Shown here in pieces: positions 1 through 64,000 of a DNA stretch of 64,000 nt. The notes under the pieces are model-generated. The model did no database searches and had not been told where the DNA came from. It saw only the letters and a list, made by a program, of their open reading frames with translations. The number at the start of each line of letters is the position of its first letter. Position 1 is the stretch's first letter. The translations under genes and the position numbers were made by a program. Origin of the DNA: a virus; the IMG/VR virus record IMGVR_UViG_3300045988_161343. The stretch is one strand, 5' to 3'.

Positions 1-1
1 T

Positions 2-748
2 CACGTTTTGGATAAACCGCATATCTTTTTAGATGAAATTATGCGACAGGCACAAGATAGTGAAATTATTAGATTATCTATGTGGGTACGAGAAGGTAAG
101 CCCCTTGGGCAATTCCCAGTAGCTAAAGAATAGGTCTAGATTTTAAGGCCATATGAATTAATTCCAGAAATGTATGATTGGGCAGATCAAACTTTATGTG
201 CTTCTAATAAAAGACGTATTGAAATTAATAATAAAGTTCGAGAGCGACAAGGACGAGGAGCTACTCCAGAAATAGGAGATAAAATCATAGGATTAACTAA
301 TCATTGGGATTTTACATCTACTGATGGATTATGGCCTTTAACTAATGGATGTATTGGAACAATTACTAATTATCAAATTATTCCATATAATTATCCAAGC
401 TTTATTTATAATAAACAACTCCAATATATGTTTACGGGGATGGATATACCTAATGGAAGATTTGAATCTATACCTATTGATTATGATGCTTTAATTACAG
501 GTACTCCAGCCTTTGATAATAAGCAAGCATTTAGAATGAATAGTTTTGCTAGAAAATCTGATGCATTAGAAGCTCCTTATTATTTTGCTTATGCTTATGC
601 AATAACTGTTTGGAAAGCTCAAGGTAGTGAATGGGATAAAGTGTTATTAATTGAAGAGGCCCATCCTTTTGACACATTAGAACATTAGAAATATTTATAT
701 ACTGGCATTACAAGAGCCAGTGAAAAATTAGTAGTTATAAGGAAATAA
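2..748 (+). CDS. SF1 helicase (RecD/Dda/Pif1-like), C-terminal part; gene starts upstream of window
   Basis: Frame of ORF 170..688 extended through 3 in-frame TAG; motifs AYAITVWKAQGSEWDKV (helicase motif V) and YTGITRASEKLVVI (motif VI) lie on both sides of a TAG; stops at TAA 746-748. Confidence 0.6.
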
Positions 749-751
749 TAT

Positions 752-1351
752 ATGAATGTATTAAGTATAGATTTTGATATTATTATGGCACCAAGTATTA
801 ACTTATATAATAGCATGGTACCATAGGCTCATTGGGAAGATTTATTAAAAAGTTTACCTAATCTTACTACTACTCCTGCTGATTTAAATATTTATTCTAA
901 TATACTTAGATATTTATTACGGACTATAGATAAAACAACTTCTATTTATATTTCTTATGGTCATAATAAAATAAAAGAATATTTACAATATGATTATGAT
1001 TTAAATATAACTAATATAGATCATCATCATGATATTTTTTATAATCCTAAAGACGCAGAAAATAAATTATGTGATTGTACTTGTGCTGATTGGGTTAAAT
1101 ATTTCTATGATTAGGATAAATTAAAAGATTATACTTGGGTTCACAATGACAATTCTTGTGATCCTAATTTTGAAGTAAATTTTAAATATAACAAAATACC
1201 ATTTAAGGAATTTAAATTTACTAATTCGTATGATAAATATTTTATCTGTTTATCTCCAGAATGGGTTCCACCTTATTATCATAGTTTATTTTATACTCTT
1301 TTGGACTGTTTAAATGAAAAAAATAATTATCATTTGGAGATTATAGAATAA
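752..1351 (+). CDS. hypothetical protein (about 199 aa, 2 internal TAG)
   Basis: RBS aaggaaataatatATG; single frame to TAA at 1349-1351 with in-frame TAG after MVP and after YFYD; not in standard-code ORF track because of TAG. Confidence 0.5.
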
Positions 1352-1542
1352 TGGAAATACAAAATTTACTTAATTAGTTAGGTCATGAGTTAGATCTACA
1401 ACAACAACAAAATCAAAACCAAATTAATTATTTACGCAATGAAAATCAAAAATTGAAAAATAATTTATCAATTTATAAACAAAATTTAATTGAATTAAGT
1501 AGCTTTATAAATAAAATAGCTAATGACATAGATGATTTTTAA
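1351..1542 (+). CDS. small Gln-rich coiled-coil-like protein (63 aa, 1 TAG)
   Basis: ATG overlaps upstream stop (taATGg); MEIQNLLN-TAG-LGHELDLQQQQNQNQ...; TAA at 1540-1542. Confidence 0.4.
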
Positions 1543-1611
1543 AATTGATTTTGATGAAATTTTATGATATAATATTTATAGAAAATAATAATAAATTAAG
1601 GAGGTAGGGAA

Positions 1612-1662
1612 TTGAATACTTATTTTGGTTGCCATAAGGACAATTTTATGCATTCCAAATAA
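1612..1662 (+). pseudogene. duplicated 5-prime fragment of the Pol III alpha gene (RBS AAGGAGG + TTG, 16 codons, LNTYFGCHKDNFMHSK)
   Basis: About 24 of 30 nt identical to the start of the polymerase gene at 2263 (MNTYFNCHNHTDYS); lies immediately upstream of the GIY-YIG endonuclease gene. Confidence 0.4.
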
Positions 1663-1696
1663 GTTGATTTCCATAATATAATGAGGAGGGATGCTT

Positions 1697-2266
1697 ATGT
1701 TTGGCATTTATAAAATAACAAATAAATAGAATAATAAAATTTATATAGGTAAATCTAAAGATATAGAAGATAGATGGATTTATCATACTTCTCATTATAA
1801 TGACTCCAAAGAATGGGATAAAAATTTATATAAAGCTTTTAGAAAATATGGTATAGATAATTTTAATTTTGAAATTATCGAGTCAATGGATGAAGAAACT
1901 TATAATAAATTTGGGAATAATAGAGAACAATACTGGATTATCTATTATGACTCTTTTAATAATGGGTATAATGAAACACCAGGCGGAGATGGCGGGTATA
2001 ATGTAAGTGCTGTAAAAACAAATTCTAAATTAACTAAAGAAGAAGTTATTCAAATTAGAACAATGTATAATAATTGTAATATCTGCGTATCTGATGCTTA
2101 TGAGCTATTTAAAGATAAAATTACAAAGAGAGGGTTTCAAGCAATATGGTTAGGTCAAAATCATAAAACTATTATGCCCGAAGTTTTTACTGAAGAAAAT
2201 AAAAAGAAACATAATTATTTAGAACGACAAAGAACAGGTAGGCTAAGGCAGGAAAGAAAAAAATGA
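1697..2266 (+). mobile_element. free-standing GIY-YIG homing endonuclease (189 aa, 1 TAG inside the GIY-YIG module)
   Basis: RBS gaggagggatgcttATG; GIYKITNK-TAG-NNKIYIGKS...R...H.. pattern typical of GIY-YIG (I-TevI-like); C-terminal part is ORF 1886..2266; TGA stop overlaps the polymerase ATG (ATGA). Confidence 0.75.
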
Positions 2267-5200
2267 ACACTTATTTTAATTGTCATAACCATACTGATTA
2301 TTCGAACCTCCGTTTACTGGATTGTATAAATAAACCAGAAACTTTAATTGATAAAGCTATTGAATTAGGACTTTCGGGAATTGCTATCACAGATCACGAA
2401 AGTCTTTCTGCTCATATGACAGTAAATCAATATGCTAAAAAAATCAAAGAAAAATATCCAAATTTTAAAATAGCATTAGGCAATGAAATTTATTTAACTG
2501 ATGATAGAAGCACAGGACAAAAGTATTACCATTTTATTTTAATTGCTAAAGATGCTATAGGATATCGAGCATTAAAAGAATTAAGCTCAATTGCTTGGCA
2601 AAATTTATATGTTGATAGAAAAATGGAACGTGTTCCACTTTTAAAGAATGAATTAAAATCAGTAGTAGAGAAATATAAAGGACATTTAATTGCCACTACT
2701 GCATGTATTGGTGGAGAATTAGGTACTTGCCTTTTAAAGGCTGTAGAATATAAAGAACAAGAGAATAATTATGAATTATATCAAATTTTAAAACAAATAG
2801 ATACTTTTCTTACCTTCTGTCAAGATTTATTTGGTGAAGATTTCTATTTAGAGATTGCTCCATCGACCGCGGCAGATCAAAAACTTGTAAACCATATGAT
2901 TTATAAAATCGGTCATAAATATGGAATTAAAGTAGAAGTTGCTACCGATAGTCATTATTTAACAAAAGAAGATAGACCAATCCATAAGGCTTATCTTAAT
3001 TCAAAAGATGGAGAACGAGAAGTTGACAAATTTTATGAATTTGCTCATTTAATGACTTATGATGAAGTCTTTAAATTAATTGAACCTTGTTTTATTTACT
3101 TAGATATTGAAGAACAACCAGAAGAAATCGCAAAAGAAATTTTAAATAATACTCTTGAAATCCAAAATAAAATTGAAGATTTTTCGCTTGAAAGAAAACA
3201 AATAATTCCAAAAGTAGAGGTAACTGATTATCCTCAATCATTAACTGGTTGGTATGGTGAGCGTGAAGAGAAATATCCTGTTTTATGTAGCTTATTAATG
3301 AGCAACAATCCTCAAGAACGTTATTGGGTTAATGAATGTTATATGTCTTTATTGGAAAAGATGTATAATAAAAGTATTTCAGATGATAAGTTAGAAATTT
3401 ATTTAAGTCGTCTTGAAACTGAAGCTGATATTATAAAAGATATTGGTGAAAAATTAGATGACTGCCTTTTTGCTTATTTTAATACTTTTAAACATTATAT
3501 TGATTTGTTTTGGAATTGTGGCTCGATAGTAGGTCCAGGACGTGGTTCGGCCACTGGCTTTTTATCTAATTATTTGTTAGGTATTACTCAGCTTGATCCT
3601 ATAAGATGGGGTCTTCCTTATTGGCGTTTCTTAAACAAAGAACGTGCTGAATTACCTGATATTGATATTGATTTGGCTCCTTCAAAACGTCCAGCAATTT
3701 TTGAAGCTATTCGTAAAGAGCGTGGAGAGTTAGGTTTAATTCAGGTCGCTACATTTGGTACTGAAACTACTAAATCTGCTATTCTTACTGCTTGTAGAGG
3801 TTATAGGTCTGATAAATATCCAAATGGTATTGATGTAGATGAAGCTCAATATATGTCCTCTCTTATTCCACAAGAACGTGGATTCTTATGGGAAATTAAT
3901 GATGTTATTTATGGTAATGAAGAAAAAGATAGAAAGCCTGTTAAAACATTTATTAATAAAGTAAATGAATATCCAGGGCTTCTTGATATAATTATTTACA
4001 TTGGTGGTATCGTTAATAAACGTTCTTCTCATGCTTCTGGTGTTATTCTTTATGGCGATGATCCATATGATACAGCGGCATTTATGAGAACGCCTAGTGG
4101 CAGTTTAATTACTTGTTGGGATTTACATCAAGCTGAAGCAGCAGGTGATACGAAATATGATTTCCTTGTTACTGAAGCTTCTGATAAAATTATCACTTGT
4201 TATGAATTATTATTAAAGGCAAAAGAAATTCCTAACTTATCCTTAAGAGATTTTTATAATCAATATATTCATCCAGAAGTAATAGATACAACTGATCAAA
4301 AAATTTGGGATCATCTTGCCGCCGGAGATGTATTAGACTGTTTTCAATTTTCTACTGGTGTAGGATTAGCCATTGCTAAAAAATTAAAGCCACAAGATCC
4401 TATGGAAATGACCGCGGCTAATGCTATGATGCGTCTTATGTCTGAAAAAGGTAAGGAATCACAGCAAGATAGATTTTATCGTATTCAGCATCAAGGTATT
4501 CAAGCATTTGATCAAGAAATGAAACAACATCATTTGCCGCAAGAGCTTATTGATAAATTCCATAAGCATTGTGATAAATATTATGGTTGTTGCCCTTTAC
4601 AAGAGCAAATGATGGAAATCCTTATGGACATAGCACACTTTACATTGGGAGAAGCGAATTCTGCCCGTAAAGTTGTTGCTAAAAAACAAATGGCTAAAAT
4701 TCCTCAATTAAAAGAACAGGTATTTAGCCGTTTTGATAATAAAAATGATGCAGAATATTTTTGGGAAACGGCAGTAGCACCACAATTAGGATATGCGTTT
4801 TCATTAAATCATAGTCTACCTTATAGTTTTGTGGCTATTCAAATGATTTATTTTGTTATTCATTATAATCCTATCTATTGGAATTGTGCTTGTTTGATTG
4901 TTAATAGCGGTTCTTTAGAAGATAATAGCGAAGAAGAAATCGTAGATATTTATGATCCTGAAGCAGATGATTTAGCCAATGGTGTTACTTTTGAAGATTT
5001 GCCAGATAAAAAATCAAAAGTAAGAAAAACTAATTCTACTGATTATGGAAAGATTGCTAAGGCTATTGGAGACATTCGTAAAGCTGGTATTCAAGTAAGT
5101 CTTGCTGATATTAATAAATCAGAATTTAGTTTTATTCCTGATGTTGAAAATAATCAAATCCTGTTTGGCTTAAAAGGTATGCTAAATGTTGGTGATGATG

Positions 5201-6267
5201 TAGTTAAAACTATTATTGAAAATAGACCTTATAAATCCCCAAGAGATTTTTTAAATAAAGTTAATCCTAATAAGCAAGCAATGATTTCACTTATTAAAGG
5301 TGGAGCATTTGATCATATGATGGATAGAAAACTTTGTATGGTCTGGTATATTTGGGAAACTTGTGATAAAAAGAAAAATCTTAATCTTCAAAATTTAGCT
5401 ACTTTAATGAAATTCAATCTTCTTCCTGCGGATACTCTTGAACGGCAGCAAGCTTTACACATTTATGAATTTACTCGTTATTTAAAACAAATTTGTAAAT
5501 ATGATAAAGTTTATTACAAATTAGATGATAGAGCTATTGATTTTTTACAAAAAATTGATAAAGATAGTTTAATCCAAAATAAAGATTCTAATTTTTATTT
5601 AAATATTAAAGATTGGAATGATAAGGTCTATCAAGGTTGGATGGATATTTATCGTGAACAAATTGCTGATAATAAAGAAGAAATCTTAAATAAATTAAAT
5701 GAAATTATATTTAAAGAAGACTGGAAAAAATATTGTCCTAAAGTAAATTATTCAGCTTGGGAAATGGAAGTATTATGCTTCTATTATCATGAACATGAAT
5801 TGGCTCAAGTCAATCAAAATAAATATGGGTTTGCCGATTTTTACAGTTTACCTGAAGATCCAGTAGTAGAAAGAAGTTTTGTTAAAGCTGGAAAAACAAT
5901 AAATATTTATTATTTATCTAAATTATGTGGTACTTGTATTGCTAAAAATAAAAATAAAAGTATTGTAACAATTCTTACTCCGACAGGAGTAGTAAATGTA
6001 AAATTCAGAAAAGAATATTTTACATTATTCGATAAACAAATTTCTCAAAAACAACCTGATGGAACTAAAAAAATTATTGAAAAATCTTGGTTTAATCGCG
6101 GTAATATGATTGTGGTTCAGGGTATTCGCTCAGGCGATGATTTTATTGCTAAAAAGTACGCCTCAACTTCTGGTCATCAACTTTATCATATTGATACTAT
6201 TCAATCAAATGGAGATTTAATTTTAAGAAGTGAACGATATCAAGGAGTAGCAGAAGATGAAGAATAA
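2263..6267 (+). CDS. dnaE: DNA polymerase III alpha subunit (DnaE-like, N-terminal PHP domain), 1334 aa, no TAG codons
   Basis: PHP-domain motifs at N-terminus (CHNHTDYS, ITDHESL), polymerase palm motif GPGRGSATGFLSNYLLGITQLDP; uninterrupted in standard code. Confidence 0.85.
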   Translation: MNTYFNCHNHTDYSNLRLLDCINKPETLIDKAIELGLSGIAITDHESLSAHMTVNQYAKKIKEKYPNFKIALGNEIYLTDDRSTGQKYYHFILIAKDAIGYRALKELSSIAWQNLYVDRKMERVPLLKNELKSVVEKYKGHLIATTACIGGELGTCLLKAVEYKEQENNYELYQILKQIDTFLTFCQDLFGEDFYLEIAPSTAADQKLVNHMIYKIGHKYGIKVEVATDSHYLTKEDRPIHKAYLNSKDGEREVDKFYEFAHLMTYDEVFKLIEPCFIYLDIEEQPEEIAKEILNNTLEIQNKIEDFSLERKQIIPKVEVTDYPQSLTGWYGEREEKYPVLCSLLMSNNPQERYWVNECYMSLLEKMYNKSISDDKLEIYLSRLETEADIIKDIGEKLDDCLFAYFNTFKHYIDLFWNCGSIVGPGRGSATGFLSNYLLGITQLDPIRWGLPYWRFLNKERAELPDIDIDLAPSKRPAIFEAIRKERGELGLIQVATFGTETTKSAILTACRGYRSDKYPNGIDVDEAQYMSSLIPQERGFLWEINDVIYGNEEKDRKPVKTFINKVNEYPGLLDIIIYIGGIVNKRSSHASGVILYGDDPYDTAAFMRTPSGSLITCWDLHQAEAAGDTKYDFLVTEASDKIITCYELLLKAKEIPNLSLRDFYNQYIHPEVIDTTDQKIWDHLAAGDVLDCFQFSTGVGLAIAKKLKPQDPMEMTAANAMMRLMSEKGKESQQDRFYRIQHQGIQAFDQEMKQHHLPQELIDKFHKHCDKYYGCCPLQEQMMEILMDIAHFTLGEANSARKVVAKKQMAKIPQLKEQVFSRFDNKNDAEYFWETAVAPQLGYAFSLNHSLPYSFVAIQMIYFVIHYNPIYWNCACLIVNSGSLEDNSEEEIVDIYDPEADDLANGVTFEDLPDKKSKVRKTNSTDYGKIAKAIGDIRKAGIQVSLADINKSEFSFIPDVENNQILFGLKGMLNVGDDVVKTIIENRPYKSPRDFLNKVNPNKQAMISLIKGGAFDHMMDRKLCMVWYIWETCDKKKNLNLQNLATLMKFNLLPADTLERQQALHIYEFTRYLKQICKYDKVYYKLDDRAIDFLQKIDKDSLIQNKDSNFYLNIKDWNDKVYQGWMDIYREQIADNKEEILNKLNEIIFKEDWKKYCPKVNYSAWEMEVLCFYYHEHELAQVNQNKYGFADFYSLPEDPVVERSFVKAGKTINIYYLSKLCGTCIAKNKNKSIVTILTPTGVVNVKFRKEYFTLFDKQISQKQPDGTKKIIEKSWFNRGNMIVVQGIRSGDDFIAKKYASTSGHQLYHIDTIQSNGDLILRSERYQGVAEDEE

Positions 6268-6520
6268 AATTGATTATGATGAATTATAGGATTTGTTAAA
6301 AACCCATCAACATATTGAAATTAGAGGAACAATTTTAATTAAATTTGAATAGACTCCTTATCTTAGAGTAATTATAAGAGAGTTAAATGGAAATGATTAT
6401 TGGATGGTAGATACTCCAGATATCTTATGCCTTTTAACATAGTTTTTAGGATCGTGTTCTTATAATTGTTGTAATGGTAAATATTGTTTTTAGTCTTTTA
6501 ATAGAAGGAATAATAAATGA
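6257..6520 (+). CDS. hypothetical small protein (about 87 aa, 4 TAG)
   Basis: ATG overlapping the polymerase 3-prime end; frame closed by TGA overlapping the ATG of the next gene (ATGA at 6517); Cys-rich C-terminus. Confidence 0.35.
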
Positions 6521-7086
6521 ATAATAAAAAATATCAATTAGTCGCACTCATAGGTAAAGCCGGTTCAGGCAAAGATACTATTTTAAAAGATGTAGTAAAA
6601 GCTTATGAACTACCTATGAATATTGTTGTTTCTTATACAACTCGTCCAATGCGTGAAGGAGAGACAGAAGGAAAAGAATATCATTTTATATCTGAAGAAG
6701 ATTTTAAGCAAATGATAAATAATAATCAAATGCTTGAATATGTTCAATTTAATAATTGGTGGTATGGAACTGGCATTAAATGTTTAGCTGATGATAAAAT
6801 TAATATAGGTATTTTTAATCCTTCTGGAATTAGATCATTAATCAATTTTCCAGAAATTGATTTACGGATATATTATATTCATGCTTCTGACAAACAACGT
6901 TTCCTTCGTCAATTAAATAGAGAGGAATACCCTGATATTAAAGAAATTATTAGACGTTATTCTGCTGATGAAGAAGATTTTAAAAATATAAATTTTGATA
7001 ATATGCAAATTTTATTTAATGAAACGGAAAGAGATAGATTAAAATGCTGTGATATAATTACAGATTATGATTGGTTTTGGTACTAA
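6517..7086 (+). CDS. guanylate kinase-like / deoxynucleoside monophosphate kinase (189 aa, no TAG)
   Basis: P-loop GKAGSGKDT and TTRPMREGETEGKEYHF resemble the guanylate kinase family. Confidence 0.6.
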   Translation: MNNKKYQLVALIGKAGSGKDTILKDVVKAYELPMNIVVSYTTRPMREGETEGKEYHFISEEDFKQMINNNQMLEYVQFNNWWYGTGIKCLADDKINIGIFNPSGIRSLINFPEIDLRIYYIHASDKQRFLRQLNREEYPDIKEIIRRYSADEEDFKNINFDNMQILFNETERDRLKCCDIITDYDWFWY

Positions 7087-7177
7087 ATCTTAACCCAAAG
7101 TAGATAATGAATTAATAATAAACACTAAATATAGTATAAGTTCAAAAATTTATACTATATTTAGTGCGGAGGTTAAA

Positions 7178-9445
7178 ATGTATATAATTAAACGTGATGG
7201 TACAGTTGTATTATTTGATAAAAATAAAATAATTAATGCTATTAATAAGGCATTTATAGAAGTCGATGGATAGTTATATGAAAATGATACAGCTACTGAT
7301 ATTGCCAATGATATTGAATCTTGGATGAATAAATGTCCAGATGGTAGTATTGAAGTAGAAGATATCCAAGATATAATTGAAGATTATTTAATGTAGTCAG
7401 AACGACGTGATGTTGCTCGTGCTTATATTAGATATAGATATAAAAAAGAAGTAGCTCGATAGAAAAAAGATGATTTTATTCAAGCTATTAGAAAAAAATT
7501 AGATGGTAAAGATATTAAAAATCAAAATGCTAATGTAGATGAAGCATCATTCGGTGGCCGCATTGGTGAAGCTAGTAGTGTTGTAACGAAACAATTAGCT
7601 TTAGATTATATTGTATCTCCTATGACACGCAAAAATCATTTAGAAAATATAATTTATACTCATGATTTAGATGCTTATTATGTTGGTTCTCATAATTGTT
7701 TAAGTGTACCTTTTGATGATTTACTTGCTAAAGGATTTAATACACGCTAGACAGATGTACGTCCAGCAGGTTCAGTAAATACAGCTTTTTAGTTAGTAGC
7801 TGTTATTTTCCAGATTCAAAGTCTTTCTCAATTTGGCGGTGTAAGTGCTACTCATCTTGATTGGACTATGGTTCCTTATGTTCGTAAATCTTTTTATAAG
7901 CATTATCGTGATGGTATGAAATACTTATGTAATTGTAATTGGAATTTAGATAACTATTTAGAAGATAGCGATACCTATAAAAAAATCATAGATATTCCAA
8001 TTAATGATTATTCAGCTTATCTAAATGAAGCAGATGATGTTGGAGATTTTGATAAAGTATATCAATATGCTATGGATATGACTTTAAAAGAAGTTCATCA
8101 AGCAGTTGAAGGTATGTATCATAATCTTAACACATTACAATCACGTTCTGGTAATCAATTACCTTTCACATCTATTAATTATGGTACTTGTACTCTTCCA
8201 GAAGGAAGAATGATTACTAAAGCACTTTTAGATGTATCTATTGAAGGTATTGGCAAATTACATAAAACATCTATTTTCCCTTGTGGTATTTTCCAATGCA
8301 TGAAAGGAGTTAACCGTGAACCAGGTGACCCAAATTACGATTTGTTTAAACTCGCACTATAGTCCACCGCCCAAAGATTATATCCCAACTATGCAAATGT
8401 TGATTGGTCAGGGAACGCTGGATATGACATCAATGACCCCCGCACCTATTTTTCTACAATGGGATGCAGAACAGCCAATGGATACGATATTAACGGTTTC
8501 GGTTAGTTAAAAGATGGCCGTGGTAATATTTGTCCAGTAACTATTATTCTTCCTACTTTAGCTATGATTGCTAAAAAAGAATGCGAAGAAGAAGGGCAAG
8601 AAGAAGATATTATTCCAGTATTTATGGCTTTATTAAATAGAAAAATTAATGAAGCTCGCATTCAATTAATGGAGCGTTTTGATTGGATTTGCTCTCAAGA
8701 TCCTAAGTCTGCTAAATTTATGTATGAAAATAATTTAATGGCTGGTTATATTCCAGAAGAAGGAATTAGAAGTGCCCTTAAGCATGGCACATTAGCCATT
8801 GGACAAATTGGTTTAGCAGAAACTCTTTAGATTCTTATTGGTAAAGACCATACAACTAAAGAAGGTATGGAATTAGCAAAACGAATTGAACAAATGTTTA
8901 AAGATTACTGTGCAAAAGCAAAAGAACAATTTAAACTTAATTTTGGAGTTTATTACACTCCTGCTGAAAATTTATGCTATACGGCAATGACTAAATTCAA
9001 AGAGAAATATGGTATTATCCCTAATGTCTCTGATAAAGAATTTTTTACTAACAGTATTCATGTTCCCGTTTGGAAAAAAATGTCACCTTTTGATAAAATT
9101 GACATTGAGAGCCAATTGACTGGTTATTCTTCTGCTGGATGTATTACCTATGTAGAATTAGACTCTACTGTAAAGCATAATATTGATGCTCTTGAACAAA
9201 TTGTTAATTATGCAATGGATAAGGATATTCCTTATTTTGCAGTAAATGTGCCTAATGATACTTGCCTTGACTGCGGATATTGTGATGAATTTAATGATAA
9301 GTGCCTTGAATGTGGCAGTACTAATATTCAATAGCTACGTCGTGTAACTGGCTATTTAACTGGAAATTATAAAACTGCTTTTAATTATGGTAAACAGAAA
9401 GAAGTAGAAGCACGAGTAAAGCATACGGGGTAGATGGAATGATAT
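7178..9445 (+). CDS. nrdD: anaerobic ribonucleoside-triphosphate reductase NrdD (about 755 aa, 9 in-frame TAG)
   Basis: ATP-cone start MYIIKRDGTVVLFDKNKI; conserved PGDPNYDLFKLAL, STMGCRT, DGRGNICPVTI, glycyl-radical RRVTGYL near C-terminus. Fragments 7868..8362, 8564..8830, 8867..9334 are one frame joined through TAG; ends at TGA. Confidence 0.85.
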
Positions 9446-9475
9446 AGTTAATTTATGATTTAGTGAATTATTTTA

Positions 9476-9510
9476 ATTAGCAACAAGGAAGAAAATATCC
9501 TTGTTCTAAT
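9476..9510 (+). terminator. hairpin after nrdD (aacaagga...tccttgtt)
   Basis: Inverted repeat with 9-nt loop directly downstream of nrdD stop; weak T tract. Confidence 0.35.
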
Positions 9511-9782
9511 TAGATAGTAGTATGTGCTTATATAACTGATAATTCACAAGAAATTTATAATTATTTAAATAAAAATAATATCATACCAATAAAAGTATCA
9601 AAAACTCGTATAGAATGGCAAGAAAATAATGAGCGATGGATATGGTTACCTATAACCTAGAATACTAGAGGTTATAGATTTAATAAAGTAAAAATATCTA
9701 AAAACTATAATAATGAGGAAATATTAAAAACAATAATTATTCCTTATTGTAGTTTATATTGTTGCTCTTGGGAGGTTATGGA

Positions 9783-10460
9783 ATGAATTATTCTAAAAAA
9801 CCTTTAAGAAAGCATTAGAAAATAAAAGATAAATTAGAAAAAGCTACTGAAGTATTAAATAAAAAAATTGACTCGGAATTAGAAGCAATTATAAAAATAA
9901 TATTTTCTTGGATAGCTAATGATGAAAAAATTAATACAAAAGAGCATCGAGCTACTCTAATAAATTTATTTTATAAGGCATTAGAAAATCTTTATTCTGA
10001 AATTAATATATAGTTAGGAAAGATTTATAAAACAGTCGCTCCTTTTAATTTAAAAGATATAACAGACTTAACTTTTCAAGAAGATGGAAAAACATTAGAT
10101 GAACGAATTACTAAATATTTAGATGATTTAGAAGAAAAAAGATTATCTGGCGATTTTCCAGATAATTTAAAAAACTTCGGCGCAAATATGTATTCTCGTC
10201 TATTAAATAATGAAGGTAAATATTTATTTACTCATTTAATGGAAATGAAAATAAAACCTGTAGCTTCAATACTTGTAATTGAAACAGGAACTTGCGATGA
10301 TCTATGCGGTGAATGGGCTGGAGAATACCCCGTAGGAGAAGATGTTCCTCTTCCTCCTTACCATACTAATTGTTAGTGTTCTGCTTATTATATTGAAACT
10401 GATGATGAAGATGATGTTAATGATTTAGATTTAGAAGTGGAGGAAATAAAGGATACATGA
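9783..10460 (+). CDS. hypothetical protein with C-terminal PPYHTNC-TAG-C motif resembling the phage Mu F / SPP1 gp7 head-morphogenesis family (about 225 aa, 3 TAG)
   Basis: Single frame ATG 9783 to TGA overlapping nrdG ATG; includes ORF 10188..10376; the HxNCxC motif is recalled from memory of that family, so low confidence. Confidence 0.4.
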
Positions 10461-10945
10461 GATACGCAGGAATTATAAAAAATGATATTGCCGCAGCTCC
10501 GGGAGTATGTGTCTCCTTTTTCACCCAAGGTTGCCCACATCATTGTTTTGGATGTCATAATCCTGAAACTTGGGATTTTGAAAAAGGTAAAGAATTTACC
10601 AATGAGACTTTTGGAGAAATATTTCAAGCACTTCAAGCTAATGGCATTCATAGAGATTTTTGTATAATGGGTGGTGAACCATTATGTGAACAAAATCAAT
10701 TACTCACTCTACTTCTTATTAATACAATTAAAGAAAAACTTCCTGATACTAAAATTTATGTTTGGACTGGATATTATTATGACGATTTAATTAAGCAAAT
10801 TACTAATGGTAAGCTTCAAGAAATTCTTAAAAAAGCTGATGTATTAATTGACGGTCCATATATTCAGTCTCAAAGAGATATTACACTATCAATGAGAGGT
10901 AGTAAAAATCAAAATATCATAAATTTAAAGGAGATTAATAAATGA
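10457..10945 (+). CDS. nrdG: anaerobic RNR activating protein NrdG (radical SAM), no TAG
   Basis: CPHHCFGC radical-SAM cysteine motif; small size; adjacent to nrdD. Confidence 0.8.
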   Translation: MRYAGIIKNDIAAAPGVCVSFFTQGCPHHCFGCHNPETWDFEKGKEFTNETFGEIFQALQANGIHRDFCIMGGEPLCEQNQLLTLLLINTIKEKLPDTKIYVWTGYYYDDLIKQITNGKLQEILKKADVLIDGPYIQSQRDITLSMRGSKNQNIINLKEINK

Positions 10946-10962
10946 GATATAGAGGAAAAATT

Positions 10963-11457
10963 GCCACTTTAGAAGAAGCAGTATAGAAAGAACCACGAGT
11001 AGGAGATGTATTTTATAATACAACTGATACTCATAATTATGTTTGGTCTGGAACTGAATGGAATGTTCTAACTGATGGTGTTGATTTTAAAATGAGCAAT
11101 TATGAATTAAATAAATGCGTAATTGGCCAAATGAAAGAACTTACTCCAGAAGAAATAGATAAGAAATTAGAAATTATTGATAGCTATGTTCAAGAAAGTA
11201 ATAATAAATATTTTATGCTTTTATGCAATGAATTAAATTATTATACAGTATTTGAAACTAATAGTTTAAGCAATGATGATCCTTATCTTAATATGAGTTC
11301 CGCCGTTTATGACATTATTAAGAACTTAGGTCAAATTAAAGATATTAATGATAGCGGTTCTGGAGCAATTGAAATTTGGATTACAAATAATGATGAAACT
11401 TATTGCTATCATTTATTTGATTATGATGCTGGCATTGTTCCAGTAATAGGGAGATAA
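10963..11457 (+). CDS. hypothetical protein (about 164 aa, 1 TAG)
   Basis: ATG 10963 joined through TAG to ORF 11092..11457. Confidence 0.5.
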
Positions 11458-11458
11458 T

Positions 11459-11720
11459 TATGTTATTTACTTATTTTGATTTATTTAATACAACACAAAT
11501 TATTTATTACCAAGGTCCGAATGATAAAAAGCCTATTATGGTTTGCACTTGCCGTCTTGATAATCTTAGCGATACTTTAACTAAATTATCAGAACAATAT
11601 AAAGATAGTGATATTCATCTTTATGGCAATTAGACTTATGGCGAAGGACTTAAAGAAACTATTGAAAACTCTTTAATTACTAAATATAGTAATAACAATA
11701 TTAAAATTTATGTAAATTAA
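11459..11720 (+). CDS. hypothetical protein (about 86 aa, 1 TAG)
   Basis: ATG immediately after previous stop; frame closed by TAA. Confidence 0.4.
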
Positions 11721-11731
11721 TAGGAGAAACT

Positions 11732-12006
11732 ATGTTTGAATATTTAATTAATACCACTGAAGTATATAGAGTAGATACAGAAAAAGAAGCGGCTGAACTT
11801 ATTAACAAGGCTAAATAGGATAGAGAATATGATTTAGCTAAATATTCTTCTACAAAGAAAGAACGTAAATAGAAGGGTGAAATTATTGATGAATGGTATC
11901 AAGTAACTCTTGTAAAAAAATTTAATGATGAAAAAGAACCGACAGATCATATTTCCCTTTGTTATACAACCAGAACTAATTTTGATGGGGAGACTACAAT
12001 TAACTA
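11732..12006 (+). CDS. hypothetical protein (about 90 aa, 2 TAG)
   Basis: RBS ggagaaactATG; ends TAA overlapping dUTPase start. Confidence 0.4.
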
Positions 12007-12555
12007 ATGAGTATTTATTTTGAAAAAGTAAGTAAATATAATGATTGGGATTTACCAATACCAGAACGAAAAACGAAATATAGTGCAGGTTATGACTTTG
12101 CATCTGCTGAAGATGTTGTAATTCCTTCATATACGCATATTATAGAAGCTTTTAAAAATGGAGCAGCCACTAATGATATTATTTCATTAAATGATATGGC
12201 TAAAATTACTAAAGAGCTTAAGTTAAAACCTACACTTGTTCCTACTGGAATGAAATGCCATATGGAAGATGGTCAATTTCTTGAGTTATCTGTTCGTTCT
12301 TCTTTACCTTTAAAACATTGGATTATTCTTGCTAATGGAGTTGGCATTATTGATGCTGATTATTATAACAATCCTGATAATGAAGGACATATTTATTTCC
12401 AATTAATTAATCTTTCTCCTTTTGATATTGAAATTGCCAAAGGAGATATTATCGGTCAGGGTGTTATTCGAAACTACCTTATTACAGATGATGATAAGGC
12501 TGAAGGCACAAGAATTGGTGGATTTGGTTCAACCAGTAAGGACGTTAATAATTAA
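12007..12555 (+). CDS. dut: dUTP diphosphatase (dUTPase), no TAG
   Basis: Motifs AGYDF, GIIDADYYNNPDNEG, RIGGFGSTSK. Confidence 0.85.
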   Translation: MSIYFEKVSKYNDWDLPIPERKTKYSAGYDFASAEDVVIPSYTHIIEAFKNGAATNDIISLNDMAKITKELKLKPTLVPTGMKCHMEDGQFLELSVRSSLPLKHWIILANGVGIIDADYYNNPDNEGHIYFQLINLSPFDIEIAKGDIIGQGVIRNYLITDDDKAEGTRIGGFGSTSKDVNN

Positions 12556-12597
12556 TCAATAAATAATAATCTCCTTCTATAATAGGAGGAGATTTAT

Positions 12598-13080
12598 ATG
12601 AATTTTTTATTTTTAGACTTATCCACTAAATCTACTGGATATGCTATATCAGATGATAAAGGTAAATTAATTACTTATGGTTTACTTACTGCCTCTTCTT
12701 CTAATAATATAAGTCGTATCCAAAAGATACAAAGTGGAATTATAGAATTAGTAAAACAATATAATATAGAAAAATTAATTGCTGAAGATGTTCATCCAGA
12801 AGCTTATGGTTATTCAGATACTGCTCGATTACTTATGTGGCTTCAAGGGTCTATAGTTCTTGGTGCTCATAGTGTAAATAATAATATAAACTCCAAAAGC
12901 ATAGAATTTATGCAAGCTAGTGAATGGCGAAAAAATTTAGGAATTAAAACAGGCCGCGGCATTAAACGTGAAAATCTTAAACCTCTTGACATAAAATATG
13001 TAAAAGATACATATGGTATTGAAGCAAATGATGATGTCTGTGATGCTATATGTTTATATACTGCATATTTTAAATCATAG
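12598..13080 (+). CDS. RuvC-like Holliday-junction resolvase, no TAG
   Basis: N-terminal FLFLDLSTKSTGYAI and C-terminal DDVCDAICL resemble RuvC catalytic Asp motifs. Confidence 0.7.
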   Translation: MNFLFLDLSTKSTGYAISDDKGKLITYGLLTASSSNNISRIQKIQSGIIELVKQYNIEKLIAEDVHPEAYGYSDTARLLMWLQGSIVLGAHSVNNNINSKSIEFMQASEWRKNLGIKTGRGIKRENLKPLDIKYVKDTYGIEANDDVCDAICLYTAYFKS

Positions 13081-13188
13081 TAGGATGAATTAAATTGGGA
13101 ATGACGGGCAATTTTATACAATTATATAATTCTTTCTTTCATTTATAATGAGAAAGAGCGACAAATTCATGTCGGGAGGATTATATAA

Positions 13189-13626
13189 ATGTTAGAATTT
13201 ATCACAACACATCTGCTTGAAATCATTTTTGGACTAATTTCTGCAGGTGCCTTAGCCTTCTGTAAATGTCTTTATGGTAAAATGAAAACTTATAAAAAGC
13301 TAGTTGAAGAAAAAGAAAATAATACTTTAGACACCACAATTGAAACTCATATTGAACCAATTCGCCAAGAAATTGAAGAACTGCGAAAGTATGTATTAGA
13401 AAGTAACACTGTCGCTAATAAACATATGAATTTAATTTTAACTTCTTATCGTTTTAGATTAACTCAATTGTGTAAAGCCTATATTCAGCAAGGATTTATG
13501 ACAAACACTGAATATGAACAATTAGTAGAATTTTATAAGGTTTACGCTGGCTTAGGCGGAAATGGTCAAGCAAAAACTTATTATGAACGGGCGGTTCAAT
13601 TACCTGTCCATAATGCACAACAATAA
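13189..13626 (+). CDS. hypothetical protein with N-terminal transmembrane segment
   Basis: Intact ORF; hydrophobic N-terminus LLEIIFGLISAGALAF. Confidence 0.5.
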   Translation: MLEFITTHLLEIIFGLISAGALAFCKCLYGKMKTYKKLVEEKENNTLDTTIETHIEPIRQEIEELRKYVLESNTVANKHMNLILTSYRFRLTQLCKAYIQQGFMTNTEYEQLVEFYKVYAGLGGNGQAKTYYERAVQLPVHNAQQ

Positions 13627-13634
13627 AAAAAAAT

Positions 13635-13658
13635 AAAGGGAAGCAATTGCTTCCCTTT
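13635..13658. terminator. bidirectional rho-independent terminator between the convergent plus and minus modules
   Basis: aaagggaagcaattgcttcccttt flanked by A-run and T-run. Confidence 0.6.
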
Positions 13659-13669
13659 ATTTGTTATTC

Positions 13670-14164
13670 TTATACAATTTTTGTAGCTAATGTGGCTATC
13701 TTTCTTTGTAATAATTGTTTTTCTTCAGGAGTAGCATCCTGAATCATTTCTAAAAGATCAGAAGTTAGAACTTGGGCATAATCTTCTAACTCTCTCATCT
13801 ATTGGGCCTAGTCCATATGGTGTTCCTTACTTTCAATGTAGGATTTACGCTTCATAGGGCTATGGCCCATTTTTTTACTATCATCATTCATTCCGCCTGT
13901 GCCTGTATAATTATAACCATTATATCCACCATCATAATCCTTATTATAATGTTTATCTCCATAATAATCATTATTTACATAATAAGGATATGGATTTTTG
14001 CGTTTACGAGGATCTTTCATCATACCGATGTCATAAATTTCTTCTTCCTTGCTCTCTAACATAGCATCTACAATTGATCCATAATAACAAGCTTCGGCCA
14101 AATCTTTAATCATATCAATAACTTCTCCCATTTCATGGGTATCTGCTTGTTGAGGATTAGCCAT
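13670..14164 (-). CDS. Tyr/Gly/Asn-rich protein (about 164 aa, 2 TAG), last gene of the minus-strand block
   Basis: ORF 13808..14164 continues through 2 TAG to TAA; low-complexity NPYPYYVNNDYYGDKHYNKDYDGGYNGYNYTGTGG. Confidence 0.45.
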
Positions 14165-14223
14165 TTGCTATTCAACTAAAGTTATTAAACTATTTTTAAT
14201 CTAACATAATTTTTCCATCATAG

Positions 14224-14643
14224 TCAAGCCACCCTTTCTATAATAAGACTGGCATTTTCAACACTGATGGCAGAAGCACTGGTATTCTCAACACTTATCT
14301 ATTGGCAACATCCACGTGGAACATTTAAAAATAGAGCACGAGAAATACTATTAAACTATTCTACTGCGGTTGGAGTTGAAATCATTGTAGTTTCTGCAAC
14401 AGGCTCCCCATTAATAGCTATTGCCAAAGAAATAGGAGCTACAGTTGCACCAGTTGGAAGAGCTACATTAGCTCCAAAAGTAACCTTAAATCTGGCTCTA
14501 CATTGATTAGTTATGCCTCGTAAAGTTACTAATCCGCTACCTTCACGATGAACCATGGCGCAACTGCCTGGAACAGCGGTATTAGTAAACACTACATTAC
14601 CATTGGCATTTACCGTTTGTAAAGCATTAGCTGTTATTTCCAT
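14224..14643 (-). CDS. hypothetical protein (about 139 aa, 2 TAG), repeated ISVENxSA motif
   Basis: ORF 14356..14643 continues through TAG to TGA. Confidence 0.45.
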
Positions 14644-14663
14644 TTTTTAACCTCTTTTCTTTA

Positions 14664-15515
14664 TTAAGCAGTATACTAGCATCCGCATCCAGTATAATTA
14701 GTCCCTGCATAAGGATTTTGAACAACATAAGCTGGGATAGGAGCTTTGCTGCTTAATTGGTCTATTAAATAAGCATTCTGTAAGTTTTGAGAAATCTGAC
14801 CTTTAAGAGTAGCATTTTCAGCAGTAAGAGTTTCAATCTTATCTTGAACAAGGAAGTCAAGGATAGAACGCATACTAGCATTAGTATTATCAATAATATC
14901 TCTTACTCCTTCATTAACTACTTGACGATTTTGACAAGCTTGACTTGCTAAATTATAGTTTAGATCAGCGAAGCTTGATGTAATAAGATTCTTATTCTCG
15001 CAGCAGCAATGAGCATTTGTTGCTGCCATATTATTTAATTGCTGAGAAAGAGCGTTTGTGTTCTACATATTAGCAATAGTATCAGCATTAATAGCTTGAG
15101 TAATACCAAAAGTATTCTACATAGCATTCATGCCTAAATTACTAATATCAGATTGCAAAGTACGAGCATTTCCATTTAAAGTTTCAGTAACGCCTGCAAA
15201 GCCAGTTAATAAATTATTATTAACGCCAGCAAAACCATTACATAAACCTGTCTGTAAAGAATTAATACCAGACTTAATGTCGCTTACATCAAAGCCATAA
15301 GTTAATTCTTCTCTTGTTGTAGTTCCCTGATATCCAGAACCATTGGTGCCATTACCCCAGCCATTTCCGCCCCAACCATTGAAGCAGAAAAGGAAGAGAA
15401 TAATTATCCATCATGCACCGTTACCCCACATGCCATCATCACCATTACGGTATCCATTACCGCCTGTGGCTGCGGCAATATCAGCTAAACTATAACCATT
15501 ACTTGTGTTGAACAT
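14664..15515 (-). CDS. Gly/Trp-rich membrane protein (about 283 aa) containing an in-frame TGA at codon 35 and 3 TAG
   Basis: RBS aaaggaggacatttatATG; MFNTSNGYSLADIAAATGGNGYRNGDDGMWGNGA-TGA-WIIILFLFCFNGWGGNGWGNG... continues in frame into ORF 14676..15029 and ends TAA; no alternative start for the downstream part. Confidence 0.35.
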
Positions 15516-15541
15516 ATAAATGTCCTCCTTTAATAAAAATA

Positions 15542-15778
15542 TTATTTAATCCCAAGCTATTGCTTAAAGGAATTAAATTCTTTATCAAAGTCTAACCCTT
15601 TCTATGCACATATATTACGTGCTATTTGTTCTATTCCACTGGTATTTCCATTCTATGCCATCTATAGTAAATTATTTGCTATTGGATTATTCTATTGCTA
15701 TAAAAATGACATTATTAACTATTGAGGATTAGACCCACCTTTTATCATTTGAATAATCTACATAGGATTCATTTGCAT
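15542..15778 (-). CDS. small Gln-rich protein (about 79 aa, 8 TAG)
   Basis: RBS cttaaggagtaataaattATG; TAA stop. Confidence 0.35.
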
Positions 15779-15791
15779 AATTTATTACTCC

Positions 15792-16223
15792 TTAAAAATT
15801 AATTTGCTATTTAGGCTATTCTTCTACTTTTGGCTATTGTTTCTATTGCTAAGTCTACTAAGCTATCATATTTAATGCACCTTTAATATCATTTAATGTT
15901 TCATCAAATTCCTAACGAGTAACAAAATTAGATGAATTAAAAGCTTCAGTAGGAACTTCTTTATACTCATACATATTCATAGATGCTGTTCCATCTAAAT
16001 TAATTTGCTTAGTATAAATCCTTTTATTAGCCAAATCAGGAAAGAAAAATACAGAACCATCAAAATCAATAGCAGCAGCTCTTGCTTCTTCTAATGAAGA
16101 AACTGGACGGCCTTTTAATCCAATAAAAGCAGGCTATGGCTACTAACTCGGAGGTATTATTGTATTGGTCCTTTGCGGTTGATAATAACTTTGATTATTT
16201 CCAAAACCTTGATATAAATTCAT
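15792..16223 (-). CDS. hypothetical protein (about 143 aa, 10 TAG) with Gln-rich C-terminus
   Basis: ATG to TAA frame; TAG alternates with CAA (tag tag act tag caa tag aaa caa tag). Confidence 0.4.
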
Positions 16224-16355
16224 AACTAAAATCCTTTCTTATTTATTCTTTCTATACTTATATAAAAAATATTGTCAAATAATTTCCCAATTTTGTCAAA
16301 ATTTTTGGGAAAAAATTTAGGGCATTTTAGTACAATAAATAAGCATAAAAAAAAA

Positions 16356-16380
16356 TGGGAGAACCATATCGGTTCTCCCA
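16356..16380. terminator. rho-independent terminator after the membrane-protein gene (bidirectional)
   Basis: tgggagaaccatatcggttctccca flanked by A9 and T-rich run. Confidence 0.55.
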
Positions 16381-16385
16381 TTTTA

Positions 16386-16793
16386 TTATTTTGTTTCTGT
16401 TGGAGTAATTTTATTTGTACTAACTTCTTTTTCAATTTTAGAAGAAATATATTCATTGAGATCTCCAACAGCAGAATTCAAATATTCAATAGCATCTTGA
16501 CCTAAAATAGCAATTACTTTATTATAAACATCAGTAAATGCTTTTTTCTGCGCTTCGCCATCAAATTTTCCTTGCTGTTTTAATGAATTAACATAAGTCT
16601 AATTCATTGCAATAACACAATCAGTAATTGTATTATCAAGCATATCTAAATATTTTTTAGCTAATTCGCTATCTGTTTGTTGCTTTAAAGCATCTTTTTT
16701 AGATTTAATCCAAGCAACTAAGAATGTCGTTAAAATTCCAAGTAAAGGAATAATACAAATTTGAAATATTTGCGCAATTAATTGAGCATCCAT
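16386..16793 (-). CDS. small membrane protein, possible holin-like (about 135 aa, 1 TAG)
   Basis: ORF 16599..16793 with N-terminal TM (IIPLLGILTTFLVAWI) continues through TAG to TAA; position next to tail-fibre genes. Confidence 0.4.
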
Positions 16794-16806
16794 TTAAAAT
16801 TCCTCC

Positions 16807-19704
16807 TTAATCTAAATAATCTGTAATATAAACATTTTGCCCAAAAACATAAGGAGAAGAATCTGGATATTTTTCACTTATGACTTCAATAGATATATCA
16901 TTCTTTAAGTTAAATTCATAAGTTACTTCAGCATATCCCCATAATCCTTCTGACGGAGCAACCTAACATTTAGCAGATTCTTTCATCAACGTATTATTAT
17001 AAAAAATTTTACTAGTTATTTCTCCTATTTCCGTTGTAGATTTATTTCTACTAAGTGTATGAATTGTTATTTTATCTCCTTCTTTAGCTGTAAATTTTGG
17101 AATATTTGTTTTTGAGATTCCATCAATAGATATTGAAGTATCTACAAGATTTTTTGTAGTAATTCCAATCCATTTATTCCAAACTAAATTATTGTTTAAA
17201 TATTGAGTATCTAAATACCAACTAGAATAAGCAGTTTTTTTACTAATTTCTTGCTAAGGATTCTATTGTATTGAAATAATAGAATCCTGGCTGTTACCTG
17301 AAACAGATATTAAATCCCAATTATTTTGAATATAAAGTCCCCAATAACTGCTAGTTAATGTAGGATTATAAAAATTAATAAGAATTACTTCTCCACTGTC
17401 AGAATTAATTGTTAAATCAGGCAAATTAGCCCCAGCATTATCTCCAAAATTAATTATTAACTATGGAGTGCTACTACCTGCATTTTTTATTGCTTCTTGA
17501 TTTAATTTAGTTCCATTTAATATTTGTTTGATAATAAATTCTAATCCATCATTAACATGATCTACATAATATGTTTTTAAAATATTGTAATTAAAAATAT
17601 AATCATTATTACCATTGCCCTCAGAACCTTCATAAACAATATTATTTGATAAATGTTCTACAGCAGTTATATTAATAATTTTTTTAGCTAATGGGATTCC
17701 AGGCAAACCAGTTAAAGTACCAATTTTTTCCCAATTATCAAATAAAAACTCCTAATCTTCTAATGATTGGACTGGATCTTTTTTATACTAAAAAATATGT
17801 CCACGTGTAGAATCACTTAAATTATCTGTAATATTAATAAATAAATCATTTTTAGAAAGAATAGGACCAATATAACTCTCTTTATTACCTATTACTTTTT
17901 CAATATTATTATTAATTGTATCTATAGAAACAGTTAATCCAGAATTTTTAGGAGTAAGGATATGGATAGGCAAAGGAGTTTCTAAATCGATTTGTTCCAT
18001 ATTTTTACTTATGGGTTTTATATTAGATACTTTATAAGTCTATTCATTTTTAACATTTATAGTTTTTATTGATATATCAGGATATTTAGGAATGGAAAAA
18101 TTAAAAATTTCCTAATAAGTACCAATATTATCTTCTTCTAAAATACTACTTTCAACTACAATCTAATTTTTAATGTAACTATTATCTTTATCTTTAATAA
18201 AAGAATCAACTAATTCTGTTTTAGCTAATGGAGCCGGTGCTGTAATAGCCCCTAAATAAATGCCAGTAATCTAAGAAGAAGTTATCTCATATAAGCTATA
18301 AATTTTCCCAGTTGGCTCATTTATATAGAAATCAGCTTTATAGCCATTATTAGTTATATCATAAAAATGATCTCCTAATGTAGCATATTCAGCTAATATT
18401 GATAAACAATAATTAGCTATACTACTATTTTCAAAATAATATACAGAACTAATGTCATCTTTTTTATTATTATTTATTAACTTTAATAAAATATTAAATA
18501 AAGAATATATTATTTGATCAACCTAAATCAAAGATCTAGGATACATATCATTAAATAAATAAAATAAATTCTATTGGCTACTTGGATTATATTCTGAATC
18601 TATCCAGTACCATTCATATTCTAACTCATTTTTAATTTGCTATAATTTAAAATTATCAACTAAATAAGTATATAATTGCTAAGATAATTTAGTTATTTTT
18701 AAATTATTTTGAGGATTAAATAAAACTCTTTCATCAGGCTAAGTATATATTGCATTTAAATTATTATTGAAAAAATGTTTATTATCAATAATATTCCCAT
18801 TTTCATCATATATTATTTTATCTTCTTTTAGGATATGTAATAAATAATACGAAATTCGTGATAGTATAGAAACCTAATTTTCCCGAATTGTATATTTATA
18901 ATCATAATTTTGATATCCATAAGTTTTATAATTACCCATATTATGAAAATAAGATAATGGTCCTAATCCAAATAAAGAACCAGAAAAAAATGTTGGAGCT
19001 TTAGGCAAATCAAAAGTTAATTGAGGCCTAGTTAATGTTGCTGTCTTAATATTTCCATTTTTATCAAAATAAGTTCCTTCAGTTTTAAAATAAACATTTG
19101 GATCTTCCTAAGAGCCAACTATATTTTTATATACTTCTTCAATACGCTATCCACGTTGTAAATAAAATTTAATTTTAGGAGTATCAGGATTGGTTAAATC
19201 TAAAGTAACATAAGGATCTCCATCTTCAATATCTATAGTCTAATGAAATACTTGAATACGAGGAGTAACGCCAGTTACGCAAGCAATTAAACGATATCCA
19301 AAACCAAAACATTCTTCACTTTCTAAATCAGATACTTCATGAAGAGATTCTCCATATTCTTCTTTATTATCTTCTTCTAAATTTAAGAAAATATAAATAT
19401 TATTATCATTCTAAGGAAAATCTGGAGAAACTGTTAAATTTCTATCTACATAGATTTTCTACCACAATGAATTAGTATATGATTTTCCGCTATCTTTTAA
19501 ATCTATCTGAAGATTAATATTATAGTTGGAGGTTTCTTCATTCATATAAGATGGATCACCATAATTAATAAAAACATAATCTCCAACATTTACAGGAGAA
19601 GTCCATCTTGCTTTTAAATCTCCAACCATGTCAATAGCACGATTGGCAAATATTCGTGTTATTTTAAAGTCTTGCCCTTTTTGTCCACCATAAAAGCTAT
19701 ACAT
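16807..19704 (-). CDS. large tail fibre / receptor-binding-type structural protein (about 965 aa, many TAG)
   Basis: Frame from ATG 19704 joins ORFs 19459..19704, 17788..18000, 17461..17706 (same phase) through TAG only; ends TAA. Confidence 0.45.
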
Positions 19705-19707
19705 TTA

Positions 19708-20409
19708 TTAGTCTCCTCCTTCATATGTTTCATAAGTAAAGTCTATAATTATATTATATAAATCTACAATAGTTGGATCAGGTACATATACTCCTGCTTT
19801 ACCTTTTAAATAAATTCCTAAACCGCTTTTATACTAAGTTATATAATTTTGATGAGCATTATTATATTCAGTCCAATATTCTGAACCAGCTTCAGTGCGA
19901 TCAGGAGCCTAACCTAATGTTTTTTCTAAGTCATTAATTTTCTATAAAAATGTATCTCTTGCTACTTTCATTATTCCAGTTCCAGTAGCCTATAGCTATT
20001 GACTCAATTCTTTATTTATAATATAATTCTAAGGACGTTGAAATCTTAAATAATTAATTACAATATCATCATTAAGTTCATAAATACCAGTACGTCCAAC
20101 CATAATCCATTCTCCAGTATCTTGCGTAGTTGCTTTATTAAAAGTGAATTTAGTACCAGGGGGCGCCTAAATACCTATTTTTTTTACATTATTGAAGCCT
20201 TTTAAAATATTAACTCCAAAAATATCTATTTTTTTATTTTCATAATCTGTTTCATCATTGGTAGTAGTTTCAGTAGAATCATTTAAATTATTCTGATATA
20301 CAGCACTATATACTAATTCAGATAAATCTCCCTATTTAGTAGAAACTAATCCACCAGAACCACCATAGTCCTCTAAATTATAAACAATTTGTTTAAATTG
20401 AATTCCCAT
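19708..20409 (-). CDS. tail/baseplate-associated protein (about 233 aa, about 9 TAG)
   Basis: RBS ggaggtaaataATG; closed by tandem TAA TAA overlapping next start. Confidence 0.4.
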
Positions 20410-20420
20410 TATTTACCTCC

Positions 20421-23400
20421 TTATACTCTTGTTAAAGCTTCATTTGTTGTAATCGACATATTTCCATTATAAGTTAAAGGAAGAGTATATTGAGTTATAA
20501 CAAATTCCCCTTGTATATTACTTTTTCTATCATTTATATAAATTAAATTATTAGGTTCTAAATAATATCTTGGCGCACAGTTAATAGTAACAGTTAAATT
20601 ATAAATTAAATACTAATATAACATTTCTCTTATATAATCAAATGCCGTACTTCCTGTTCCGCTAGAACTAAATAATTTCATTTGCCCCGGTTTTAAAGCA
20701 CAATAAGCCTAACCTTTTAATGTATAATCTTCTATCTTTTGAATTAAATCTGCTTCCCCAGTATTTTCAAAAAATATGATATCAGGCACTTCTAATTTAT
20801 ATAAAAGACTCATATTAGTTTTAGTCAATGCTTTAGTACGCCGACCTATTTTATTAACTGAATATCTAGATACTAACTAATCTACATCAATAAAATCTAA
20901 CCAATATGTTATTAAGCTAGGATCAAGATAAATAGCAGGATTCCATCCAATCCAAGTATCAGGTATGATTTCTTCATTTTGATTTTTTTCAGAAGAATTT
21001 TTTGATTCAATCTAATCAATTTGATTCCGCCATTCTTCATGCCAAGTTTCATTCTAAGGATTAAATATTTGTTTACGCCACAGATATTCACCATCTATTT
21101 TAGCTAATAATTCATCATCATAGTCTCCTTTCTGAGTGCCATTTTCATTATTTAATAAAGCTTGTCTAAATAATTCTTCACGCCATTCATTACAAGGAGT
21201 ACCAATTAAAGTAAAATAAAAATTATCTTCATAATCAAAAGGAGGTTCTTTAGGAGTATATGTAATAATTTTAATTTTATTATTATCATTAATAGTAGAA
21301 AAATCAAGAATATTAGAATTATAAGCTTTAGTAATTTCTTCAATAATTTCATTTAATGAATAATTACCATCATCACGCAAAATAAAAATTTTTTTTATTA
21401 TATATTCCTAATCACCTAAGATTTTTAACTAATCTTTTTTACCATCTACTGGATCTAAGAATGGTAACAATAAATTACTTCCTCCAGATGTATTTCCATT
21501 TGATGTATTATCTTTATTATTATTCTCTTCATTGGGTTTTAATGTAAAACCTGGATCTAAAACATCTAAAGGCATAATTCCATAATTTGGATCTCTAGGA
21601 GTAGGACCAGGTATATTATTATCTTCTGAATTGCCAGGTTTATTTGGTTTAGATGAATCATCTTTAGGAATTTCTTCCATATTTTTATAACTATAAATTA
21701 GTTCAATATCTGAAGTTAAATCATCTTTATTTGTTTTATAATATTCTAATAATTTTTTAACTAAATCGTTGTGTTCTTCTTCAGTAATAACAGTTTCATT
21801 ATTTTTATTTTTTATTACTGGATAATTATTAGGAAATACATAACTATATTCTGTCTTCTTTTTAGATTCATTGTAACTAATTAATTTATAACTAACAACA
21901 ATAGTATTATTTATGGAAATTAAATTATTAGAATCAATAAAACTAAAATCATAATCCTTATTTTTTTCATCAAAATTTATATCTTTAATAATTTTAATAT
22001 AATAATTAATTTTAATAGTATTTAAAAAATTTTCTATATTTCTTAATGAAAGTTCTTCAGTTAATTCGTAAACCTAAATCCACTAGCCTTCGCTATCATA
22101 ATAGCCTAAAATATTTTTATTATCTATATTTTTTATTATAGTTAAATAATATTCTTTAGATTTATTAATCGTTGTATTATTATTATTATCATCAGACTTA
22201 TCATTAGAAGAATTATTATTTTTATTTGCATTATTTTCTTGATCTGGTGGTAACATAAAATCTGGATCTAACACTGTAGAACCTAGCTCTGGTACCATAA
22301 AACCTGGATCTAATTCTTTTGTATTAGATATTAGCATAATGCCGTAATTTTCTAAATCTCCAGTCCCTTGGCCTTTACGCCACCAAGAGGCAGGAATACT
22401 AAAACCCGGATCTAATGTGTCATCATCTTTATAATTGTCATTTTTATTATTATTATTATTATTTTCATTAGAAGAATTATTATTACTTGGCCAACTATCA
22501 GTAGCATCTTTTTTAGGATAAACACCAAGAGCTAAATGAGTAAAGTCAATAATATCAGTTAAATCTTCAAGATATTGAAATCCTATAATTTCTCCATCTA
22601 ATAAAGTAATTTTATAATATCTTATCTAATTTAAAAATATTATTTTATAATATAAAATAAACTAATCGCCAGTGTAAAAAGAATAATTCTTTAAAATATT
22701 TTCAATTATATCTTCTTTAATGTTAGATTCAATTACTTCATCCGCCATTTCTTCATGATTAACAGAATAAATAATTTCTAAAGCTTTTTTATCAGGTGTC
22801 TAATTATAATTACTTTTTTTATACTCGAATAAATAAAAAGCATGGTCACCATTACCTCGAACTACATCCCACATATATTGATTAGCTAAATCAATTTGAG
22901 GTTTTTCATCTATAGCTAAATGATACTATATAGTTTTAGTGACTCCATTACTATTAGTTTTATCACCCCATACAATAAAATCATTTTTTATATTTTCATA
23001 CTTAGGGCTATTATAATATGATAATGCGTCTTTAGCATTTGCAAAAGTATAATAATATTTACTATCTGAAAATGCTTTTATATAATAAGTATCATTTATT
23101 TCTGTAATGGGAGTATAATAGTAATTTAAATAATTCTTTTTCTACTAGAATACAAAATGACCGTCTAAATCATAAAAATATTCATAATTTCCTAAAGATT
23201 CAATAATTTTATCAAGAACAGAAGTTACTGTGTCTCCTGCAGAAAATACTAATTCTCCTGGATAAGTAAAATCTGTTTCTTGATATCCTACATCTTGTCC
23301 ATAAATAAATTTATGCTATAAAAAATTTTCATCTTCAGGAGCATTTTCACTAATTACAAAACTTTTATAATCTTTAGAAAACCATATAGGATTTTGGCCC

Positions 23401-24047
23401 ATATACTTTGTACTAAGTTTAGCTGTCATATCTACATCATTAATTATAACATTCTACTCTGGTTCTTTGCCAAAATGTGTTACACATTCTTTAATAACCG
23501 TAAATATAGGCACTTGCTCAATTGTAATATCTCCATTTTCATCTTCATATTGTGTTTCATGAAAGGTAACTGCTGAAGGTAATGTACCTCCACAAGTACC
23601 ATCAAGCATACACATTTTATCCTTACCTGAAATAGAAATATTTGCAGCAGAAGCTGTAGTAGAAGAAGTAGCTTGATTAATTACAAATGTTCCAAGAGGA
23701 AACCAAATAATATCTCCATAGTTTTTATAATCTTCAAATGGATTTTCAAGTCCTACCTCTACTTTTACTTTTTTATTAATTGAAATTATATTTTCAATAT
23801 TATTAATGTCATTTTCATTTTCTACACCGCTAATTGTTAGACTAATCGTGCGGCGCAAGGCGGCAGACCCATTAACTGTAATAGAGCCTGCCGTTGCTAT
23901 ACCCTATACTTCTCGTATGGGTTTTTCATCAACAAAAGATAAAATGGTAAGTTTGATATAATGTTTTTTTATACGCATTTCATCTAATGCAGTTAAAAAC
24001 TCACTATCTTTTAGATATTCTCTCATTCCGTTTTCTCCTATGATTCA
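20421..24047 (-). CDS. large tail structural protein (about 1200 aa) with Asn-rich linkers and repeated LDPGF motifs; start uncertain
   Basis: Same phase links ORFs 23454..23858, 22083..22337, 21429..21680, 21054..21380 through TAG to TAA near 20421. The best RBS/ATG near 24025 is in another frame and stops after 10 codons, so a frameshift or indel near 23990-24047 is possible. Confidence 0.4.
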
Positions 24048-27000
24048 TCTTTTTCTTTCTGCTTACCTTTTTTAACTTCCAAAGATGAAACAGATTTATA
24101 ATTAACTATTGCATAAGTAGGTCTAACAAATTCTACTTTAACAATCTCATCTTTCAAAGGATTTAAAATTAATTTATTAGTAGGTCCAATACGTACATGA
24201 GTACCAGGAGAACTAATATGATAATTACCAGTAGTTGCATCAAGATCATACTCTCTATAAAAAACTAAATCTGTATTAGCATCTGCTTCAATTTCGATAC
24301 TATCAATACCAGTAAAATTATATATAATTAATTGATCTGAACCATTCATCCAAGCATCAGTCTATTTATTTAAAGTTAATCCAGACAAAGGTCTATAATT
24401 TTCTAATAACTATGTACCAGTTATTAATAATTCTTCAATAGACTCTGTATCATCTTTAACTCTATTTAAAAATTCATTTATATCATTATACAATAAATCA
24501 AAAGTAGATTCAAGTTTTTCATCACTATAATTATTTAAAATAGAAGTATGTACTTTTTCTTTTATTATATCCATTAAATTTAATGTAGAATATAATCCAT
24601 AATTATATTTTTCATTAACTATCTAAGTATCATCATTTCTAAAGAACTAATGATTATCAAGAATATCTTGAGTATCAGTAAATACTCCACCAAGCTATCC
24701 CCATTGTGCAAATTCACGCTTAGCAACAGTCACCATTTTTAAGAAATCTTCTTCCTCTAAATCAACTATATAATTAATTAAAATAGGGCGAGTAAATTTT
24801 AAATACATACTATCAATAATGGCATCATCCAAATGATAAATACGACTGGGCATCATAGAAATTTCTTTACCATTTATTATCATAGTAATAATATTAGTCT
24901 AATTTTTTTCATATTCCTATAAAAGCTATTTACATCTTAATAATTCAACTGCATTAGTTAACTGACCTATCATAGTTGAACTAGTTTTATTTTTTAAATA
25001 TTCTATTTTATTTTTAAGATTTAGTTTAGGATACTATTCTACCCAAATCGCTTTTATTCTTCTTACTCGATATTTTCTATCTTCACTTATTTCTTGTTCT
25101 TCTTGAAGTTTTATTGCGTTACAAATGTTATCATAAGTAAGATTAAATTTATTATTATCAACTATAGATAATTTATTATTAGTAATTTCCTGTGCATATT
25201 TTCCATTAAATGTTCGAGCTACTTGCCCAATAACTGTTTTAGTTTTTGTACTAGCATTCTAAATTGCTAATTTAGAATTATTAGACAAAGTAGTTAATGG
25301 ATTTATCTAATATAAGATAATATTTTCTGGGGTACAATCAGCTACTTCATAAGCTGTTGAATTAAAATCATAAATCATACGATATAAAGAAGCTTGAGGA
25401 GTCCAAGTAACATTAGTTAAAGTAACTATATGATTTCCTTCAGTTGGTGACTTAAATAATTTATAACCACCATCATTTAAAAATTCTTCTACCCAATGTC
25501 TATATATACGTTCCATATATATATTATCATTAGTTGGATTAGTATTAAATGTAGAAGCATTTTGAATATTATATTGTCTTATATTATAATCATTGTTATA
25601 TGGATTCTATAAATCACGTTCAAAAGTTTTAATATATTTATCTTTTGAAATAACTATATCTCCATACCAACTATGATAATAACCACCTTTAGCATCATTA
25701 CGCATTAAAAAAGAAGAATCAATATCACTTAATAAAGAAATTTTTGCACCTAACTAAAATTCTGCATAATGTGCCAATCCATTACGCAAAATAATCGGAT
25801 ATTTAGAATTCAAGCTATCTTGCTTTTGGAATAAAGTAGTATGCTTATAACTATTCATTTTGCAATCAAAATCTAAACGAACTTGAATACCATTATTATA
25901 AATATAACTATACTAAAAATTAGACCAATGCGCTGGTGATGAATCAATATCATCACTTTCATATTTAGGGGCACTTCTTAATCCTACAGCATTCTATTTC
26001 TATAAAGCATATTTATATTTAACTCCACTTTCAACAGTAAAATCTTCATATAATAAAGTTAACTTATCATCATAATTAGTTTCATTATACCAATCAAATT
26101 GAGCTATATCTTTCCATTGAGTATAATTATCAGTTTCACAAGCTCTTGATAAAATAAAAGTACCATCAAGAGATTGATATTTTTCTACATCTATTTCACG
26201 TTCTACTTTTTCACCAGTAATAGTAGTAATAGTTATTTTTTCTTTTACTTCATAAGGATTATTTTTAATATAAATTTCTAAGCTGCCATTTTCATCAGCT
26301 CGCAAATTATGACTAAAATCTTCAATTGCTTTTATTCTAGTAATTTTACTTAATACATGAGTTTCTATATTATCTTCATTAATATTACCAGTTTGATAAA
26401 TTATATCTCCCGCATTATACCCATCTACATCATCATAATAACCTTTAATAAATTTAGGAGCCTATCCTTTTAATCCAAAATATTCCTTATACATCTAAAA
26501 AGCAACTTGATTTGCTCCGGCTATTTTATTTAATAATATGGTAGATTCAGTATTATCTTTTACTGTAAATACTAAAGTCTATAACTATTTTAAATAATTT
26601 TCAGTAATAGTAAAATTATAATATTCAGAAGATTTTTGATAATTATTCATTGTAATAACATCAAAAATCAATGAATACATTTTTGTTCCAGTCTAATCTA
26701 ATTGTCTATTAAAACTATAAGAGACTAAAGCACTATATTTATCTTTCCCTCCACCATTATACTATAGCCAATCGCTCTATAAATATGGCTCAGAACTTGG
26801 AGGATTCTTTGAATTAAAACTGCCTTCGTATAATCTAAAACGATATTTATCCAATGGTTCAGTATCGCTTTGATATCCTCCCTCAAATTTAGGGAAACGG
26901 CTATCTTCTACGTTATTACTTGATATTAAAATAAATCCTACATCTAATGAAGAAATATCTTTATTATTTAATATTTCTACAATTGGATCATCAATTGCTT

Positions 27001-27451
27001 TAGTAATTATAACATTGGACCATTCTGAAAAAGCTTCAGCTACAGTCTAAGATTTTTTCCATTTAAAAAATGAAATTTTATCTGTATAATCTATTTTCCC
27101 ATAGCCAAAACGTATCTAAATTTTATAATAAGTATTAGAAACCCAACCTATTGTATCTCCTAATTTAATATCTGAACTATTTACAGTAACTGTATATATT
27201 TCATTATCAGTAGAGGTAGTTGGCTTTTCCATATAAATAATACCATCCCAATATTTATCAGTATTAATTATACTTTTATTATTGGATTGCTATACAAATT
27301 TAATTGAGATATTCTTTACATCCTCATAATTTAATGATTTAGGTAAAGAAAAATTTATATTAATAGAGGCCGCAGTTGCTAAAAATGCTGGTATTGAACT
27401 ATCTACAATAGGCGGATATACTCTATTTATATTTATTGTGGACGCTGCCAT
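24023..27451 (-). CDS. large tail structural protein (about 1140 aa, many TAG)
   Basis: ATG 27451; ORFs 26000..26305, 25307..25516, 24695..24883, 24038..24349 share one phase; ends TGA overlapping the next start. Confidence 0.45.
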
Positions 27452-27536
27452 TTATTGACCTCCTTTAACTCTTATTTCTATTTATTTTTAAAAATTATAT
27501 ATTGTAAACATACTATTTTGGTCCAAATAAAAAAAA

Positions 27537-27564
27537 AGAATGATGGATAAAAATCCATCATTCT
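27537..27564. terminator. strong rho-independent terminator after the 1098-aa tail gene
   Basis: agaatgatggataaaaatccatcattct with A9 on the plus strand and T9 on the minus strand; the TGA stop lies in the stem. Confidence 0.6.
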
Positions 27565-30500
27565 TCAATATACCAATCACGTAATTTTATATTTTTAGGA
27601 GCAATATAATCAGATAACTATTGTTTTAAATCAGCATTTGTAGCTATCTCATTTAGCAATTTAGCTACTGTTAAAATATTAGTCACACTTTCTTCTTTTA
27701 ACTAAATAGAACCATCAACATTAAAACATAAAGCATCTCCTGCTAATTTTACAACTCCATCAGAACGCAAAATATTGGTAGGAATACCATCTATATCATA
27801 TTGATATAATCCTGAAACAAACCCTGAACTATCTAATTCTTCCGCTGGTTCTTCTTCAGCGTCTAAACTTAATGTCTAAATTTCTAAATCTTTTCCTGGA
27901 TCTTCGATAGGCAAGGTATATTTTCTACGTTTATTTTCCCACAAAGAACCTACATAAGTTTTACCTTCATCTCGTGCCCAAGGCCTACCATGAGAAAACC
28001 CTGGATCAAGAGGCTTTTCAGATTCTACATTATCTTCATCAAGTACAGGTATATTAGTACCATCATTATCTTCATCTGTTATAATAGTAATATCTTTATT
28101 ATTAAGCATTACTATTGGATAAAATAAACTACCTTTATTATCTGGCAAAAAAATCTATAATGCACCCATAGGAACTGTTTTTACTTGGTCAGTGGATTTA
28201 GCAAAATAAGCCCCTGGATAATTTTCTTGTGGTCTAAGGTATTGCTATTTTACATTATCAGAATTAGTAGAATTAACTATAATTATATAATCAGTAAGAG
28301 ACACTGGATTAGTAACCTATAATAAATCAATAAATTTTTTACCATCATATTTATACATAAAAGAAATCTATTTATTTATTAAAGAAGGAGTTCCCTTTTC
28401 ATTATAAGTAATTTTAGAAGGTATATTAATATTACCAATGCTATTAACTACAAAATTAGTACTAACCATTATAGGCTTGTAATAATATAAAGTCTAATTT
28501 GTAATAGCTTTATTCTCTAACCCTATAGTTACTTTAAATTTTATAAAATACTAACCCTTACAATCTTCAACTGGATTTGAAATTTTAAATACATTTTTTT
28601 CTTTATTTACTTTTTCACAATCTAAATTGATAGGATCTGCTTCAACAGTTATTTTATATTTATCTGTGACATTACCAACAGCATCCTAATAAGCAGAGCC
28701 ATTTATTATTTTATTACCATTATATCTTACTTCTGGCATGAGATAAATTGGTTCATAATCAGACCCACTTTTTTTATTAATAGGTTTAGTGTCAAGTTCA
28801 CTGCCATCAGCATTGCAATCTTTAATAATTAATTGATAATCTAAACCACTAACTGTTGAATCACCTGGCTTAATAAAAACAATACTTTTATTAAACTTAA
28901 ATTCTTTATCAGCTAATGTTATTACTTTTAATGATAAGGTATTATTAGTATAAGTATCTACATATTTAGGTTTAATATAATAATGTAAAGCATTATTAGT
29001 TTTATCTATCCAAAGCTTTGAAAGCATTGAATTAGTAATTTTAGTAGTAGGATATTCTAAAAGTTCTCCTCCATCGGGTGAATACCAAGTAACACTTTTA
29101 ACTCCTATATTTTCTTTATCTACGCTAATAGTTGGAGTAATAATTATTTCTTTATTTGCCTAATCTAAAGAAATACTACCATTGTCATCATACTAAAAAG
29201 TATCTGTCCCACTAAATACTACTCGCACAGGCGATTCTTGTTTATAAGTAATTAATTTATATTCACAAGGTACATAATCACCAGTATCTAATTTACTAAC
29301 ACTATAAAATATTACATTGCCATATTCTAAAAACTAACTTACATCGATCTAACTAACTCCAGTAGATAAAGGTAAATAAGATCCATCCATTAAATCAACA
29401 TACCAGTCTGCTTCATTAATAGTTTCTAATGAATCTACAATAGATAATTTAACTTCATTTTCACTAATAAATTGCGGAATTATAGTAAATCGTTCATTAT
29501 AATATTTAACTACTCTAACATCTTTATATAAAGTAACATTAGAATTATATACTACTACTAATTTATACCGCATCTATTGATATACATCTTTACCTGAAAT
29601 AGTTAATTCATTAAATCTTACATTAGGACTATCATTAATACATTCCCACCCAGGGCCGCCTATCTAATCATATTTTTCACTACCAGACAGAACTGCCGGA
29701 TTCTATTTATACCAATAACATTTGCAAGTTTTTTCTTCTAATATATTTTTATTAGCATAATAAAAAACACCTATTAATTTTATTTTATCGGTATCTTGAA
29801 TTAATGATAAACCCTATGGCGCGCTAATACCTACATAATATAAATCTTTAGTAGAATCTTGGACATCAACAAAACTAAGTTTTATATTTTTGACAAAAAG
29901 ATTAGGTTCTTTATCATAAACCGCAGTTATCTCACCTTTACCGTTAAAAACAGTATCATATCTTAAAAATCTTTCTTGAAAAAATGTAATTTTTTTTATG
30001 CCAATTAAATTAATTCCAGTTAAATCATAAATTACATACTATGGTGAAAATACTTCATAATCGTAAATACTACCAGAGAAATTTATAATATCTAATCTAC
30101 GACTAAAAACAATACCTGTATCTTTTTCTACAAAATCAATTTTTAATCCATAATTACCAGCCATCATTGTTCCATAAAACTATGTTCTAAAATCGGCCTA
30201 AATCATAATACGAGGATAAGTAGTTAATAAACTGGTAAAAATTACATCTACAGTGAGATTATCATTTTCATAAATTACCTATTCATAATATTTACTTTTA
30301 TCTTCTTCCTCTTCTATCGGTTCTTTACTATCTTCAGCCTAAGTATTAGTTGCAGTACCTTCTTTTGTATCATTTGATGAATTATCTTTATCATCTTTTG
30401 GAGTTTCTTCTTCTTCCTTTTTAGGTTCTGGGGCATAAGCTAAGATACCATATTCATTACCATTACTATATATTTCACTTATTTCAACTACTTGCTAAGA

Positions 30501-30854
30501 TAAATCGCTATATTCTTCTTCTGTATAAGAAGTAGCAGATGCTTTGCCTTCAATAGTTTTTTTCTAAGTAAAATCACCGCCTGGTACTTTTACATATACA
30601 TTAGTTCCTTTAGAATATACATAAGTTAATGTAGCTGGGGCATAAGCACGGAATTTACCTTTTTGATATTCAACAAAATACTCTCCAGTACTGGCATCAT
30701 TTAGACTTATAACTTCAGCAATTATAGTTTTATCAAAAGACAACTCAGCATCACGTGCCCGTGCTATATAATCTATAGTCTCTAATAAGGCATCTGTTAT
30801 TTCTTTTGGCTTTTTTATAGTAGCTAAATATTCTTCTTTTCTATTATAAGCCAT
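27558..30854 (-). CDS. tail protein (1098 aa, about 30 TAG), first gene after the tape measure (distal-tail / tail-tip candidate)
   Basis: ATG 30854 with RBS; ORFs 30564..30854, 29349..29573, 28686..29027, 27876..28148 share one phase; TGA stop at 27558-27560. Confidence 0.45.
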
Positions 30855-30877
30855 ATTAACTCCTTTCTCTCTTCAAA

Positions 30878-30905
30878 AATGAGGAGGAAATTAATCCTCC
30901 TCATT
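30878..30905. terminator. hairpin between the tape-measure gene and the next tail gene
   Basis: aatgaggaggaaattaatcctcctcatt, then RBS and ATG of next gene. Confidence 0.4.
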
Positions 30906-33900
30906 TAGATTTATTTGCACTTATATATTGAGCCGCATTATTACTAAGATTAGACAATGCTTCTTCAATTTCATAATGATCAGTAACTCCTGGGAAGTCT
31001 GCTTGAATAGTAACTTCTTGCTTAATTGGCTAAGTTTCATAAACAGGTGGAGTAGTTTTATCAATTAAATTACCCAACTTTATCTATCCAAAATTAATCA
31101 TTGATTGCACTTGTTTATCAACCCAATCATTCATATTACGAACAATATCAACTGCACGAAGTATATTAGAAGTATCTTTTTGGTTAAGAATTAATTCTTT
31201 AGGATGGACTTTAATAATTTTACCATTATCAAGTCCAAAACCTTGTCCTTTAGCCCAATTACCAGTATAAGCACCAGAAGCAGCACCATTTCCGTTTAAA
31301 ATATCATCTAACCATTTTTCATCTTTTTCGCTAGTAATCTATTTCATTTCGTCTTTAGTCCAATAATCAGTACTAGAATCATTCTTTAATTCTTGACCCT
31401 CATTACGCATATTATCTAATTTTTCATTACGGGCTGTAACTACATCATCAATACTCGTCCAAACGTTACCATTTTTATCAACAACAGTACTTTCCCCATT
31501 CTTCATACGAATAGCAATAGCACTTAAATCAACACCAACTAAATTTCTAGCACCACTTCCGCCGCCACTACTGCCAAAGTTACCATCAATATACTATTCA
31601 TTCTTAGCTAACTCTTCATCAGTCCGCTTAGAATATTTCTATTCCCAATCAAGAACCATTCCAATAGACTAAGAAATATAGCCCATTAATACATTAACAA
31701 GCTCTTCAATTTCATCACACAATTTTTGAATATGTTCTTCAAGACTATCAAGAGTACCGCCCATATCAGAACCAAAGTTTTCCCAAGATGTACCAGCAAC
31801 ATTCATTGCTGCTTCAACAACTTTTTGCCAATCTTTATAATTGGTTTGTAATTCACTAATTGTAGTATTAGAATTATTAACAAATAACATATAAGCATCA
31901 TTATAATCATACAAATCAGTCATTTGGCCGTAGAGAGTATCATGGAATGTTAATCCACTATTTACAACACCTTTATTTAATTCATCAAGTAAATATCTTT
32001 GTCTTTCAACATAATATTCTTGTAATGATAATAACTAATTTGAATAATCAGCAGAATTCTTGTCAAGATCTTGTAATGCTTCTTTAAAATCAATTTGATT
32101 CTAAATTAACTATTCACTTACATCATTAATATAATCTTTGCTAAGCTATCCTAATTCATGAACAGCATCTTCATATTTCTATGTAGCATCTTCAATTTTT
32201 TCTTCATCTGCATCATAAGCATAAGTCCAGTTGCCTGCGGCATCACGCACTAAACGCATTGAAGTTTTGGAATTTTGTTGCTCCATAAGAGCTATTTCAG
32301 CAAGTTGTAAGTCATATTTCTTCTACAAATACTCAAGGTCATATTGGCTCATCTGGACGCCATCGGCCTGAAGATCGTGAATCTCTTGCTAAATGTCTCT
32401 AAGTTTTTGTTTAGCTAAAAGGTCATTAGTATCAGCCAGCTATAAATTTAGCTAACGATTTAATTTATTTAATTCATATAAGCGTTCGGCATCATCAAGA
32501 TATTCTTCATTGATAGTTTTTGCTTTTTCGTATTTGTCTTGGAAATCTTCAAGAGTTTCAAATGGTGATAATGCATTACTTAATACATTAACGGCCATTT
32601 CAACACGCATTTCAAATAAATCTTGAGCAGCTTCAAGTGTTTCTTCCCAAGAAGCTAAAAATTCGTCAGAAGCTTTTTCAGTTTCTTGTTTTAATACTTC
32701 AACTTGATTCTCCCAGAATTTAACAGAAGATGTATCACCATCAGCCTGACGATCAGCAAGTGCAGCCTATGCCTCTTTAGTTGCTTTAGCCAAACCATCC
32801 ATTTGTGCTTTTAAGGATTTCATTTTGCCTAACATTGTTTCTACCTTAGTAGCGCCAATCTAAGTTTTTAATCCCATATCAAGCATTGAACGGCCAGACA
32901 AATCAATAATATTATTAAGATGGTCAAGCATTGATGTATAAGTATCAAGACGTTCTATCTACTTATCAATTTCATCAAGGGCTAAGTCTAGAACATTCTA
33001 AACTAAATCTTCAATATCATTACGCAAGTCTAGAATAGCTTCATTAACATCTATCAAATCACTTTGATATTCAAGTATCTATTCATCGAACATTTGTTCA
33101 TAACCTGGATACTTAGCTTTCGCGGCGTTCAACTAATCAATACCCTAACGTAATGTAGCACCTTTATCAAAGAGCTATAACATTTCTTGCTCTTGGTAAG
33201 CAAATCCTTCAAGCATTGCTTCAATAGTTTGTTTATTACCATGGGCCTATTTAAGAAGTTTTTCTTGATAATAATTAAGACGTTTAATCTAATAATCAAT
33301 CTATTTAACTTTCCAATCAATAGCTTTTGTAATGGCTTCGAGTTCAAGTTCAGCAGCTTCTTTTTCTTTCTGAGCGATAAGAGCGACATTTTCATCAATG
33401 TTCTATTGAATACCCATAGGACCATCAAGACTATCTTTGATTTTAGTAAACCATTCATTCAGGTCTTCTTCACTCATGCCATCTTCAAGATTTTTTTGAT
33501 ACTAAGCCCAAACTTTACCCCATAGCTCAGAAGCATTAGCAATTTCACCATCATCAGTAAGTTTTATTTCAAACTCTGGATGCTCTTTATTAAATTCTTC
33601 TACTTTAAGTTTTAATAATTTTTTCCAAGATTTAATCTAATCTTCAAGAATATCTTGCTCTTCTTTTAATAATTTTATTTCTTCTTGAATATATTTAGCA
33701 GAGTCTTCAGGATTAGCTCCATCACGTAAAGCTTCAAGACGATCACGCTTCTTTTCTTTGGTTTTTAATAGTTCATCTTGAATTTCTTTACCAATATCAT
33801 TAGCGGATTTAGATTCAGAGCCGCCTCCGCCTCCTCCACCGCCTTTACTACCATCTTCAGTAGTTAAATATTTTCCACCGTCTCCTTGAGTGACAATAGA

Positions 33901-36900
33901 ATTTTCAGAAGCAACAGAAACTATATCACCAATTTGACTCTTTAAATTTCTTAATTTAGCAGCGTCATCAGATGTAAGTTCACTAATATCTTTACCACCC
34001 ATAATATCAGCCATCTGAGCAAAACATTCTAATAATTGCTATAGCTAATCAGTAGTGAAATGAATGCCTACTTGGCCCATAGCATTAATCCATCCGCACA
34101 TTTCTTCTAAAGAACCACTGATAGGAGTTATGGCAGCTAAAGCCTAAGAACCATCTGCTGTAATTCTACCATTAACTACAAATCCATCGTTCTAAGATAA
34201 AAGATTAGTTATTTCAGTTAATTTAGATTGAGCTTCAGTATATAATGTTGAAAAATCTAATTTTCCCGCAGATTCATTTATTTTTTCGATTAAACCACTA
34301 TCTACCTGAGAAAACATATCTAAGACTTGACCAGCTAAAGCTGCTTCATCATCATTACCCCATAAAAATTTTTCTATTAATGGTTGATTCATCTAATAAT
34401 CTGATTCAGAAAAATTAAATAAATCTTTTACTTTTTGTTTTAAATCAGCTTCTACTTCAGCAGTATCTTCACCTTCATCACGCAGCTCTTTATATTTTGT
34501 TTTTAATTCACTAATTTCTTTGGTAGCTTCTTTTATTTCATTATTACGTAAAGCATTATATAAATTATTAATAGCTTTTTGGGCGGCATTAGCATTATCT
34601 CCAGCCTACTCCATTTCATAATTATACTAATTTAAAGCTTCAGTATTACCTTCAATATCTTGATTTTTAGCAGCCCAACTTACTAAACCTTGCTAGCTAG
34701 CCTCATCCCCTAAATTAAAGCCTGTCATTTGATTCATTTCTTTTACTGAATTAGCATCAGTATAAGCATTAGTTCTTAATAAATCAGCATTATATGATCC
34801 ATCAATATTAGCCATATAAGCATCTATTATTCCTTGAATAATACCAGCCTAAGTAGCTGAGTCCTAACGTTTATAAAAATCTAAATCATAATTACCGGTT
34901 TCATCAGTACCAACTAATTTTGCTATTTCTTCAGGACTACCAAAAATATCTAGCATTTGCTACATATAACGGCCTCGAATATCTGTAAAATCTCCTGCAG
35001 CCATAGCTTCTAAGTTATTAGCATAATCATGTCCATTAATACCAATTCTAGTACCTAAATTAAACTAATTATTCCAATTTTCCTAAGCAGTTTCTGCAAC
35101 ATTATGCTATTCCTCAGCTCTATCTATTCCAGCCTAAGTTAAAGCATTTTTAGCAGCAGTATCAAAATCTTTAATTTTTACATAGGTATCCGGGCCAGTC
35201 TAAACATAATAATCTTCAGGATTTAATCCAGCAGCTTTAAAACCTTTAGTAATTTCATCATATTTTTCTTGAGTAATAGAACTACCAACTTCTTGACCCA
35301 TCAAATTAAAGATTTCAATTAACAAATCTCTAAAAGTAGTAAAATCTTCTATAGGCAATTTATTATTAGCAGTTTCTTGCATCATATCATAGAAGCCTTT
35401 CCAAGCTCCTTCATCATCTGATACAACAATACCTAAATCTTCTAGAGTATCAATAAATTCTTCCCAAGTTCCAGAAGACCAATCAAAATCAGCTATTTTA
35501 TTTAGCTAATCAAAAGTCAAATCTTTTCCTGCTGCATTAATAGCTTCAGTGAATGCTGCTACTCCATCTTTACCAGCTACTTTAAATATATCTTCAGCAA
35601 TCTAAGAAATACGAGATTTTAATGAAACACTGTATCCCTCAAATTCATCTATTGCCTTTGATATATCATCTTTATCTTCCAGACTTAATATATATTTAAA
35701 AGCTTTTTTATTACTTATATCTTCAATATTAGTAATCTAATGCGATGCTTCTTCTACTATAGCTTCACCTAATTCTTTACCGCTAGTTACGCCTAATTCT
35801 TTCATCATATTAGACATATATGATTTTACAGTTTCTTGCTATTCAGGCTCTAATATATTAAAATCTTTACCAAATAAACTCTATCCAATTAAATTCTATA
35901 AATCTTCATCTTCAAAGCCTTTTTCTATATTTGTTTTTAACTATTTAAGCTAATCTTGAGTAAAATTACTTAAATCACCATCATTGCCAAAAAATTCTAA
36001 AATACCTTGACCTATAATTCCTTGATTACTCATACCAGTCTAGAATTTTTGAGCCATAGCATAAGTAGTCTAAAGTTCTTCTCCCATAGCCTACATAGTA
36101 GCTATTTCAGTAGCAACTTTTGAGAATGATATAGTTTTTCCATTCTCTAATTGGAATGACCTATTCTAACCTTTACCAATTACAGAATTTTTCTAGTCTA
36201 ATTTATATTCGCTATCATTTTTATCAATTTTAGCTGCCTCTAAATAAGCATCCCATAAATTGCGTAAAGCTTGATCTCCTTTGCCAGCTCCACCAGCATT
36301 TTCATCGTGAGTTCCTATTTCTCGGTCTTTACCAGTGCCGTCATTCCAACTAATAGTTCCATTGTCATTATAAAAGCTATTTTTAATAGCTTCAATATTA
36401 GCATCTACTAAAGCAGTAGTTATTTTAGCATCTTCAGTAGACATAGTATCTAATCCAAGAGCCTATTGGACTGAAGCTTCTTTCGTAACCTATAATGTAG
36501 CATCAGTATTTGCTTGTATTACTTTTGAGACATTAGATATAGCAGCTTGAACATCATCAGTATTAAATTTATCTGCGATTTTCTAAGCATAATCATTTAA
36601 AGTCGTATTGTCATTGAGAGTTTCAAATCCGTTATTTTTTAATGCCTATTCGATAATACTAACTTGTTCTTCCTAACTTTTATTCTATAAATTTTCCTAA
36701 TTATTCAAAATTAAATCTGCTATACCTGGCATTACTGAAGTATATTGTCCATTTTTTGTTAATCCTCCAGTTGTAGTGCCACTCTAAATATTAAGAACAC
36801 CCTAAAGATTACTTGTTAAGTTCTATTTAGCTTTTTCAATATTTAAGTCTTCTAAATTGCTTTGTTCATTAGCTAGAGCATATTGCTATTGAAGAATCTA

Positions 36901-39900
36901 TTTATCATAAATAGACTATAATTTATCAACAGCACTTTGGTCTATCCAAATTTCACCAGTATCTTTCTTACCCCAAGCACCTTCCATATTCTTTAGCTCA
37001 GGATAAGTATTTAAAATATTAAGAGCTTCTTCATTAGCTTTAGTTAACTATGCACGCCATTCTTTAGTACCAACAGTACATTCATCTAAAGCAGATTTAA
37101 CAGAGCTATAACTATCAAATACTGATTTTAACTATTCAGCTTTATTCTTTGTTTCTTCTAACTAACTTTTAAAACTCTCAACAGCCTATTCAGAACGTTC
37201 AATTTGTTTTTCTATAGTAAAAGACTAAGCTGTATTATATACTTTAACCAATACAGCAATGGCAGCAACTACTGCTCCAATTATTAAAGCATATTTACCC
37301 AAAACAAGTAAAGATTTAGTAAACATTGCATGAGTTGCCGCACCACTAGCCGCTAATTGCTATTCAGCAGTTCCTGCAGAACCAGCAGCTACTCCTAATT
37401 CTTTAAGCTTGGCGGTATAAGCATCAAGACCAGTTTGCATAATTTTAGCTCTAAATCCAGAGCTATTCTCTATCTTTGTCTTTAAAGCTGCCTATAAATC
37501 AGAACCCTATAAAGACCCTCCTAAACCAGTCATTATTGATAAAATATTAGTACCTAGTCCCTTCCAATTAGTTCCAATTTCTTTTAATCCACTAGCTAAC
37601 TAATTTACTCCATTAATTAAAGAAGGAATAGCAAAACTGGCCGAAGTAATACTCTAAGTTAATTTTTCTCCAAAATCTAATTCGCTATTATTTAAAGTAT
37701 CAAACATTCCTTTTAAGCTATTAATTCCAATGCCTAATTGAGAAATACCCTAAAAACTAGAAACTAATCCTTGAGAAAAACTATATATAGATCCTTGACT
37801 AGCTTTTAATTCTGCGTTAAAAGCTTCAATAGCACTCTCATATTTTTCAACCGCTCCTTTGTTCTACAAAAGAGCCTCTTTCTCATTTACGTAATCTGTA
37901 AGACACTATCTTAAAGCATTAGACTAAGCTTTTGTTAATTTTTCTGCTTTAATTTTCTAATTAACATAATTATCAATTTCAAGATTAACGTCTCTTAAAT
38001 TATTAACTTCAGCTAATATATCTTTTCTAAGAGTACCTTTAGCACCATTACTTAGATTAGAATTGTTACCCTATTGAATTAACTAATTTAATTTACTATA
38101 TCTTTGATTATTTAAATCTAATTGACCAAATTGAGAAATAAAATCTTTAAAAGAACCATTTGAATTAATTTTTAAAGACTTTAAATCTTGCATTGTTTTA
38201 TCATTATAAAAATTATCAACAATCTTTTGGCCTTTTTTTAAGTTATTGTCAAAATAAATTACGCCCTTATCTCCACCAAATTTTTTATTATTATCTTCAA
38301 AAATTGTATTGCGAGCATTACGTAAATTGTTATTACTCTAAGTTTGTTGAGCTTCTATGCTTTTTTTAGATTCTATAGCTATTTGTCCATAAGCCTAAGA
38401 AATTTTTAATAATGTCTATAATCTTAATTTATCTGTTTCATTTAACTAATTATTTGCTAGCTATAAATCATAAGAAGCCTCTGCAGCTTTAACCATTGTA
38501 GTTGTTTCTAATTCAACTGAGCCCTATTTTGTTAAATCAGGTTTTTCTTCATAAGTTGTAAAGGTCTTTAAAACATTTATCATCTACTGCTTCATAACCG
38601 CAGCCTAATTTTCAGCAGCTCCGCTGTCAATAAACAAATTGGAAGCCATACGCTGCATATTATTTACAATATCAGGACCGAAGCTTTTTAGCATTAAAGT
38701 AGAAATAACACTTAATACACCAGGCAATCCGCCTAATGAATCAATCAATTTGCTTGTAATATTTAATGTATCACTTAATGTATCATTTAATCCGATAAAA
38801 AATTTATCACTAACTAATTGCTTATAAATTTCTTCAAGAGAAGCTTGTACTCGCTTTTTAGAAGCTTCCCAACTTTCAGCATAAATATCAGCTTGTTCTT
38901 GTAAAGTACCTTCAGAATTTTTAGCCACTCCAACTAGCTCTTTAAAATAATCTTTATTCTCCATAAGATTAACTAATTGAGTGTATTGACGAACACCACC
39001 AACAGTCTATGCAAGAGCCACTTGTTCAGCACGACTTAAACTATCCCACTTATTCATCATTTCATCAAGGATAGTATTCATATCTTTTAACTCACCCTAT
39101 TGATCTTTAATACTAATACCAACTTTTTCAAGGGCTTTAGAATATTTATTTAAATCAGTACCATCTTCAAGAGTTTCTCCAAGAGTCAGACCCTAAATAC
39201 GTGCAAATAAGGTTTTAAGGCTATTACCTACTGTATTCGCACTTTCACGTGTTTTAGCAGTTAATGTAGCTAATGCAGATGTAGCATATTCATAACTAAG
39301 ACCAATAGTATTAGCAACAGATGCGAATTTCTATATACCTTCTGAAATTTCATCAGTACTAGAAGCAGTATACGCACCAAGTTTAGTCATTACATCTGCA
39401 TAATACTCCAGAGATTTGCTACCATCATAGAAGTTATTCCAAACAGCAGTTAACTAATCAGATACTTTAGAAGCACTTTCACCTGCGGCGTTAGCCATTT
39501 TAATAGTAACTTCAGTACGATCAGTAACTTCTTTATCACTTAAACCCTATTGATAATAAATTAAAGAAGCATTAGTATAATTAGTAGTAGTTGTACTTAA
39601 TGCTTGAGCAGCCTTATTAGCTTTTTCAGCAAACTCAGCCATCTAATCATTATTCTATCCAGTAACTATACGAATATCATTTAATGATCTATTTAAATCT
39701 TCTGCATAATAGTAAGCTTTCTATAAAGAACCCTATACTCCATGCATTAAGTTAGATGAAATTTGCCATTTGGCTGTATTAGCTAATGTCTTTTTAAAAT
39801 TATCTAATATAGCGTTAGTTCTTTTTAAAGGAACTTCAGCATTAATAACAGACTATGCTAATGCAACAAATGCTTTATCACCTGTTGGGCCTAGATTCTC

Positions 39901-40212
39901 TAAGTGTGTAGCAAAATCCTAAAGAGTATAACCACTCTAGCTTAAACTCTTTGAAAATTTTGATAAATCTAAACGCCCAGTATTAACATTAGTCGCCTAA
40001 TCTAAAGCAATTTTTAACTCCTAAACTGCTGCCGAGGCTTCATCTATTTCTTTTTTAGTGGCATTAACATCAAAAAATTTAATATTTTTTGTTGCTATCT
40101 AATTCATTAAAGTATCTAATGAACTTTGTAAATCTCGTAATTGCTATTTAGCTTGACCTGTATCAGCTGTAAATCGCATATTAACATTATAATTAGCACT
40201 GTTATTAGCCAT
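30901..40212 (-). CDS. tail tape measure protein, about 3103 aa, about 96 in-frame TAG, no TAA/TGA
   Basis: RBS aaaggagctattttATG at 40212; one phase links ORFs 38605..38964, 36193..36444, 35200..35385, 34192..34392, 33637..34014, 31669..31923 to TGA at 30901-30903; TMP-like N-terminal motif WDSLSRAEQVALA-TAG-TVGGVRQY; Gly-run GGGGGGGG. Confidence 0.65.
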
Positions 40213-40256
40213 AAAATAGCTCCTTTCTCTCATTATAAATTTCTATATATATAAAG

Positions 40257-40289
40257 AAAAGGCGAGAGGAACAAAGCCTCTCGCCTTTT
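40257..40289. terminator. rho-independent terminator upstream of the tape-measure gene (bidirectional)
   Basis: aaaaggcgagaggaacaaagcctctcgcctttt. Confidence 0.6.
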
Positions 40290-40327
40290 AATATTCCTAT
40301 TTAAATTAGAAATTAATTATAATATTT

Positions 40328-40854
40328 TAACCCATCTTGGTTAAAATATCTTTTACTAAAGATAGACTCTCAGGATTAGAAATCTTATCTTGCAGTTCAT
40401 TAACATCTAAGTTTAAATTAGAATAATTCTGATTCATAGCATCCATAATTCCATAAACACTATTATGATATTTATAATATCCATTAAGTGTTTTATAAGT
40501 ATAGACTTCTAAATCATCAGTTTGATTACAATCTACTTGCTTCTTCAATTCTTTCATAAACCCTGATCCAACAAGTAAATCATAAAGTTTATACAAATCT
40601 TCTTTTTGCTTATCAGTAAAAGATAAATTTGTATAATTAAATACTATTGCTAAATCCATATACATATGGAAAGCAAATTCATTCAAAAATTCATTATTAA
40701 AATCAATGACTTGTTGAATGACCAACTAAGCAATATCCATTCTTTCCTTAATAGACAAATACTGCTTTACTTCAATAGATTGCTCATTAAAACTCCATTC
40801 TTTTACCTAAGAGTTTTTTTGAAGTGTAAGCTTGGAAAATGCCAATTTTGCCAT
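40328..40854 (-). CDS. small tail protein before the tape measure (tail-assembly-chaperone position), about 175 aa, 2 TAG
   Basis: RBS gaaggaggcgaggtaATG; ORF 40327..40725 extended upstream through TAG. Confidence 0.3.
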
Positions 40855-40967
40855 TACCTCGCCTCCTTCTTTATTATATTTTAAAAAAATTACCTAGGTA
40901 AATTTTTTAATTTTCATTATCTTACAAATATATTATAACAAAAAAATTTTTCAAAGTCAAAAAAATT
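40855..40967. promoter_or_regulatory. intergenic element: three CAAAAAATTTTT-like A5-T5 repeats plus 12-bp palindrome ttacctaggtaa
   Basis: Read directly in the 113-nt gap between two tail genes. Confidence 0.3.
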
Positions 40968-42287
40968 TTACTAATCCTCAAAAATTTTTTCAAAATTCAT
41001 ACTAATAGGACTATATAGAGCTTGTTCCATGGACATTCTTCTTTTATCATTTTCTAAAATACTTTTAGATCCCTATTTTTTATTAAAATATAAATTCATT
41101 TCTATATCTTTTGCCAATTTAGCTGTTGATAAAACTTTTAAGAATCCTTCTTTTTTAGGATTATTAATAACTAAAAATTTAGTACGACCAATATCATTAA
41201 TAAAATTTGCCATTACATTCTAATAAGCATACTTAGTATCTCCAACTCTTTGCTTAGCCCCTGTTAATTCATAAATAGCTCTAATTCTAAAAAACATTTT
41301 AGGTACATCATTATGCTCGGCCATTTTAGAATGCCTTGCCATACAATTTAACATACGAGCATATCTATATAACTTATAACTTGTATCTCCATCGGCTACG
41401 GTTAAAAAAACACGATAAGGATTAGTATGGCCTAAACCTATAAAACTATTTGATAAATAGTTTTTATCACTAAAAGTAGCTAATAATAAAGCATTAACTA
41501 CTCGTTCTAACATTGTTGCGGTAGCTGTTATTGAAATATTATAATTTAATCCTGTATTATCAGCTTTTATCTATTTACTCTAAATAGCACCGACTTTACC
41601 ATTTTCTTTAATTTGAGTATAAATAGTAACAGCTTTTAAATTATTTTTTTGACGTTCTGTTGTAGTATTACCTGAATCTTTTTTTTCCTGCCCAATTTTA
41701 TAAGCTAGCCTAGAGAAATAATTTATGGCAGTTTTTGTTGCACTATCTATGACTCCATCACCAGCATTAATAATTAAATTTTTCATATTAATACTATCAA
41801 CTAACTGACCAGAACGATGTGTTTGAGGTAAAGGACCATAAGGCATTTCTATATTCTAAAAAGCATAGTCAATAGTAGTAATAAATTCATTCATAAAATT
41901 TTCTAATAAAGCACCACGTTCAGAACTATTAGCTCCTTTTTTCACCAATCCTCCATTAGTAAATAAATTAGGATTTACCATATATAACTAATTAAATAAT
42001 TCGGCTAAAGCCTAATCCTAAACTATTTTTACTAAAGACTCGGTAGTGAAAGACATTTTTTTACTATAATTATTTTGTATCTATTTAATTCCATTTAAAA
42101 CTTCTTCTAATAATTTAGCGTCCTGAACTTCTTTATTAGTAATCATATCATTTGGTCGAGCTGCTGCTCTATATGTTTCCAAAAGACTATTTAAATAAGT
42201 AGGAGTATTTACTTCATTTTTATATGAAACTCCCTTTTGTTTATAATAAACTAACTAATTTTTCTAGGCATTTGTTAATTTTGCCAT
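40968..42287 (-). CDS. tail structural protein (about 439 aa, about 13 TAG)
   Basis: ATG 42287; ORFs 41580..41846 and 41220..41513 in the same phase; ends TAA. Confidence 0.4.
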
Positions 42288-42317
42288 ATCTTTTTCTCTC
42301 CTTTTTCACAAAATAAA

Positions 42318-42345
42318 AAAAGGAGAGGGATTAACCCTCTCCTTT
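42318..42345. terminator. rho-independent terminator after the major tail protein gene
   Basis: aaaaaaaggagagggattaaccctctccttt. Confidence 0.6.
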
Positions 42346-42497
42346 AATAATCTTTTCAATAAGTTCATCCTCTGTGAGAGGAGCTTTATTTTCTTTTTGT
42401 TGAGAAATTTTATTTTCTTTTTTCGACTTTTTAATTACGACTTTTTCTACTTCAGACGCTTTAATAGGCCGTGGAGCATTAGAGCTAATAATCATAA

Positions 42498-43583
42498 TTA
42501 AATATCAAAATAGCTGTCGTGCATCGGATCATGGATAGTTTGAGTACGATAGACACTATCATTGTCAATATCTTCAATGATCTGAATTGCAGCAAGTACT
42601 TTCTTAGTAGGATTGAAACGAGTAGTTCCTGGGAAAGCATCAAGCGTGAAAGTGAAAGTCGCAGGATCGCCAGTCGCGGCCATGCTGAAAGTAAAGTTAG
42701 ACTGAATCTTGCAGTTAGGGATTATAAATTCTGCTGGAAGATCAACGCCGTCTTGAGTACGGAATAGAGTAGAAGCTTCAAGATAGAAGTTGCCACCAAA
42801 AGATTCAGCAGTAATTTCAATTTGACAAGTCTTGCTGGCTTTCTCAATATAATAATCAAGAAGAACAACAGAGCCTTCAAAGAGTTCTAACTTATGTTCT
42901 GCACCGGCTTCAGTTTCATCGACGATTTTGTAAGTAGAAGTGATTTCCTTAATTTGAAGACCATAATAAATCTAAGTACCAGCTTTGGCTTTAGTATCAG
43001 CTTCTTCATCAGTGCAGGTCTTATACTTCATTTCAGTTTCATCAAAATAGAACTTTTGAGGTTTTGTTGGCGCCTCTGCCTAACGAATAACTGTAGGAAG
43101 ATAAGGTTCAGTTACTGGCTCATCATTGTCAACTCGCATAGCATAAATATAGAATTCACCCTTATGCGCACCAGTAGTAGTATCAACTTGTTCATATGGT
43201 AAGTTCTTAACAAAAATTTGTACACTCTTTTTATCCTCAGAGAGAGCGACAGCAGTTGTTTTTTCAGTTACATGCTGTTTAATCGTATTCTATTTAGAAG
43301 CATCAATAAGACCTGCTCCAGCAAGAATCATGAAACCTTCAGCAGAAATAAGAGCATCTTCCATAGTGAATGTTAAAGTACGGTCGCCATCCCAAGCTAC
43401 TAAACGAGCATTGCCGCGTCCGCCTTGTGCATATACGGTTGTAGAAGCACCTTCAAGGCTAGAAGTTTTTAATGTATCGAAATAAAGAACTGGTTCGTTC
43501 GCATAGAAAACTTTATTACCAACCTTCATAGGAGCACGAGCTTTTAATACGACATCGCATATCTCACGAACACCAAATTTCAT
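42498..43583 (-). CDS. putative major tail protein (about 361 aa, only 3 TAG, GC-richer)
   Basis: ORFs 43290..43583 and 42498..42683 joined through TAG; RBS aaggaggaaataaccATG; followed by a strong terminator, like an abundant structural gene. Confidence 0.5.
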
Positions 43584-43663
43584 AGGTTATTTCCTCCTTA
43601 ATAAAATTTAAATTTTATTTATATAACTCGCTACAAAAATTAGTAAAGCGATTTATACAAAAT

Positions 43664-44399
43664 TAATGAATGTTTTTCATCCAATTGTCAGGTTTTTTAT
43701 CTGACTTAGCTCCTGCTAATCTACTCTTTACATCAATATCCCAATTAGTGTAAAGAGAAAATCTTTCTATTAAATCGTATAACTAATACAATGTTAAATT
43801 CATACAATCTTCTAATGACATTGAATCTAATCCAATAGTCAATGTGGAAACGTATTGGCTCAAAATGCTTGAATCGGTAACCCCTTTAAGTTCAGCGACT
43901 CTTTGACGCCCTTTCATTAATTTATTAGCTATTTCTTGAGCTTTCTTATTAGCAGGATTATAATTATCTTGCCCATTTTTATTAGTATCAAAACAAAAAA
44001 TTTGTCTTGCTACCGACTAAAATAATTCAAAGTTATCATCATCAATATTAATCTAAATATCACTCTCATTATACTAAATAACAATAGATCTAGGAGTAAA
44101 TGTAGACTTTGAATTTGGGAATAGTAATGATAGAACCTATTGCGCGGCTTTACGTCGTTTAACATTATCTTTCTATAGCATTACCATCATAAATATCTAA
44201 AAATTGGTAGTAGTATCCAAATCATTCTTGTCCTGATTTGTTATACTATTTTTATTAATACAAAGACACTGAGCACCAGTAAAAAATTCTTTTTCGCCAA
44301 TCAATGCTATTTCCTTTATCTTAGGCTAATGAAGAGTCAATGGAATTTCTGGAACAGGTAAATCTGTTCCGCACATTAAACTAAGTTTATAATCCATTA
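43664..44399 (-). CDS. hypothetical tail-module protein (about 245 aa, about 8 TAG)
   Basis: ATG overlapping upstream stop (TAATG); ends TAA. Confidence 0.35.
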
Positions 44400-44987
44400 G
44401 TTCATTTTAGGCATTTTAAAATAATCCTCGATAAACATTTGTTCATCAGCAGGATTTGGCATATATTTTTTATCTTCTCCTCCGTGTATTGTATCATATA
44501 ATAAACAAAGTCCAGCAAATTCATCAGTTAATATAATTTGCTATGCTCCGACGAAATTAAGTTGCCCAATTCCAGTTAAATGTTTTTTATCTAACATACT
44601 ATCAAGTTCAGCAGCAATTCTATAAGGTCTTAACTAAAATGAATCAGCTAACTGCCACTAATTATAATGACAAATAATATCAAATTCAATAGTATTATCT
44701 CTAAATTCAGGATTATCTCCATTAGGAGTGAAATTATCAAAACTAATAACGATATAATTTAAAACATCTTTATCTATATATAATTTTGGTAAATTCCTTA
44801 TATTCTTGCCAAACATTTTTACAAAATTCTAATCACTTACTTCTGGTTTTTTTAACGCATCAGGAGTAGTGTAATAAAGTAATTTACGCAAACGTTGATT
44901 CGCGGCCATACGATCAACTATAATTCTCATATCTTTCTCTTGGGCCAAAAATGCTGACTCTGGATTTTTTACATTATCAATTTTCAT
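44398..44987 (-). CDS. hypothetical tail-module protein (about 196 aa, 4 TAG)
   Basis: RBS ggagaaatcggagaATG; ends TAA. Confidence 0.35.
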
Positions 44988-45008
44988 TCTCCGATTTCTC
45001 CTTCATCT

Positions 45009-46004
45009 TTAAAATAAAGATTCAACTACAATGGTTTTACATTCTGGCCCATAGAATAAATCAAACTAACCACAATATGTAGTTTCCCATCGTAATTTTA
45101 AAGTATTTGTTTCTTCATTTACTTTAACTGTTAATGGTAATTTTTTATCCCAAGTCCATTCGCCAGAGTTAATTCCATCATATTTATATTCATATACTAC
45201 TTTAGGCTTAATAAAAGTATCCCCTATAATGCCATTCTCTTTACCCGAATTAGGATCTTGAACCGGCTATATTAAACCATTGACAATACCATTATCAATA
45301 TCATCAGCAGTTTCATTAGAATAATACTCGACAGCGTTAATTTCAATTATTCCAGGAGTAGAATACAAATCAGTAGCTTCAATACGCCAACATGTTTTAT
45401 TAGGGTCATTCTATAAATAAAATTTATTATAACGCTAACATAATTTTACATTATCATCATTATAAGGTAATAATATATTTAAAGAATGATTAGGGGTATC
45501 TATACTAATTTCATGCTTTTGAATATAATTAATTTTAGTTTCAACAGGACCACGCAAAGCAACATAAGTTTTATGATAATTTTTATTTTCATCTTCCCAG
45601 GCAATTTCATAAGAACAACGTCTTATATTACCACGAAAATAAGCCAATTCAGTTAAATCCTGTAAATAAATTAACCAATAAGTATTTGTACCTAACCACT
45701 AAAAAATATCCCCAGTTTTAAAATTACTTTCAAAACCAATTGAAATAATTTTTTCATCGTAATCCTATTTTATTTTATCAGGATTAATTAATGCACGACG
45801 TTCAATAGTATCTTTATCATCATATAATTTTTTTACCAAGGCAGCTTGATAAGAATAAAGTAAAGCTCTACTTAATGTTTTACGTTTATCTCTTATCATT
45901 CGTTCTTGCTGTCCTGTTACTCCATCGCCATATAAATATCTTGTAAGCATATTGGCTTTTGGAATACGGCTATACATTGCATCTAAATATTCATTTTTAT
46001 TCAA
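45009..46004 (-). CDS. hypothetical head-tail joining module protein (about 331 aa, about 6 TAG)
   Basis: ORFs 45765..46004 and 45435..45647 in one phase joined through TAG; ends TAA. Confidence 0.35.
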
Positions 46005-46290
46005 TGTGAAGCCCCCTTAATAAAGTAATAGCTTCAAACACTGTCTTTCTATAAATAGGAAATTCAATTTCAATATTTTTTAGTCCTTCTAATTTACTTA
46101 AAAGAATTAAATACTAACTATCATTAAAAATTTCCCCAAGACCAGTTAATTCAATAATTACAGTATTTAACTAAGATAACCAATCTTCTTCATTTTCACG
46201 CATAGGAATTAATTTCCATATCTAATTAGTTAATCTATTAATATTAATATTAATTAAATCATTATCTATATTAAAATTATATTTAGTCAT
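45997..46290 (-). CDS. small head-tail joining protein (about 97 aa, 3 TAG)
   Basis: ATG overlaps upstream TAA (ATGACTAA). Confidence 0.3.
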
Positions 46291-46894
46291 CAAGGGCACT
46301 TACCTCCCTTAGAACAGACCAGTTAGATTTAATATATCCATTATCATCAGTTTTACGACGCTTATATAATCTCTGCATATGAAAGGCCTAACGTCTTACT
46401 TCTGTTCTCAATGATAACAATTTCTACATATGATTTGCCTATGAAGTAAATTTAAAATCTGTACCAGAATATTTCATTCTTGTTACTTCAATAGATGCCA
46501 ATTGACGTTCTACCCAAGCTTCAACCATAATTAAAGCCAAGATATTAATTTCTTCATCATCCAAATCGGCATTAAAATAGGAGGTATTCTCCTTTGAGAA
46601 TATCTCCTAAAAAGCATCATCTATATCAATGTTACTGCCAGCTACTTCTTCAGATAAATCTCCGCCTAATGGTATATCAATATTTCCGCCATCAATTTCC
46701 CCTTTTATAAAATCAGGAGCATCTTCATCAACTAAAACATAATCTAATTTTTTACGCGGAAATTCAAATCCAGGGATGCTATCAACAAGCAATTGACGTA
46801 AATCTAAAAATGTATCATGAGGAGTAAGTTCTAAATACATATCATCTGTTACTTTGCCTAAAAAGCGTTCATAAATCTTATAAAAATATGTCAT
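46291..46894 (-). CDS. putative head-tail connector/adaptor (about 200 aa, 5 TAG)
   Basis: ORF 46607..46894 extended through TAG; DLDDEEINILALIMVEAWVERQ resembles the gp6/gp15 connector family motif. Confidence 0.45.
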
Positions 46895-46916
46895 ATAAAA
46901 CCCTCCTTATTTATAA

Positions 46917-47483
46917 TTAACCTTCTTTTACAACGTTATAACGAGGAGTAGTTCTACGACCAGGAGGCGTTGTGGGCTTAGTTTCGGTCTTTACTCTACG
47001 TTCAGGAGCTTTTGGAGTAATTTGTTCATCCTCTGCAGCTTCAGCTTCCTTATTGGCTAATGCTCGATCAAGGTCAAATCCAGTTTTATCCTTAAGAGCC
47101 TTACGCTTATTGTAATCACTCATAGGAAGAGATACAGCATAACTCTTAATCATATCAATAACTCCAATAGGAGCAAAATCAAGGCAGTCAAGGAATTCAT
47201 CAAGAGTTCCTTCGGTAAGAAGCTTAATAACTCCAGCGTCGTCTAAATAATATTCAGGTTCTGTATGAATACCTAATTCTTCTGTAGTTTCAGTATCCAC
47301 AATCTTTAAGAAATTTTCCATTAAAGTGCGGCCTCCGCTAAGATAGGCAAGTTTCTCTAATTCCTCAAAAGGAATTTTCTTAGTTTCTCCAGGGGTAAAT
47401 TCTCTGCGGATACCTTCTTCAGGAATAGTATAAACAACCATTCCAGCACTTCTATTAGTAACTATTAAAATTTTTTTACTCAT
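46917..47483 (-). CDS. structural protein downstream of the capsid gene (about 188 aa, no TAG)
   Basis: RBS aaaaggagaataaaaaaaATG at 47483 inside ORF 46917..47540. Confidence 0.4.
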   Translation of the reverse strand: MSKKILIVTNRSAGMVVYTIPEEGIRREFTPGETKKIPFEELEKLAYLSGGRTLMENFLKIVDTETTEELGIHTEPEYYLDDAGVIKLLTEGTLDEFLDCLDFAPIGVIDMIKSYAVSLPMSDYNKRKALKDKTGFDLDRALANKEAEAAEDEQITPKAPERRVKTETKPTTPPGRRTTPRYNVVKEG

Positions 47484-47516
47484 TTTTTTTATTCTCCTTT
47501 TACTCATAAAACAAAA

Positions 47517-47548
47517 TAGGGGAGAAGGGGATTTCCCCATTCTCCCCT
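47517..47548 (-). terminator. imperfect hairpin terminator/attenuator after the major capsid gene
   Basis: ggggagaatgggg...ccccttctcccc followed by attttgtttt on the minus strand. Confidence 0.5.
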
Positions 47549-47583
47549 AAAAATATTATATATTAATTTTTAGTTAATATCAA

Positions 47584-48720
47584 TTACGGCTTATCTTCAT
47601 TACCGCCATCAATAGTATCATGAGAACCAGTAATCTGACCAGCATAGTCACGGACCTTACCAGTTACGCCATCAAGATGCCATGTCTTCATATCACCAAG
47701 AAGTTCAGTATCACAATAGCAGCAGATGTTATTAGCTAACATAGCAATAACGCCGACTTTCTTATAAACCTGAATTTCACGGCTACGATCATAATTGGTA
47801 TATTCATCAACAATGGTATTGCCTTCCATAGCAACCTTTACAGGCTTACTATCAGCCCCAGTAGGAATAATCCAAGCATAACCTGGGTCAATGACTTTCT
47901 TTTCATTAGTAGCATCTTCAAAGCCCTGCTCAAGAATAACTACTTTATAGCCCTTATAGGAAGCAAGACGGCCAGTATTCCAAAGCTCATTTTTCATAGC
48001 TTCAGTATAACGCCAAGCATCCTTCGGAATCATACGAACAGCAAATTCATAAGTGCAATAAATAGTAGGAGTACCATAAGCAGAAGCAATCATAAGTAAC
48101 TTATCAAAACCGGGTTCATCAAAACCATTAGCAACTAAACGGTTAGCAGGAGGTAACTGGTTAACAGAAGCCTTTAAAGCACCAGCAATCTCTTTATAGA
48201 TAAGTTCATCCATACCTTCCATGACGATCTGGGTAACAACACCAAAATCGACACGGCCATCAAGGAATTCCTCAAAGCCAATTTGAGTAGCTCCGCCGAT
48301 AGCGCTTGTACGGACTTCAAAGCTTTCTTCAGTCTTACCAAGCTTGAATACTTCATAGATACCAGCTAGGCCGACACGAGTGATGAATTGCTTTGCACGA
48401 GTATTGTTGCTGAACTTTCTACGGAAAATAGGCTTGTCACCCTGTTTAAATGTCTTAACTTCAGCAAACTGATTATATTGCTCTTCAACTTTCTTAGGAA
48501 GAACTTCATCAATAGTTTCCTCAATCATTGAGAAAATAAGGTTCTTATTATCACGATATAAAGAATAAGTTCCAGCAAGTTCATTTAATTCTCTGCGGAG
48601 AGTTTCATTAAGAGCATCATAAGAAAGGCTTTCGCCATTAAAGCTGTAAGCAGTAGGAGTAGAAGGATCAGCCTTAGCGACAGTCTTCATTAATTGAACA
48701 AGATTTTTTCTATCTAACAT
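47584..48720 (-). CDS. putative major capsid protein (378 aa, no TAG, GC-richer)
   Basis: Intact standard-code ORF in the head module between scaffold-like and connector genes, followed by attenuator hairpin; HK97-like assignment is inference. Confidence 0.55.
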   Translation of the reverse strand: MLDRKNLVQLMKTVAKADPSTPTAYSFNGESLSYDALNETLRRELNELAGTYSLYRDNKNLIFSMIEETIDEVLPKKVEEQYNQFAEVKTFKQGDKPIFRRKFSNNTRAKQFITRVGLAGIYEVFKLGKTEESFEVRTSAIGGATQIGFEEFLDGRVDFGVVTQIVMEGMDELIYKEIAGALKASVNQLPPANRLVANGFDEPGFDKLLMIASAYGTPTIYCTYEFAVRMIPKDAWRYTEAMKNELWNTGRLASYKGYKVVILEQGFEDATNEKKVIDPGYAWIIPTGADSKPVKVAMEGNTIVDEYTNYDRSREIQVYKKVGVIAMLANNICCYCDTELLGDMKTWHLDGVTGKVRDYAGQITGSHDTIDGGNEDKP

Positions 48721-48736
48721 TTTTCTTCTCTCCTTT

Positions 48737-49514
48737 CTTACGCGATTCGCATAATCTTAACGCCCTTCTGATGATCAGGCATTTCATAAACCTTGACAAC
48801 CTACCATTGGATAGAGCTATCACCAGATTTAGAAAGCATACCATCAGCAGCACGAGGACTTAAAACATCGCCAACTACAAGAGTAGCTTCGGCAATAGTA
48901 TTAGTCGTAAAAATATCACCAACATTGGTCTTGAAAACACGAGGAACCATATTAGTGCCGGCAGGCATTCTACGGGCCTCATAAGGACCATCAAAATGTA
49001 AAGGATCTTCTTCATAGAAGAGTTCACGAATATCAGGACCAGCAGTAACATCATCATACTCATAAGTATGTTGTACACCCTGACTATCTGTAATAGTCAT
49101 AGAAGTATTACCTTCGGCATCCTTGCCGTTTAAATAGCGAGCCTGACGTGTACCAATTTCCTGCTTGCCATCATAGGGGCTGTAATAACGAGCCTGATAA
49201 TCGTCTTTGCGCATAGCAAATTCGCAATCAGCTTGTTCCTCACGATAAAGTTTAATTTCATTATAAACTAACATCCATTCGCCCTTGCCAGTGAAATCAA
49301 CTTCACCAAGGTCACCAGCAGCATAGTCATACTTAACAAACTGGCCATTTTCAAGAAGCTGGATATTTTTGTTAGCAGGTAATTGAGCGTAAATCTGACC
49401 AGTGCGCTGAGCACTTAAATGATTAGGCTCAACCTGACCATAGCCATATTCAACGTAGCCGCCCTTAACAGCAGATACGCCGCTTAGGTCTTTAAGCATA
49501 TCTTTTAAAAGCAT
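48737..49514 (-). CDS. head protein (about 259 aa, 1 TAG), decoration/auxiliary capsid candidate
   Basis: ORF 48801..49514 continues through one TAG to TAA; immediately upstream of the capsid gene. Confidence 0.4.
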
Positions 49515-49562
49515 TAGGTTTTCCTCCTTAAAAATTTATTATTCCATAGTTTTCGCAACATC

Positions 49563-51106
49563 CTATACTGCCTTAATCCAAGCAGGAATGCTATCGTCAT
49601 TTACATCATTATTAATATTATATGTAAGTGGGTCATTTTCTTTCTTTTCATTGGTATCGAAATTGACCTTATTGCGAACACAGATAATAGAAAGCTTTGC
49701 TTCAATATCATCTAATGAATAAGTATCAATATTAGCAACAACATCTTTCTTATCATCATCAGATAACATATAGAAACTATTAATCATTTCTTGCTTCTTT
49801 TCTCTTTCAGCCTCAGTTTTGAACTGAGTTAAAGAAGCAAGTTCTTGTTCGAGCTGTGTTTTCTTTTCAACTAATTCATTATATTTAGTTTCAAGTGCAG
49901 CATACTCATCTTTTAATAAACCATATTCAACTACATCTTCCAAAGAGTACTTAGCTTTCTTTTTCTTTTTTTTCTCTTCGTCATCCTCAGTTGGTTCTTC
50001 TTCTTCTTCATCAGAAGTATCAGTTGGTTTATTTTCGGGAGTGTCCTTCTTTTCACCATCTTTTGGCTGATCTTTAGAAGGATCTTCCTTATTATTATCA
50101 TTATTCTCTTTATTGTCTTTATCTTTTTCGTCCTTTTTTTTCTTCGCAAATTCTGCGACTTTTTCAGGATCGAATTGAGGGTTATCAGAAACAGAATAAT
50201 CAGTTAATTCAGAAACTTCACCAGGAGTGAAAGTATCATTCTCCATAGAAAAATCTAAACGAACGAACTTATCATCTTCCTTGACAATAGCAAATAAATT
50301 ACCATTGTCTTCACAAACTTCTTCAATCATTGCATTACCTGCTCCGAAGCCCTTAATGTAAGAATAAAGAGAAGTCCAAATGGAATCACCAATCTCCACA
50401 CTATATCTTGTGAACACTTTTGTTCCTCCTTTACCTTCTAATAATTCTTTTAAATCTTTCATCATAGAGAATAATTGCTCATTAAATTTATCACTAAATG
50501 AGAAATGCATCGTAGGTGCAGTAATATTAGCTCCTTCGAAGCAAGGTTCACAATCTTCTCCAAGAATACAAAGTTTCTTAATTATTGCTTCATTTATAAT
50601 AAAAAATTCGGGCATTCCATTCTTATCTTTCGACCAATACGCATTAATTTTTTCATCATCTAATTCCATAGATTGATTATTGCCTTTTTCAATAATACGT
50701 TTACTTTCTGGATAAATGTCTGTCCAGATATAGCCTTCAGTCATTAAATATTCATGCTCGTTTTTTCCATCATCTAAAAATTTCTAAAACCATACTTTAG
50801 CTCCCAAGTCTACAAAACCATAAGGAACAGTAGTATCTTTAATATCAAATTTACCATTAGAAATATCAATAACACGATTATGTTCTTCATAATCCCCATT
50901 GGCTTCATTAAAATAACCAACGATAGGACTACCTGGTAAACTTTGTGCTAAATCTTTAGCAACCTCTTTTGTTATAACACTTCTATTGCGATTTGGTTTA
51001 TCACCAACATAACAAACTTTAATCTAACATTTAGAAATTAAAGGATTTATTTTAGTGATATTAATAAACTCAACAGGAGTATCTAACTTAACACTTGTAT
51101 GTCTCA
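49563..51106 (-). CDS. putative scaffolding protein, possibly with N-terminal protease-like domain (about 514 aa, 2 TAG)
   Basis: GTG start after RBS aaggaggatttata; ORF 49563..50744 extended upstream through 2 TAG; charged low-complexity region then coiled-coil C-terminus; between portal and capsid genes. Confidence 0.45.
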
Positions 51107-51119
51107 CTATAAATCCTCC

Positions 51120-52811
51120 TTATTTGCCAGCCGCTTGACGATTAGCGATTGTTTTTTCACTCTTTTCATCATTAGCTTTTTCTGGTCGGCCACCCTCTTT
51201 AGTTTCTGTTTTTACAGTAGTAGTGGTATTTCCACTTGTTTTATTTTGAGAAGTGTTAGAACTATTCTAATCTTTTTTACCCAAAATATCTTCACCATTT
51301 AATGTAGAACTCATAAGAGGCGGTATCATAACTTCGCTTAAATGTAGAACTTCATTTTCAAAATGAGCCGTATTAAGAATAAAACTCTATGATTGTCCAA
51401 GAGCAATCTAAGGTAACATTTTAGAGAAACCAATCTGAGTTTGCTCTTTATACATTTTAGATAAATCTTTATAATTATATTGTGTAGTTTCTAACATATA
51501 GAATTTATAATTATATTTTTTCTAAACATTCAGGACTGATAATATTCTATCAAAAAATATGTTGAATTGCAAAATTAAATTACGCATGGTAGATTCATCA
51601 TCTAAAATAGACTTTTCTAGGGCGATATTACCATCTGTATTAAACAAATTGCGCGAAACGCCAAATGCATTATATACAGTTCGTTCAACACGCTCTAATT
51701 CATCTGTAGTGGCAGAAGTATTTTTGTCAGAAGTATCAATAGCATCTACATCAGCAAAAGTAGTTAATACATCAACACCTACTGCTCTACGAAGCATTTC
51801 AACAGCATTATTATGAATATCACGAGCTTCATCAATATCAAAAATCAAATCACCATTTTTATCAAGCGGTAATTTCTAAACTAAAATTTTTAACAATTTC
51901 TGCATTTGTTTGCGGCGGTCCAAATCTTGTGCAGCATCCAAATCTAAAATCGCAGGAATAGCATTTACAAATAATGGAATATCATTAGTACCATTTAGAG
52001 CAAACTTAATAGTGCTTTGTAGATCTAACAAATACCAACTACCAGTATTATCACCAGCTACATCAGGTAAAAGTTTACCAGCTTTATAGAGACGATAACC
52101 TATTGTAAATTCATCAGGAAATAATTTTAATACTCTATTACGGTAATTAGTATCCACAAAAGTATCAAAGTATCTCATATCAAATTCAATAGCAGGTAAA
52201 TTACCTACTGAATATCTTGAACGGCAATACTCAATAGGAAGCTGCTATAAAATTAAGCCAGTGCTTGAGGGAACAATATAGGCATAATAAGCTCCACATT
52301 TGATAACTTCAAGAGCCATATCGCCACAAATTTTCTTAATATAAGAATTATCTAAATAATTTAAAATTCGCCAGAAATCTTTTACTGCTTTTATTTCATT
52401 AATATCTTTAACAGCAGAACCATCAGTATTATTAGACTAAATAGCAATAGCCCAATCATAACGATACATATTTGCAAAATAATTACATACTCTTTGATAA
52501 ATACCACTTACTCTAAAAAAGAAACGTGATATTCTTCGCAGTTCTTGAATATCATTACGAATTAAAGCATCCATAACCATAGGTTTTGTATAAATACGTT
52601 CACGGCTATATTTTTCACTACGGCGACCGTAAGTGTCCCATCTAAAAGATCCAAGATTTAAGACAGCATCATCTAATGTCTTAACCCCGACTTTAATCTT
52701 CTTATACTCATTTGGGCCAACGGCAGAATACTCACGTACTCCTCCAGTTATGTCAAAACCTTTTTTATGTATCTATTCATTTCTGGTTAATTCTTCCTTT
52801 TCTAATTCCAT
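51120..52811 (-). CDS. putative portal protein (about 563 aa, about 9 TAG)
   Basis: RBS gaaagaaggtgaagtATG; one phase links ORFs 51876..52178 and 51522..51848 through TAG; position after terminase. Confidence 0.6.
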
Positions 52812-52828
52812 ACTTCACCTTCTTTCAA

Positions 52829-53185
52829 TTAATATCCAGCTTTTCGCATTATATAATCATAAGAAATTAAATTTTCTTCTGTATAAGGAATTTCTATTAA
52901 ATGTAAATCATGTAAAGCACAGAATCTACGTTTTTGATTATCATTATATTGCTATTGATATAATCCACGTTTTCCGCCAAATTTATTACTAGCTTCATAA
53001 TGCTATTTCCCTTGATATTCAATTAAAAAATCAATATTATTATCATCATCAAATATGACAAAATCAAAACGTAAAGGACGACCATTATGTGTTTTTAAAT
53101 CTGGAAATATATATTCCATCTTAAAATTCAGGCCGGCTTCCTCTAAGATTTCTCTAATCTTAATCTCCGCACGACTGGCATCCAT
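52829..53185 (-). mobile_element. small PD-(D/E)xK nuclease, DUF559/Vsr-like (about 118 aa, 2 TAG), free-standing endonuclease candidate between terL and portal
   Basis: ORF 53003..53185 extended through TAG; FDFVIFDDDNNIDFLIEYQGK-TAG-H fits D..E.K nuclease core. Confidence 0.45.
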
Positions 53186-53273
53186 ATATTAAGTCTCCTT
53201 TCTTATCTACAAATAAATTCCTCTTATTATTCTTTTAAAAATTAATTTAAAAGAATAATAAGAGTTGCCCGGC

Positions 53274-55024
53274 TTAATTCATAAACATCCAATCAGCAGC
53301 CCGGAATTTTTTCTTCTTTTTATCTTCTTCTACTTTTTTTATATAATATAATCCATACTCTAATGCAGAGAATTTATCTTTTTTAATACTTTTATTAGCT
53401 TGTTTTAAAATTATATTTAAACCTTCATTTTCTTCACGCAGATTCATAATCTCTTCACGCAATGAAGTAGTTAAACTGAATGGTCTTAAATAATCAGATC
53501 GCGCTTCTGTGGTCATATTCTAACCCACTTTAGTAGTTAATAATTTCTATTTAGCAGTTCGTTCATCAATTAAAAATTTAATCTTACCAGAATTTAATAC
53601 TGACTAAGTAATACTATGTGCTTCAGTATTAATTGGTGCATTAGCTTTCATTAAGTATAAAACATCTAATTCTGTACTATTGGTTTTATATTTTTTATAT
53701 TCTTGAACTGCATCATCCTGAGTTCCACCATAAACTCCAAAATCAGGAATTACTTCAGAAGTTTCAGGATTAATCTATGGCTTAACCATAAAATCTACTA
53801 AACCAACACCAAGTCCATTAGCATCTATTACAATTCTGCGAGCTTTATATTTATAATATAATTTTTTAAGTTTAATAGCCTAATCTTCAAAATGTGTATC
53901 ATTCATAGTGTAAATATTAACTAAACTTTTAATTGGCTCACCATGCGGTTGTGGTGTTACTTTAAATATACAAACAACAGTATCGCATCCTTTGCGGCCT
54001 ACATCAACGCTTAATACATAATAAGATAATTTACTTGAACGGCCAGAAGCTTCATACTCAGGCTAATTCAATATTCTATTTCTATTAAATATTTCGGCAT
54101 TAAAGAAAGCATCTTCAACAGTACCAGACCAGATTGATTCATATTCACGTTCAAAAGAAGCTTCATTATAAGTTCCTTCATTTTTCTGGTCAGTAATAAA
54201 TGTTTTTTGCTGTAATCCGACAGCAACAGGAGTTCGCCAAGTTCCGCCTAATACCATACATCTATCAGGCTATGTAATCATACGAACCAATAAACCAATT
54301 AATCTATCATAAGGATAAGTATTTTTATAGCCAGCAGTAGTAATATAAATCTATGATTTATTTACTGCTTCTTCTTCATGAGTTGTACCATCTTTAGCTC
54401 TACGAGGAATAGCCATAACTGGTATAATAACTTCACGCAAAATCTAATCATCAATACCTACACATTCTTCCATTAGACCGCCATGACGACGCTGACCACG
54501 AGTACTTTCTCTCGCAGCTAAGTTATCAAGGACAGAGCCATTCTTAAATACATAACGTACTTTATCTTTACTCTCTTGGCTCTTACCTCGACCCCAATCA
54601 ATTTCACGTTTAAAGCTCGGTATTAAATCACAAATTTCATTAACTTTGTCATGTAGAATACTTGCGCCTTGTTCTTTACCTCCAGAAGTAACAAATAAAT
54701 GAACACCAGGATAAAGAATACATCTAACCATTAATGCCATAACTGATAAGAATGATTTAGAATAAGCACGAGGGAAAACTGCATAAACATATTGATAGCG
54801 CATTACACATCTTAAAAAAACACGCTAATAGAAGAAAAATTTAAATTCTCCTTCTTTCTATTCTGTACGTGTTCCTCGTACTAAAAAATCAACAAATAAA
54901 TCTGGATATTCGCGCCAAAAGGCAGTGTATTTACGAATGACTGGCATTACGGCATTAATACGTTCTTCAGAAAGACCTATTTTTTTTCGGCTTGTAGATA
55001 GGTCAAGTAAATCTTGTAACGCCA
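53274..55024 (-). CDS. terminase large subunit (about 583 aa, about 9 TAG)
   Basis: ATG overlaps upstream TGA; one phase links ORFs 54444..54803, 54063..54257, 53274..53516; nuclease-domain motif LSVDVGRKGCDTVVCIF. Confidence 0.7.
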
Positions 55025-56240
55025 TTAATCTTCTCTATCAGAGAAAGCATCTATATCTAACTCTGTCTCATTATCTAAAAATTCACTAAAGTCTTCAATA
55101 TCTTTATCTTCTAAAGTTTTTTCAATGTCTTCAATAGACATATCAACATCATCAACAATTGTATCTTCGACGTTTTCTTTAGCCTATTCATCTTCTTTAG
55201 CGTTTTGTTTTAATGCCTAATCAATCATATTGCCAAGATTAGTTTCTCGTTCAATTAAAGTACGGGTATATTTTTGCATATCTTTAATTGTAAAATCTAC
55301 TTTATCATTTGGAGTATCAATATAATATCTTTCGATATAGCCTTGTTTCTCACACATTTCTATTAATTCACCAACAGAGTCAATGAAGTCGCCAGATTCT
55401 TCTTTATTCTAGGCAGCAGTAAATTTGCCCGATTTCATTAAAGAATCATACATTTTAATCATCTTTTGAGCGCCGTCTACATCACCTATATCTAATAACT
55501 AATTAGATTTTAATGATGTCTTACAGGCAAGTTTTAATGTATCAATATGACCCGCAGACTGAATATCGTAAGACTGCATCATTTCATTAAATAACTGCTC
55601 TAAGCGCACCCATTCATCAGGGCTATAACCTTTTCCCCATTTTAAATAAAGATACCGTTTATCTTCGTCTGTCAACTCTGCACCTAAATCAGGAACATCA
55701 AAATCTAATTTATCTTTAAAATAATCTTCTGCAGAATTCCCAAAATCTAGGGGAGGAGGGGCAGGAGGAGGCGGTTCTTTTAATTCTTCTGATGGCAAAG
55801 CAAATGAAGCACGTTGAATGGCCATAGTAATATCTTGAACATCATATCCCTATTGCTTCATTGTTTCTTCTATTTTTTTATTTTGTAAGTCTTGCAAGAA
55901 TTGACTATCTTTCCATCTATAATCTTTCCATTGATTTAATTTCATTGCAGAGAGATAGCGACCTAATATTGTCATTCCAGTGACTTTCGCTCTATCCTTC
56001 GCAAATTTACCCATTAACTAATTCCACTAATCAGGAATGTAAGGAACATCACATTCTTGCAATATCCATAGATAAGTATCCGGATTCCAATTATCTACAT
56101 GCATTGTTATACATTTTTTACATTTTGGTAATTTACCATCATTAGGATATTTATCTAAATTATTAGATGTATAAAACTAAGTTCCATCCATAGTTTTATT
56201 ACATTTTTCACAGTAATATTGTTTACCTTCGCTGGACAAT
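55010..56240 (-). CDS. putative terminase small subunit / DNA-packaging protein with N-terminal Zn-ribbon (about 410 aa, about 8 TAG)
   Basis: Frame from about 56240 (CEKCNKT...CKKC Zn-ribbon) through ORF 55499..55825 to TGA overlapping terL start; assignment by position only. Confidence 0.35.
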
Positions 56241-56257
56241 CAATATTTCTCCTTTCT

Positions 56258-57323
56258 TTAGGATTTCATTTTTTCTTTACGAGAACTATTTCGGCATTTT
56301 TTGCATATACTATAAAATCCATCTTTACTTGTTTTATTATAGGAAAAATATTTATTGTGAGCCAATTTAATTTGCCCACATCGACTGCACTTTTTGTATT
56401 TACCTTTTTTTTGAGTTGTGTAATACCATTCTAAATATTTATCAACAGCTTTATCAGCAATAAGCTTTGGTATTTTATTGCGAAATAAACTTGATATATA
56501 TTCTAAACTGTGGGTAATATTAAATTCTTCTTGTAAAATTTTTTGAATTTCTATATTTTGTAATCCATCAATTTTACATTCTACAATACGCATTAACATA
56601 GGATAATCAGCCAAGGCTTCATCGCAAATATTTTCAAAATCATAAATAAGATACCAAGTATCATCTTCAAAACGATCCCAACTATCTTCTTTTAATCGAG
56701 AATAGTTACATAAGATACAAGAGCAAATTTCAGGAATCATTAATGAAATTCCTTCTGGAATTGGATATCCATCATCATCAAATATTTTTACATCTTCATC
56801 TAATTTAATTTTATATTTAGATCGTGTAAGCTTTACTGGTACTATTGGTTTCCGATAAGCATTTTTAATAACATATTGGTCTTTGCGCATTTCTATTAAT
56901 GCTTTTTTTATAGTGAAAGCATCTTTACCACTCACTACTTTCATTTTTGCTTCCCAAGTTGTAATAGCGTCTTTTAATTGTTTTAAGCTAGGAATTTCTT
57001 CTAAATCTTTTTTTGTAATTGTAACTTTTGGCTAAAATATCATATTTTTATCACTATTAATTAAATTATATATACCATCTTCACCATTCTCTAACTGGGA
57101 AACAAGTCCTTCGAAAGAAGTTTCACGTTTATTAACTGTCATTAATCTATTATCAGTTAATATTTTCTTTTCTTTTTTTTCTTGTTTCTCCATACATAGA
57201 ATTAGATAATCTGCGAGGATTTCTAAATACTTTTCATTAGGATTTGGATTTTCCTCTAAAATTTTTTTTACTAATTCATTTCGTTCTTCAGGAGTTTCAA
57301 GAGTATAATCTAATTTTATCAAG
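56258..57323 (-). CDS. first gene of the minus-strand block: protein with C-terminal Zn-ribbon (about 355 aa, 1 TAG)
   Basis: TTG start after RBS ggaggt; fragment 57032..57379 joins ORF 56258..56944 through TAG; CSRCGQ...CKKC. Confidence 0.4.
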
Positions 57324-57350
57324 ATTAATACCTCCAATCCTTCTAAAAAA

Positions 57351-57379
57351 ATTATAACACAAAAAATTTGCAAAGTCAA
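57351..57379 (-). promoter_or_regulatory. sigma70-like promoter for the minus-strand morphogenesis block (TTGACT-17-TATAAT on minus strand)
   Basis: Reverse complement of 57351-57379 reads ttgactttgcaaattttttgtgttataat. Confidence 0.5.
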
Positions 57380-57433
57380 CCATGGCCAAAAATTTTTATA
57401 GTATTTAGTAAAAAAATTATGTAAAATGTAAAA

Positions 57434-57462
57434 TTGACAATTATAAAAATTTTTTATATAAT
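57434..57462 (+). promoter_or_regulatory. consensus sigma70 promoter TTGACA-17-TATAAT for plus-strand genes
   Basis: ttgacaattataaaaattttttatataat, about 30 nt upstream of ATG 57492. Confidence 0.5.
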
Positions 57463-57491
57463 ATTTATATAAAATTAAAGGAGATAATTTT

Positions 57492-57647
57492 ATGAGAAAA
57501 CCTCGTGGTATTTTAGGTAGTATGGCTTCTAAAGCTAAACGTAGAGCAACTAATAGTGCAACTAGAGCTATTTATCAGCTTATGTGGGGTGAAAACCCTA
57601 AACAGCAAGGAGCTTATAATCCTATTAAAGAACGTAAGAAAAAGTAA
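57492..57647 (+). CDS. small basic (Lys/Arg-rich) protein, 51 aa
   Basis: RBS aaaggagataattttATG; intact ORF. Confidence 0.45.
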   Translation: MRKPRGILGSMASKAKRRATNSATRAIYQLMWGENPKQQGAYNPIKERKKK

Positions 57648-57682
57648 ATATATTATATTTAAAAATTGAAGGAAGTGATTTA

Positions 57683-58120
57683 ATGAAGTTTGTCCATGGG
57701 CTTCTTTTAGGTACTGGGGCGGCATTTGGTTTAGGATGTGCAGCCAGATTTATTTATGATAAAATTATTGAAGCAAAAATCTATAAAGATTATACTAAAG
57801 CGCTTGAAGATTTTATGAATTTTAAAAGCGATAAAAAATATATTGAATATAATAAAGGGCTAGAAGAAAAATATATTGGGCCTGGAATAGTCCATGTCAT
57901 TAAAAATAAAAAAGATTTAATGTCTATTGATTTATCTAAATACGAAGAAGAGGGTGATCCAATCGGCATTACTCTTGGTTCTAAAATTGTAGATAAGGAA
58001 GACCAATATATTATACCTGAAGTAGAAGTTTATAAATTTAAAAATGGATATACTAATTATCGATTCCATCAAGAACGAGGAGTAATTGATCCTAATGAAG
58101 GCATTGTTCCTTTTGACTAA
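57683..58120 (+). CDS. membrane-anchored protein (145 aa)
   Basis: RBS gaaggaagtgatttaATG; N-terminal hydrophobic GLLLGTGAAFGLGCAA. Confidence 0.5.
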   Translation: MKFVHGLLLGTGAAFGLGCAARFIYDKIIEAKIYKDYTKALEDFMNFKSDKKYIEYNKGLEEKYIGPGIVHVIKNKKDLMSIDLSKYEEEGDPIGITLGSKIVDKEDQYIIPEVEVYKFKNGYTNYRFHQERGVIDPNEGIVPFD

Positions 58121-58225
58121 TTTATGAAAAAATTTTTGACATGAGATAAAAAATTTTGTAAAATAAATTATAAAATTTGTGGGATGGCTCGCACTCTCCC
58201 AATTAAAAAGAAAGGAGTGAGTTGA

Positions 58226-58453
58226 ATGCTGAAAACAGCTTATACAAGAAAACTCGATACAGTTGGACGTTTAATGATTCCTTCTAAGCTTCGTGAAGAA
58301 TTGCATATGGTAAATGGTCATAATTATGAATTTTATATTGACGAAGTAGATGGTAAAACTTTTTTATGTATTGAATGTCCTGAAGCTAGTGATGCCGTAG
58401 CTCTTGCAAAAGAAACGTTGGAATAGAATGGGTATCGAGTAATTAAGGAATAA
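58226..58453 (+). CDS. AbrB/SpoVT-family (swapped-hairpin) transcriptional regulator (about 75 aa, 1 TAG near C-terminus)
   Basis: RKLDTVGRLMIPSKLREEL matches the AbrB N-domain GRVVIP.ELR signature; RBS gaaaggagtgagttgaATG; ORF 58226..58426 reads through TAG to TAA. Confidence 0.65.
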
Positions 58454-58459
58454 AATTAA

Positions 58460-58499
58460 AGCGGGAAAATATTTTCCCGCTTATTTTTTTTTATTTTTT
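58460..58499 (+). terminator. strong rho-independent terminator
   Basis: agcgggaaaatattttcccgct followed by T-rich run. Confidence 0.7.
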
Positions 58500-58627
58500 G
58501 AAATATCGTTATTTAAAATTTAAATTATTTTCCGTTTTCTGAAATTAAAAATGAGTTTAGAAATTATTTTGCCAGGTAGGAAGATTTATCCATTTTTTCC
58601 ATTTTTTTTACACGAAACCCTGCCCCC

Positions 58628-58692
58628 CCGCTTCACTTGACTAAAGTGTTAAAGTCTATTGTCTTACTTTACTTGAGTGAAGCAAGTTAGAT
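58628..58692. repeat. inverted repeat gcttcacttgac...cttgagtgaagc flanked by C-runs
   Basis: Read directly; sits at the compositional boundary. Confidence 0.3.
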
Positions 58693-58737
58693 ACGACTAA
58701 CCCCCAAAAAAAATATTTCGATTTTTGAAAAAAAGTA

Positions 58738-58771
58738 GTTGACATTTTCGGGCATAGGTGCTATTCTATAA
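58738..58771 (+). promoter_or_regulatory. sigma70-like promoter copy 1 (TTGACA then tgcTATTCTATAAT) with A-tract upstream element
   Basis: gtagttgacattttcgggcataggtgctattctataat. Confidence 0.4.
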
Positions 58772-58848
58772 TCAGAAATTGACCACAGGACAACGCAAGC
58801 AAGGCAAAACGCCAAGCGAAAAAAATTCAAGAAATTTTGAAAAAAGTT

Positions 58849-58877
58849 CTTGACAAGCCGGAAGTCCTATGGTACAA
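58849..58877 (+). promoter_or_regulatory. sigma70 promoter copy 2: TTGACA-17-TGgTACAAT (extended -10) with similar A-tract upstream element
   Basis: gttcttgacaagccggaagtcctatggtacaat; upstream attttgaaaaaagttc repeats the element before copy 1. Confidence 0.5.
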
Positions 58878-58883
58878 TGAGTA

Positions 58884-59138
58884 CAACGAAGCAAGGGAAA
58901 CACAAACAACGCAAGCCCTTGCAAGTGTAGTAGAATGACCGGAAACAGGCCGAAGCACCGAGCGGCGTTGAACATTGACAAGTGAATCTAAGCCGAGCGT
59001 CTGCACCACATAGCGGACGCAATGGTAGAGCATAGAAAGTGTGGTGCAAGCGGTAGGGCAATCCAACGCCTACGGCAGATAGTAACACGGATAGGTGACA
59101 ACTAACAGTCGAATAATATGTAAAGGATTGGTAAAATC
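58884..59138 (+). ncRNA. about 255-nt GC-rich structured leader or candidate ncRNA, no plus-strand ORF
   Basis: Hairpins gcaaggg...cccttgc and tgcaccaca...tgtggtgca; repeated acaacgcaagc motifs; only antisense spurious ORFs in the track. Confidence 0.25.
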
Positions 59139-59273
59139 ATGGTATATGCAATTAAAACAAGCGAACAGGACAAACAGAAAGCAATCAAGATAGAGTTAGC
59201 AGAGCAAGCTGACGATATCGTAAAATATGTCAAACAGTACCATATGTAAGGCAATAGCTTCGACTATGATGGT

Positions 59274-59543
59274 ATGCTGGACAAGTATCATGAGTATGCG
59301 GCGAAGAATATTCAGCAATGGGATAACCTTACATGGGCTATTCATAGTGCTGAATATGACTTGGAGCATACCGACTATAATATGGATATGGAAGCCGGCA
59401 ACCCATGTGTCGCATATGAGGCCGCATATGAGAAGCTGACGGACTTGCAAGATGAGGCCGAGGAATGGGCGGATATCTTTGAGCATATGCTCGAAGACTT
59501 CTTCTACAAACTGCACGACTTGCTATATGGTGAAGAAGCATAA
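59274..59543 (+). CDS. hypothetical acidic protein (89 aa)
   Basis: Intact ORF, TAA stop. Confidence 0.5.
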   Translation: MLDKYHEYAAKNIQQWDNLTWAIHSAEYDLEHTDYNMDMEAGNPCVAYEAAYEKLTDLQDEAEEWADIFEHMLEDFFYKLHDLLYGEEA

Positions 59544-59599
59544 GCTTCTTCACCCATCCACCAACCAACCAACTAACAATATATGGAGGTATAATTATT

Positions 59600-59935
59600 A
59601 TGACCAGAACCAATAGAAGAGCTATCCGTAAGGACGCTATGCAGAACACTATCATCCGCATTAACAATGCCATGGGCAAGGTCAATTTCTCTGACCCTAA
59701 TGGCAAGGCCACCTTTCATAAACTGATGGACCAGAAAGACTATATCGCACAACAGATCGCCGAAGCAAGCTACACCGAATACTCGATGAAAAGTGACCAT
59801 CGGGAGCTGAAGCGTATTTTCGCTCATATGGATGAAGGTGGTTGTGCTGACTGGGTCAAGTGGGATATCGAGCAGCTGGCAGCAAGTCGGCGTCGCTGGT
59901 CTATCGCAACAAGCAAGCAAATCTGGTTGGGCTAA
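59600..59935 (+). CDS. hypothetical protein (111 aa)
   Basis: RBS tatggaggtataattattATG; intact ORF. Confidence 0.5.
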   Translation: MTRTNRRAIRKDAMQNTIIRINNAMGKVNFSDPNGKATFHKLMDQKDYIAQQIAEASYTEYSMKSDHRELKRIFAHMDEGGCADWVKWDIEQLAASRRRWSIATSKQIWLG

Positions 59936-59968
59936 TTGCCCAACCAGACCACAGAAAGGGGATAACAT

Positions 59969-60158
59969 TATGTACACTATCTATAATCACACGACTGGCC
60001 AGTATGGCATTATCTACCATAGCCTTATCGCAGCACGGTCTATGGCTCATGCTTACAGCCTATGGGCAAAGAATGACAGAGATGTCATTGATATGCAAAC
60101 TGGTGAAGTCATGAGCACATTCGAGAAAGGCAAAGAAACTTACAGAGCCAAGGGTTAA
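59969..60158 (+). CDS. hypothetical small protein (63 aa)
   Basis: RBS aaaggggataacattATG inside ORF 59832..60158; followed by hairpin ccaagggttaaaacccttgg. Confidence 0.45.
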
Positions 60159-60192
60159 AACCCTTGGCTCCCAATAGAAAGGATGATACAAT

Positions 60193-60492
60193 ATGGCAAC
60201 TGCACGAAATCCCTATGCTGAAATCCGTTTTCTTGATAAGAACAATGTTCAAACTGATTATTGCAGATGGCAATTATCCAGCACATTCAACTGCCCTTGG
60301 CAGCCTGCCTTCTACCGCGAACTTGAAGAAAAGCTCTACATCATGCAGGAACTGGAAATCGTAGGGTTTGGCAGTCGGTCTGCGGTATTTACTTCTGGTC
60401 TGCTAACTACCTACCATTTTACAAGCTATCAGATTGTACAGGCAATCGAGCATACAGCCGACCACCTGACGTTAGTGGTGAGGGACATTTGA
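60193..60492 (+). CDS. hypothetical protein (99 aa)
   Basis: RBS aaaggatgatacaatATG; TGA stop. Confidence 0.5.
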   Translation: MATARNPYAEIRFLDKNNVQTDYCRWQLSSTFNCPWQPAFYRELEEKLYIMQELEIVGFGSRSAVFTSGLLTTYHFTSYQIVQAIEHTADHLTLVVRDI

Positions 60493-60560
60493 GTCCCTCT
60501 ACCGCTTTCTGACAATTCAACCGAGCACATGAATCCAAAAGTCGAAAGGAAAATTTCAAA

Positions 60561-60713
60561 ATGAAAAATCTCAAACTCGCGTTAACATTATCTGGCATAA
60601 TTATTATGCTCTGGATTTCTGTTTCATTTTGTCAGGTGGTCCGCCATAATAATCCTGCTGGCGGCAGACCTGAATACAGTAGTTGGAATTTCTTCGTGAT
60701 GATGGAGGATTAA
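60561..60713 (+). CDS. small membrane protein (50 aa)
   Basis: RBS gaaaggaaaatttcaaaATG; LTLSGIIIMLWISVSF hydrophobic. Confidence 0.4.
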   Translation: MKNLKLALTLSGIIIMLWISVSFCQVVRHNNPAGGRPEYSSWNFFVMMED

Positions 60714-60714
60714 A

Positions 60715-60900
60715 ATGAAAAATCAACATAGCGAAGTCATTAAAATGTTCAATGACCATACTCAGGAGATTATAGAGGAGGCGTTCGATGACCCTATTGA
60801 CGCCGACTACTATGAATACCATTTGGATTTACTTGAGATCCACTACCAGAGATACAGCCGCGGCGAGCTGCTGTACGAAGAAAATAAACCGGAGGGCTGA
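60715..60900 (+). CDS. hypothetical acidic protein (61 aa)
   Basis: Intact ORF; TGA stop inside terminator hairpin ggagggctgaaaagccctcc (60891-60910). Confidence 0.5.
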   Translation: MKNQHSEVIKMFNDHTQEIIEEAFDDPIDADYYEYHLDLLEIHYQRYSRGELLYEENKPEG

Positions 60901-60933
60901 AAAGCCCTCCACCAATAGAAAGGAATTGATAAT

Positions 60934-61245
60934 ATGATAAACATTCGCACAATCAAGAAACTGGCTGACGGCGATGGTCTGACACTCAAAAATGGAAAAA
61001 TCAAGAGGTACAAGAGTGGCTATCAGGTAGCTACTAATGGCGTCGAGGTCATCAGTCCTGAAATGGCAATACAGGCAGTTCGAGAATTCAAAGGCACTTG
61101 CGGCATTTGGCTTGAAAATGGCAGATACTACATTGACATTTCTAAACGAGTCAGCACAAAACGCGAAGCAGTTGAAATTGGCAAGAAATGTAATCAACTT
61201 TCAATTTACAGATGGCGTGGAAATCCTACATGTCTTTACATTTAA
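60934..61245 (+). CDS. hypothetical protein, paralog A (103 aa)
   Basis: MINIRTIKKLADGDGLTLKNGKIKRYKSGYQV...; RBS aaaggaattgataatATG. Confidence 0.5.
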   Translation: MINIRTIKKLADGDGLTLKNGKIKRYKSGYQVATNGVEVISPEMAIQAVREFKGTCGIWLENGRYYIDISKRVSTKREAVEIGKKCNQLSIYRWRGNPTCLYI

Positions 61246-61267
61246 TATTTGAGAGGAGAAATAAAAA

Positions 61268-61588
61268 ATGATTAACGTGAGAACTATTCGGAAAATGCAG
61301 GACGGCGATACCCTGAACCTTAAGAACGGCAATATCAAAAAGTACAAGGGCGGTTTTCAAGTGAATACCGCCACAGTTATCCTTGACACTCCAGAAAAAG
61401 CAATCGAATGGATGAAACGTTTGACTCGGAATTTTGGAAAGAGCTGCCAGATTCGTTTCAAAGATGAAAAGTATTATGTCAGCCTGACCGAGCATACCTA
61501 CACGCGGCGGCAGGCAAGAGAAGTTGCAAGCGAACATCTTCAGGGCATTATTTACGATTGGAATAATCTGGCACACCAGGCAGTTTAA
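61268..61588 (+). CDS. hypothetical protein, paralog B (106 aa)
   Basis: MINVRTIRKMQDGDTLNLKNGNIKKYKGGFQV...; same N-terminal architecture as the gene 23 nt upstream. Confidence 0.5.
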   Translation: MINVRTIRKMQDGDTLNLKNGNIKKYKGGFQVNTATVILDTPEKAIEWMKRLTRNFGKSCQIRFKDEKYYVSLTEHTYTRRQAREVASEHLQGIIYDWNNLAHQAV

Positions 61589-61591
61589 TCC

Positions 61592-61734
61592 CGAAATCCC
61601 AGGAGTTGGTAATCCCAATTCCTGGGATGAATATTTATTCATTTTCTTTAATTCATTATCCCTTTAATCAAATGAATTGCCTCGCCGGGGCGTGGCGAAA
61701 TTGATATATCCGCAGCAAGCTCGCCACGCCCCGC
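61592..61734 (+). terminator. two tandem hairpin terminators (tcccagga...tcctggga and gccggggcgtggcga...tcgccacgccccgc)
   Basis: Read directly downstream of paralog B. Confidence 0.5.
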
Positions 61735-61892
61735 ATTTTCCATTTAATACCAATTCTGAATATTTCCAGCCAAATTCTACCATATCTGGTATTATGTTCC
61801 ATTTCCCATATCCTACCAGCTTATGGTATATAATTCCATACTAAATGTTTCCAGAATCTTTGTGCATATTGACGAATAAAAAAATTTGACTT

Positions 61893-61926
61893 TTCTATTG
61901 ACATTTACCATAGGGTGTGCTATTAT
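61893..61926 (+). promoter_or_regulatory. sigma70-like promoter TTGACA-17-TATTAT(ATAAT)
   Basis: ttgacatttaccatagggtgtgctattatataat. Confidence 0.45.
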
Positions 61927-61974
61927 ATAATTGTTCCAAGGGAACAGATAAAAAATGAAATGGAGATACAAAAA

Positions 61975-62139
61975 ATGACTACTGAAAAAATCGCTGAACT
62001 GCTGAACGAATGGATTGATAATGACCATGATTTCAGTACGGAATCCATCAATGATTTCTGCAATACATATGCCCGCAATTATGACGAGTATATGGGTCTG
62101 TGGTACACAGTCTGCGGTTGCATCGAGGAGGAGGGTTAA
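61975..62139 (+). CDS. hypothetical small protein (about 54 aa; alternative start 61960)
   Basis: RBS ggagatacaaaaaATG inside ORF 61915..62139. Confidence 0.4.
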   Translation: MTTEKIAELLNEWIDNDHDFSTESINDFCNTYARNYDEYMGLWYTVCGCIEEEG

Positions 62140-62143
62140 CATC

Positions 62144-62284
62144 ATGTATGAGTTCGAAATGTATAATGTCAACACGAAAGAAATTGAAACTGCATATGGC
62201 TACTCCCTAGCAGACGCTAGGGAGAGAAGCCCAAAGTATAACAGCCGTGAATGGGTTTGTCTAATGTCTACTTATATTGATTAA
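62144..62284 (+). CDS. hypothetical small protein (46 aa)
   Basis: RBS gaggagggttaacatcATG; TAA stop. Confidence 0.4.
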   Translation: MYEFEMYNVNTKEIETAYGYSLADARERSPKYNSREWVCLMSTYID

Positions 62285-62486
62285 GGAGGAAATGAAAATG
62301 AAAATGTCTGAATTTGCAAATAACATTCTTGATAAGAAAATGCTGATTGAACTTATCAAACACCTTCCTTCTTGTAAAGCCTGTCCTTTCCAGAAGGCTT
62401 GTGAGAAAGCGGTTATTGATAATCCGGATGAATCTTGCGAACAGTTTCTGAACCGTTGGATTGAAGATGATAGGAACGAGGGCTGA
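62277..62486 (+). CDS. hypothetical Cys-containing small protein (69 aa)
   Basis: RBS ttaaggaggaaatgaaaATG; CKACPFQKAC; TGA stop inside hairpin gagggctgaaaagccctc (62479-62496). Confidence 0.45.
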   Translation: MIKEEMKMKMSEFANNILDKKMLIELIKHLPSCKACPFQKACEKAVIDNPDESCEQFLNRWIEDDRNEG

Positions 62487-62516
62487 AAAGCCCTCTTCCA
62501 AAAGGAGGAAATTAAA

Positions 62517-62840
62517 ATGGATATTACAAAATTGCAAGTCAGTCAGCATATCAAGGAAGACCGCTTGGATAGATATGTTGAAATTCAAATGAACACCGGA
62601 CTTGGCGAACCTGTTGCAAAATTCAAATATGAGGACAAATGGCAGATTATTACAAGTACAGGAGTGATTTTGATTACAGATAGCCGGATGGAATTTCTAA
62701 TCACATTGTATTATGTCAACATGGACAAAGCAACTGCAATTTTCAGACGAAATGGGCAGATAAAAATGCCGAAAGTAGTATATGACGCAATTCAGAAGAA
62801 CATGGCGAAAAAGCTAATCAAACATAGAAAGGAAAAATAA
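62517..62840 (+). CDS. hypothetical protein (107 aa)
   Basis: RBS aaaaggaggaaattaaaATG. Confidence 0.5.
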   Translation: MDITKLQVSQHIKEDRLDRYVEIQMNTGLGEPVAKFKYEDKWQIITSTGVILITDSRMEFLITLYYVNMDKATAIFRRNGQIKMPKVVYDAIQKNMAKKLIKHRKEK

Positions 62841-62842
62841 AA

Positions 62843-63070
62843 ATGAAAATCGAATATGAAAAGCCCAGACAGGTTATCCACTTCGCAGCTCTGGATGTTG
62901 GAACTGTATTCCGCGACCCGTCCGATGATATAATTTATATGAAAACTGAATATATTGATAATGACGGTGATGAAATCAATTCGATTGATTTAGCCACTGG
63001 AAACCTTGAGTGTCTTCATAATGACGCAAAAGTCTATCCCGTAGATGCTACATTATATGTTAAGGAGTGA
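62843..63070 (+). CDS. hypothetical protein (75 aa)
   Basis: Intact ORF directly after previous stop. Confidence 0.5.
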   Translation: MKIEYEKPRQVIHFAALDVGTVFRDPSDDIIYMKTEYIDNDGDEINSIDLATGNLECLHNDAKVYPVDATLYVKE

Positions 63071-63076
63071 TAAAAA

Positions 63077-63289
63077 ATGGAAGGATATAAAACATGGAAG
63101 TATCTGGTAATTAACTTCCTCCCTACAAAAGACTGGCCGCGACTGTTTTTTGTAGAAGCTTCGTGTCGCTCGGAAGCTGAATCTTATATTCGGAAGCACT
63201 GTGGGCAAGACTATATGTTGGTGGATAAATACGATGAATTTGTCGCAAAAATTCTTGATTATCCCGAAATTCCGCATTATAAATTCTGA
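63077..63289 (+). CDS. hypothetical protein (70 aa)
   Basis: RBS ttaaggagtgataaaaaATG. Confidence 0.5.
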   Translation: MEGYKTWKYLVINFLPTKDWPRLFFVEASCRSEAESYIRKHCGQDYMLVDKYDEFVAKILDYPEIPHYKF

Positions 63290-63299
63290 TTTCTATTTG

Positions 63300-63328
63300 A
63301 ATTTCCTCCCATATTTTGGGAGGAAATT
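63300..63328 (+). terminator. rho-independent terminator
   Basis: aatttcctcccatattttgggaggaaatt followed by T-rich tract. Confidence 0.55.
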
Positions 63329-63617
63329 TCTATTTGAAAATTATAGAAAAAAATAATATAATTTTTATATAAAAAAATAATTTTTATTTCTATTTTAATT
63401 TTATAATTTTCCAGTTAAAAAATCAAATGCGGCAAATTTGGCAATCCCATAATTTAGAAGGGGGATTCAAGCCGGTCGCGATCCAACGCCGCGACCGGAA
63501 TTTCGCGAATTAAAGTGCTAACGTAAAAAAGTTTTCCAAATCCTTCCAGCCCAGCCCTTGGAAAATTTTCCCAAAACATTTGTGTAATTTGACGAAAGCA
63601 TTTTCCATTTTATGTCT

Positions 63618-63652
63618 TGACATTTGGCTTGCCCTGTGTTATACTATAAACA
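63618..63652 (+). promoter_or_regulatory. sigma70-like promoter TTGACA-17-TATACT; a 9-bp stem hairpin ccggtcgcg...cgcgaccgg lies upstream at 63471-63498
   Basis: ttgacatttggcttgccctgtgttatactat. Confidence 0.45.
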
Positions 63653-63678
63653 ATCCAAGAGGAAAGGAACTGATTAAA

Positions 63679-63846
63679 ATGACTGACCGCGAAGCCCTCG
63701 ACCAAATTCTGGAACATCTGAATGGAAATTTGCAATCCATTGTCAAGGATGAAGCAACATATGTTGAAATTGAAAATTACTCCTATGGCGAAGATATTGT
63801 ATTTGAATTTGATGAAAATGGAAATATTTTATCAGTCTATTCTTGA
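63679..63846 (+). CDS. hypothetical small acidic protein (55 aa)
   Basis: RBS gaggaaaggaactgattaaaATG inside ORF 63580..63846. Confidence 0.45.
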   Translation: MTDREALDQILEHLNGNLQSIVKDEATYVEIENYSYGEDIVFEFDENGNILSVYS

Positions 63847-63860
63847 AAGGGGAATATAAA

Positions 63861-64000
63861 ATGAAAATCTATATGGCTGGGGCGTTCTTCCGCCCTGAAA
63901 CAAAATCAAGAATTGATTCATATGCGGCTGATTTCCGGCGGCTTGGGCATGATGTATATGTGCCGCAAGAACATACAGTCCCGAACGCTTGGGATATGTC
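63861..64000 (+). CDS. nucleoside 2-deoxyribosyltransferase-like protein, N-terminal part (runs off window)
   Basis: MKIYMAGAFFRPE start resembles the MKIYLAGP(L)F signature of that family; RBS aaaggggaatataaaATG. Confidence 0.35.
   Translation, partial: MKIYMAGAFFRPETKSRIDSYAADFRRLGHDVYVPQEHTVPNAWDM

What the first reader, a model, noticed from the sequence alone, without database searches (positions are those of the whole stretch)
30901..40212. Exceptionally long tape measure protein (about 3103 aa)
One frame from an RBS/ATG at 40212 to TGA at 30901 has a TMP-like N-terminal region and a poly-Gly tract. At about 0.15 nm per residue this would give a tail of several hundred nm. It could also be a fusion of TMP with extra domains.
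Basis: partly seen in the sequence, partly recalled or inferred. Interest (0 to 1): 0.6.

Follow-up and report, generated by a model that had tools for sequence, protein, structure and literature searches.

The report
Long TAG-recoded phage tape measure gene
This is a real 3,103-residue phage tail tape measure gene that is readable only because the phage uses the TAG stop codon for glutamine, and its great length (a predicted tail of about 440-490 nm) is normal for an already described group of giant long-tailed phages of low-GC Gram-positive bacteria.

Summary
The frame from ATG 40212 to TGA 30901 (minus strand) is real, but it is not an ORF in the standard bacterial code. It contains 113 in-frame TAG codons and no TAA or TGA. 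TAG encodes Gln here: TAG exchanges with CAA/CAG in 84-97% identical relatives, Gln is the commonest residue at TAG columns in relatives that use no TAG, and none of the 41 window genes ends in TAG.

The recoded protein is a genuine tape measure protein (TMP). It has a full-length PF10145 domain, PHROG TMP matches, the canonical position in the tail module, a membrane-like hydrophobic segment, and end-to-end homology to the 2,673-aa TMP of cultured Enterococcus phages.

No extra domain was found by Pfam, NCBIfam, PDB sequences or a search of 5.8 billion proteins. This holds at sequence level only, because residues 1082-3103 could not be modelled.

The length is not exceptional for its lineage. 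About 40 family members measure 2,560-3,700 aa. Published examples include phAss-1-group phages (3,149-3,209 aa, also TAG-recoded), Bacillus phage Tsamsa (3,123 aa, 440 nm tail) and Thermus phage P23-45 (5,002 aa). The expected tail is about 440-490 nm.

Verdict: correct identification, ordinary for its clade, a new member of a known kind.

The parts
30901..40212 (-). Tape measure protein gene: 3,103 sense codons plus TGA stop, with 113 in-frame TAG codons read as Gln
   Evidence: 113 TAG, no internal TAA/TGA; PF10145; PHROG TMP families; collinear with the phAss-1 and Enterococcus VRE9_3 TMPs
40220..40226 (-). Shine-Dalgarno sequence AAAGGAG, 7 nt upstream of the ATG at 40212
   Evidence: Sequence read; the start is supported by alignment with the family consensus N-terminus
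38578..40212 (-). Conserved N-terminal TMP core (residues 1-545), containing PF10145 PhageMin_Tail at residues 199-406 (window 38995-39618)
   Evidence: It is 45-94% identical in relatives that share only 55% identity overall. An AlphaFold2 model of a 72%-identical relative is all-helical here with pLDDT about 90
37249..37305 (-). Strongly hydrophobic, membrane-like segment (residues 970-988, VLGKYALIIGAVVAAIAVL)
   Evidence: Kyte-Doolittle 19-residue mean of 2.35; the surrounding block 957-1098 is conserved with phAss-1
33913..38577 (-). Hypervariable central 'ruler' region (residues 546-2100). Sequence is free to vary but length is conserved
   Evidence: Only 7-22% identity to L007/L014/L017, whose flanks are 76-99% identical and whose totals are 3,127-3,229 aa. 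No domain hits. Residues 1100-2100 have only one homologue among 5.8 billion proteins
33820..33843 (-). Poly-Gly tract (G8, residues 2124-2131)
   Evidence: The tract varies in a close relative, where P0121 has KGGSGGGGS. PolyG is common in TMPs (PMC13585406)
30904..33912 (-). Conserved C-terminal third (residues 2101-3103). The last ~120 residues (window 30922-31278) are shared with the C-termini of annotated TMPs
   Evidence: residues 2146-2835 and 2979-3097 align with the VRE9_3 TMP; 29-45% identity across all relatives at residues 3001-3100
40257..40289 (-). Terminator-like hairpin (13-bp stem followed by a T-run) between the chaperone-position gene and the TMP RBS. It may act as an attenuator
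   Evidence: its function is inferred and was not tested
40327..40854 (-). Gene in the tail-assembly-chaperone position (about 175 aa from MAKLAF...; phrog_30570)
   Evidence: phrog_30570. It is homologous to VRE9_3 CDS0015, which sits in the same position. No -1 frameshift extension was found
42498..43583 (-). Major tail / tail tube protein gene (361 aa, phrog_2729)
   Evidence: tblastn hits annotated 'tail tube' or 'major tail' proteins of Bacillus Tsamsa-like, Lactococcus 949-group and Enterococcus EF1-group phages
27558..30854 (-). First of the large distal tail genes downstream of the TMP (1,098 aa, 25 TAG), followed by 24023-27451 and 20421-24026
   Evidence: ORFs under TAG-sense reading; phrog_1887 'tail protein' for 20421-24026

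Best explanation
The region is one gene encoding the tail length tape measure protein of an uncultured, low-GC, large-genome siphovirus-like phage. The phage decodes TAG as glutamine (genetic code 15).

Shown here:
- The frame is continuous only with TAG as sense.
- TAG corresponds to Gln.
- The product has the TMP core domain, the TMP genomic position, a hydrophobic segment, and conserved N- and C-termini homologous to the TMPs of cultured phages.
- Between the conserved ends lies a ~1,500-residue stretch with free sequence but conserved length.

Inferred from established TMP biology (Katsura's lambda gpH ruler experiments): a few copies of the largely helical protein are held by the chaperone. 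Their C-termini join the tail-tip initiator, and tail tube subunits polymerise around them until the N-terminus is reached. This fixes the tail length.

Using calibrations from related phages (0.141 nm per residue in Tsamsa, 0.158 in PMBT24), the tail should be about 440-490 nm. At infection the TMP is ejected, and its hydrophobic segment probably helps form the channel across the membrane.

Full-length product requires read-through of all 113 TAGs. The yield is e^113, where e is the read-through efficiency per TAG, so e must be at least 0.98 to give even 10% full-length protein. The gene can therefore be expressed only once a TAG suppressor system is fully active late in infection. That system is presumably a phage tRNA(CUA), which is not present in this window.
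For: Frame and code:
- 113 TAG, 0 TAA and 0 TGA in 3,103 codons.
- The whole 14-57 kb module resolves into tightly packed long ORFs only with TAG as sense.
- 0 of 41 genes end in TAG.
- Where 84-97% identical relatives differ at our TAG sites, most changes are to CAA/CAG: 5 of 7 in L003, 10 of 16 listed in L004, 14 of 24 listed in L005.
- Gln is the top residue at TAG columns in relatives that use no TAG: 15% against a 6.5% background. Across 120 database homologues it is 23% against 6.7%.

TMP identity:
- PF10145 scores 98.6 bits against a 33.2-bit cut-off.
- phrog_4211 and phrog_34405, both 'tail length tape measure protein', match at E=1e-43 to 1e-41.
- The synteny is TerL, portal, capsid-like, connectors, tail tube, chaperone-position gene, TMP, distal tail genes. 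Enterococcus phage VRE9_3 has the same layout.
- The protein is homologous from end to end with the VRE9_3 TMP and collinear with the phAss-1 TMP.
- The N-terminal core matches TMPs of the Tsamsa-like, 949-group, SPbeta and Enterocloster phages.

Helical character and lack of other domains:
- An AlphaFold2 model of the first 1,081 residues of a 72%-identical relative is 77% helix and 1% strand.
- Alpha-type hydrophobic periodicity dominates 74% of sequence windows, against 43% in shuffles. Proline is about 1%.
- No other domain was found.

Length as a conserved trait:
- Family members measure 2,560-3,700 aa.
- Relatives whose central region is only 7-22% identical still total 3,127-3,229 aa.

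Tail-length calibration: Tsamsa has 3,123 aa and a 440 nm tail (PMC3903500). PMBT24 has 1,508 aa and a 238 nm tail (PMC11035940). PhiL47 and phage 949 have tails of 480-500 nm (PMC3888941).
Against: - No suppressor tRNA is present in the 64-kb window or in ten 21-kb relative loci, so the decoding agent is inferred from phAss-1, which has three tRNA-Sup-CTA genes (PMC10607447).
- The canonical -1 frameshifted chaperone pair upstream of the TMP was not found.
- The tail type is inferred. No sheath gene was detected, but the 439-aa gene at 40968-42287 is an orphan with no matches.
- Residues 1082-3103 could not be modelled. Their helical nature rests on composition, periodicity and the absence of domain hits.
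- No virion has been observed, so the tail length is a prediction.
Confidence: 0.9

Rival explanations
1. The protein is a TMP fused to one or more extra functional domains, such as a muralytic enzyme, a polymerase or an ejected effector. These would sit in the hypervariable central region, so only part of the 3,103 residues measures length.
For: There are precedents. The P23-45 TMP carries an N-terminal virion RNA polymerase (PMC10770324). SPbeta YomI, whose N-terminal core is homologous to ours, is annotated as a transglycosylase-containing TMP. Residues 546-2100 have no detectable homologues outside close relatives, and sequence searches can miss novel folds. This region could not be modelled.
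Against: No Pfam, NCBIfam, PHROG (other than TMP families) or PDB-sequence match exists outside the TMP core, and standard-code relatives show none either. Composition is uniformly helix-friendly with about 1% proline, and no 100-residue block favours beta structure. The region is hypervariable at 7-22% identity while its length is kept; that pattern fits a spacer, not an enzyme. In Tsamsa, 3,123 aa gives a 440 nm tail (0.141 nm per residue), so essentially the whole protein serves as ruler there.
Confidence: 0.06
2. The TMP belongs to a contractile-tailed (myovirus-like) phage and not to a siphovirus.
For: Enterococcus phages EF1 and EF5 are listed as 'Myoviridae' in one paper's table, without micrographs (PMC6435515). 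A sheath-sized 439-aa orphan gene lies between the tube gene and the chaperone-position gene.
Against: The tail tube protein is homologous to those of EM-verified siphoviruses: Tsamsa, phiL47 and the 949 group. No sheath family matched any gene from the portal to the TMP. The 439-aa gene lies after the tube gene, whereas in myoviruses the sheath gene precedes it (established gene order; my knowledge). The phAss-1 authors also infer siphovirus morphology (PMC10607447).
Confidence: 0.06
3. The region is a decayed pseudogene, or an array of short genes read in the standard code, and no 3,103-aa protein is made.
For: Under table 11 only pieces of 125 aa or less exist. GenBank's phAss-1 record annotates the equivalent region as many small hypothetical proteins.
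Against: All 113 interruptions are TAG and none is TAA or TGA. Relatives show the same pattern with conserved protein sequence. TAG interchanges with CAA/CAG. No gene uses TAG as its terminator. Code 15 has been validated by metaproteomics in other gut phages (PMC9523058).
Confidence: 0.01

Closest known systems
TMPs of the proposed Phassvirus genus (phAss-1 OQ749652, BK046881_ctckW2, BK025033_ct6IQ4; 'Caudoviricetes code 15 clade'), PMC10607447
   Same: They are TAG-to-Gln recoded and almost the same length: 3,149-3,209 aa against 3,103. I counted 110 TAGs in the phAss-1 TMP. The matches are collinear at equivalent coordinates. The genomes are about 136 kb with low GC, come from the human gut, and are inferred to have siphovirus morphology.
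   Different: Identity is only 27-32%, in three blocks, and there is no nucleotide-level match. This is therefore a different genus or higher-level lineage. phAss-1 carries three tRNA-Sup-CTA genes, and none is seen in this window.
Near-identical uncultured contigs IMGVR_UViG_3300045988_152007 (188 kb), 3300029858_000001 (158 kb), 3300045988_164317 (145 kb) and 3300045988_158846 (114 kb)
   Same: Their TMPs are 97%, 86%, 84% and 67% identical over the full length. Lengths are 3,097-3,150 aa with 107-110 TAGs and the same TGA stop.
   Different: They are unannotated metagenomic contigs and nothing is known about their biology.
TMP of Enterococcus phages VRE9_1-4, EF1, EF5 and H1 (cultured, about 134-142 kb, standard code)
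   Same: The tail-module synteny by PHROG family is the same. The TMPs are homologous at the N-terminus, the C-terminal third and the extreme C-terminus, and both show PF10145 only.
   Different: They measure 2,673 aa, use the standard code, and share 20-32% identity. Our protein has about 430 extra residues in the central region.
Bacillus phage vB_BanS-Tsamsa and Lactococcus 949-group phages (phiL47, 949), the giant siphoviruses
   Same: The tail tube protein and the TMP N-terminal core are homologous. The Tsamsa TMP is 3,123 aa with a 440 nm non-contractile tail. PhiL47 and 949 have tails of 480-500 nm.
   Different: They use the standard code and infect different hosts. TMP identity is only about 23-25% over the core.
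Thermus phage P23-45 / P74-26 TMP (5,002 aa, ~800 nm tail), PMC10770324
   Same: It is a giant TMP that sets an extremely long siphovirus tail, which shows that 3,103 aa is not a record.
   Different: It has an N-terminal fused virion RNA polymerase and is unrelated in sequence. In our protein the N-terminus is the ordinary PF10145 core.

Membership tests
Phage tail length tape measure protein (PF10145 / TP901-type TMP) | PhageMin_Tail (PF10145) core domain above Pfam's gathering score | tested here: met
   98.6 bits against a 33.2-bit cut-off, E=5.7e-28, residues 199-406, covering 201/201 profile positions. Nine PHROG TMP families also match.
Phage tail length tape measure protein (PF10145 / TP901-type TMP) | Position in the tail module: after the major tail/tube gene and the chaperone, before the distal tail/baseplate genes; largest structural gene | tested here: met
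   It matches the annotated Enterococcus phage VRE9_3 locus.
Phage tail length tape measure protein (PF10145 / TP901-type TMP) | Homology to TMPs of cultured phages extending to both termini | tested here: met
   Residues 1-541, 2146-2835 and 2979-3097 align with the VRE9_3 TMP at 1-545, 1667-2319 and 2556-2670. The C-terminal 120 aa hit the C-termini of annotated TMPs, and the N-terminal core hits many annotated TMPs.
Phage tail length tape measure protein (PF10145 / TP901-type TMP) | Predominantly alpha-helical, extended, proline-poor protein with hydrophobic segment(s) | tested here: inconclusive
   This is met for the N-terminal third through a proxy: an AlphaFold2 model of a 72%-identical relative is 77% helix and 1% strand. 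The hydrophobic segment at 970-988 and about 1% proline come.
Phage tail length tape measure protein (PF10145 / TP901-type TMP) | Upstream tail assembly chaperone pair produced by a programmed -1 frameshift | tested here: not met
   A phrog_30570 gene occupies the chaperone position, but it has no overlapping -1 frame extension. This feature is common among TMP loci but not universal, and its absence does not exclude membership.
Phage tail length tape measure protein (PF10145 / TP901-type TMP) | Protein length proportional to the measured tail length | not testable with these tools
   No virion is available. The prediction of 440-490 nm comes from the Tsamsa and PMBT24 calibrations.
Genetic code 15 phage (TAG reassigned to Gln) | Many in-frame TAGs in conserved genes, and TAG not used as a terminator | tested here: met
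   The TMP has 113 TAGs. TAG occurs in most late genes, and 0 of 41 genes end in TAG.
Genetic code 15 phage (TAG reassigned to Gln) | TAG positions correspond to Gln in homologues | tested here: met
   TAG-to-CAA/CAG is the dominant exchange in close relatives. Gln is enriched 2.3-3.4 fold at TAG columns.
Genetic code 15 phage (TAG reassigned to Gln) | Phage-encoded suppressor tRNA with anticodon CUA | tested here: inconclusive
   None was found in the 64-kb window or in ten relative loci. Related genomes are 114-188 kb, so most of the genome was not examined. Some recoded phages lack a detectable suppressor (PMC10607447).
Proposed genus Phassvirus | Nucleotide-level genome similarity to phAss-1 (genus-level intergenomic identity) | tested here: not met
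   The TMP gene gave no megablast match against the phage collection that holds phAss-1. TMP protein identity is only 27-32%. This is a related lineage, not a member of the genus.
TMP with embedded enzymatic domain (e.g. SPbeta YomI transglycosylase, M23 peptidase TMPs, P23-45 RNAP-TMP) | A recognisable catalytic domain within the TMP | tested here: not met
   PF10145 is the only Pfam hit at E<=0.01. NCBIfam and PDB-sequence searches of residues 541-3103 were negative. Relatives also show PF10145 only. The central region has no non-TMP homologues.

The most novel reading that the evidence does not exclude
The TMP may act as the most stringent built-in checkpoint of the phage's code switch. Its C-terminus is needed to nucleate tail assembly and lies downstream of 113 TAG codons. 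No functional TMP, and therefore no tail, can be made until TAG suppression exceeds roughly 98% per codon, and prematurely terminated fragments would be excluded from assembly. Under this reading the heavy TAG load, the terminator-like hairpin in front of the gene and the low copy number needed would together set both the timing and the amount of the protein.

A second reading is also not excluded: the sequence-free, length-conserved 1,500-residue centre might hide a novel ejected effector.
Probability: 0.15. Interest if true: 0.5.

Novelty: new member of a known kind. Interest (0 to 1): 0.25.

Why it matters
The practical point is about annotation. Standard gene callers shatter this 9.3-kb gene into dozens of tiny false ORFs. 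That has happened in the GenBank record of the nearest published relative, and EF1/EF5 label their TMP a 'cobalt-zinc-cadmium resistance protein'. Reading TAG as Gln restores a textbook tail module.

Biologically, the gene adds a diverged lineage to the known long-tailed, large-genome siphoviruses of low-GC Gram-positive gut bacteria. It also gives a clean natural illustration of the ruler principle: the central 1,500 residues diverge beyond recognition while total length stays within a few percent.

It does not open a new question. Long TMPs, TAG recoding of late genes and variation of the genetic code within phage clades are all published.

Tried and rejected
- The full-length (3,103 aa) query to the search for homologous proteins failed internally, so I searched in two parts instead.
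As a result the central and C-terminal thirds could not be modelled. Only the N-terminal 1,081 aa of a 72%-identical relative could be, and its fold search gave no significant hit.
- Megablast of the gene against deposited phages found nothing.
- The Rfam and tRNA scans of the window were empty.
- Self-BLAST found no internal repeats, so the length does not come from recent tandem duplication.
- The search for a G/GT-type frameshift chaperone was negative.
- Testing the 439-aa neighbour as a possible sheath gave no matches at all.
- Host inference from bacterial genome bins failed. The hits are phage-sized contigs binned into MAGs with contradictory labels, from Clostridia to Methanobrevibacter.
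- The pseudogene / many-short-genes reading was rejected because every interruption is TAG and TAG interchanges with Gln codons.

Full report
**1. Observation.** The ORF listing under table 11 finds no long ORF between 30901 and 40212; the largest piece is 125 aa. Translating the claimed minus-strand frame gives 3,103 sense codons interrupted by many stops. Counting them shows 113 TAG, no TAA, and no TGA before the terminal TGA at 30901-30903. Reading TAG as sense turns the whole minus-strand block from about 14 to 57 kb into tightly packed long ORFs, and none of the 41 genes ends in TAG. The start at 40212 has an AAAGGAG Shine-Dalgarno 7 nt upstream. The N-terminus aligns with the start of the family consensus, whereas the in-frame ATG at 40233 has no RBS. 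The poly-Gly tract is G8 at residues 2124-2131.

**2. What TAG encodes.** Three tests agree on Gln.
- Among 120 database homologues of the N-terminal third, Gln is the commonest residue at our TAG columns, at 23% against a 6.7% background.
- In relatives that use no TAG at all (standard-code L013, Enterococcus VRE9_3, and TGA-recoded L011, L012 and L016), Gln is again the top residue, at 15% against 6.5%. This test is not circular.
- In 84-97% identical relatives, most sites where our TAG differs carry CAA or CAG: 5 of 7 in L003, 10 of 16 listed in L004, and 14 of 24 listed in L005.

Within the gene, Gln is encoded by TAG 113 times, CAA 100 times and CAG 8 times. This is genetic code 15. It has been described for gut phages and validated by metaproteomics in crAss-like phages (PMC9523058), and recoding is concentrated in structural and lysis genes (bioRxiv 10.1101/2021.08.26.457843). 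No tRNA was found in the window or in ten relative loci, so the suppressor is inferred and was not observed.

**3. Identity of the protein.** With TAG read as Gln, Pfam finds a full-length PF10145 PhageMin_Tail domain at residues 199-406 (98.6 bits, cut-off 33.2) and nothing else. PHROGs places residues ~10-545 in nine 'tail length tape measure protein' families, two of which have profiles longer than 2,600 positions. The neighbourhood is a canonical virion module:
- TerL at 53274-55025 and portal at 51120-52811
- a capsid-like gene at 47584-48720, followed by connector genes
- a tail structural protein at 42498-43583 (phrog_2729)
- a gene in the chaperone position at 40327-40854 (phrog_30570)
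- the TMP, followed by three genes of 1,100-1,200 aa, the third of which (20421-24026) matches a PHROG 'tail protein' family.

Cultured Enterococcus phage VRE9_3 has the same PHROG order, followed by an annotated 2,673-aa TMP. Our protein aligns with that TMP at the N-terminus (1-541), the C-terminal third (2146-2835) and the extreme C-terminus (2979-3097). The phrog_2729 protein matches annotated tail tube or major tail proteins of Bacillus Tsamsa-like phages, Lactococcus 949-group phages and the Enterococcus group. The TMP N-terminal core matches the TMPs of those same groups plus SPbeta YomI and Enterocloster phages. No sheath family was detected. The 439-aa gene at 40968-42287 is an orphan, so a non-contractile tail is likely but not proven.

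**4. Architecture.** A 17-sequence full-length alignment shows a mosaic.
- Residues 1-500 are conserved in all relatives.
- Residues ~500-2100 fall to 7-22% identity, even in relatives (L007, L014, L017) whose residues 2200-2800 are 76-99% identical to ours and whose total lengths are 3,127-3,229 aa.
- Residues 2600-2700 and 3000-3100 are conserved across the whole family, including phAss-1 and VRE9_3.

There is one strong membrane-like hydrophobic segment at 970-988, about 1% proline and no internal repeats. Conserved ends, a free centre and a conserved length are what a molecular ruler predicts.

**5. Test of the 'fusion with extra domains' alternative.**
- Pfam at E<=0.01 finds only PF10145.
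- NCBIfam and PDB-sequence searches of residues 541-3103 are empty.
- The standard-code relatives L013 and VRE9_3 also show only PF10145.
- Residues 1100-2100 searched against 5.8 billion proteins returned a single hit, a close relative's TMP fragment with no Pfam domain.
- The structure tool accepted neither the recoded translation nor a sub-range of that relative. I therefore modelled the N-terminal 1,081 residues of a 72%-identical relative with a 70-sequence alignment. The model has mean pLDDT 69.8 (about 90 across the PF10145 core), 77% helix and 1% strand. It gave no significant PDB fold match, and the top non-significant hits are SMC/MukB-type coiled coils.
- A crude hydrophobic-periodicity analysis shows alpha-type periodicity dominating 74% of windows, against 43 +/- 5% in shuffles.

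The fusion reading is therefore unsupported, though it is not excluded at fold level for residues 1082-3103.

**6. Is the length exceptional?** No, not for this lineage.
- phAss-1 and its two congeners have TAG-recoded TMPs of 3,149, 3,150 and 3,209 aa (PMC10607447). My own code-15 reading of phAss-1 gives 3,150 aa with 110 TAGs, collinear with ours at 27-32% identity.
- In IMG/VR and GTDB contigs, about 40 complete family members measure 2,560-3,700 aa. One standard-code gene reaches 3,700 aa, and two incomplete genes already exceed 3,850 aa. These lengths count from the first in-frame ATG, a rule that gives 3,110 aa for the window gene.
- Tsamsa has a 3,123-aa TMP and a 440 nm tail (PMC3903500). 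PhiL47 and 949 have tails of 480-500 nm (PMC3888941).
- P23-45 has a 5,002-aa TMP and an ~800 nm tail (PMC10770324).
- Poly-Gly tracts are routine: 95.5% of TMPs have polyX tracts, and polyG is the second commonest type (PMC13585406).

**7. Mechanism.** The gene, its code, its family membership and its conserved-length architecture are shown above. The following is inferred from established TMP biology. The chaperone-bound, largely helical TMP joins the tail-tip initiator through its conserved C-terminus. The tube then polymerises along it up to the conserved N-terminus, which sets the tail length. With 0.141 nm per residue (Tsamsa), 0.15 (helix rise) and 0.158 (PMBT24: 1,508 aa, 238 nm; PMC11035940), the predicted tail is 438, 465 and 490 nm respectively. 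Because 113 TAGs must all be read through, the full-length yield is e^113, where e is the read-through efficiency per TAG: 0.3% at e = 95%, 10% at 98% and 32% at 99%. The gene can therefore function only when TAG is essentially fully reassigned. This fits the published idea that recoding delays late-gene expression. A terminator-like hairpin sits between the chaperone-position gene and the TMP RBS and may further limit expression of this low-copy protein; that was not tested.

**8. Verdict.** It is a genuine, very long TMP, but it is ordinary for an already described supergroup of large-genome, long-tailed phages of low-GC Gram-positive bacteria, including published TAG-recoded members. It is a new, diverged member of a known kind, and interest is low.

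Noticed in passing
Loci L003-L018 and L019-L064 (TMP genes starting near position 10001 of each locus): The same TMP family occurs in three coding states. TAG is sense in most loci (27-131 in-frame TAGs). TGA is sense in L009, L011, L012, L016, L041, L047, L050 and L057 (15-26 in-frame TGAs, no TAG). L013, L023, L024, L042, L045, L046, L048, L056, L060 and the Enterococcus phages use the standard code. N-terminal identity between the states is about 35-55%. Variation of the code within phage clades has been reported in general (bioRxiv 10.1101/2021.08.26.457843).
   Followed up: partly
window 33913-38577 compared with L007, L014, L017: The TMP shows mosaic conservation. Relatives are 76-99% identical to the window in residues 2200-2800 and 88-94% in residues 200-400, but only 7-22% in residues 500-2100, yet total length differs by less than 4%. 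This suggests either recombinational swapping of central modules of equal length or very fast divergence under a constraint on length alone.
   Followed up: partly
window 40257-40289, 42319-42345, 30884-30902 (minus strand): Terminator-like hairpins bracket the tail genes. A 13-bp stem lies just upstream of the TMP RBS, an 11-bp stem lies after the tail tube gene, and a weaker one follows the TMP stop. The region has 10 terminator-like sites against 4.3 +/- 2.1 in shuffles.
   Followed up: no
window 40932-40960 (minus strand): A near-consensus sigma-70-type promoter (TTGACT, 17 nt, TG-TATAAT; 11 of 12 matches) lies between the 439-aa orphan gene and the chaperone-position gene. The chaperone and TMP genes may form their own transcription unit. 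Promoter-like sites are not enriched in the region overall.
   Followed up: no
window 40968-42287 (minus strand): A 439-aa gene with 12 TAGs sits between the tail tube gene and the chaperone-position gene. It has no match in Pfam, PHROGs, PDB sequences or 50,697 phage genomes. Its function is unknown, and Enterococcus phage VRE9_3 has an unrelated 453-aa gene just before its TMP.
   Followed up: partly
window 46917-48720 compared with 30901-40212: The capsid-like gene (47584-48720) and its neighbour (46917-47540) contain no TAG at all, and the tail tube gene has only 3. In the TMP and the distal tail genes TAG supplies 47-64% of Gln codons. The most abundant virion proteins appear to avoid the recoded codon.
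   Followed up: no
window 58440-64000: The window changes abruptly after a strong terminator near 58,450. Two near-consensus promoters lie at about 58,740-58,890. Beyond them GC rises to 0.37-0.41 (against about 0.28 elsewhere), the plus strand becomes purine-rich, and only ~100-aa plus-strand ORFs without TAG are present. There is no match to deposited phages, no Rfam family and no tandem repeats. It could be an early-gene module, acquired DNA or an assembly join. A small AbrB/SpoVT-like ORF begins at 58227; that label comes from reading the sequence and was not tested.
   Followed up: partly
L001 (phAss-1 OQ749652) and hits H4, H5 (Enterococcus phages EF1, EF5): Public annotations of these TMPs are wrong or fragmented. 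The phAss-1 GenBank record splits its 3,150-aa TMP into dozens of small 'hypothetical proteins', and EF1/EF5 label their TMP a 'cobalt-zinc-cadmium resistance protein'.
   Followed up: no
L019-L064 (GTDB genome contigs): Phage-sized contigs (many of 125-175 kb) carrying this TMP family are binned into MAGs labelled Clostridium, Mollicutes, Bacilli, Bacteroidales, Treponema and even Methanobrevibacter. These are probably mis-binned phage genomes, so the labels are unreliable as host evidence.
   Followed up: no
L023 (3,700 aa, standard code); L026 and L031 (more than 3,850 aa, incomplete): Some members of the same TMP family are substantially longer than the window's protein, which would imply tails of more than 520-580 nm at 0.14-0.15 nm per residue.
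   Followed up: no

What the first reader, a model, noticed from the sequence alone, without database searches (positions are those of the whole stretch)
58560..64000. Abrupt compositional switch to a GC-richer block of small plus-strand genes
Downstream of the AbrB-gene terminator, GC rises from about 28-30% to about 45-50%. The block holds several consensus TTGACA-17-TATAAT promoters, repeated hairpin terminators (ggagggctgaaaagccctcc occurs twice), and about 14 plus-strand ORFs of 46-111 aa, none with in-frame TAG and all ending TAA/TGA. It could be an early host-takeover or anti-defence region, a horizontally acquired island, or a chimeric assembly join.
Basis: seen in the sequence. Interest (0 to 1): 0.6.

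Follow-up and report, generated by a model that had tools for sequence, protein, structure and literature searches.

The report
Host-code early module, recoded phage
The GC-richer block is the start of the early-gene region of a large gut phage that reads TAG as glutamine in its late genes; these early genes avoid TAG and use GC-richer codons, and the whole phage family shares this layout, so it is neither an assembly error nor a recent foreign island.

Summary
The compositional step is real. GC changes at about 58,610 from 0.29 to 0.42, peaking at 0.47, not 45-50%. It is almost purely a third-codon-position effect: GC3 is 0.46 in the block and 0.16 in late and replication genes, while GC2 is identical. 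The window is a TAG-recoded, SPbeta/phAss-like siphophage of Firmicutes. The block is the promoter-proximal end of a plus-strand region of at least 31 kb in a close relative. Of that region, 32 genes were read gene by gene: they have no in-frame TAG and no TAG stop. The same junction occurs in independent assemblies, including a 93%-identical strain. The GC3/TAG dichotomy holds in 32 relatives with terminase identity 64-98%, and in published phAss-1. A chimera or a recent island is therefore excluded. The block has conserved sigma-A-type promoters, strong ribosome-binding sites and fast-evolving small ORFs of unknown function exchanged as cassettes. Two RNA features have no described counterpart: a roughly 250-nt covarying leader with pseudoknots, and hairpins whose loop holds the stop codon. 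Best reading: an early module translatable by the unmodified host. Selection on codons is inferred, not shown. The host, expression timing and the phage's tRNAs remain unknown.

The parts
58459..58482 (+). Intrinsic terminator (10-bp hairpin plus T-run) ending the AbrB/MraZ-like gene. It is the last feature of the AT-rich side.
   Evidence: sequence
58601..58738 (.). Conserved non-coding element at the GC change point (58,610): C-runs flanking an imperfect inverted repeat (GCTTCACTTGA...TACTTGAGTGAAGC), then an A/T-rich tract resembling an UP element. Function unknown.
58739..58767 (+). Promoter-like site P1 (TTGACA-17-TATTCT, TG-extended)
   Evidence: conserved in the alignment
58850..58878 (+). 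Promoter P2 (TTGACA-17-TACAAT with TG). The -35 hexamer is invariant and the -10 is nearly so (TA[C/T]AAT, with TG retained) in all 9 relatives aligned. The same CTTGACAA-N14-TG(C/G)TA(C/T)AAT form recurs four times along the early region of L001.
58885..59138 (+). Structured leader RNA.
- Hairpin H1: 58891-58897 / 58916-58922.
- Pseudoknot X/Y: 58939-58942 / 58958-58961 and 58949-58952 / 58963-58966.
- Core hairpin P-a: 58997-59004 / 59013-59020.
- Pseudoknot helix P-k: 59005-59011 / 59039-59045.
- Hairpin P-b: 59050-59057 / 59069-59076. Its loop, CAATCC, is complementary to the SD of the first ORF.
   Evidence: no Rfam family; covariation; covariance-model search
59139..59543 (+). First early gene. 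It is a 134-135 aa acidic four-helix protein in all relatives. In this window it is split into 36 aa and 89 aa by a CAA>TAA change at 59247-59249.
59600..59935 (+). ORF of 111 aa, basic (pI 9.7), GC3 0.59, no family hit
59970..60158 (+). ORF of 62 aa
60193..60492 (+). ORF of 99 aa
60561..60900 (+). Two overlapping-coupled ORFs: 50 aa (hydrophobic N-terminal half) and 61 aa (acidic). This cassette is absent or replaced in L001, L003 and L006.
60934..61245 (+). ORF of 103 aa, basic. It belongs to a family of at least 488 unannotated proteins. The AlphaFold2 model is confident (pLDDT 95), and the alpha/beta fold has no PDB match but resembles uncharacterised phage proteins.
61268..61588 (+). ORF of 106 aa, a paralogue (41% identity) of the 103-aa ORF. 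It is missing in L004, L005 and L007.
61596..61628 (+). Intrinsic terminator (14-bp stem plus T-rich tail) ending transcription unit 1
61686..61733 (+). GC-rich 18-nt inverted repeat (hairpin) upstream of the second promoter cassette
   Evidence: I20
61843..61926 (+). Promoter cassette 2 (TTGACA-17-TATTAT, TG). Its upstream part is 76% identical to 63563-63596.
   Evidence: D11
61975..63289 (+). Six ORFs of 54, 46, 62, 107, 75 and 70 aa (transcription unit 2). Only the 75-aa ORF hits PHROG families, all of unknown function.
63300..63328 (+). Hairpin (12 bp) followed by TCTATTTG. Probable terminator of transcription unit 2.
   Evidence: read from the sequence; not listed by the scan
63472..63498 (+). 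9-bp hairpin with the loop ATCCAACGC, the same loop motif as leader hairpin P-b. The stem covaries in L124.
63563..63645 (+). Promoter cassette 3 (TTGACA-17-TATACT, TG)
63679..64000 (+). ORF of 55 aa (acidic), then from 63861 the start of a nucleoside 2-deoxyribosyltransferase-like gene that continues beyond the window
   Evidence: PF05014 in L001 and L002
59529..59554 (+). Stop-in-loop hairpin 1 (11 bp; TAA at 59541-59543 in the loop)
59922..59948 (+). Stop-in-loop hairpin 2 (11 bp; TAA at 59933-59935)
60145..60170 (+). Stop-in-loop hairpin 3 (11 bp; TAA at 60156-60158), followed by CCAATAGAAAGGA
60480..60499 (+). Stop-in-loop hairpin 4 (7 bp; TGA at 60490-60492)
60891..60910 (+). Stop-in-loop hairpin 5 (7-8 bp; TGA at 60898-60900), followed by CCAATAGAAAGGA.
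62478..62495 (+). Stop-in-loop hairpin 6 (6-7 bp; TGA at 62484-62486). Near-copy of hairpin 5.

Best explanation
SHOWN
- The window belongs to a large (about 145 kb) AT-rich siphophage of Firmicutes, related to SPbeta, Geobacillus E3 and phAss-1. In its structural and replication genes TAG is a sense codon, about half of all Gln codons.
- At 58.6 kb the divergent late operon and three AT-rich small genes end. A plus-strand region of at least 31 kb begins there in a close relative.
- The 32 genes of that region that were read gene by gene work under either code: they have no in-frame TAG and no TAG stop.
- The flagged block is the promoter-proximal 5.4 kb of that region. It holds three transcription units with conserved sigma-A-type extended -10 promoters, strong SDs and 16 small, fast-evolving ORFs of unknown function that are exchanged as cassettes.
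- The GC excess is a synonymous-site effect. GC3 is highest next to the first promoters and declines with distance.
- The same two-compartment layout is found across the phage family.

INFERRED
- These are immediate-early genes transcribed by host RNA polymerase.
- They are translated by the unmodified host apparatus, before the phage switches decoding.
- Selection therefore keeps them free of TAG and in codons that the host decodes well.
- Late genes drift to AT-ending codons and TAG, because they are read only after the phage has changed the decoding environment, through a suppressor tRNA and possibly a phage tRNA set as in phAss-1.
- The proteins probably act on host or defence functions, by analogy with other phage early regions.
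- The structured leader and the stop-in-loop hairpins are cis-acting RNA elements of the early transcripts. Possible roles are translation control, processive read-through, or stabilisation and processing of cistron 3' ends. Which role applies is not established.
For: Code
- Open reading frames of at least 150 codons cover 57 kb when TAG is read as sense, against 17 kb under the standard code.
- The 15 late genes scored carry 254 in-frame TAG in 11,479 codons. The 16 block genes carry 0 in 1,186 codons, and the next 16 genes carry 0 in 1,995.
- The 32 early stop codons are 20 TAA, 12 TGA and 0 TAG.

Composition
- GC1/GC2/GC3 are 0.48/0.32/0.46 in the block, 0.41/0.32/0.17 in late genes and 0.45/0.31/0.16 in replication genes.
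- C-ending and G-ending codons both rise about three-fold.

Expression link
- GC3 falls along the region: 0.42-0.59 in the first six ORFs, a mean of 0.37 in the next 16 genes, and 0.24-0.36 at 25-31 kb.
- Within the late operon, GC3 correlates negatively with the TAG share of Gln codons (rho -0.46, p 0.018). The capsid-region genes have GC3 0.29-0.31 and 0-1 TAG.
- An AT-rich islet inside the early region of L124 carries two opposite-strand genes with GC3 0.16-0.17 and 5 and 9 in-frame TAG.

The junction is real and old
- Independent contigs share it.
- In 32 distinct relatives the early side has GC3 0.39-0.76 and TAG mostly 0-3.8 per 1000 codons (two loci reach 5.2 and 9.5). The late side has GC3 0.19-0.34 and 4-18 per 1000 codons. 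GC1+2 are equal.
- Orthologues of the 103-aa gene have GC3 of 0.40-0.54, 0.56-0.67 or 0.68-0.78 depending on clade.
- phAss-1 shows the same coupling: GC3 0.37 in ORFs with TAG against 0.53 without. It carries 36 tRNAs, including 3 with anticodon CTA.

Early-region anatomy
- Promoters.
- Cassette mosaicism, with breakpoints at the repeated hairpin-plus-CCAATAGAAAGGA elements.
- Block proteins are 68-100% identical among strains in which the neighbouring AbrB-like and 145-aa proteins are 94-100% identical.
- Third codon positions are variable at 47% of sites in the block and 21% in late genes.

Literature
- Early genes in the standard code and late genes in the alternative code are reported for recoded phages (10.1101/2021.08.26.457843).
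- Early and late genes differ in codon usage in other phages (PMC5683454).
Against: - No expression data exist, so 'early' rests on anatomy alone.
- The host is unknown, so 'host-like codons' is untested. The terminase is found only in MAG bins of inconsistent taxonomy.
- No tRNA of any kind, and no suppressor, was found in the window or in about 100 kb sampled from close relatives. About 45 kb of the genome remains unseen.
- The three genes just upstream (57492-58426) also have sigma-A-type promoters and no in-frame TAG, yet their GC3 is 0.17. Being TAG-free and host-transcribed therefore does not by itself give high GC3.
- C-ending and G-ending codons rise equally, and non-coding DNA in the block is also GC-richer: 0.39 against 0.20-0.29. 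That fits a region-wide compositional process as well as codon selection.
- No block protein has an assignable function.
Confidence: 0.62

Rival explanations
1. A region-wide compositional process, not codon selection. The early region is a recombination hot spot, and its GC is raised at all weakly constrained sites. The cause would be GC-biased gene conversion and/or a steady inflow of cassettes from GC-richer phages of the same hosts, such as phAss-like genomes of about 44% GC. TAG-freeness would be a separate constraint.
For: - C-ending and G-ending codons are raised equally: 0.36 and 0.38, against 0.12 and 0.13.
- Non-coding GC in the block is 0.39, against 0.20-0.29 elsewhere.
- Cassette gains and losses have breakpoints at repeated intergenic elements.
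- Third positions are twice as variable as in late genes.
- The AT-rich, TAG-free genes at 57492-58426 show that early-type promoters do not require high GC3.
Against: - GC3 and TAG avoidance also co-vary among late genes and peak in the capsid genes, where no cassette exchange is seen.
- GC3 declines smoothly with distance from the first promoters over 31 kb.
- Orthologues keep clade-specific GC3.
- Most of the non-coding GC excess lies in RNA elements whose stems are under selection.
- The polymorphism test could not separate the two models.
Confidence: 0.2
2. DNA-level adaptation to the host transcription machinery. An AT-rich (28% GC) genome may be silenced by host proteins that bind AT-rich foreign DNA, or may fire spurious sigma-A promoters. 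The part that must be read precisely by host RNA polymerase at the start of infection would then be kept at host-like GC.
For: - The GC rise includes non-coding DNA.
- It starts exactly at the first strong early promoters.
- GC falls with distance from them.
Against: - GC2 is unchanged and GC1 barely changed. The effect is concentrated at synonymous sites, as expected for any weak pressure.
- The AT-rich genes at 57492-58426 have the best sigma-A-type promoters in the window.
- No silencer is known for the unidentified host.
Confidence: 0.1
3. A recently acquired foreign island (a moron, satellite or host fragment) inserted next to the late operon.
For: - The boundary is sharp, at 58,610.
- The genes have no assignable function.
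- The gene content is mosaic.
Against: - The same compartment sits at the same place in 32 relatives, down to 64% terminase identity.
- Orthologues are shared across clades.
- The region is at least 31 kb long and collinear in close relatives.
- No integrase, transposase or flanking repeats were seen.
- There is no net GC>AT decay signal: 102 W>S against 99 S>W singletons. This test is weak.
Confidence: 0.04
4. A chimeric assembly join between two unrelated genomes.
For: - The composition switches abruptly.
- Several public contigs of relatives end 3.2-4.2 kb upstream of the terminase gene, which is near the junction.
Against: - The junction is present in assemblies from different samples (SRR15410134, ERR636359, ERZ1304314) and in six IMG/VR contigs.
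- A 93%-identical strain gives one collinear alignment across it.
- Contig breaks there are as expected at a strain-variable region.
Confidence: 0.01

Closest known systems
Standard-code early compartments of stop-codon-recoded phages (crAss-like, Lak, Jade, Sapphire, Agate, Garnet, Topaz; Borges et al., 10.1101/2021.08.26.457843)
   Same: - Late structural and lysis genes carry in-frame reassigned stops.
- Part of the genome stays compatible with the host's standard code and is proposed to be expressed first.
- Here, late genes have 22 TAG per 1000 codons and 32 early genes have none.
   Different: - Replication genes are recoded too.
- The code-compatible compartment also avoids TAG as a stop.
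- It differs three-fold in GC3, with a gradient, and this holds family-wide.
- The passages of that paper that mention GC content describe GC only between genomes and at prophage borders.
- No suppressor tRNA has been found so far.
phAss-1 / proposed Phassvirus and its wider 'code 15' group (PMC10607447)
   Same: - TAG>Gln recoding.
- A tape-measure-like ORF of about 3,130-3,150 aa, a DNA polymerase III alpha subunit and an anaerobic ribonucleotide reductase.
- A terminase that is 42% identical.
- The same coupling of low GC3 with TAG use.
   Different: - phAss-1 has 44.5% GC overall and 36 tRNAs, including 3 Sup-CTA. This phage has about 30% GC, and no tRNA was found in the parts sampled.
- No DNA similarity was found.
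- The block proteins were never compared with phAss-1.
- The paper does not discuss codon usage or intragenomic GC.
Early / host-takeover regions of virulent phages (SPO1 host-takeover module, T5 pre-early region, T7 class I genes; from my own knowledge)
   Same: - A cluster of strong host-sigma promoters in front of many small ORFs with strong ribosome-binding sites.
- High turnover of gene content.
- Several very acidic small proteins (pI 4.1-4.4).
   Different: - No sequence or fold similarity to any characterised takeover or anti-defence protein.
- The position relative to the genome ends is unknown.
- Expression timing is unmeasured.
PeSL mobile regulatory cassettes of T4-type hyperplastic regions (promoter-early plus stem-loop; from my own knowledge)
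   Same: - Repeated short regulatory elements containing a stem-loop flank small ORFs.
- They coincide with the breakpoints of cassette exchange.
   Different: - Here most elements are a hairpin plus an SD, without a promoter.
- The hairpin encloses the stop codon of the upstream gene.
- Its stem covaries even where the proteins are only 36-40% identical.
Cis-acting leader RNAs of operons: riboswitches, and processive antitermination RNAs such as HK022 put and Bacillus EAR (from my own knowledge)
   Same: A conserved, pseudoknotted RNA lies directly downstream of an early promoter and upstream of a long multi-gene transcript with many internal hairpins.
   Different: - No match to any Rfam family, even at E<=10.
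- No ligand or protein partner is known.
- No terminator lies between the leader and the first ORF.
- The element is restricted to one sub-clade.
Early-versus-late codon-usage differences in phages (PMC5683454, listed)
   Same: Genes expressed at different stages differ in synonymous codon use.
   Different: - The magnitude is much larger: GC3 0.46 against 0.16 here, and up to 0.76 against 0.29 in relative L064.
- The difference is coupled to a genetic-code difference.

Membership tests
TAG>Gln (code 15) recoded phage with a standard-code-compatible early compartment | Many in-frame TAG codons in structural or late genes that restore long ORFs when read as sense | tested here: met
   For example, the 3,129-aa ORF at 30901-40287 has 114 TAG, and TAG makes up about 50% of Gln codons in late genes.
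TAG>Gln (code 15) recoded phage with a standard-code-compatible early compartment | A contiguous set of genes without in-frame TAG | tested here: met
   There are 0 TAG in 3,181 codons of 32 genes. The region extends at least 31 kb in L124 and L194.
TAG>Gln (code 15) recoded phage with a standard-code-compatible early compartment | A phage-encoded suppressor tRNA (anticodon CTA) or other code-change machinery | tested here: inconclusive
   ARAGORN found no tRNA in the window or in about 100 kb sampled from close relatives. It does detect the CTA tRNAs of phAss-1. About 45 kb of the genome was not sampled.
TAG>Gln (code 15) recoded phage with a standard-code-compatible early compartment | The host uses the standard code | not testable with these tools
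   The host is not identified.
Phage early / host-takeover gene region | A cluster of strong host-sigma-factor promoters | tested here: met
   There are four sites with a perfect -35, a 17-nt spacer and a TG-extended -10. P2 keeps an invariant -35 and a near-invariant -10 in 9 relatives.
Phage early / host-takeover gene region | Many small ORFs with strong ribosome-binding sites and no virion or replication homology | tested here: met
Phage early / host-takeover gene region | Expression in the first minutes of infection | not testable with these tools
   This needs RNA-seq of infected cells.
Phage early / host-takeover gene region | Products that inhibit host or defence functions | tested here: inconclusive
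   There are no informative hits in Pfam, PHROGs or NCBIfam. Two confident AlphaFold2 models have no specific structural match.
Horizontally acquired genomic island | Patchy presence among close relatives | tested here: not met
   the compartment is present in every relative that covers the position.
Horizontally acquired genomic island | Mobility genes or flanking direct repeats | tested here: not met
   The only mobility gene seen is an HNH homing endonuclease, inserted in L001 and L003 and absent from the window.
Rho-independent (intrinsic) terminators, for the repeated hairpins | A G+C-rich hairpin | tested here: met
   7-11 bp stems with 5-7 GC pairs
Rho-independent (intrinsic) terminators, for the repeated hairpins | A run of T immediately after the hairpin | tested here: not met
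   The six stop-in-loop hairpins are followed by a C/A-rich spacer and an SD. True terminators are at 58459, 61596 and probably 63300.
Any described RNA family (Rfam 15), for the leader | A covariance-model score at or near the gathering threshold | tested here: not met
   The best score is 21 bits against a gathering score of 100, to eukaryotic snoRNA/snRNA models and outside the leader core.
Assembly chimera | The junction is unique to one assembly | tested here: not met

The most novel reading that the evidence does not exclude
This phage family runs two translational 'dialects' on one chromosome.
- One is a host dialect: standard-code-safe, using GC-ending codons, and graded by distance from the immediate-early promoters.
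- The other is a phage dialect in which TAG means Gln and codons end in A or T.
- Codon usage and genetic code would then act together as a timer that locks late genes until decoding is reprogrammed.

The early transcripts would also carry two previously undescribed classes of cis-RNA elements that organise expression of the cassette array:
- a pseudoknotted leader of about 250 nt;
- cistron-terminal hairpins with the stop codon in the loop.
Probability: 0.3. Interest if true: 0.7.

Novelty: new variant of a known kind. Interest (0 to 1): 0.5.

Why it matters
Recoded phages are thought to use the genetic code as a timing device, and this locus adds three testable points.

1. The code-compatible compartment avoids TAG in both roles, as sense codon and as stop. 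That is what one expects if the meaning of TAG changes during infection.
2. The code partition comes with a three-fold, family-wide, graded difference in synonymous GC. This suggests that decoding is reprogrammed more broadly than at one codon.
   - It gives a simple sequence signature (GC3 together with TAG density) for finding early regions and code boundaries in uncultured phages.
3. The early transcripts carry conserved RNA structures with no described counterpart.

In practice, gene callers and binning tools will mishandle such genomes. One relative is binned as 'Mollicutes'.

Tried and rejected
- **DNA similarity to GenBank phages:** none, for either the block or the late region.
- **Rfam:** nothing at gathering thresholds across the window, and only noise at E<=10 over 58500-59300.
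- **Protein families:** Pfam, PHROGs and NCBIfam gave nothing informative for the block proteins, apart from PHROGs of unknown function for the 75-aa ORF.
- **Structure route, two proteins:**
- **Host identification through the terminase in species-representative genomes:** only MAG bins of inconsistent taxonomy.
- **Search for tRNA or suppressor genes:** I walked along close relatives in both directions and found none in about 100 kb.
- **Third TTGACA at 58975:** not a promoter. It has no -10, it is not conserved, and it lies inside the leader.
- **SD sequestration by the P-b loop:** the pairing is possible in most sequences but shows no compensatory change, so it is left as a hypothesis.
- **Equilibrium GC3 from singleton polymorphisms:** the early estimate was 0.47 or 0.37 depending on the strain set. 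The late estimate (0.37) is far from the observed 0.195, so the method is biased and inconclusive.
- **Contig ends near the junction as possible physical genome termini:** the ends do not coincide, and one lies in a tandem repeat. I did not pursue this.

Full report
**1. The observation**

GC rises sharply just after the terminator of the AbrB/MraZ-like gene (hairpin 58459-58482 plus a T-run).
- A two-segment likelihood fit over 55-62 kb puts the change at 58,610, from 0.289 to 0.423.
- 500-nt windows inside the block average 0.404, with a maximum of 0.472. The other 58.6 kb average 0.296 +/- 0.042, with one peak of 0.418 over the capsid genes.
GC also decays to 0.33-0.38 by 63 kb.
- I count 16 complete plus-strand ORFs of 36-111 aa and the start of a 17th. 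All have ATG starts preceded by good SD sequences. There are 10 TAA and 6 TGA stops and no in-frame TAG.
- The quoted 20-mer occurs once exactly and once with two mismatches.
- No promoter in the block is a 12/12 consensus. Four have a perfect TTGACA, a 17-nt spacer and a TG-extended -10. Six of the nine best plus-strand sites of the whole window lie in 57.4-64 kb.

**2. What the window is**

- Reading TAG as sense raises the span of long open frames from 17 kb to 57 kb. It restores a terminase, a portal, capsid genes, a 3,129-aa tape-measure-like ORF with 114 TAG, a DNA polymerase III alpha subunit and an anaerobic ribonucleotide reductase.
- The closest GenBank terminases are Geobacillus virus E3 (47%), Enterococcus phages EF1 and VRE9_4 (45%) and phAss-1 (42%), followed by SPbeta-like Bacillus phages.
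- phAss-1 is a published TAG>Gln phage with a tape measure protein of 3,149 aa and a polymerase III alpha subunit. Its predicted host is in the Clostridia (PMC10607447).
- The sigma-70/sigma-A-type promoters, the GGAGG-type SDs, and the AbrB/MazE, SASP-like and YonG-like genes nearby agree with a Firmicute host.
- The host itself could not be identified. In species-representative genomes the terminase is found only in MAG bins labelled Mollicutes, Acutalibacteraceae, Clostridium, Treponema or Bacteroidales.

**3. Nature of the GC shift**

The shift is synonymous.
- GC1/GC2/GC3 are 0.48/0.32/0.46 in the block, 0.41/0.32/0.17 in 15 late genes and 0.45/0.31/0.16 in replication genes.
- Amino-acid usage is similar.
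- Both C-ending and G-ending codons rise about three-fold. For example, Leu TTA goes from 0.66 to 0.10 and CTG from 0.01 to 0.26, and Gln CAG goes from 0.16 to 0.58.
- Non-coding DNA in the block is also GC-richer: 0.39 against 0.20-0.29. Most of it is the structured leader.
- The three genes between the late operon and the block (57492-58426) are TAG-free inside and have the best sigma-A-type promoters of the window, but their GC3 is 0.17.

**4. Extent**

- L002 is a contig 100% identical to the window that continues 7 kb further. L124 and L194 are pieces of a close relative of 144.6 kb.
- The plus-strand, TAG-free region continues at least 31.5 kb beyond the junction.
- GC3 declines from 0.42-0.59 (first six ORFs), to a mean of 0.37 (next 16 genes), to 0.24-0.36 (25-31 kb).
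- The first 32 genes have 20 TAA, 12 TGA and no TAG stops. At the TAG density of late genes (22 per 1000 codons), about 70 in-frame TAG would be expected in their 3,181 codons. None is seen.
- The compartment is therefore valid under both code 11 and code 15.
- An AT-rich islet inside it (L124 14.3-15.9 kb) carries two opposite-strand genes with GC3 0.16-0.17 and 5 and 9 in-frame TAG. Low GC3 and TAG use are thus coupled gene by gene.
- The coupling also holds inside the late operon. GC3 correlates negatively with the TAG share of Gln codons (rho -0.46, p 0.018). The presumably most highly expressed genes (47584-49535) have GC3 0.29-0.31 and 0-1 TAG.

**5. Not a chimera, not a recent island**

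- The 103-aa protein of the block is encoded on at least 10 public contigs. The six that were read come from six different samples.
  - L001, L002 and L004 reach the junction, and all three carry the AbrB-like gene followed by the block.
  - L001 is a 93%-identical strain and aligns collinearly from 50810 to 60195.
- A terminase-based scan of IMG/VR returned 77 loci from genomes of 100-200 kb.
  - In every locus that covers the position, GC steps up 3.5-7 kb upstream of the terminase gene.
  - In 32 distinct relatives with terminase identity 64-98%, the early side has GC3 0.39-0.76 and TAG mostly 0-3.8 per 1000 codons (two loci reach 5.2 and 9.5). The late side has GC3 0.19-0.34 and 4-18 TAG per 1000 codons. 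GC1+2 are equal.
- Orthologues of the 103-aa gene have GC3 of 0.40-0.54 in the window's clade, 0.56-0.67 in the 77%-terminase clade and 0.68-0.78 in L116. The high GC3 is therefore maintained in place in each lineage.
- phAss-1 shows the same coupling. Its structural region at 4-36 kb has 34-40% GC, and the rest has 43-54%. ORFs with TAG have GC3 0.37, and those without have 0.53.
  - The phAss-1 paper never mentions codon usage, and cites GC content only as a whole-genome value.
  - The passages on GC content in the Borges et al. preprint concern differences between genomes and prophage borders.

**6. Anatomy of the block**

- **Transcription unit 1.** Promoters P1 (58739) and P2 (58850) are each preceded by A-tracts. 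They are followed by a 254-nt leader, eight genes (59139-61588) and a terminator (61596-61628).
- **Transcription unit 2.** A GC hairpin (61686-61733) and a promoter cassette (61843-61926) precede six genes (61975-63289) and a hairpin with a T-rich tail (63300-63328).
- **Transcription unit 3.** A hairpin (63472-63498) and a promoter cassette (63563-63645, 76% identical to cassette 2 in its upstream part) precede genes that run beyond the window. These include a nucleoside 2-deoxyribosyltransferase-like gene.
- The same promoter form, CTTGACAA-N14-TG(C/G)TA(C/T)AAT, recurs four times in L001.
- **Gene content is mosaic among strains of 88-93% identity.**
  - L001 replaces 60196-60916.
  - L004, L005 and L007 lack the second paralogue (61247-61626).
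  - L001 and L003 carry an HNH endonuclease insertion.
  - Breakpoints fall at the repeated 'hairpin + CCAATAGAAAGGA + ATG' junctions.
- **Block proteins evolve fast.**
  - They are 68-100% identical in strains whose AbrB-like and 145-aa neighbours are 94-100% identical.
  - Their third codon positions are variable at 47% of sites, against 21% in late genes.

**7. Proteins**

- None has an informative family hit.
- Five of the 16 are very acidic (pI 4.1-4.4, net charge -9 to -19) and four are basic (pI 9.7-9.8).
- The 103-aa and 106-aa paralogues belong to a family of at least 488 unannotated metagenomic proteins.
  - The AlphaFold2 model is confident (pLDDT 95).
  - It resembles only uncharacterised phage proteins and domains (TM 0.6-0.77).
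- The first gene encodes a 134-135 aa acidic protein in all 120 homologues listed. In this window a CAA>TAA change at 59247 splits it.
  - Its model (pLDDT 86) is a four-helix bundle with non-specific matches only.
- 'Host takeover or anti-defence' is therefore an inference from position and analogy.

**8. The leader RNA (58885-59138)**

- It matches no Rfam family.
- Twenty-four distinct homologues were collected from viral and metagenome contigs.
- In the 3' core, the proposed structure is hairpin P-a, pseudoknot helix P-k, hairpin P-b and a short P-c.
  - It is 95% paired.
  - Seven pairs are changed on both sides, against 3.1 +/- 1.1 in shuffles (0 of 500 reach the observed value). At most one such pair appears when the partners are slid by 1-3 columns.
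  - P-k is 100% paired, with three covarying positions.
- In the 5' half there are three helices.
  - Hairpin H1 has nine different complementary arm pairs, for example GCAAGGG/CCCTTGC, CAAGAGGAC/GTTCTCTTG, GAAAGCGC/GCGCTTTC and CGAAACACG/CGTGTTTCG.
  - Helix Y has five variants, all fully paired: GCCG/CGGC, GCGG/CCGC, GCTG/CAGC, GTCG/CGGC and GGCG/CGCC.
  - Helix Y interleaves with helix X (CCGG/CCGG, CCAG/CTGG) as an H-type pseudoknot.
- L009 is only about 50% identical, yet it keeps P-k (GTCTAAG/CTTAGAC) and P-b (CTTGCAAG/CTTGCAAG) with entirely different sequences.
- A covariance model of the core finds the element only in the window's sub-clade and L082, and weakly in L009.
- The P-b loop (CAATCC) could pair with the SD of the first ORF (GGATTG), but no compensatory change supports this.
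- The loop motif ATCCAACGCC recurs once more in the window, again in a hairpin loop (63481). Only 0.11 occurrences are expected by chance, and that stem covaries in L124.
- The function is open. The candidates are translational control of the first gene, processive read-through of the many downstream hairpins, or transcript stabilisation.

**9. Stop-in-loop hairpins**

- Six of the 16 block ORFs end with their stop codon inside the loop of a 7-11 bp G+C-rich hairpin. This compares with 0 of 29 late ORFs and 0 of 18 replication ORFs.
- In other clades the counts are 31 of 191 early-side ORFs and 0 of 156 late-side ORFs.
- The arrangement is preserved by compensatory changes even where the proteins are only 36-40% identical:
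  - GGTGAAGAAGC/GCTTCTTCACC against CCGGAAGAGG/CCTCTTCCGG;
  - TCTGGTTGGGC/GCCCAACCAGA against GTGGTCGC/GCGACCAC;
  - AGCCAAGGGT/ACCCTTGGCT against GGGCTATGGC/GCCATAGCCT and GGGCGCA/TGCGCCC.
- The stop itself toggles between TAA and TGA and is never TAG.
- No T-run follows, so these are not canonical terminators. A C/A-rich spacer and the next SD follow instead.
- I favour a role at the RNA level: 3'-end protection or processing of individual cistrons, or tuning of termination and re-initiation. The hairpins also mark the joints at which cassettes are exchanged.

**10. Mechanism and its rivals**

- *Best-supported reading.* This is an early module that must be transcribed by host RNA polymerase and translated by the unmodified host.
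  - It is kept free of TAG in both roles and in GC-ending codons.
  - Genes read after reprogramming drift to A/T-ending codons and TAG.
- *Support.*
  - TAG is avoided both as sense codon and as stop.
  - GC3 is graded along the region.
  - GC3 and TAG use are coupled gene by gene, including within the late operon.
  - The layout is conserved across the family.
  - phAss-1 offers a precedent with a full tRNA set and three suppressor tRNAs.
- *Weak points.*
  - There are no expression data, the host is unknown, and no tRNA has been found so far.
  - The TAG-free genes at 57.5-58.4 kb are AT-rich.
  - The uniform rise of G- and C-ending codons and of non-coding GC fits GC-biased conversion, cassette inflow, or DNA-level adaptation to host transcription equally well.
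- A polymorphism-spectrum test showed no net GC>AT decay in the block (102 W>S against 99 S>W). It was unstable and biased, so it does not separate these models.

**11. Novelty**

- The kind is known: a standard-code early compartment in a recoded phage, and an early region with strong host promoters and small ORFs of unknown function.
- I did not find the following in the papers I read:
  - the three-fold, graded, family-wide GC3 partition tied to TAG use;
  - the avoidance of TAG as a stop in the early compartment;
  - the pseudoknotted leader;
  - the covarying stop-in-loop hairpins.
- I therefore class it as a new variant of a known kind, of moderate interest.

Noticed in passing
window 58885-59138: A leader RNA of about 250 nt lies between the main early promoter and the first ORF. 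It has covarying helices and two probable pseudoknots and matches no Rfam family. It was found in 24 distinct sequences of one sub-clade.
   Followed up: yes
window 59529-59554, 59922-59948, 60145-60170, 60480-60499, 60891-60910, 62478-62495: G+C-rich hairpins hold the stop codon of the upstream ORF in their loop and have no T-run after them. They are specific to early genes across the family and are preserved by compensatory changes even between proteins only 36-40% identical.
   Followed up: yes
window 59247-59249: TAA here is CAA in L004 and L005, and all 120 listed homologues are 134-135 aa. This strain therefore carries a nonsense change that splits the first early gene into 36 aa and 89 aa.
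   Followed up: partly
window 58226-58453: The AbrB/MraZ-like gene ends in TAG, with an in-frame TAA 27 nt further on. It would be 66 aa under the standard code and 75 aa once TAG is read as Gln. L001's gene call is 75 aa.
   Followed up: no
window 59061-59070 and 63481-63490; L124 about 3065-3115: The motif ATCCAACGCC occurs twice in the window, both times in a hairpin loop (0.11 occurrences expected by chance). The stem of the second hairpin covaries in L124. It may be a shared binding or pairing site.
   Followed up: partly
L124 14303-15887: An AT-rich islet inside the GC-richer early region carries two opposite-strand genes with GC3 0.16-0.17 and 5 and 9 in-frame TAG.
   Followed up: partly
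window 47584-49535 (minus strand): The probable capsid genes have the highest GC3 of the late operon (0.29-0.31) and 0-1 TAG. Across 26 late genes, GC3 and the TAG share of Gln codons correlate negatively (rho -0.46).
   Followed up: partly
window 1-64000; L124, L133, L194 and others: No tRNA gene of any kind was found in the window or in about 100 kb of close relatives. The distant relative phAss-1 has 36 tRNAs, including three with anticodon CTA, two of them directly beside its nrdD gene.
   Followed up: partly
window 58601-58738: A conserved non-coding element sits exactly at the GC change point, upstream of P1. It consists of C-runs flanking an imperfect inverted repeat. It might be an operator, an origin or a packaging-related site.
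   Followed up: no
L013, L018, L046, L063, L078, L113 (contig ends): Several public contigs of relatives end 3.2-4.2 kb upstream of the terminase gene, near the junction. L013 ends in a tandem repeat. These are probably assembly breaks at a strain-variable region, but physical genome ends were not excluded.
   Followed up: no
L113 and L119 (CAMELE01 MAG): Two different phages of this family, one with a terminase 97% identical to the window's, are binned together as an 'uncultured Mollicutes' MAG. This is probably a binning artefact caused by their low GC.
   Followed up: no
L001 12450-13055; L003 2925-3530: An HNH/NUMOD4 homing-endonuclease gene of about 25% GC is inserted in the early region of one strain lineage. 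It replaces the 55-aa ORF region of the window.
   Followed up: no
L128-L130 (phAss-1, OQ749652): The published phAss-1 genome has the same intragenomic split. Its structural region has 34-40% GC and a high TAG density, while the rest has 43-54% GC. The GenBank annotation is in the standard code and is therefore fragmented.
   Followed up: partly
window 57379 (minus strand) and 57434 (plus strand): Divergent near-consensus sigma-A-type promoters lie back to back at the head of the late operon and of the AT-rich small-gene pair. The late operon may therefore also start from a host-type promoter.
   Followed up: no

What the first reader, a model, noticed from the sequence alone, without database searches (positions are those of the whole stretch)
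58560..59138. Regulatory hub: inverted repeat, duplicated promoter cassette and a structured 255-nt leader
There is an inverted repeat (gcttcacttgac...cttgagtgaagc). Two similar cassettes about 110 bp apart each carry an A-tract element (tttgaaaaaag), a TTGACA -35 and an acaacgcaagc repeat. A long GC-rich leader forms two strong hairpins before the first ORF at 59139. Candidates are an origin, an AbrB-like operator region, or an ncRNA.
Basis: seen in the sequence. Interest (0 to 1): 0.5.

Follow-up and report, generated by a model that had tools for sequence, protein, structure and literature searches.

The report
Phage early leader mimicking rRNA operon
The head of this gut phage's early operon resembles a bacterial ribosomal-RNA operon: two strong promoters in tandem, then a folded 255-nt leader RNA carrying the host's rRNA "boxA" anti-termination signal, so the phage probably borrows the host machinery that makes RNA polymerase ignore stop signals.

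Summary
The inverted repeat, the duplicated promoter cassette and the structured ~255-nt leader are all present, and all are conserved in 30 related human-gut phage contigs.

The window is a large AT-rich phage related to Firmicutes phages, with TAG recoded in its late genes. The finding is the 712-bp intergenic region at the head of a G+C-richer operon of small early genes.

Main results:
- **Promoters.** P1 and P2 are near-consensus promoters of the sigma-70 type, 111 bp apart, each with an A-tract. They form a diverged tandem duplication.
- **Folded leader.** Covariation supports hairpins P1, b, S1/P2a and P3 and a pseudoknot, S2. The 3' domain comes in two versions with unrelated sequences and the same fold.
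- **boxA.** The invariant unpaired 19-mer, TGAACCTTGAAAAGTGAAT, is the boxA of Firmicutes rRNA operons. It matches motifs about 100-400 nt upstream of 23S and 16S genes, up to 19 of 19 positions.
- **Inverted repeat.** It is two copies of a 17-18-bp palindromic, operator-like site.

Best reading: an rrn-like or nut-like processive antitermination cassette. The origin idea is unsupported. No Rfam family matches. Function is inferred, not shown.

The parts
58459..58482 (+). Intrinsic terminator of the upstream AbrB/MraZ-like gene (58226-58426). It insulates the cassette from upstream transcription.
   Evidence: 10-bp stem followed by a T-run. The stem changes by compensatory substitutions in L006, L007 and L008.
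58495..58575 (.). AT-rich repeats of 25/38 nt, TTATCGTTTTYTGAAATTRAA(AATGAGTTTAGAA). Copy number varies among relatives. Role unknown.
   Evidence: Alignment A1. L003 has 5 copies and the window about 2 degenerate copies.
58630..58647 (.). Operator-like imperfect palindrome O1 (ACTTYAYTTGAsTrAAG).
   Evidence: It is conserved in sequence rather than by compensation in more than 20 relatives.
58666..58683 (.). Operator-like imperfect palindrome O2, the right arm. Centres of O1 and O2 are 36 bp apart. A small hairpin (58686-58701) and C5A8 follow it.
   Evidence: In L025 and L027 the second copy is in direct orientation, which shows that the unit itself is the palindrome.
58708..58767 (+). Promoter P1 with an upstream A-tract: -35 TTGACA at 58739-58744 and an extended -10 TGcTATTCT ending at 58767.
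   Evidence: A promoter is kept at this place in all relatives although the flanks diverge, for example TTGACT-N16/17-TATAAT.
58819..58878 (+). Promoter P2 with an upstream A-tract: -35 TTGACA at 58850-58855 and an extended -10 TGgTACAAT at 58870-58878. The cassette is a diverged tandem copy of P1 plus the first ~25 nt of its transcript.
   Evidence: TTGACAA-N13-TGnTAnAnT is present in all 31 distinct leaders.
58891..58922 (+). Leader hairpin P1: 7 bp here and 7-10 bp in relatives, with a 17-19-nt A/C-rich loop that contains the second ACAACGCAAGC.
   Evidence: At least six unrelated stem sequences occur at the same place. All 9 model pairs show changes on both sides and 93% of cells are paired.
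58940..58966 (+). Hairpin b (58949-52 / 58963-66), ending 2 nt before boxA. A possible pseudoknot partner, a (58940-42 / 58958-60), is tentative.
   Evidence: Helix b occurs as GCCG/CGGC, GCGG/CCGC, GCUG/CAGC, GGCG/CGCC and GUUCG/CGGAC. Helix a has a single double change, CCAG/CUGG in L018.
58969..58987 (+). boxA: TGAACATTGACAAGTGAAT here, family consensus TGAACCTTGAAAAGTGAAT. It is unpaired and is the most conserved stretch of the leader.
   Evidence: Single match in the window. Columns are invariant in A3 and unpaired in the consensus folds. The same 19-mers lie upstream of 23S and 16S rRNA genes in Firmicutes.
58993..59045 (+). Pseudoknot domain. It consists of P2a (58993-95 / 59023-25), hairpin S1 (58997-59004 / 59013-20), and S2, which pairs the S1 loop with downstream sequence (59005-10 / 59040-45).
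   Evidence: Type A: S2 is 100% paired with 2 pairs changed on both sides. Type B: S2 has 7 bp, 6 changed on both sides, 100% paired. G-U pairs identify the + strand as the folded one.
59050..59092 (+). Hairpin P3 (59050-57 / 59069-76). Its loop (A/G)UCC (59061-64) may pair with GGA(U/C) at 59089-92.
   Evidence: P3 has compensatory changes, for example GCUAUAGG/CCUAUGGC. Type B has a different hairpin at the same place. The loop pairing co-changes in 3 of 23 sequences (helix 6) and is tentative.
59122..59141 (+). Shine-Dalgarno sequence AAAGGA and the ATG of the first early gene.
   Evidence: Conserved in all relatives. The ORF is truncated by TAA at 59247 only in this window.

Best explanation
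This is the control head of the phage's early operon, built like a host ribosomal-RNA operon.

**Proposed mechanism.** Two strong promoters of the host sigma-A type sit in tandem, each with an A-tract upstream (P1 and P2, 111 bp apart). They drive a ~255-nt untranslated leader. The leader folds into hairpins and at least one pseudoknot and displays, unpaired, a 19-nt copy of the Firmicutes rrn boxA. As the nascent RNA emerges, boxA would be bound by host NusB-NusE(S10) and nucleate a Nus-factor complex on RNA polymerase. This is what happens on rrn operons and at lambda nut sites. The modified polymerase becomes fast and resistant to Rho and to intrinsic terminators. It could then run through the 2.5-kb cluster of small early genes and possibly past the two terminator-like hairpins at 61596-61732.

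**Other elements.** The phage-specific pseudoknot domain just 3' of boxA is the likely docking site for an additional factor, in the way boxB serves N. The two palindromic sites upstream of P1 are probably an operator for a DNA-binding regulator.

**Shown here:** the elements, their conservation, the RNA pairings, and the identity of the 19-mer with rrn boxA.

**Inferred:** transcription from P1 and P2, Nus binding, antitermination, and the roles of the pseudoknot and the operators.
For: **Conservation.**
- P2 is present in all 31 distinct leaders. The leader is better conserved than the flanking genes: L007 is about 90% identical there against about 70% elsewhere.

**Structure.**
- Type A: 94.5% of cells paired, 10 pairs with double changes, 0 of 500 shuffles as good, and 25-46% paired when the partners are slid.
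- Type B: 97.9% paired, with 6 of 7 pseudoknot (S2) pairs compensatory.
- 5' domain: all 9 P1 pairs compensatory.
- The region is not coding. Variable sites show no third-position bias and no frame is conserved.

**boxA.**
- A pattern derived from the invariant linker hit more than 120 places in GTDB genomes, mainly Clostridia and Bacilli.
- Rfam places the hits 30-420 nt upstream of 23S rRNA in seven loci and upstream of 16S in L079.
- 14 of 122 hits lie within 450 nt of an rRNA 5' end by a strict test.
- Phage variants L029 and L015/L033 match rrn-linked motifs at 19 of 19 positions.
- In the Pristimantibacillus genome (three rrn operons examined) the spacer copy, TGCACCTTGAAAACTGGAT, lies 96 nt before 23S. 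It is paired with a leader copy, TGCTCTTTGAAAACTGAAC, 95-96 nt before 16S, which my pattern could not have selected.
- In bacteria the similarity stops at boxA.

**Layout.**
- The rrn promoters of Anaerotignum and Tyzzerella read AAAAAGTTGTTGACAAA...TGATAGTAT, then a hairpin, then boxA at +34 to +45. This is the same layout as P2.

**Literature.**
- boxB-boxA-boxC lie just after rrn P2 and again before 23S.
- boxA is necessary and sufficient for assembly of the rrn antitermination complex.
- The lambda nut site is boxA plus boxB (PMC10250234).
- The boxA consensus drifts by phylum, and boxA is reused outside rRNA operons (PMC7665894).
- GTTCTTTGAAAACTGAAT is used as a Mycoplasma detection PCR primer (PMC3019172). 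That it lies in the conserved 16S-23S spacer is from my own knowledge, not from that paper.
Against: - There is no transcript, Nus-binding or read-through data.
- Nus/boxA antitermination is characterised mainly in E. coli. Extending it to Firmicutes is inference.
- No intrinsic terminator lies inside the operon up to 61596, so a need for antitermination is not obvious.
- boxC cannot be recognised.
- The genome scan used a pattern derived from the phage, so the hit list is partly circular. The rRNA-proximal enrichment and the independently found 16S-leader copy are the non-circular parts.
- boxA-like 19-mers also occur in non-rRNA intergenic repeats in Clostridia (L177, L103).
- The elaborate pseudoknots are not needed for a plain boxA function.
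Confidence: 0.55

Rival explanations
1. The folded leader is mainly a cis-acting translational or riboswitch-like regulator of the first early gene. In this reading, alternative folds expose or hide the Shine-Dalgarno sequence, perhaps in response to a ligand or protein. boxA would be incidental or secondary.
For: - The architecture is complex, pseudoknotted and covarying, typical of aptamers.
- The P3 loop CA(A/G)UCC is complementary to the SD region GGAUUG. One consensus fold pairs them when the long helix 58993-59010 / 59040-59057 forms.
- Type B carries AAUCC twice.
Against: - The complementarity with the SD is short and is not kept in L024 or L018.
- Consensus folds leave the SD unpaired in most runs.
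- The pairs specific to the long alternative helix show no covariation, whereas the S1 pairs do.
- No Rfam riboswitch matches.
- Two versions of the core with unrelated sequences are hard to reconcile with one ligand pocket.
- This reading does not explain the 19-mer identity with rrn boxA.
Confidence: 0.15
2. The leader acts as an abundant decoy RNA, possibly processed from the mRNA. It would soak up NusB-S10 or ribosomal proteins and so cripple host rRNA synthesis as part of host takeover.
For: - Very strong tandem promoters.
- A perfect rrn-type boxA.
- A long imperfect duplex, 58993-59010 / 59040-59057, that could be an RNase III site.
- The leader is more conserved than the genes it precedes.
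Against: - There is no terminator or recognisable processing site between the leader and the ORF. The SD and ATG follow directly.
- One boxA per transcript is a weak sponge.
- This mechanism has no precedent that I know of.
Confidence: 0.1
3. The upstream part (58490-58715) is an operator region where a phage regulator, perhaps the adjacent AbrB/MraZ-like protein, switches the early promoters on or off. This is compatible with the best explanation and concerns only the inverted repeat.
For: - Two 17-18-bp imperfect palindromes, 36 bp apart and about 60-110 bp upstream of the P1 -35, are conserved in sequence across lineages. They are direct rather than inverted in L025 and L027.
- They are unique in the window.
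- The neighbouring 66-aa gene matches the MraZ/AbrB swapped-hairpin domain (Pfam 25 bits against a cut-off of 23; PHROG antitoxin; weak SpoVT/MraZ hits).
Against: - No second site lies near the regulator's own promoter.
- AbrB-type proteins have loose sequence specificity.
- The most distant relatives (L017, L018, L041, L043) keep only one altered copy.
- Binding was not tested.
Confidence: 0.3
4. The region is the phage replication origin, with the AT-rich repeats as iterons and the inverted repeat as an unwinding element.
For: - AT-rich repeats vary in copy number.
- An inverted repeat is present.
- The cumulative GC skew turns nearby.
Against: - The skew minimum is at about 57 kb and coincides with the change of coding strand at 57.4-57.6 kb.
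- No initiator or helicase-loader gene is adjacent.
- The pairings conserved by compensation include G-U pairs, which fits RNA and not duplex DNA.
Confidence: 0.03

Closest known systems
Bacterial rRNA operon control region (tandem P1-P2 promoters with UP elements; leader and spacer boxB-boxA-boxC; rrn antitermination complex)
   Same: - Two strong promoters about 110 bp apart, each with an upstream A-tract.
- An untranslated structured leader.
- A hairpin immediately 5' of an unpaired boxA whose sequence equals that of Firmicutes rrn operons (PMC10250234).
   Different: - It precedes protein-coding phage genes, not rRNA.
- There is no recognisable boxC or leader-trailer helix.
- It carries extra phage-specific pseudoknots that have no counterpart in bacterial genomes.
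Lambda-type nut site (boxA + boxB hairpin bound by N protein)
   Same: - A phage early-operon leader with a host-type boxA followed within about 8 nt by a hairpin.
- A small basic protein is encoded just downstream. ORF2 is 111 aa with an Arg-rich N-terminus.
   Different: - The host is a Firmicute, not an enterobacterium.
- The 3' element is a pseudoknot of about 55 nt in two exchangeable versions, not a 15-nt GNRA-like hairpin.
- No homologue of N is detectable.
- The Arg-rich motif does not co-vary with the RNA version.
RNA-only processive antiterminators (HK022 put; EAR element of Bacillus eps operons)
   Same: A structured RNA placed just after an early or operon promoter that could act on the transcribing polymerase in cis.
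   Different: - No Rfam match to any described family, EAR included.
- put and EAR work without boxA, whereas here boxA is the most conserved feature.
boxA elements upstream of CRISPR arrays (PMC7665894)
   Same: Re-use of the rrn boxA outside rRNA operons to protect a long or poorly translated transcript from Rho.
   Different: Those are chromosomal and lack the flanking covarying structures. This one is phage-borne and embedded in a 255-nt fold.

Membership tests
rrn-type boxA / Nus-factor antitermination signal | Sequence equal or near-equal to the boxA of the host clade's rRNA operons | tested here: met
   - The family consensus is TGAACCTTGAAAAGTGAAT.
- L029 and L015/L033 match motifs upstream of 16S (L079) and 23S (L095, L106, L112 and others) at 19 of 19 positions.
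- The spacer and leader copies in the Pristimantibacillus genome lie 95-96 nt before 23S and 16S.
rrn-type boxA / Nus-factor antitermination signal | Lies on the transcribed strand shortly after the promoter, in untranslated RNA, and is single-stranded | tested here: met
   - It lies 85-90 nt downstream of the inferred P2 start.
- It is unpaired in the consensus folds.
- No ORF is conserved.
- The start site itself is inferred.
rrn-type boxA / Nus-factor antitermination signal | Accompanied by a boxB-like hairpin and boxC | tested here: inconclusive
   Covarying hairpin b ends 2 nt before boxA. No boxC-like sequence could be recognised.
rrn-type boxA / Nus-factor antitermination signal | Binds NusB-NusE and makes RNA polymerase terminator- and Rho-resistant | not testable with these tools
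   Needs binding and read-through assays.
Lambda-type nut site | boxB hairpin 3' of boxA recognised by an arginine-rich N protein encoded by the phage | tested here: inconclusive
   - Hairpin S1 starts about 10 nt after boxA, but its loop is engaged in pseudoknot S2.
- ORF2 has an Arg-rich N-terminus.
- ORF2 has no detectable similarity to N and no co-variation with the RNA type.
Any described RNA family (riboswitches, ribozymes, EAR, leaders, sRNAs) | Match to an Rfam 15 covariance model | tested here: not met
   There were no hits at gathering score in the window. In 58400-59400 only chance-level hits appeared at E up to 10.
Sigma-70/sigma-A promoter | -35 and -10 hexamers at 16-18 bp spacing, conserved in relatives | tested here: met
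   P2 matches 11 of 12 positions plus TG. P1 matches 10 of 12 plus TG. Both are kept in all relatives. Activity was not tested.
Replication origin | Skew inflection at the site, initiator-binding repeats, adjacent initiator gene | tested here: not met
   - The skew minimum is about 1.5 kb away, at the strand switch.
- Repeats are present.
- No initiator gene is nearby.
AbrB/MraZ-type operator | Specific binding by the swapped-hairpin regulator | not testable with these tools
   Palindromic sites are conserved. The neighbouring gene passes the Pfam MraZ cut-off.

The most novel reading that the evidence does not exclude
The phage carries a 'pseudo-rRNA operon head', so the host would treat early phage transcripts like pre-rRNA in three ways:

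- growth-rate-type tandem promoters would drive them;
- a complex like the rrn antitermination complex would assemble on a perfect host boxA;
- a previously undescribed, cassette-like pseudoknot RNA would recruit a further phage or host factor.

The pseudoknot RNA comes in two versions with unrelated sequences and the same fold, swapped between near-identical phages. This would be the first boxA-based antitermination system in a phage of Gram-positive bacteria and a new structured RNA class.
Probability: 0.3. Interest if true: 0.75.

Novelty: new variant of a known kind. Interest (0 to 1): 0.6.

Why it matters
- **Reach of the mechanism.** boxA/Nus antitermination is a textbook mechanism for lambda and for rRNA operons. 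I found no report of it for phages of Firmicutes. If confirmed, this extends it to an uncultivated, stop-codon-recoded lineage of human-gut phages of about 185-190 kb.
- **Host clue.** It gives a sequence-based clue to the host, which would be a Firmicute carrying this boxA form.
- **Early expression.** It explains how the standard-code early genes could be launched at very high rate before the recoded late programme.
- **New RNA fold.** It defines a new, well-covarying pseudoknotted RNA with two interchangeable versions. This offers a tractable system for asking what, besides NusB-S10, is loaded onto polymerase.

Tried and rejected
- **Rfam.** Searches at gathering score and at E up to 10 found no family. 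A tRNA search found none.
- **Annotated phages.** DNA similarity search gave no match.
- **Folding energy alone.** Unconvincing, z = -1.85.
- **Minus-strand ORFs across the leader.** They stay open only because the + strand is T-poor (15.6% T). There is no third-position bias. Rejected as coding.
- **Long alternative helix 58993-59010 / 59040-59057 as a switch.** Its specific pairs do not covary. Left as a possibility only.
- **SD sequestration by the P3 loop.** Not conserved in type B.
- **Second copy of the leader, boxA or the operators in the 64 kb.** None found.
- **Protein-anchored search of GTDB genomes.** No prophage copy found.
- **Leader homology in bacterial or other viral loci.** nhmmer and model R1 found only boxA shared. 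The weak hits L046, L060, L065 and L177 are explained by the pattern used to fetch them.
- **Co-variation between the ORF2 Arg-rich motif and the leader type.** None.
- **crAss 'Zeta' affiliation.** Considered because of genome size and recoding. The capsid-region protein instead points to phAss-1, Enterococcus and SPbeta-like phages.

Full report
**Context**

The window is part of a large AT-rich phage, 27-30% G+C over most of its length.
- On the minus strand from 13.7 to 57.6 kb, genes make sense only if TAG is read through. Open frames of at least 150 codons total 5.6 k codons in the standard code and 18.9 k with TAG recoded, including a 3128-codon frame.
- No tRNA gene lies in the window.
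- A capsid-region protein is most similar to the TAG-recoded gut phage phAss-1, and then to Enterococcus and SPbeta-like phages.
- A DNA polymerase and a sigma-factor-like gene are present.
- Relatives occur as 184-193-kb contigs in human-gut assemblies.

The finding is the 712-bp intergenic region between an AbrB/MraZ-like 66-aa gene (58226-58426) and a plus-strand cluster of small ORFs. That cluster has 40-45% G+C.

**The observation**

All listed elements exist at the stated places.
- The inverted repeat (58630-47 / 58666-83) is unique in the window.
- The two cassettes are significantly alike over about 105 nt: 58% identity, score 32 against -21 +/- 9 for shuffles. This includes the first ~25 nt downstream of each -10, so it is a diverged tandem duplication of promoter plus transcript start.
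- Folding energy alone is not remarkable.

**Relatives**

Protein-anchored searches gave 8 IMG/VR loci and 25 metagenome loci, and from these 31 distinct leader sequences.
- P2 (cTTGACAAg-N13-TGnTAyAaT) with its A-tract is present in every one.
- P1 is kept as a promoter although its flanks diverge.
- In the most distant relatives the leader is the best-conserved DNA of the region.

**RNA structure**

The 3' half of the leader comes in two versions, type A (23 sequences, including the window) and type B (8). Their sequences are unrelated but they fold alike, and they are exchanged between phages whose 5' halves are nearly identical.

On separate alignments:
- Type A is 94.5% paired, with 10 pairs changed on both sides. 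No shuffle of 500 does as well. Sliding the partners drops pairing to 25-46%.
- Type B is 97.9% paired. The 7-bp pseudoknot stem S2, which pairs the loop of S1 with a strand about 30 nt downstream, has compensatory changes in 6 of its 7 pairs, with up to four pair types per position.

For the 5' half I built a covariance model (R1) and re-aligned all sequences.
- Hairpin P1 has double changes in all nine pairs.
- Hairpin b has them in three of four (alignment-free list).
- This alignment is fitted to the model, which favours the structure. The slid controls (36-46% paired) argue that the signal is real.
- A second pseudoknot (helix a) and a P3-loop interaction are only tentatively supported.

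Frequent G-U pairs identify the plus strand as the folded one. The region is not coding, and no Rfam family matches.

**The key element**

Between hairpin b and the pseudoknot lies an unpaired 19-mer that is nearly invariant. In the window it reads TGAACATTGACAAGTGAAT at 58969-58987. The family consensus is TGAACCTTGAAAAGTGAAT.

A degenerate pattern of this 19-mer found only chance-like hits in IMG/VR apart from the family itself.
- Rfam shows the hits sit 30-420 nt upstream of 23S rRNA (L101, L122, L141, L125, L115, L081, L123) or upstream of 16S (L079).
- A strict regex finds 14 of 122 within 450 nt of an rRNA 5' end, with TGCACCTTGAAAACTGAAT and TGAACCTTGAAAACTGGAT as the commonest forms.
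- Some phage variants match these at 19 of 19 positions.
- In the Pristimantibacillus genome (three rrn operons examined) the spacer copy lies 96 nt before 23S. A leader copy, TGCTCTTTGAAAACTGAAC, lies 95-96 nt before 16S. My pattern could not have selected that copy. It is the classical leader/spacer boxA pair.

From established knowledge, E. coli boxA is UGCUCUUUAACAA (Berg, Squires and Squires 1989, cited in PMC10250234). GTTCTTTGAAAACTGAAT is used as a Mycoplasma detection PCR primer (PMC3019172), and it targets the conserved 16S-23S spacer according to my own knowledge rather than that paper.

In bacteria the similarity to the phage leader stops at boxA.

In Anaerotignum and Tyzzerella the rrn promoter reads AAAAAGTTGTTGACAAA...TGATAGTAT, followed by a hairpin and boxA at +34 to +45. 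This is the layout of P2 and its leader.

**Mechanism**

According to PMC10250234:
- boxB-boxA-boxC follow rrn P2 and recur before 23S.
- boxA is necessary and sufficient to assemble the Nus-factor antitermination complex.
- Lambda nut sites use boxA plus boxB with N.

boxA is also reused before CRISPR arrays, and its consensus varies by phylum (PMC7665894).

I therefore read the finding as an rrn-like or nut-like cassette. Tandem strong promoters drive a structured leader, and its boxA recruits host NusB-S10 and partners to make polymerase processive over the early operon. The operon runs to two terminator-like hairpins at 61596-61628 and 61687-61732, after which new promoters follow.

The phage-specific pseudoknot domain may be the docking site of another factor. 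ORF2 (59600-59935) has a conserved Arg-rich N-terminus reminiscent of N-type arginine-rich motifs. This comparison is from memory. ORF2 has no detectable homology to N, and the motif does not co-vary with the RNA version, so this remains a lead only.

Transcription, Nus binding and read-through are all inferred.

**The upstream part**

The 'inverted repeat' is two copies of a 17-18-bp imperfect palindrome, ACTTYAYTTGAsTrAAG, 36 bp apart.
- It is conserved in sequence, not by compensation.
- It is present as a direct repeat in L025 and L027.
- It is flanked by C-runs.

This is what an operator for a dimeric DNA-binding protein looks like. The adjacent AbrB/MraZ-like protein is a candidate, without direct evidence.

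Further upstream are AT-rich repeats of 25/38 nt with variable copy number.

The origin hypothesis finds no support. The skew minimum coincides with the switch of coding strand at about 57.5 kb.

**Verdict**

- The region is a promoter-leader cassette whose closest analogue is the head of a Firmicute rRNA operon or a lambda nut region.
- It is a new variant of a known kind, and it contains a structured RNA that no library describes.
- Confidence in the antitermination reading is moderate (0.55), because every functional step is inferred.

Noticed in passing
window 13670-57571 (- strand): Late and structural genes are interrupted by in-frame TAG. Reading TAG as sense raises long-ORF content from 5.6 k to 18.9 k codons and joins a 3128-codon gene (30901-40287). 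No suppressor tRNA, or any other tRNA, is in the 64 kb.
   Followed up: partly
window 58700-63300: G+C jumps from about 27-30% to 40-45%, with strong A>T skew, exactly at the P1/P2 cassette. It stays high across the operon of small ORFs. This early module is compositionally foreign to the rest of the phage.
   Followed up: no
window 59139-59543: The first early gene is split here by a TAA at 59247-59249. All 30 relatives have a sense codon there and encode one acidic protein of 131-134 aa with no family match. In this genome it is a pseudogene, a sequencing error, or is re-initiated at ATG 59274.
   Followed up: partly
window 59600-59935: The second early ORF (111 aa) has a conserved N-terminal Arg-rich motif, M(T/N)R(T/I)NRRxxRKxAM. 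It also gives the same weak, sub-threshold hit to ribosomal protein S11 in both Pfam (E = 0.046) and NCBIfam (E = 0.015).
   Followed up: partly
window 56258-57571 (-) and 57351-57462: A sigma-factor-like gene (phrog_5767), complete only if TAG is read through. Consensus promoters sit back to back at 57379 (-) and 57434 (+), marking the divergence point of the two transcription directions.
   Followed up: no
window 60934-61245 and 61268-61588: Two adjacent paralogous ORFs of about 105 aa (MINIRTIKKLADGDG... and MINVRTIRKMQDGDT...), a tandem duplication within the early operon. Relatives differ in how many copies they carry (gaps).
   Followed up: no
window 58495-58575; L003 4271-4394: AT-rich 25/38-nt repeats between the AbrB-like terminator and the operators. 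Copy number varies from about 2 to 5 among close relatives.
   Followed up: partly
window 61596-61732: Two consecutive terminator-like hairpins, a 14-bp stem at 61596-61628 and a perfect 12-bp G+C-rich stem at 61687-61732. They close the operon and are followed by overlapping consensus promoters at 61898 and 61904.
   Followed up: no
L046 300-960 (- strand), IMGVR_UViG_3300028805_000070: An unrelated G+C-rich phage has repeated units of palindrome TGGATGTAATACATCCA, a promoter, about 290 nt of G+C-rich non-coding sequence, and a terminator. One unit contains a boxA-like TTGAACCTTGACAACTGAAT. No Rfam family matches. It may be another boxA-bearing phage RNA.
   Followed up: partly
L177 104-209 and 1565-1626; L103 (three copies about 450 bp apart): In Oscillospiraceae MAGs, 19-mers identical to the phage boxA consensus recur in non-rRNA intergenic repeats placed after terminators and before ORFs. 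boxA may be used more widely outside rRNA operons in Clostridia.
   Followed up: partly
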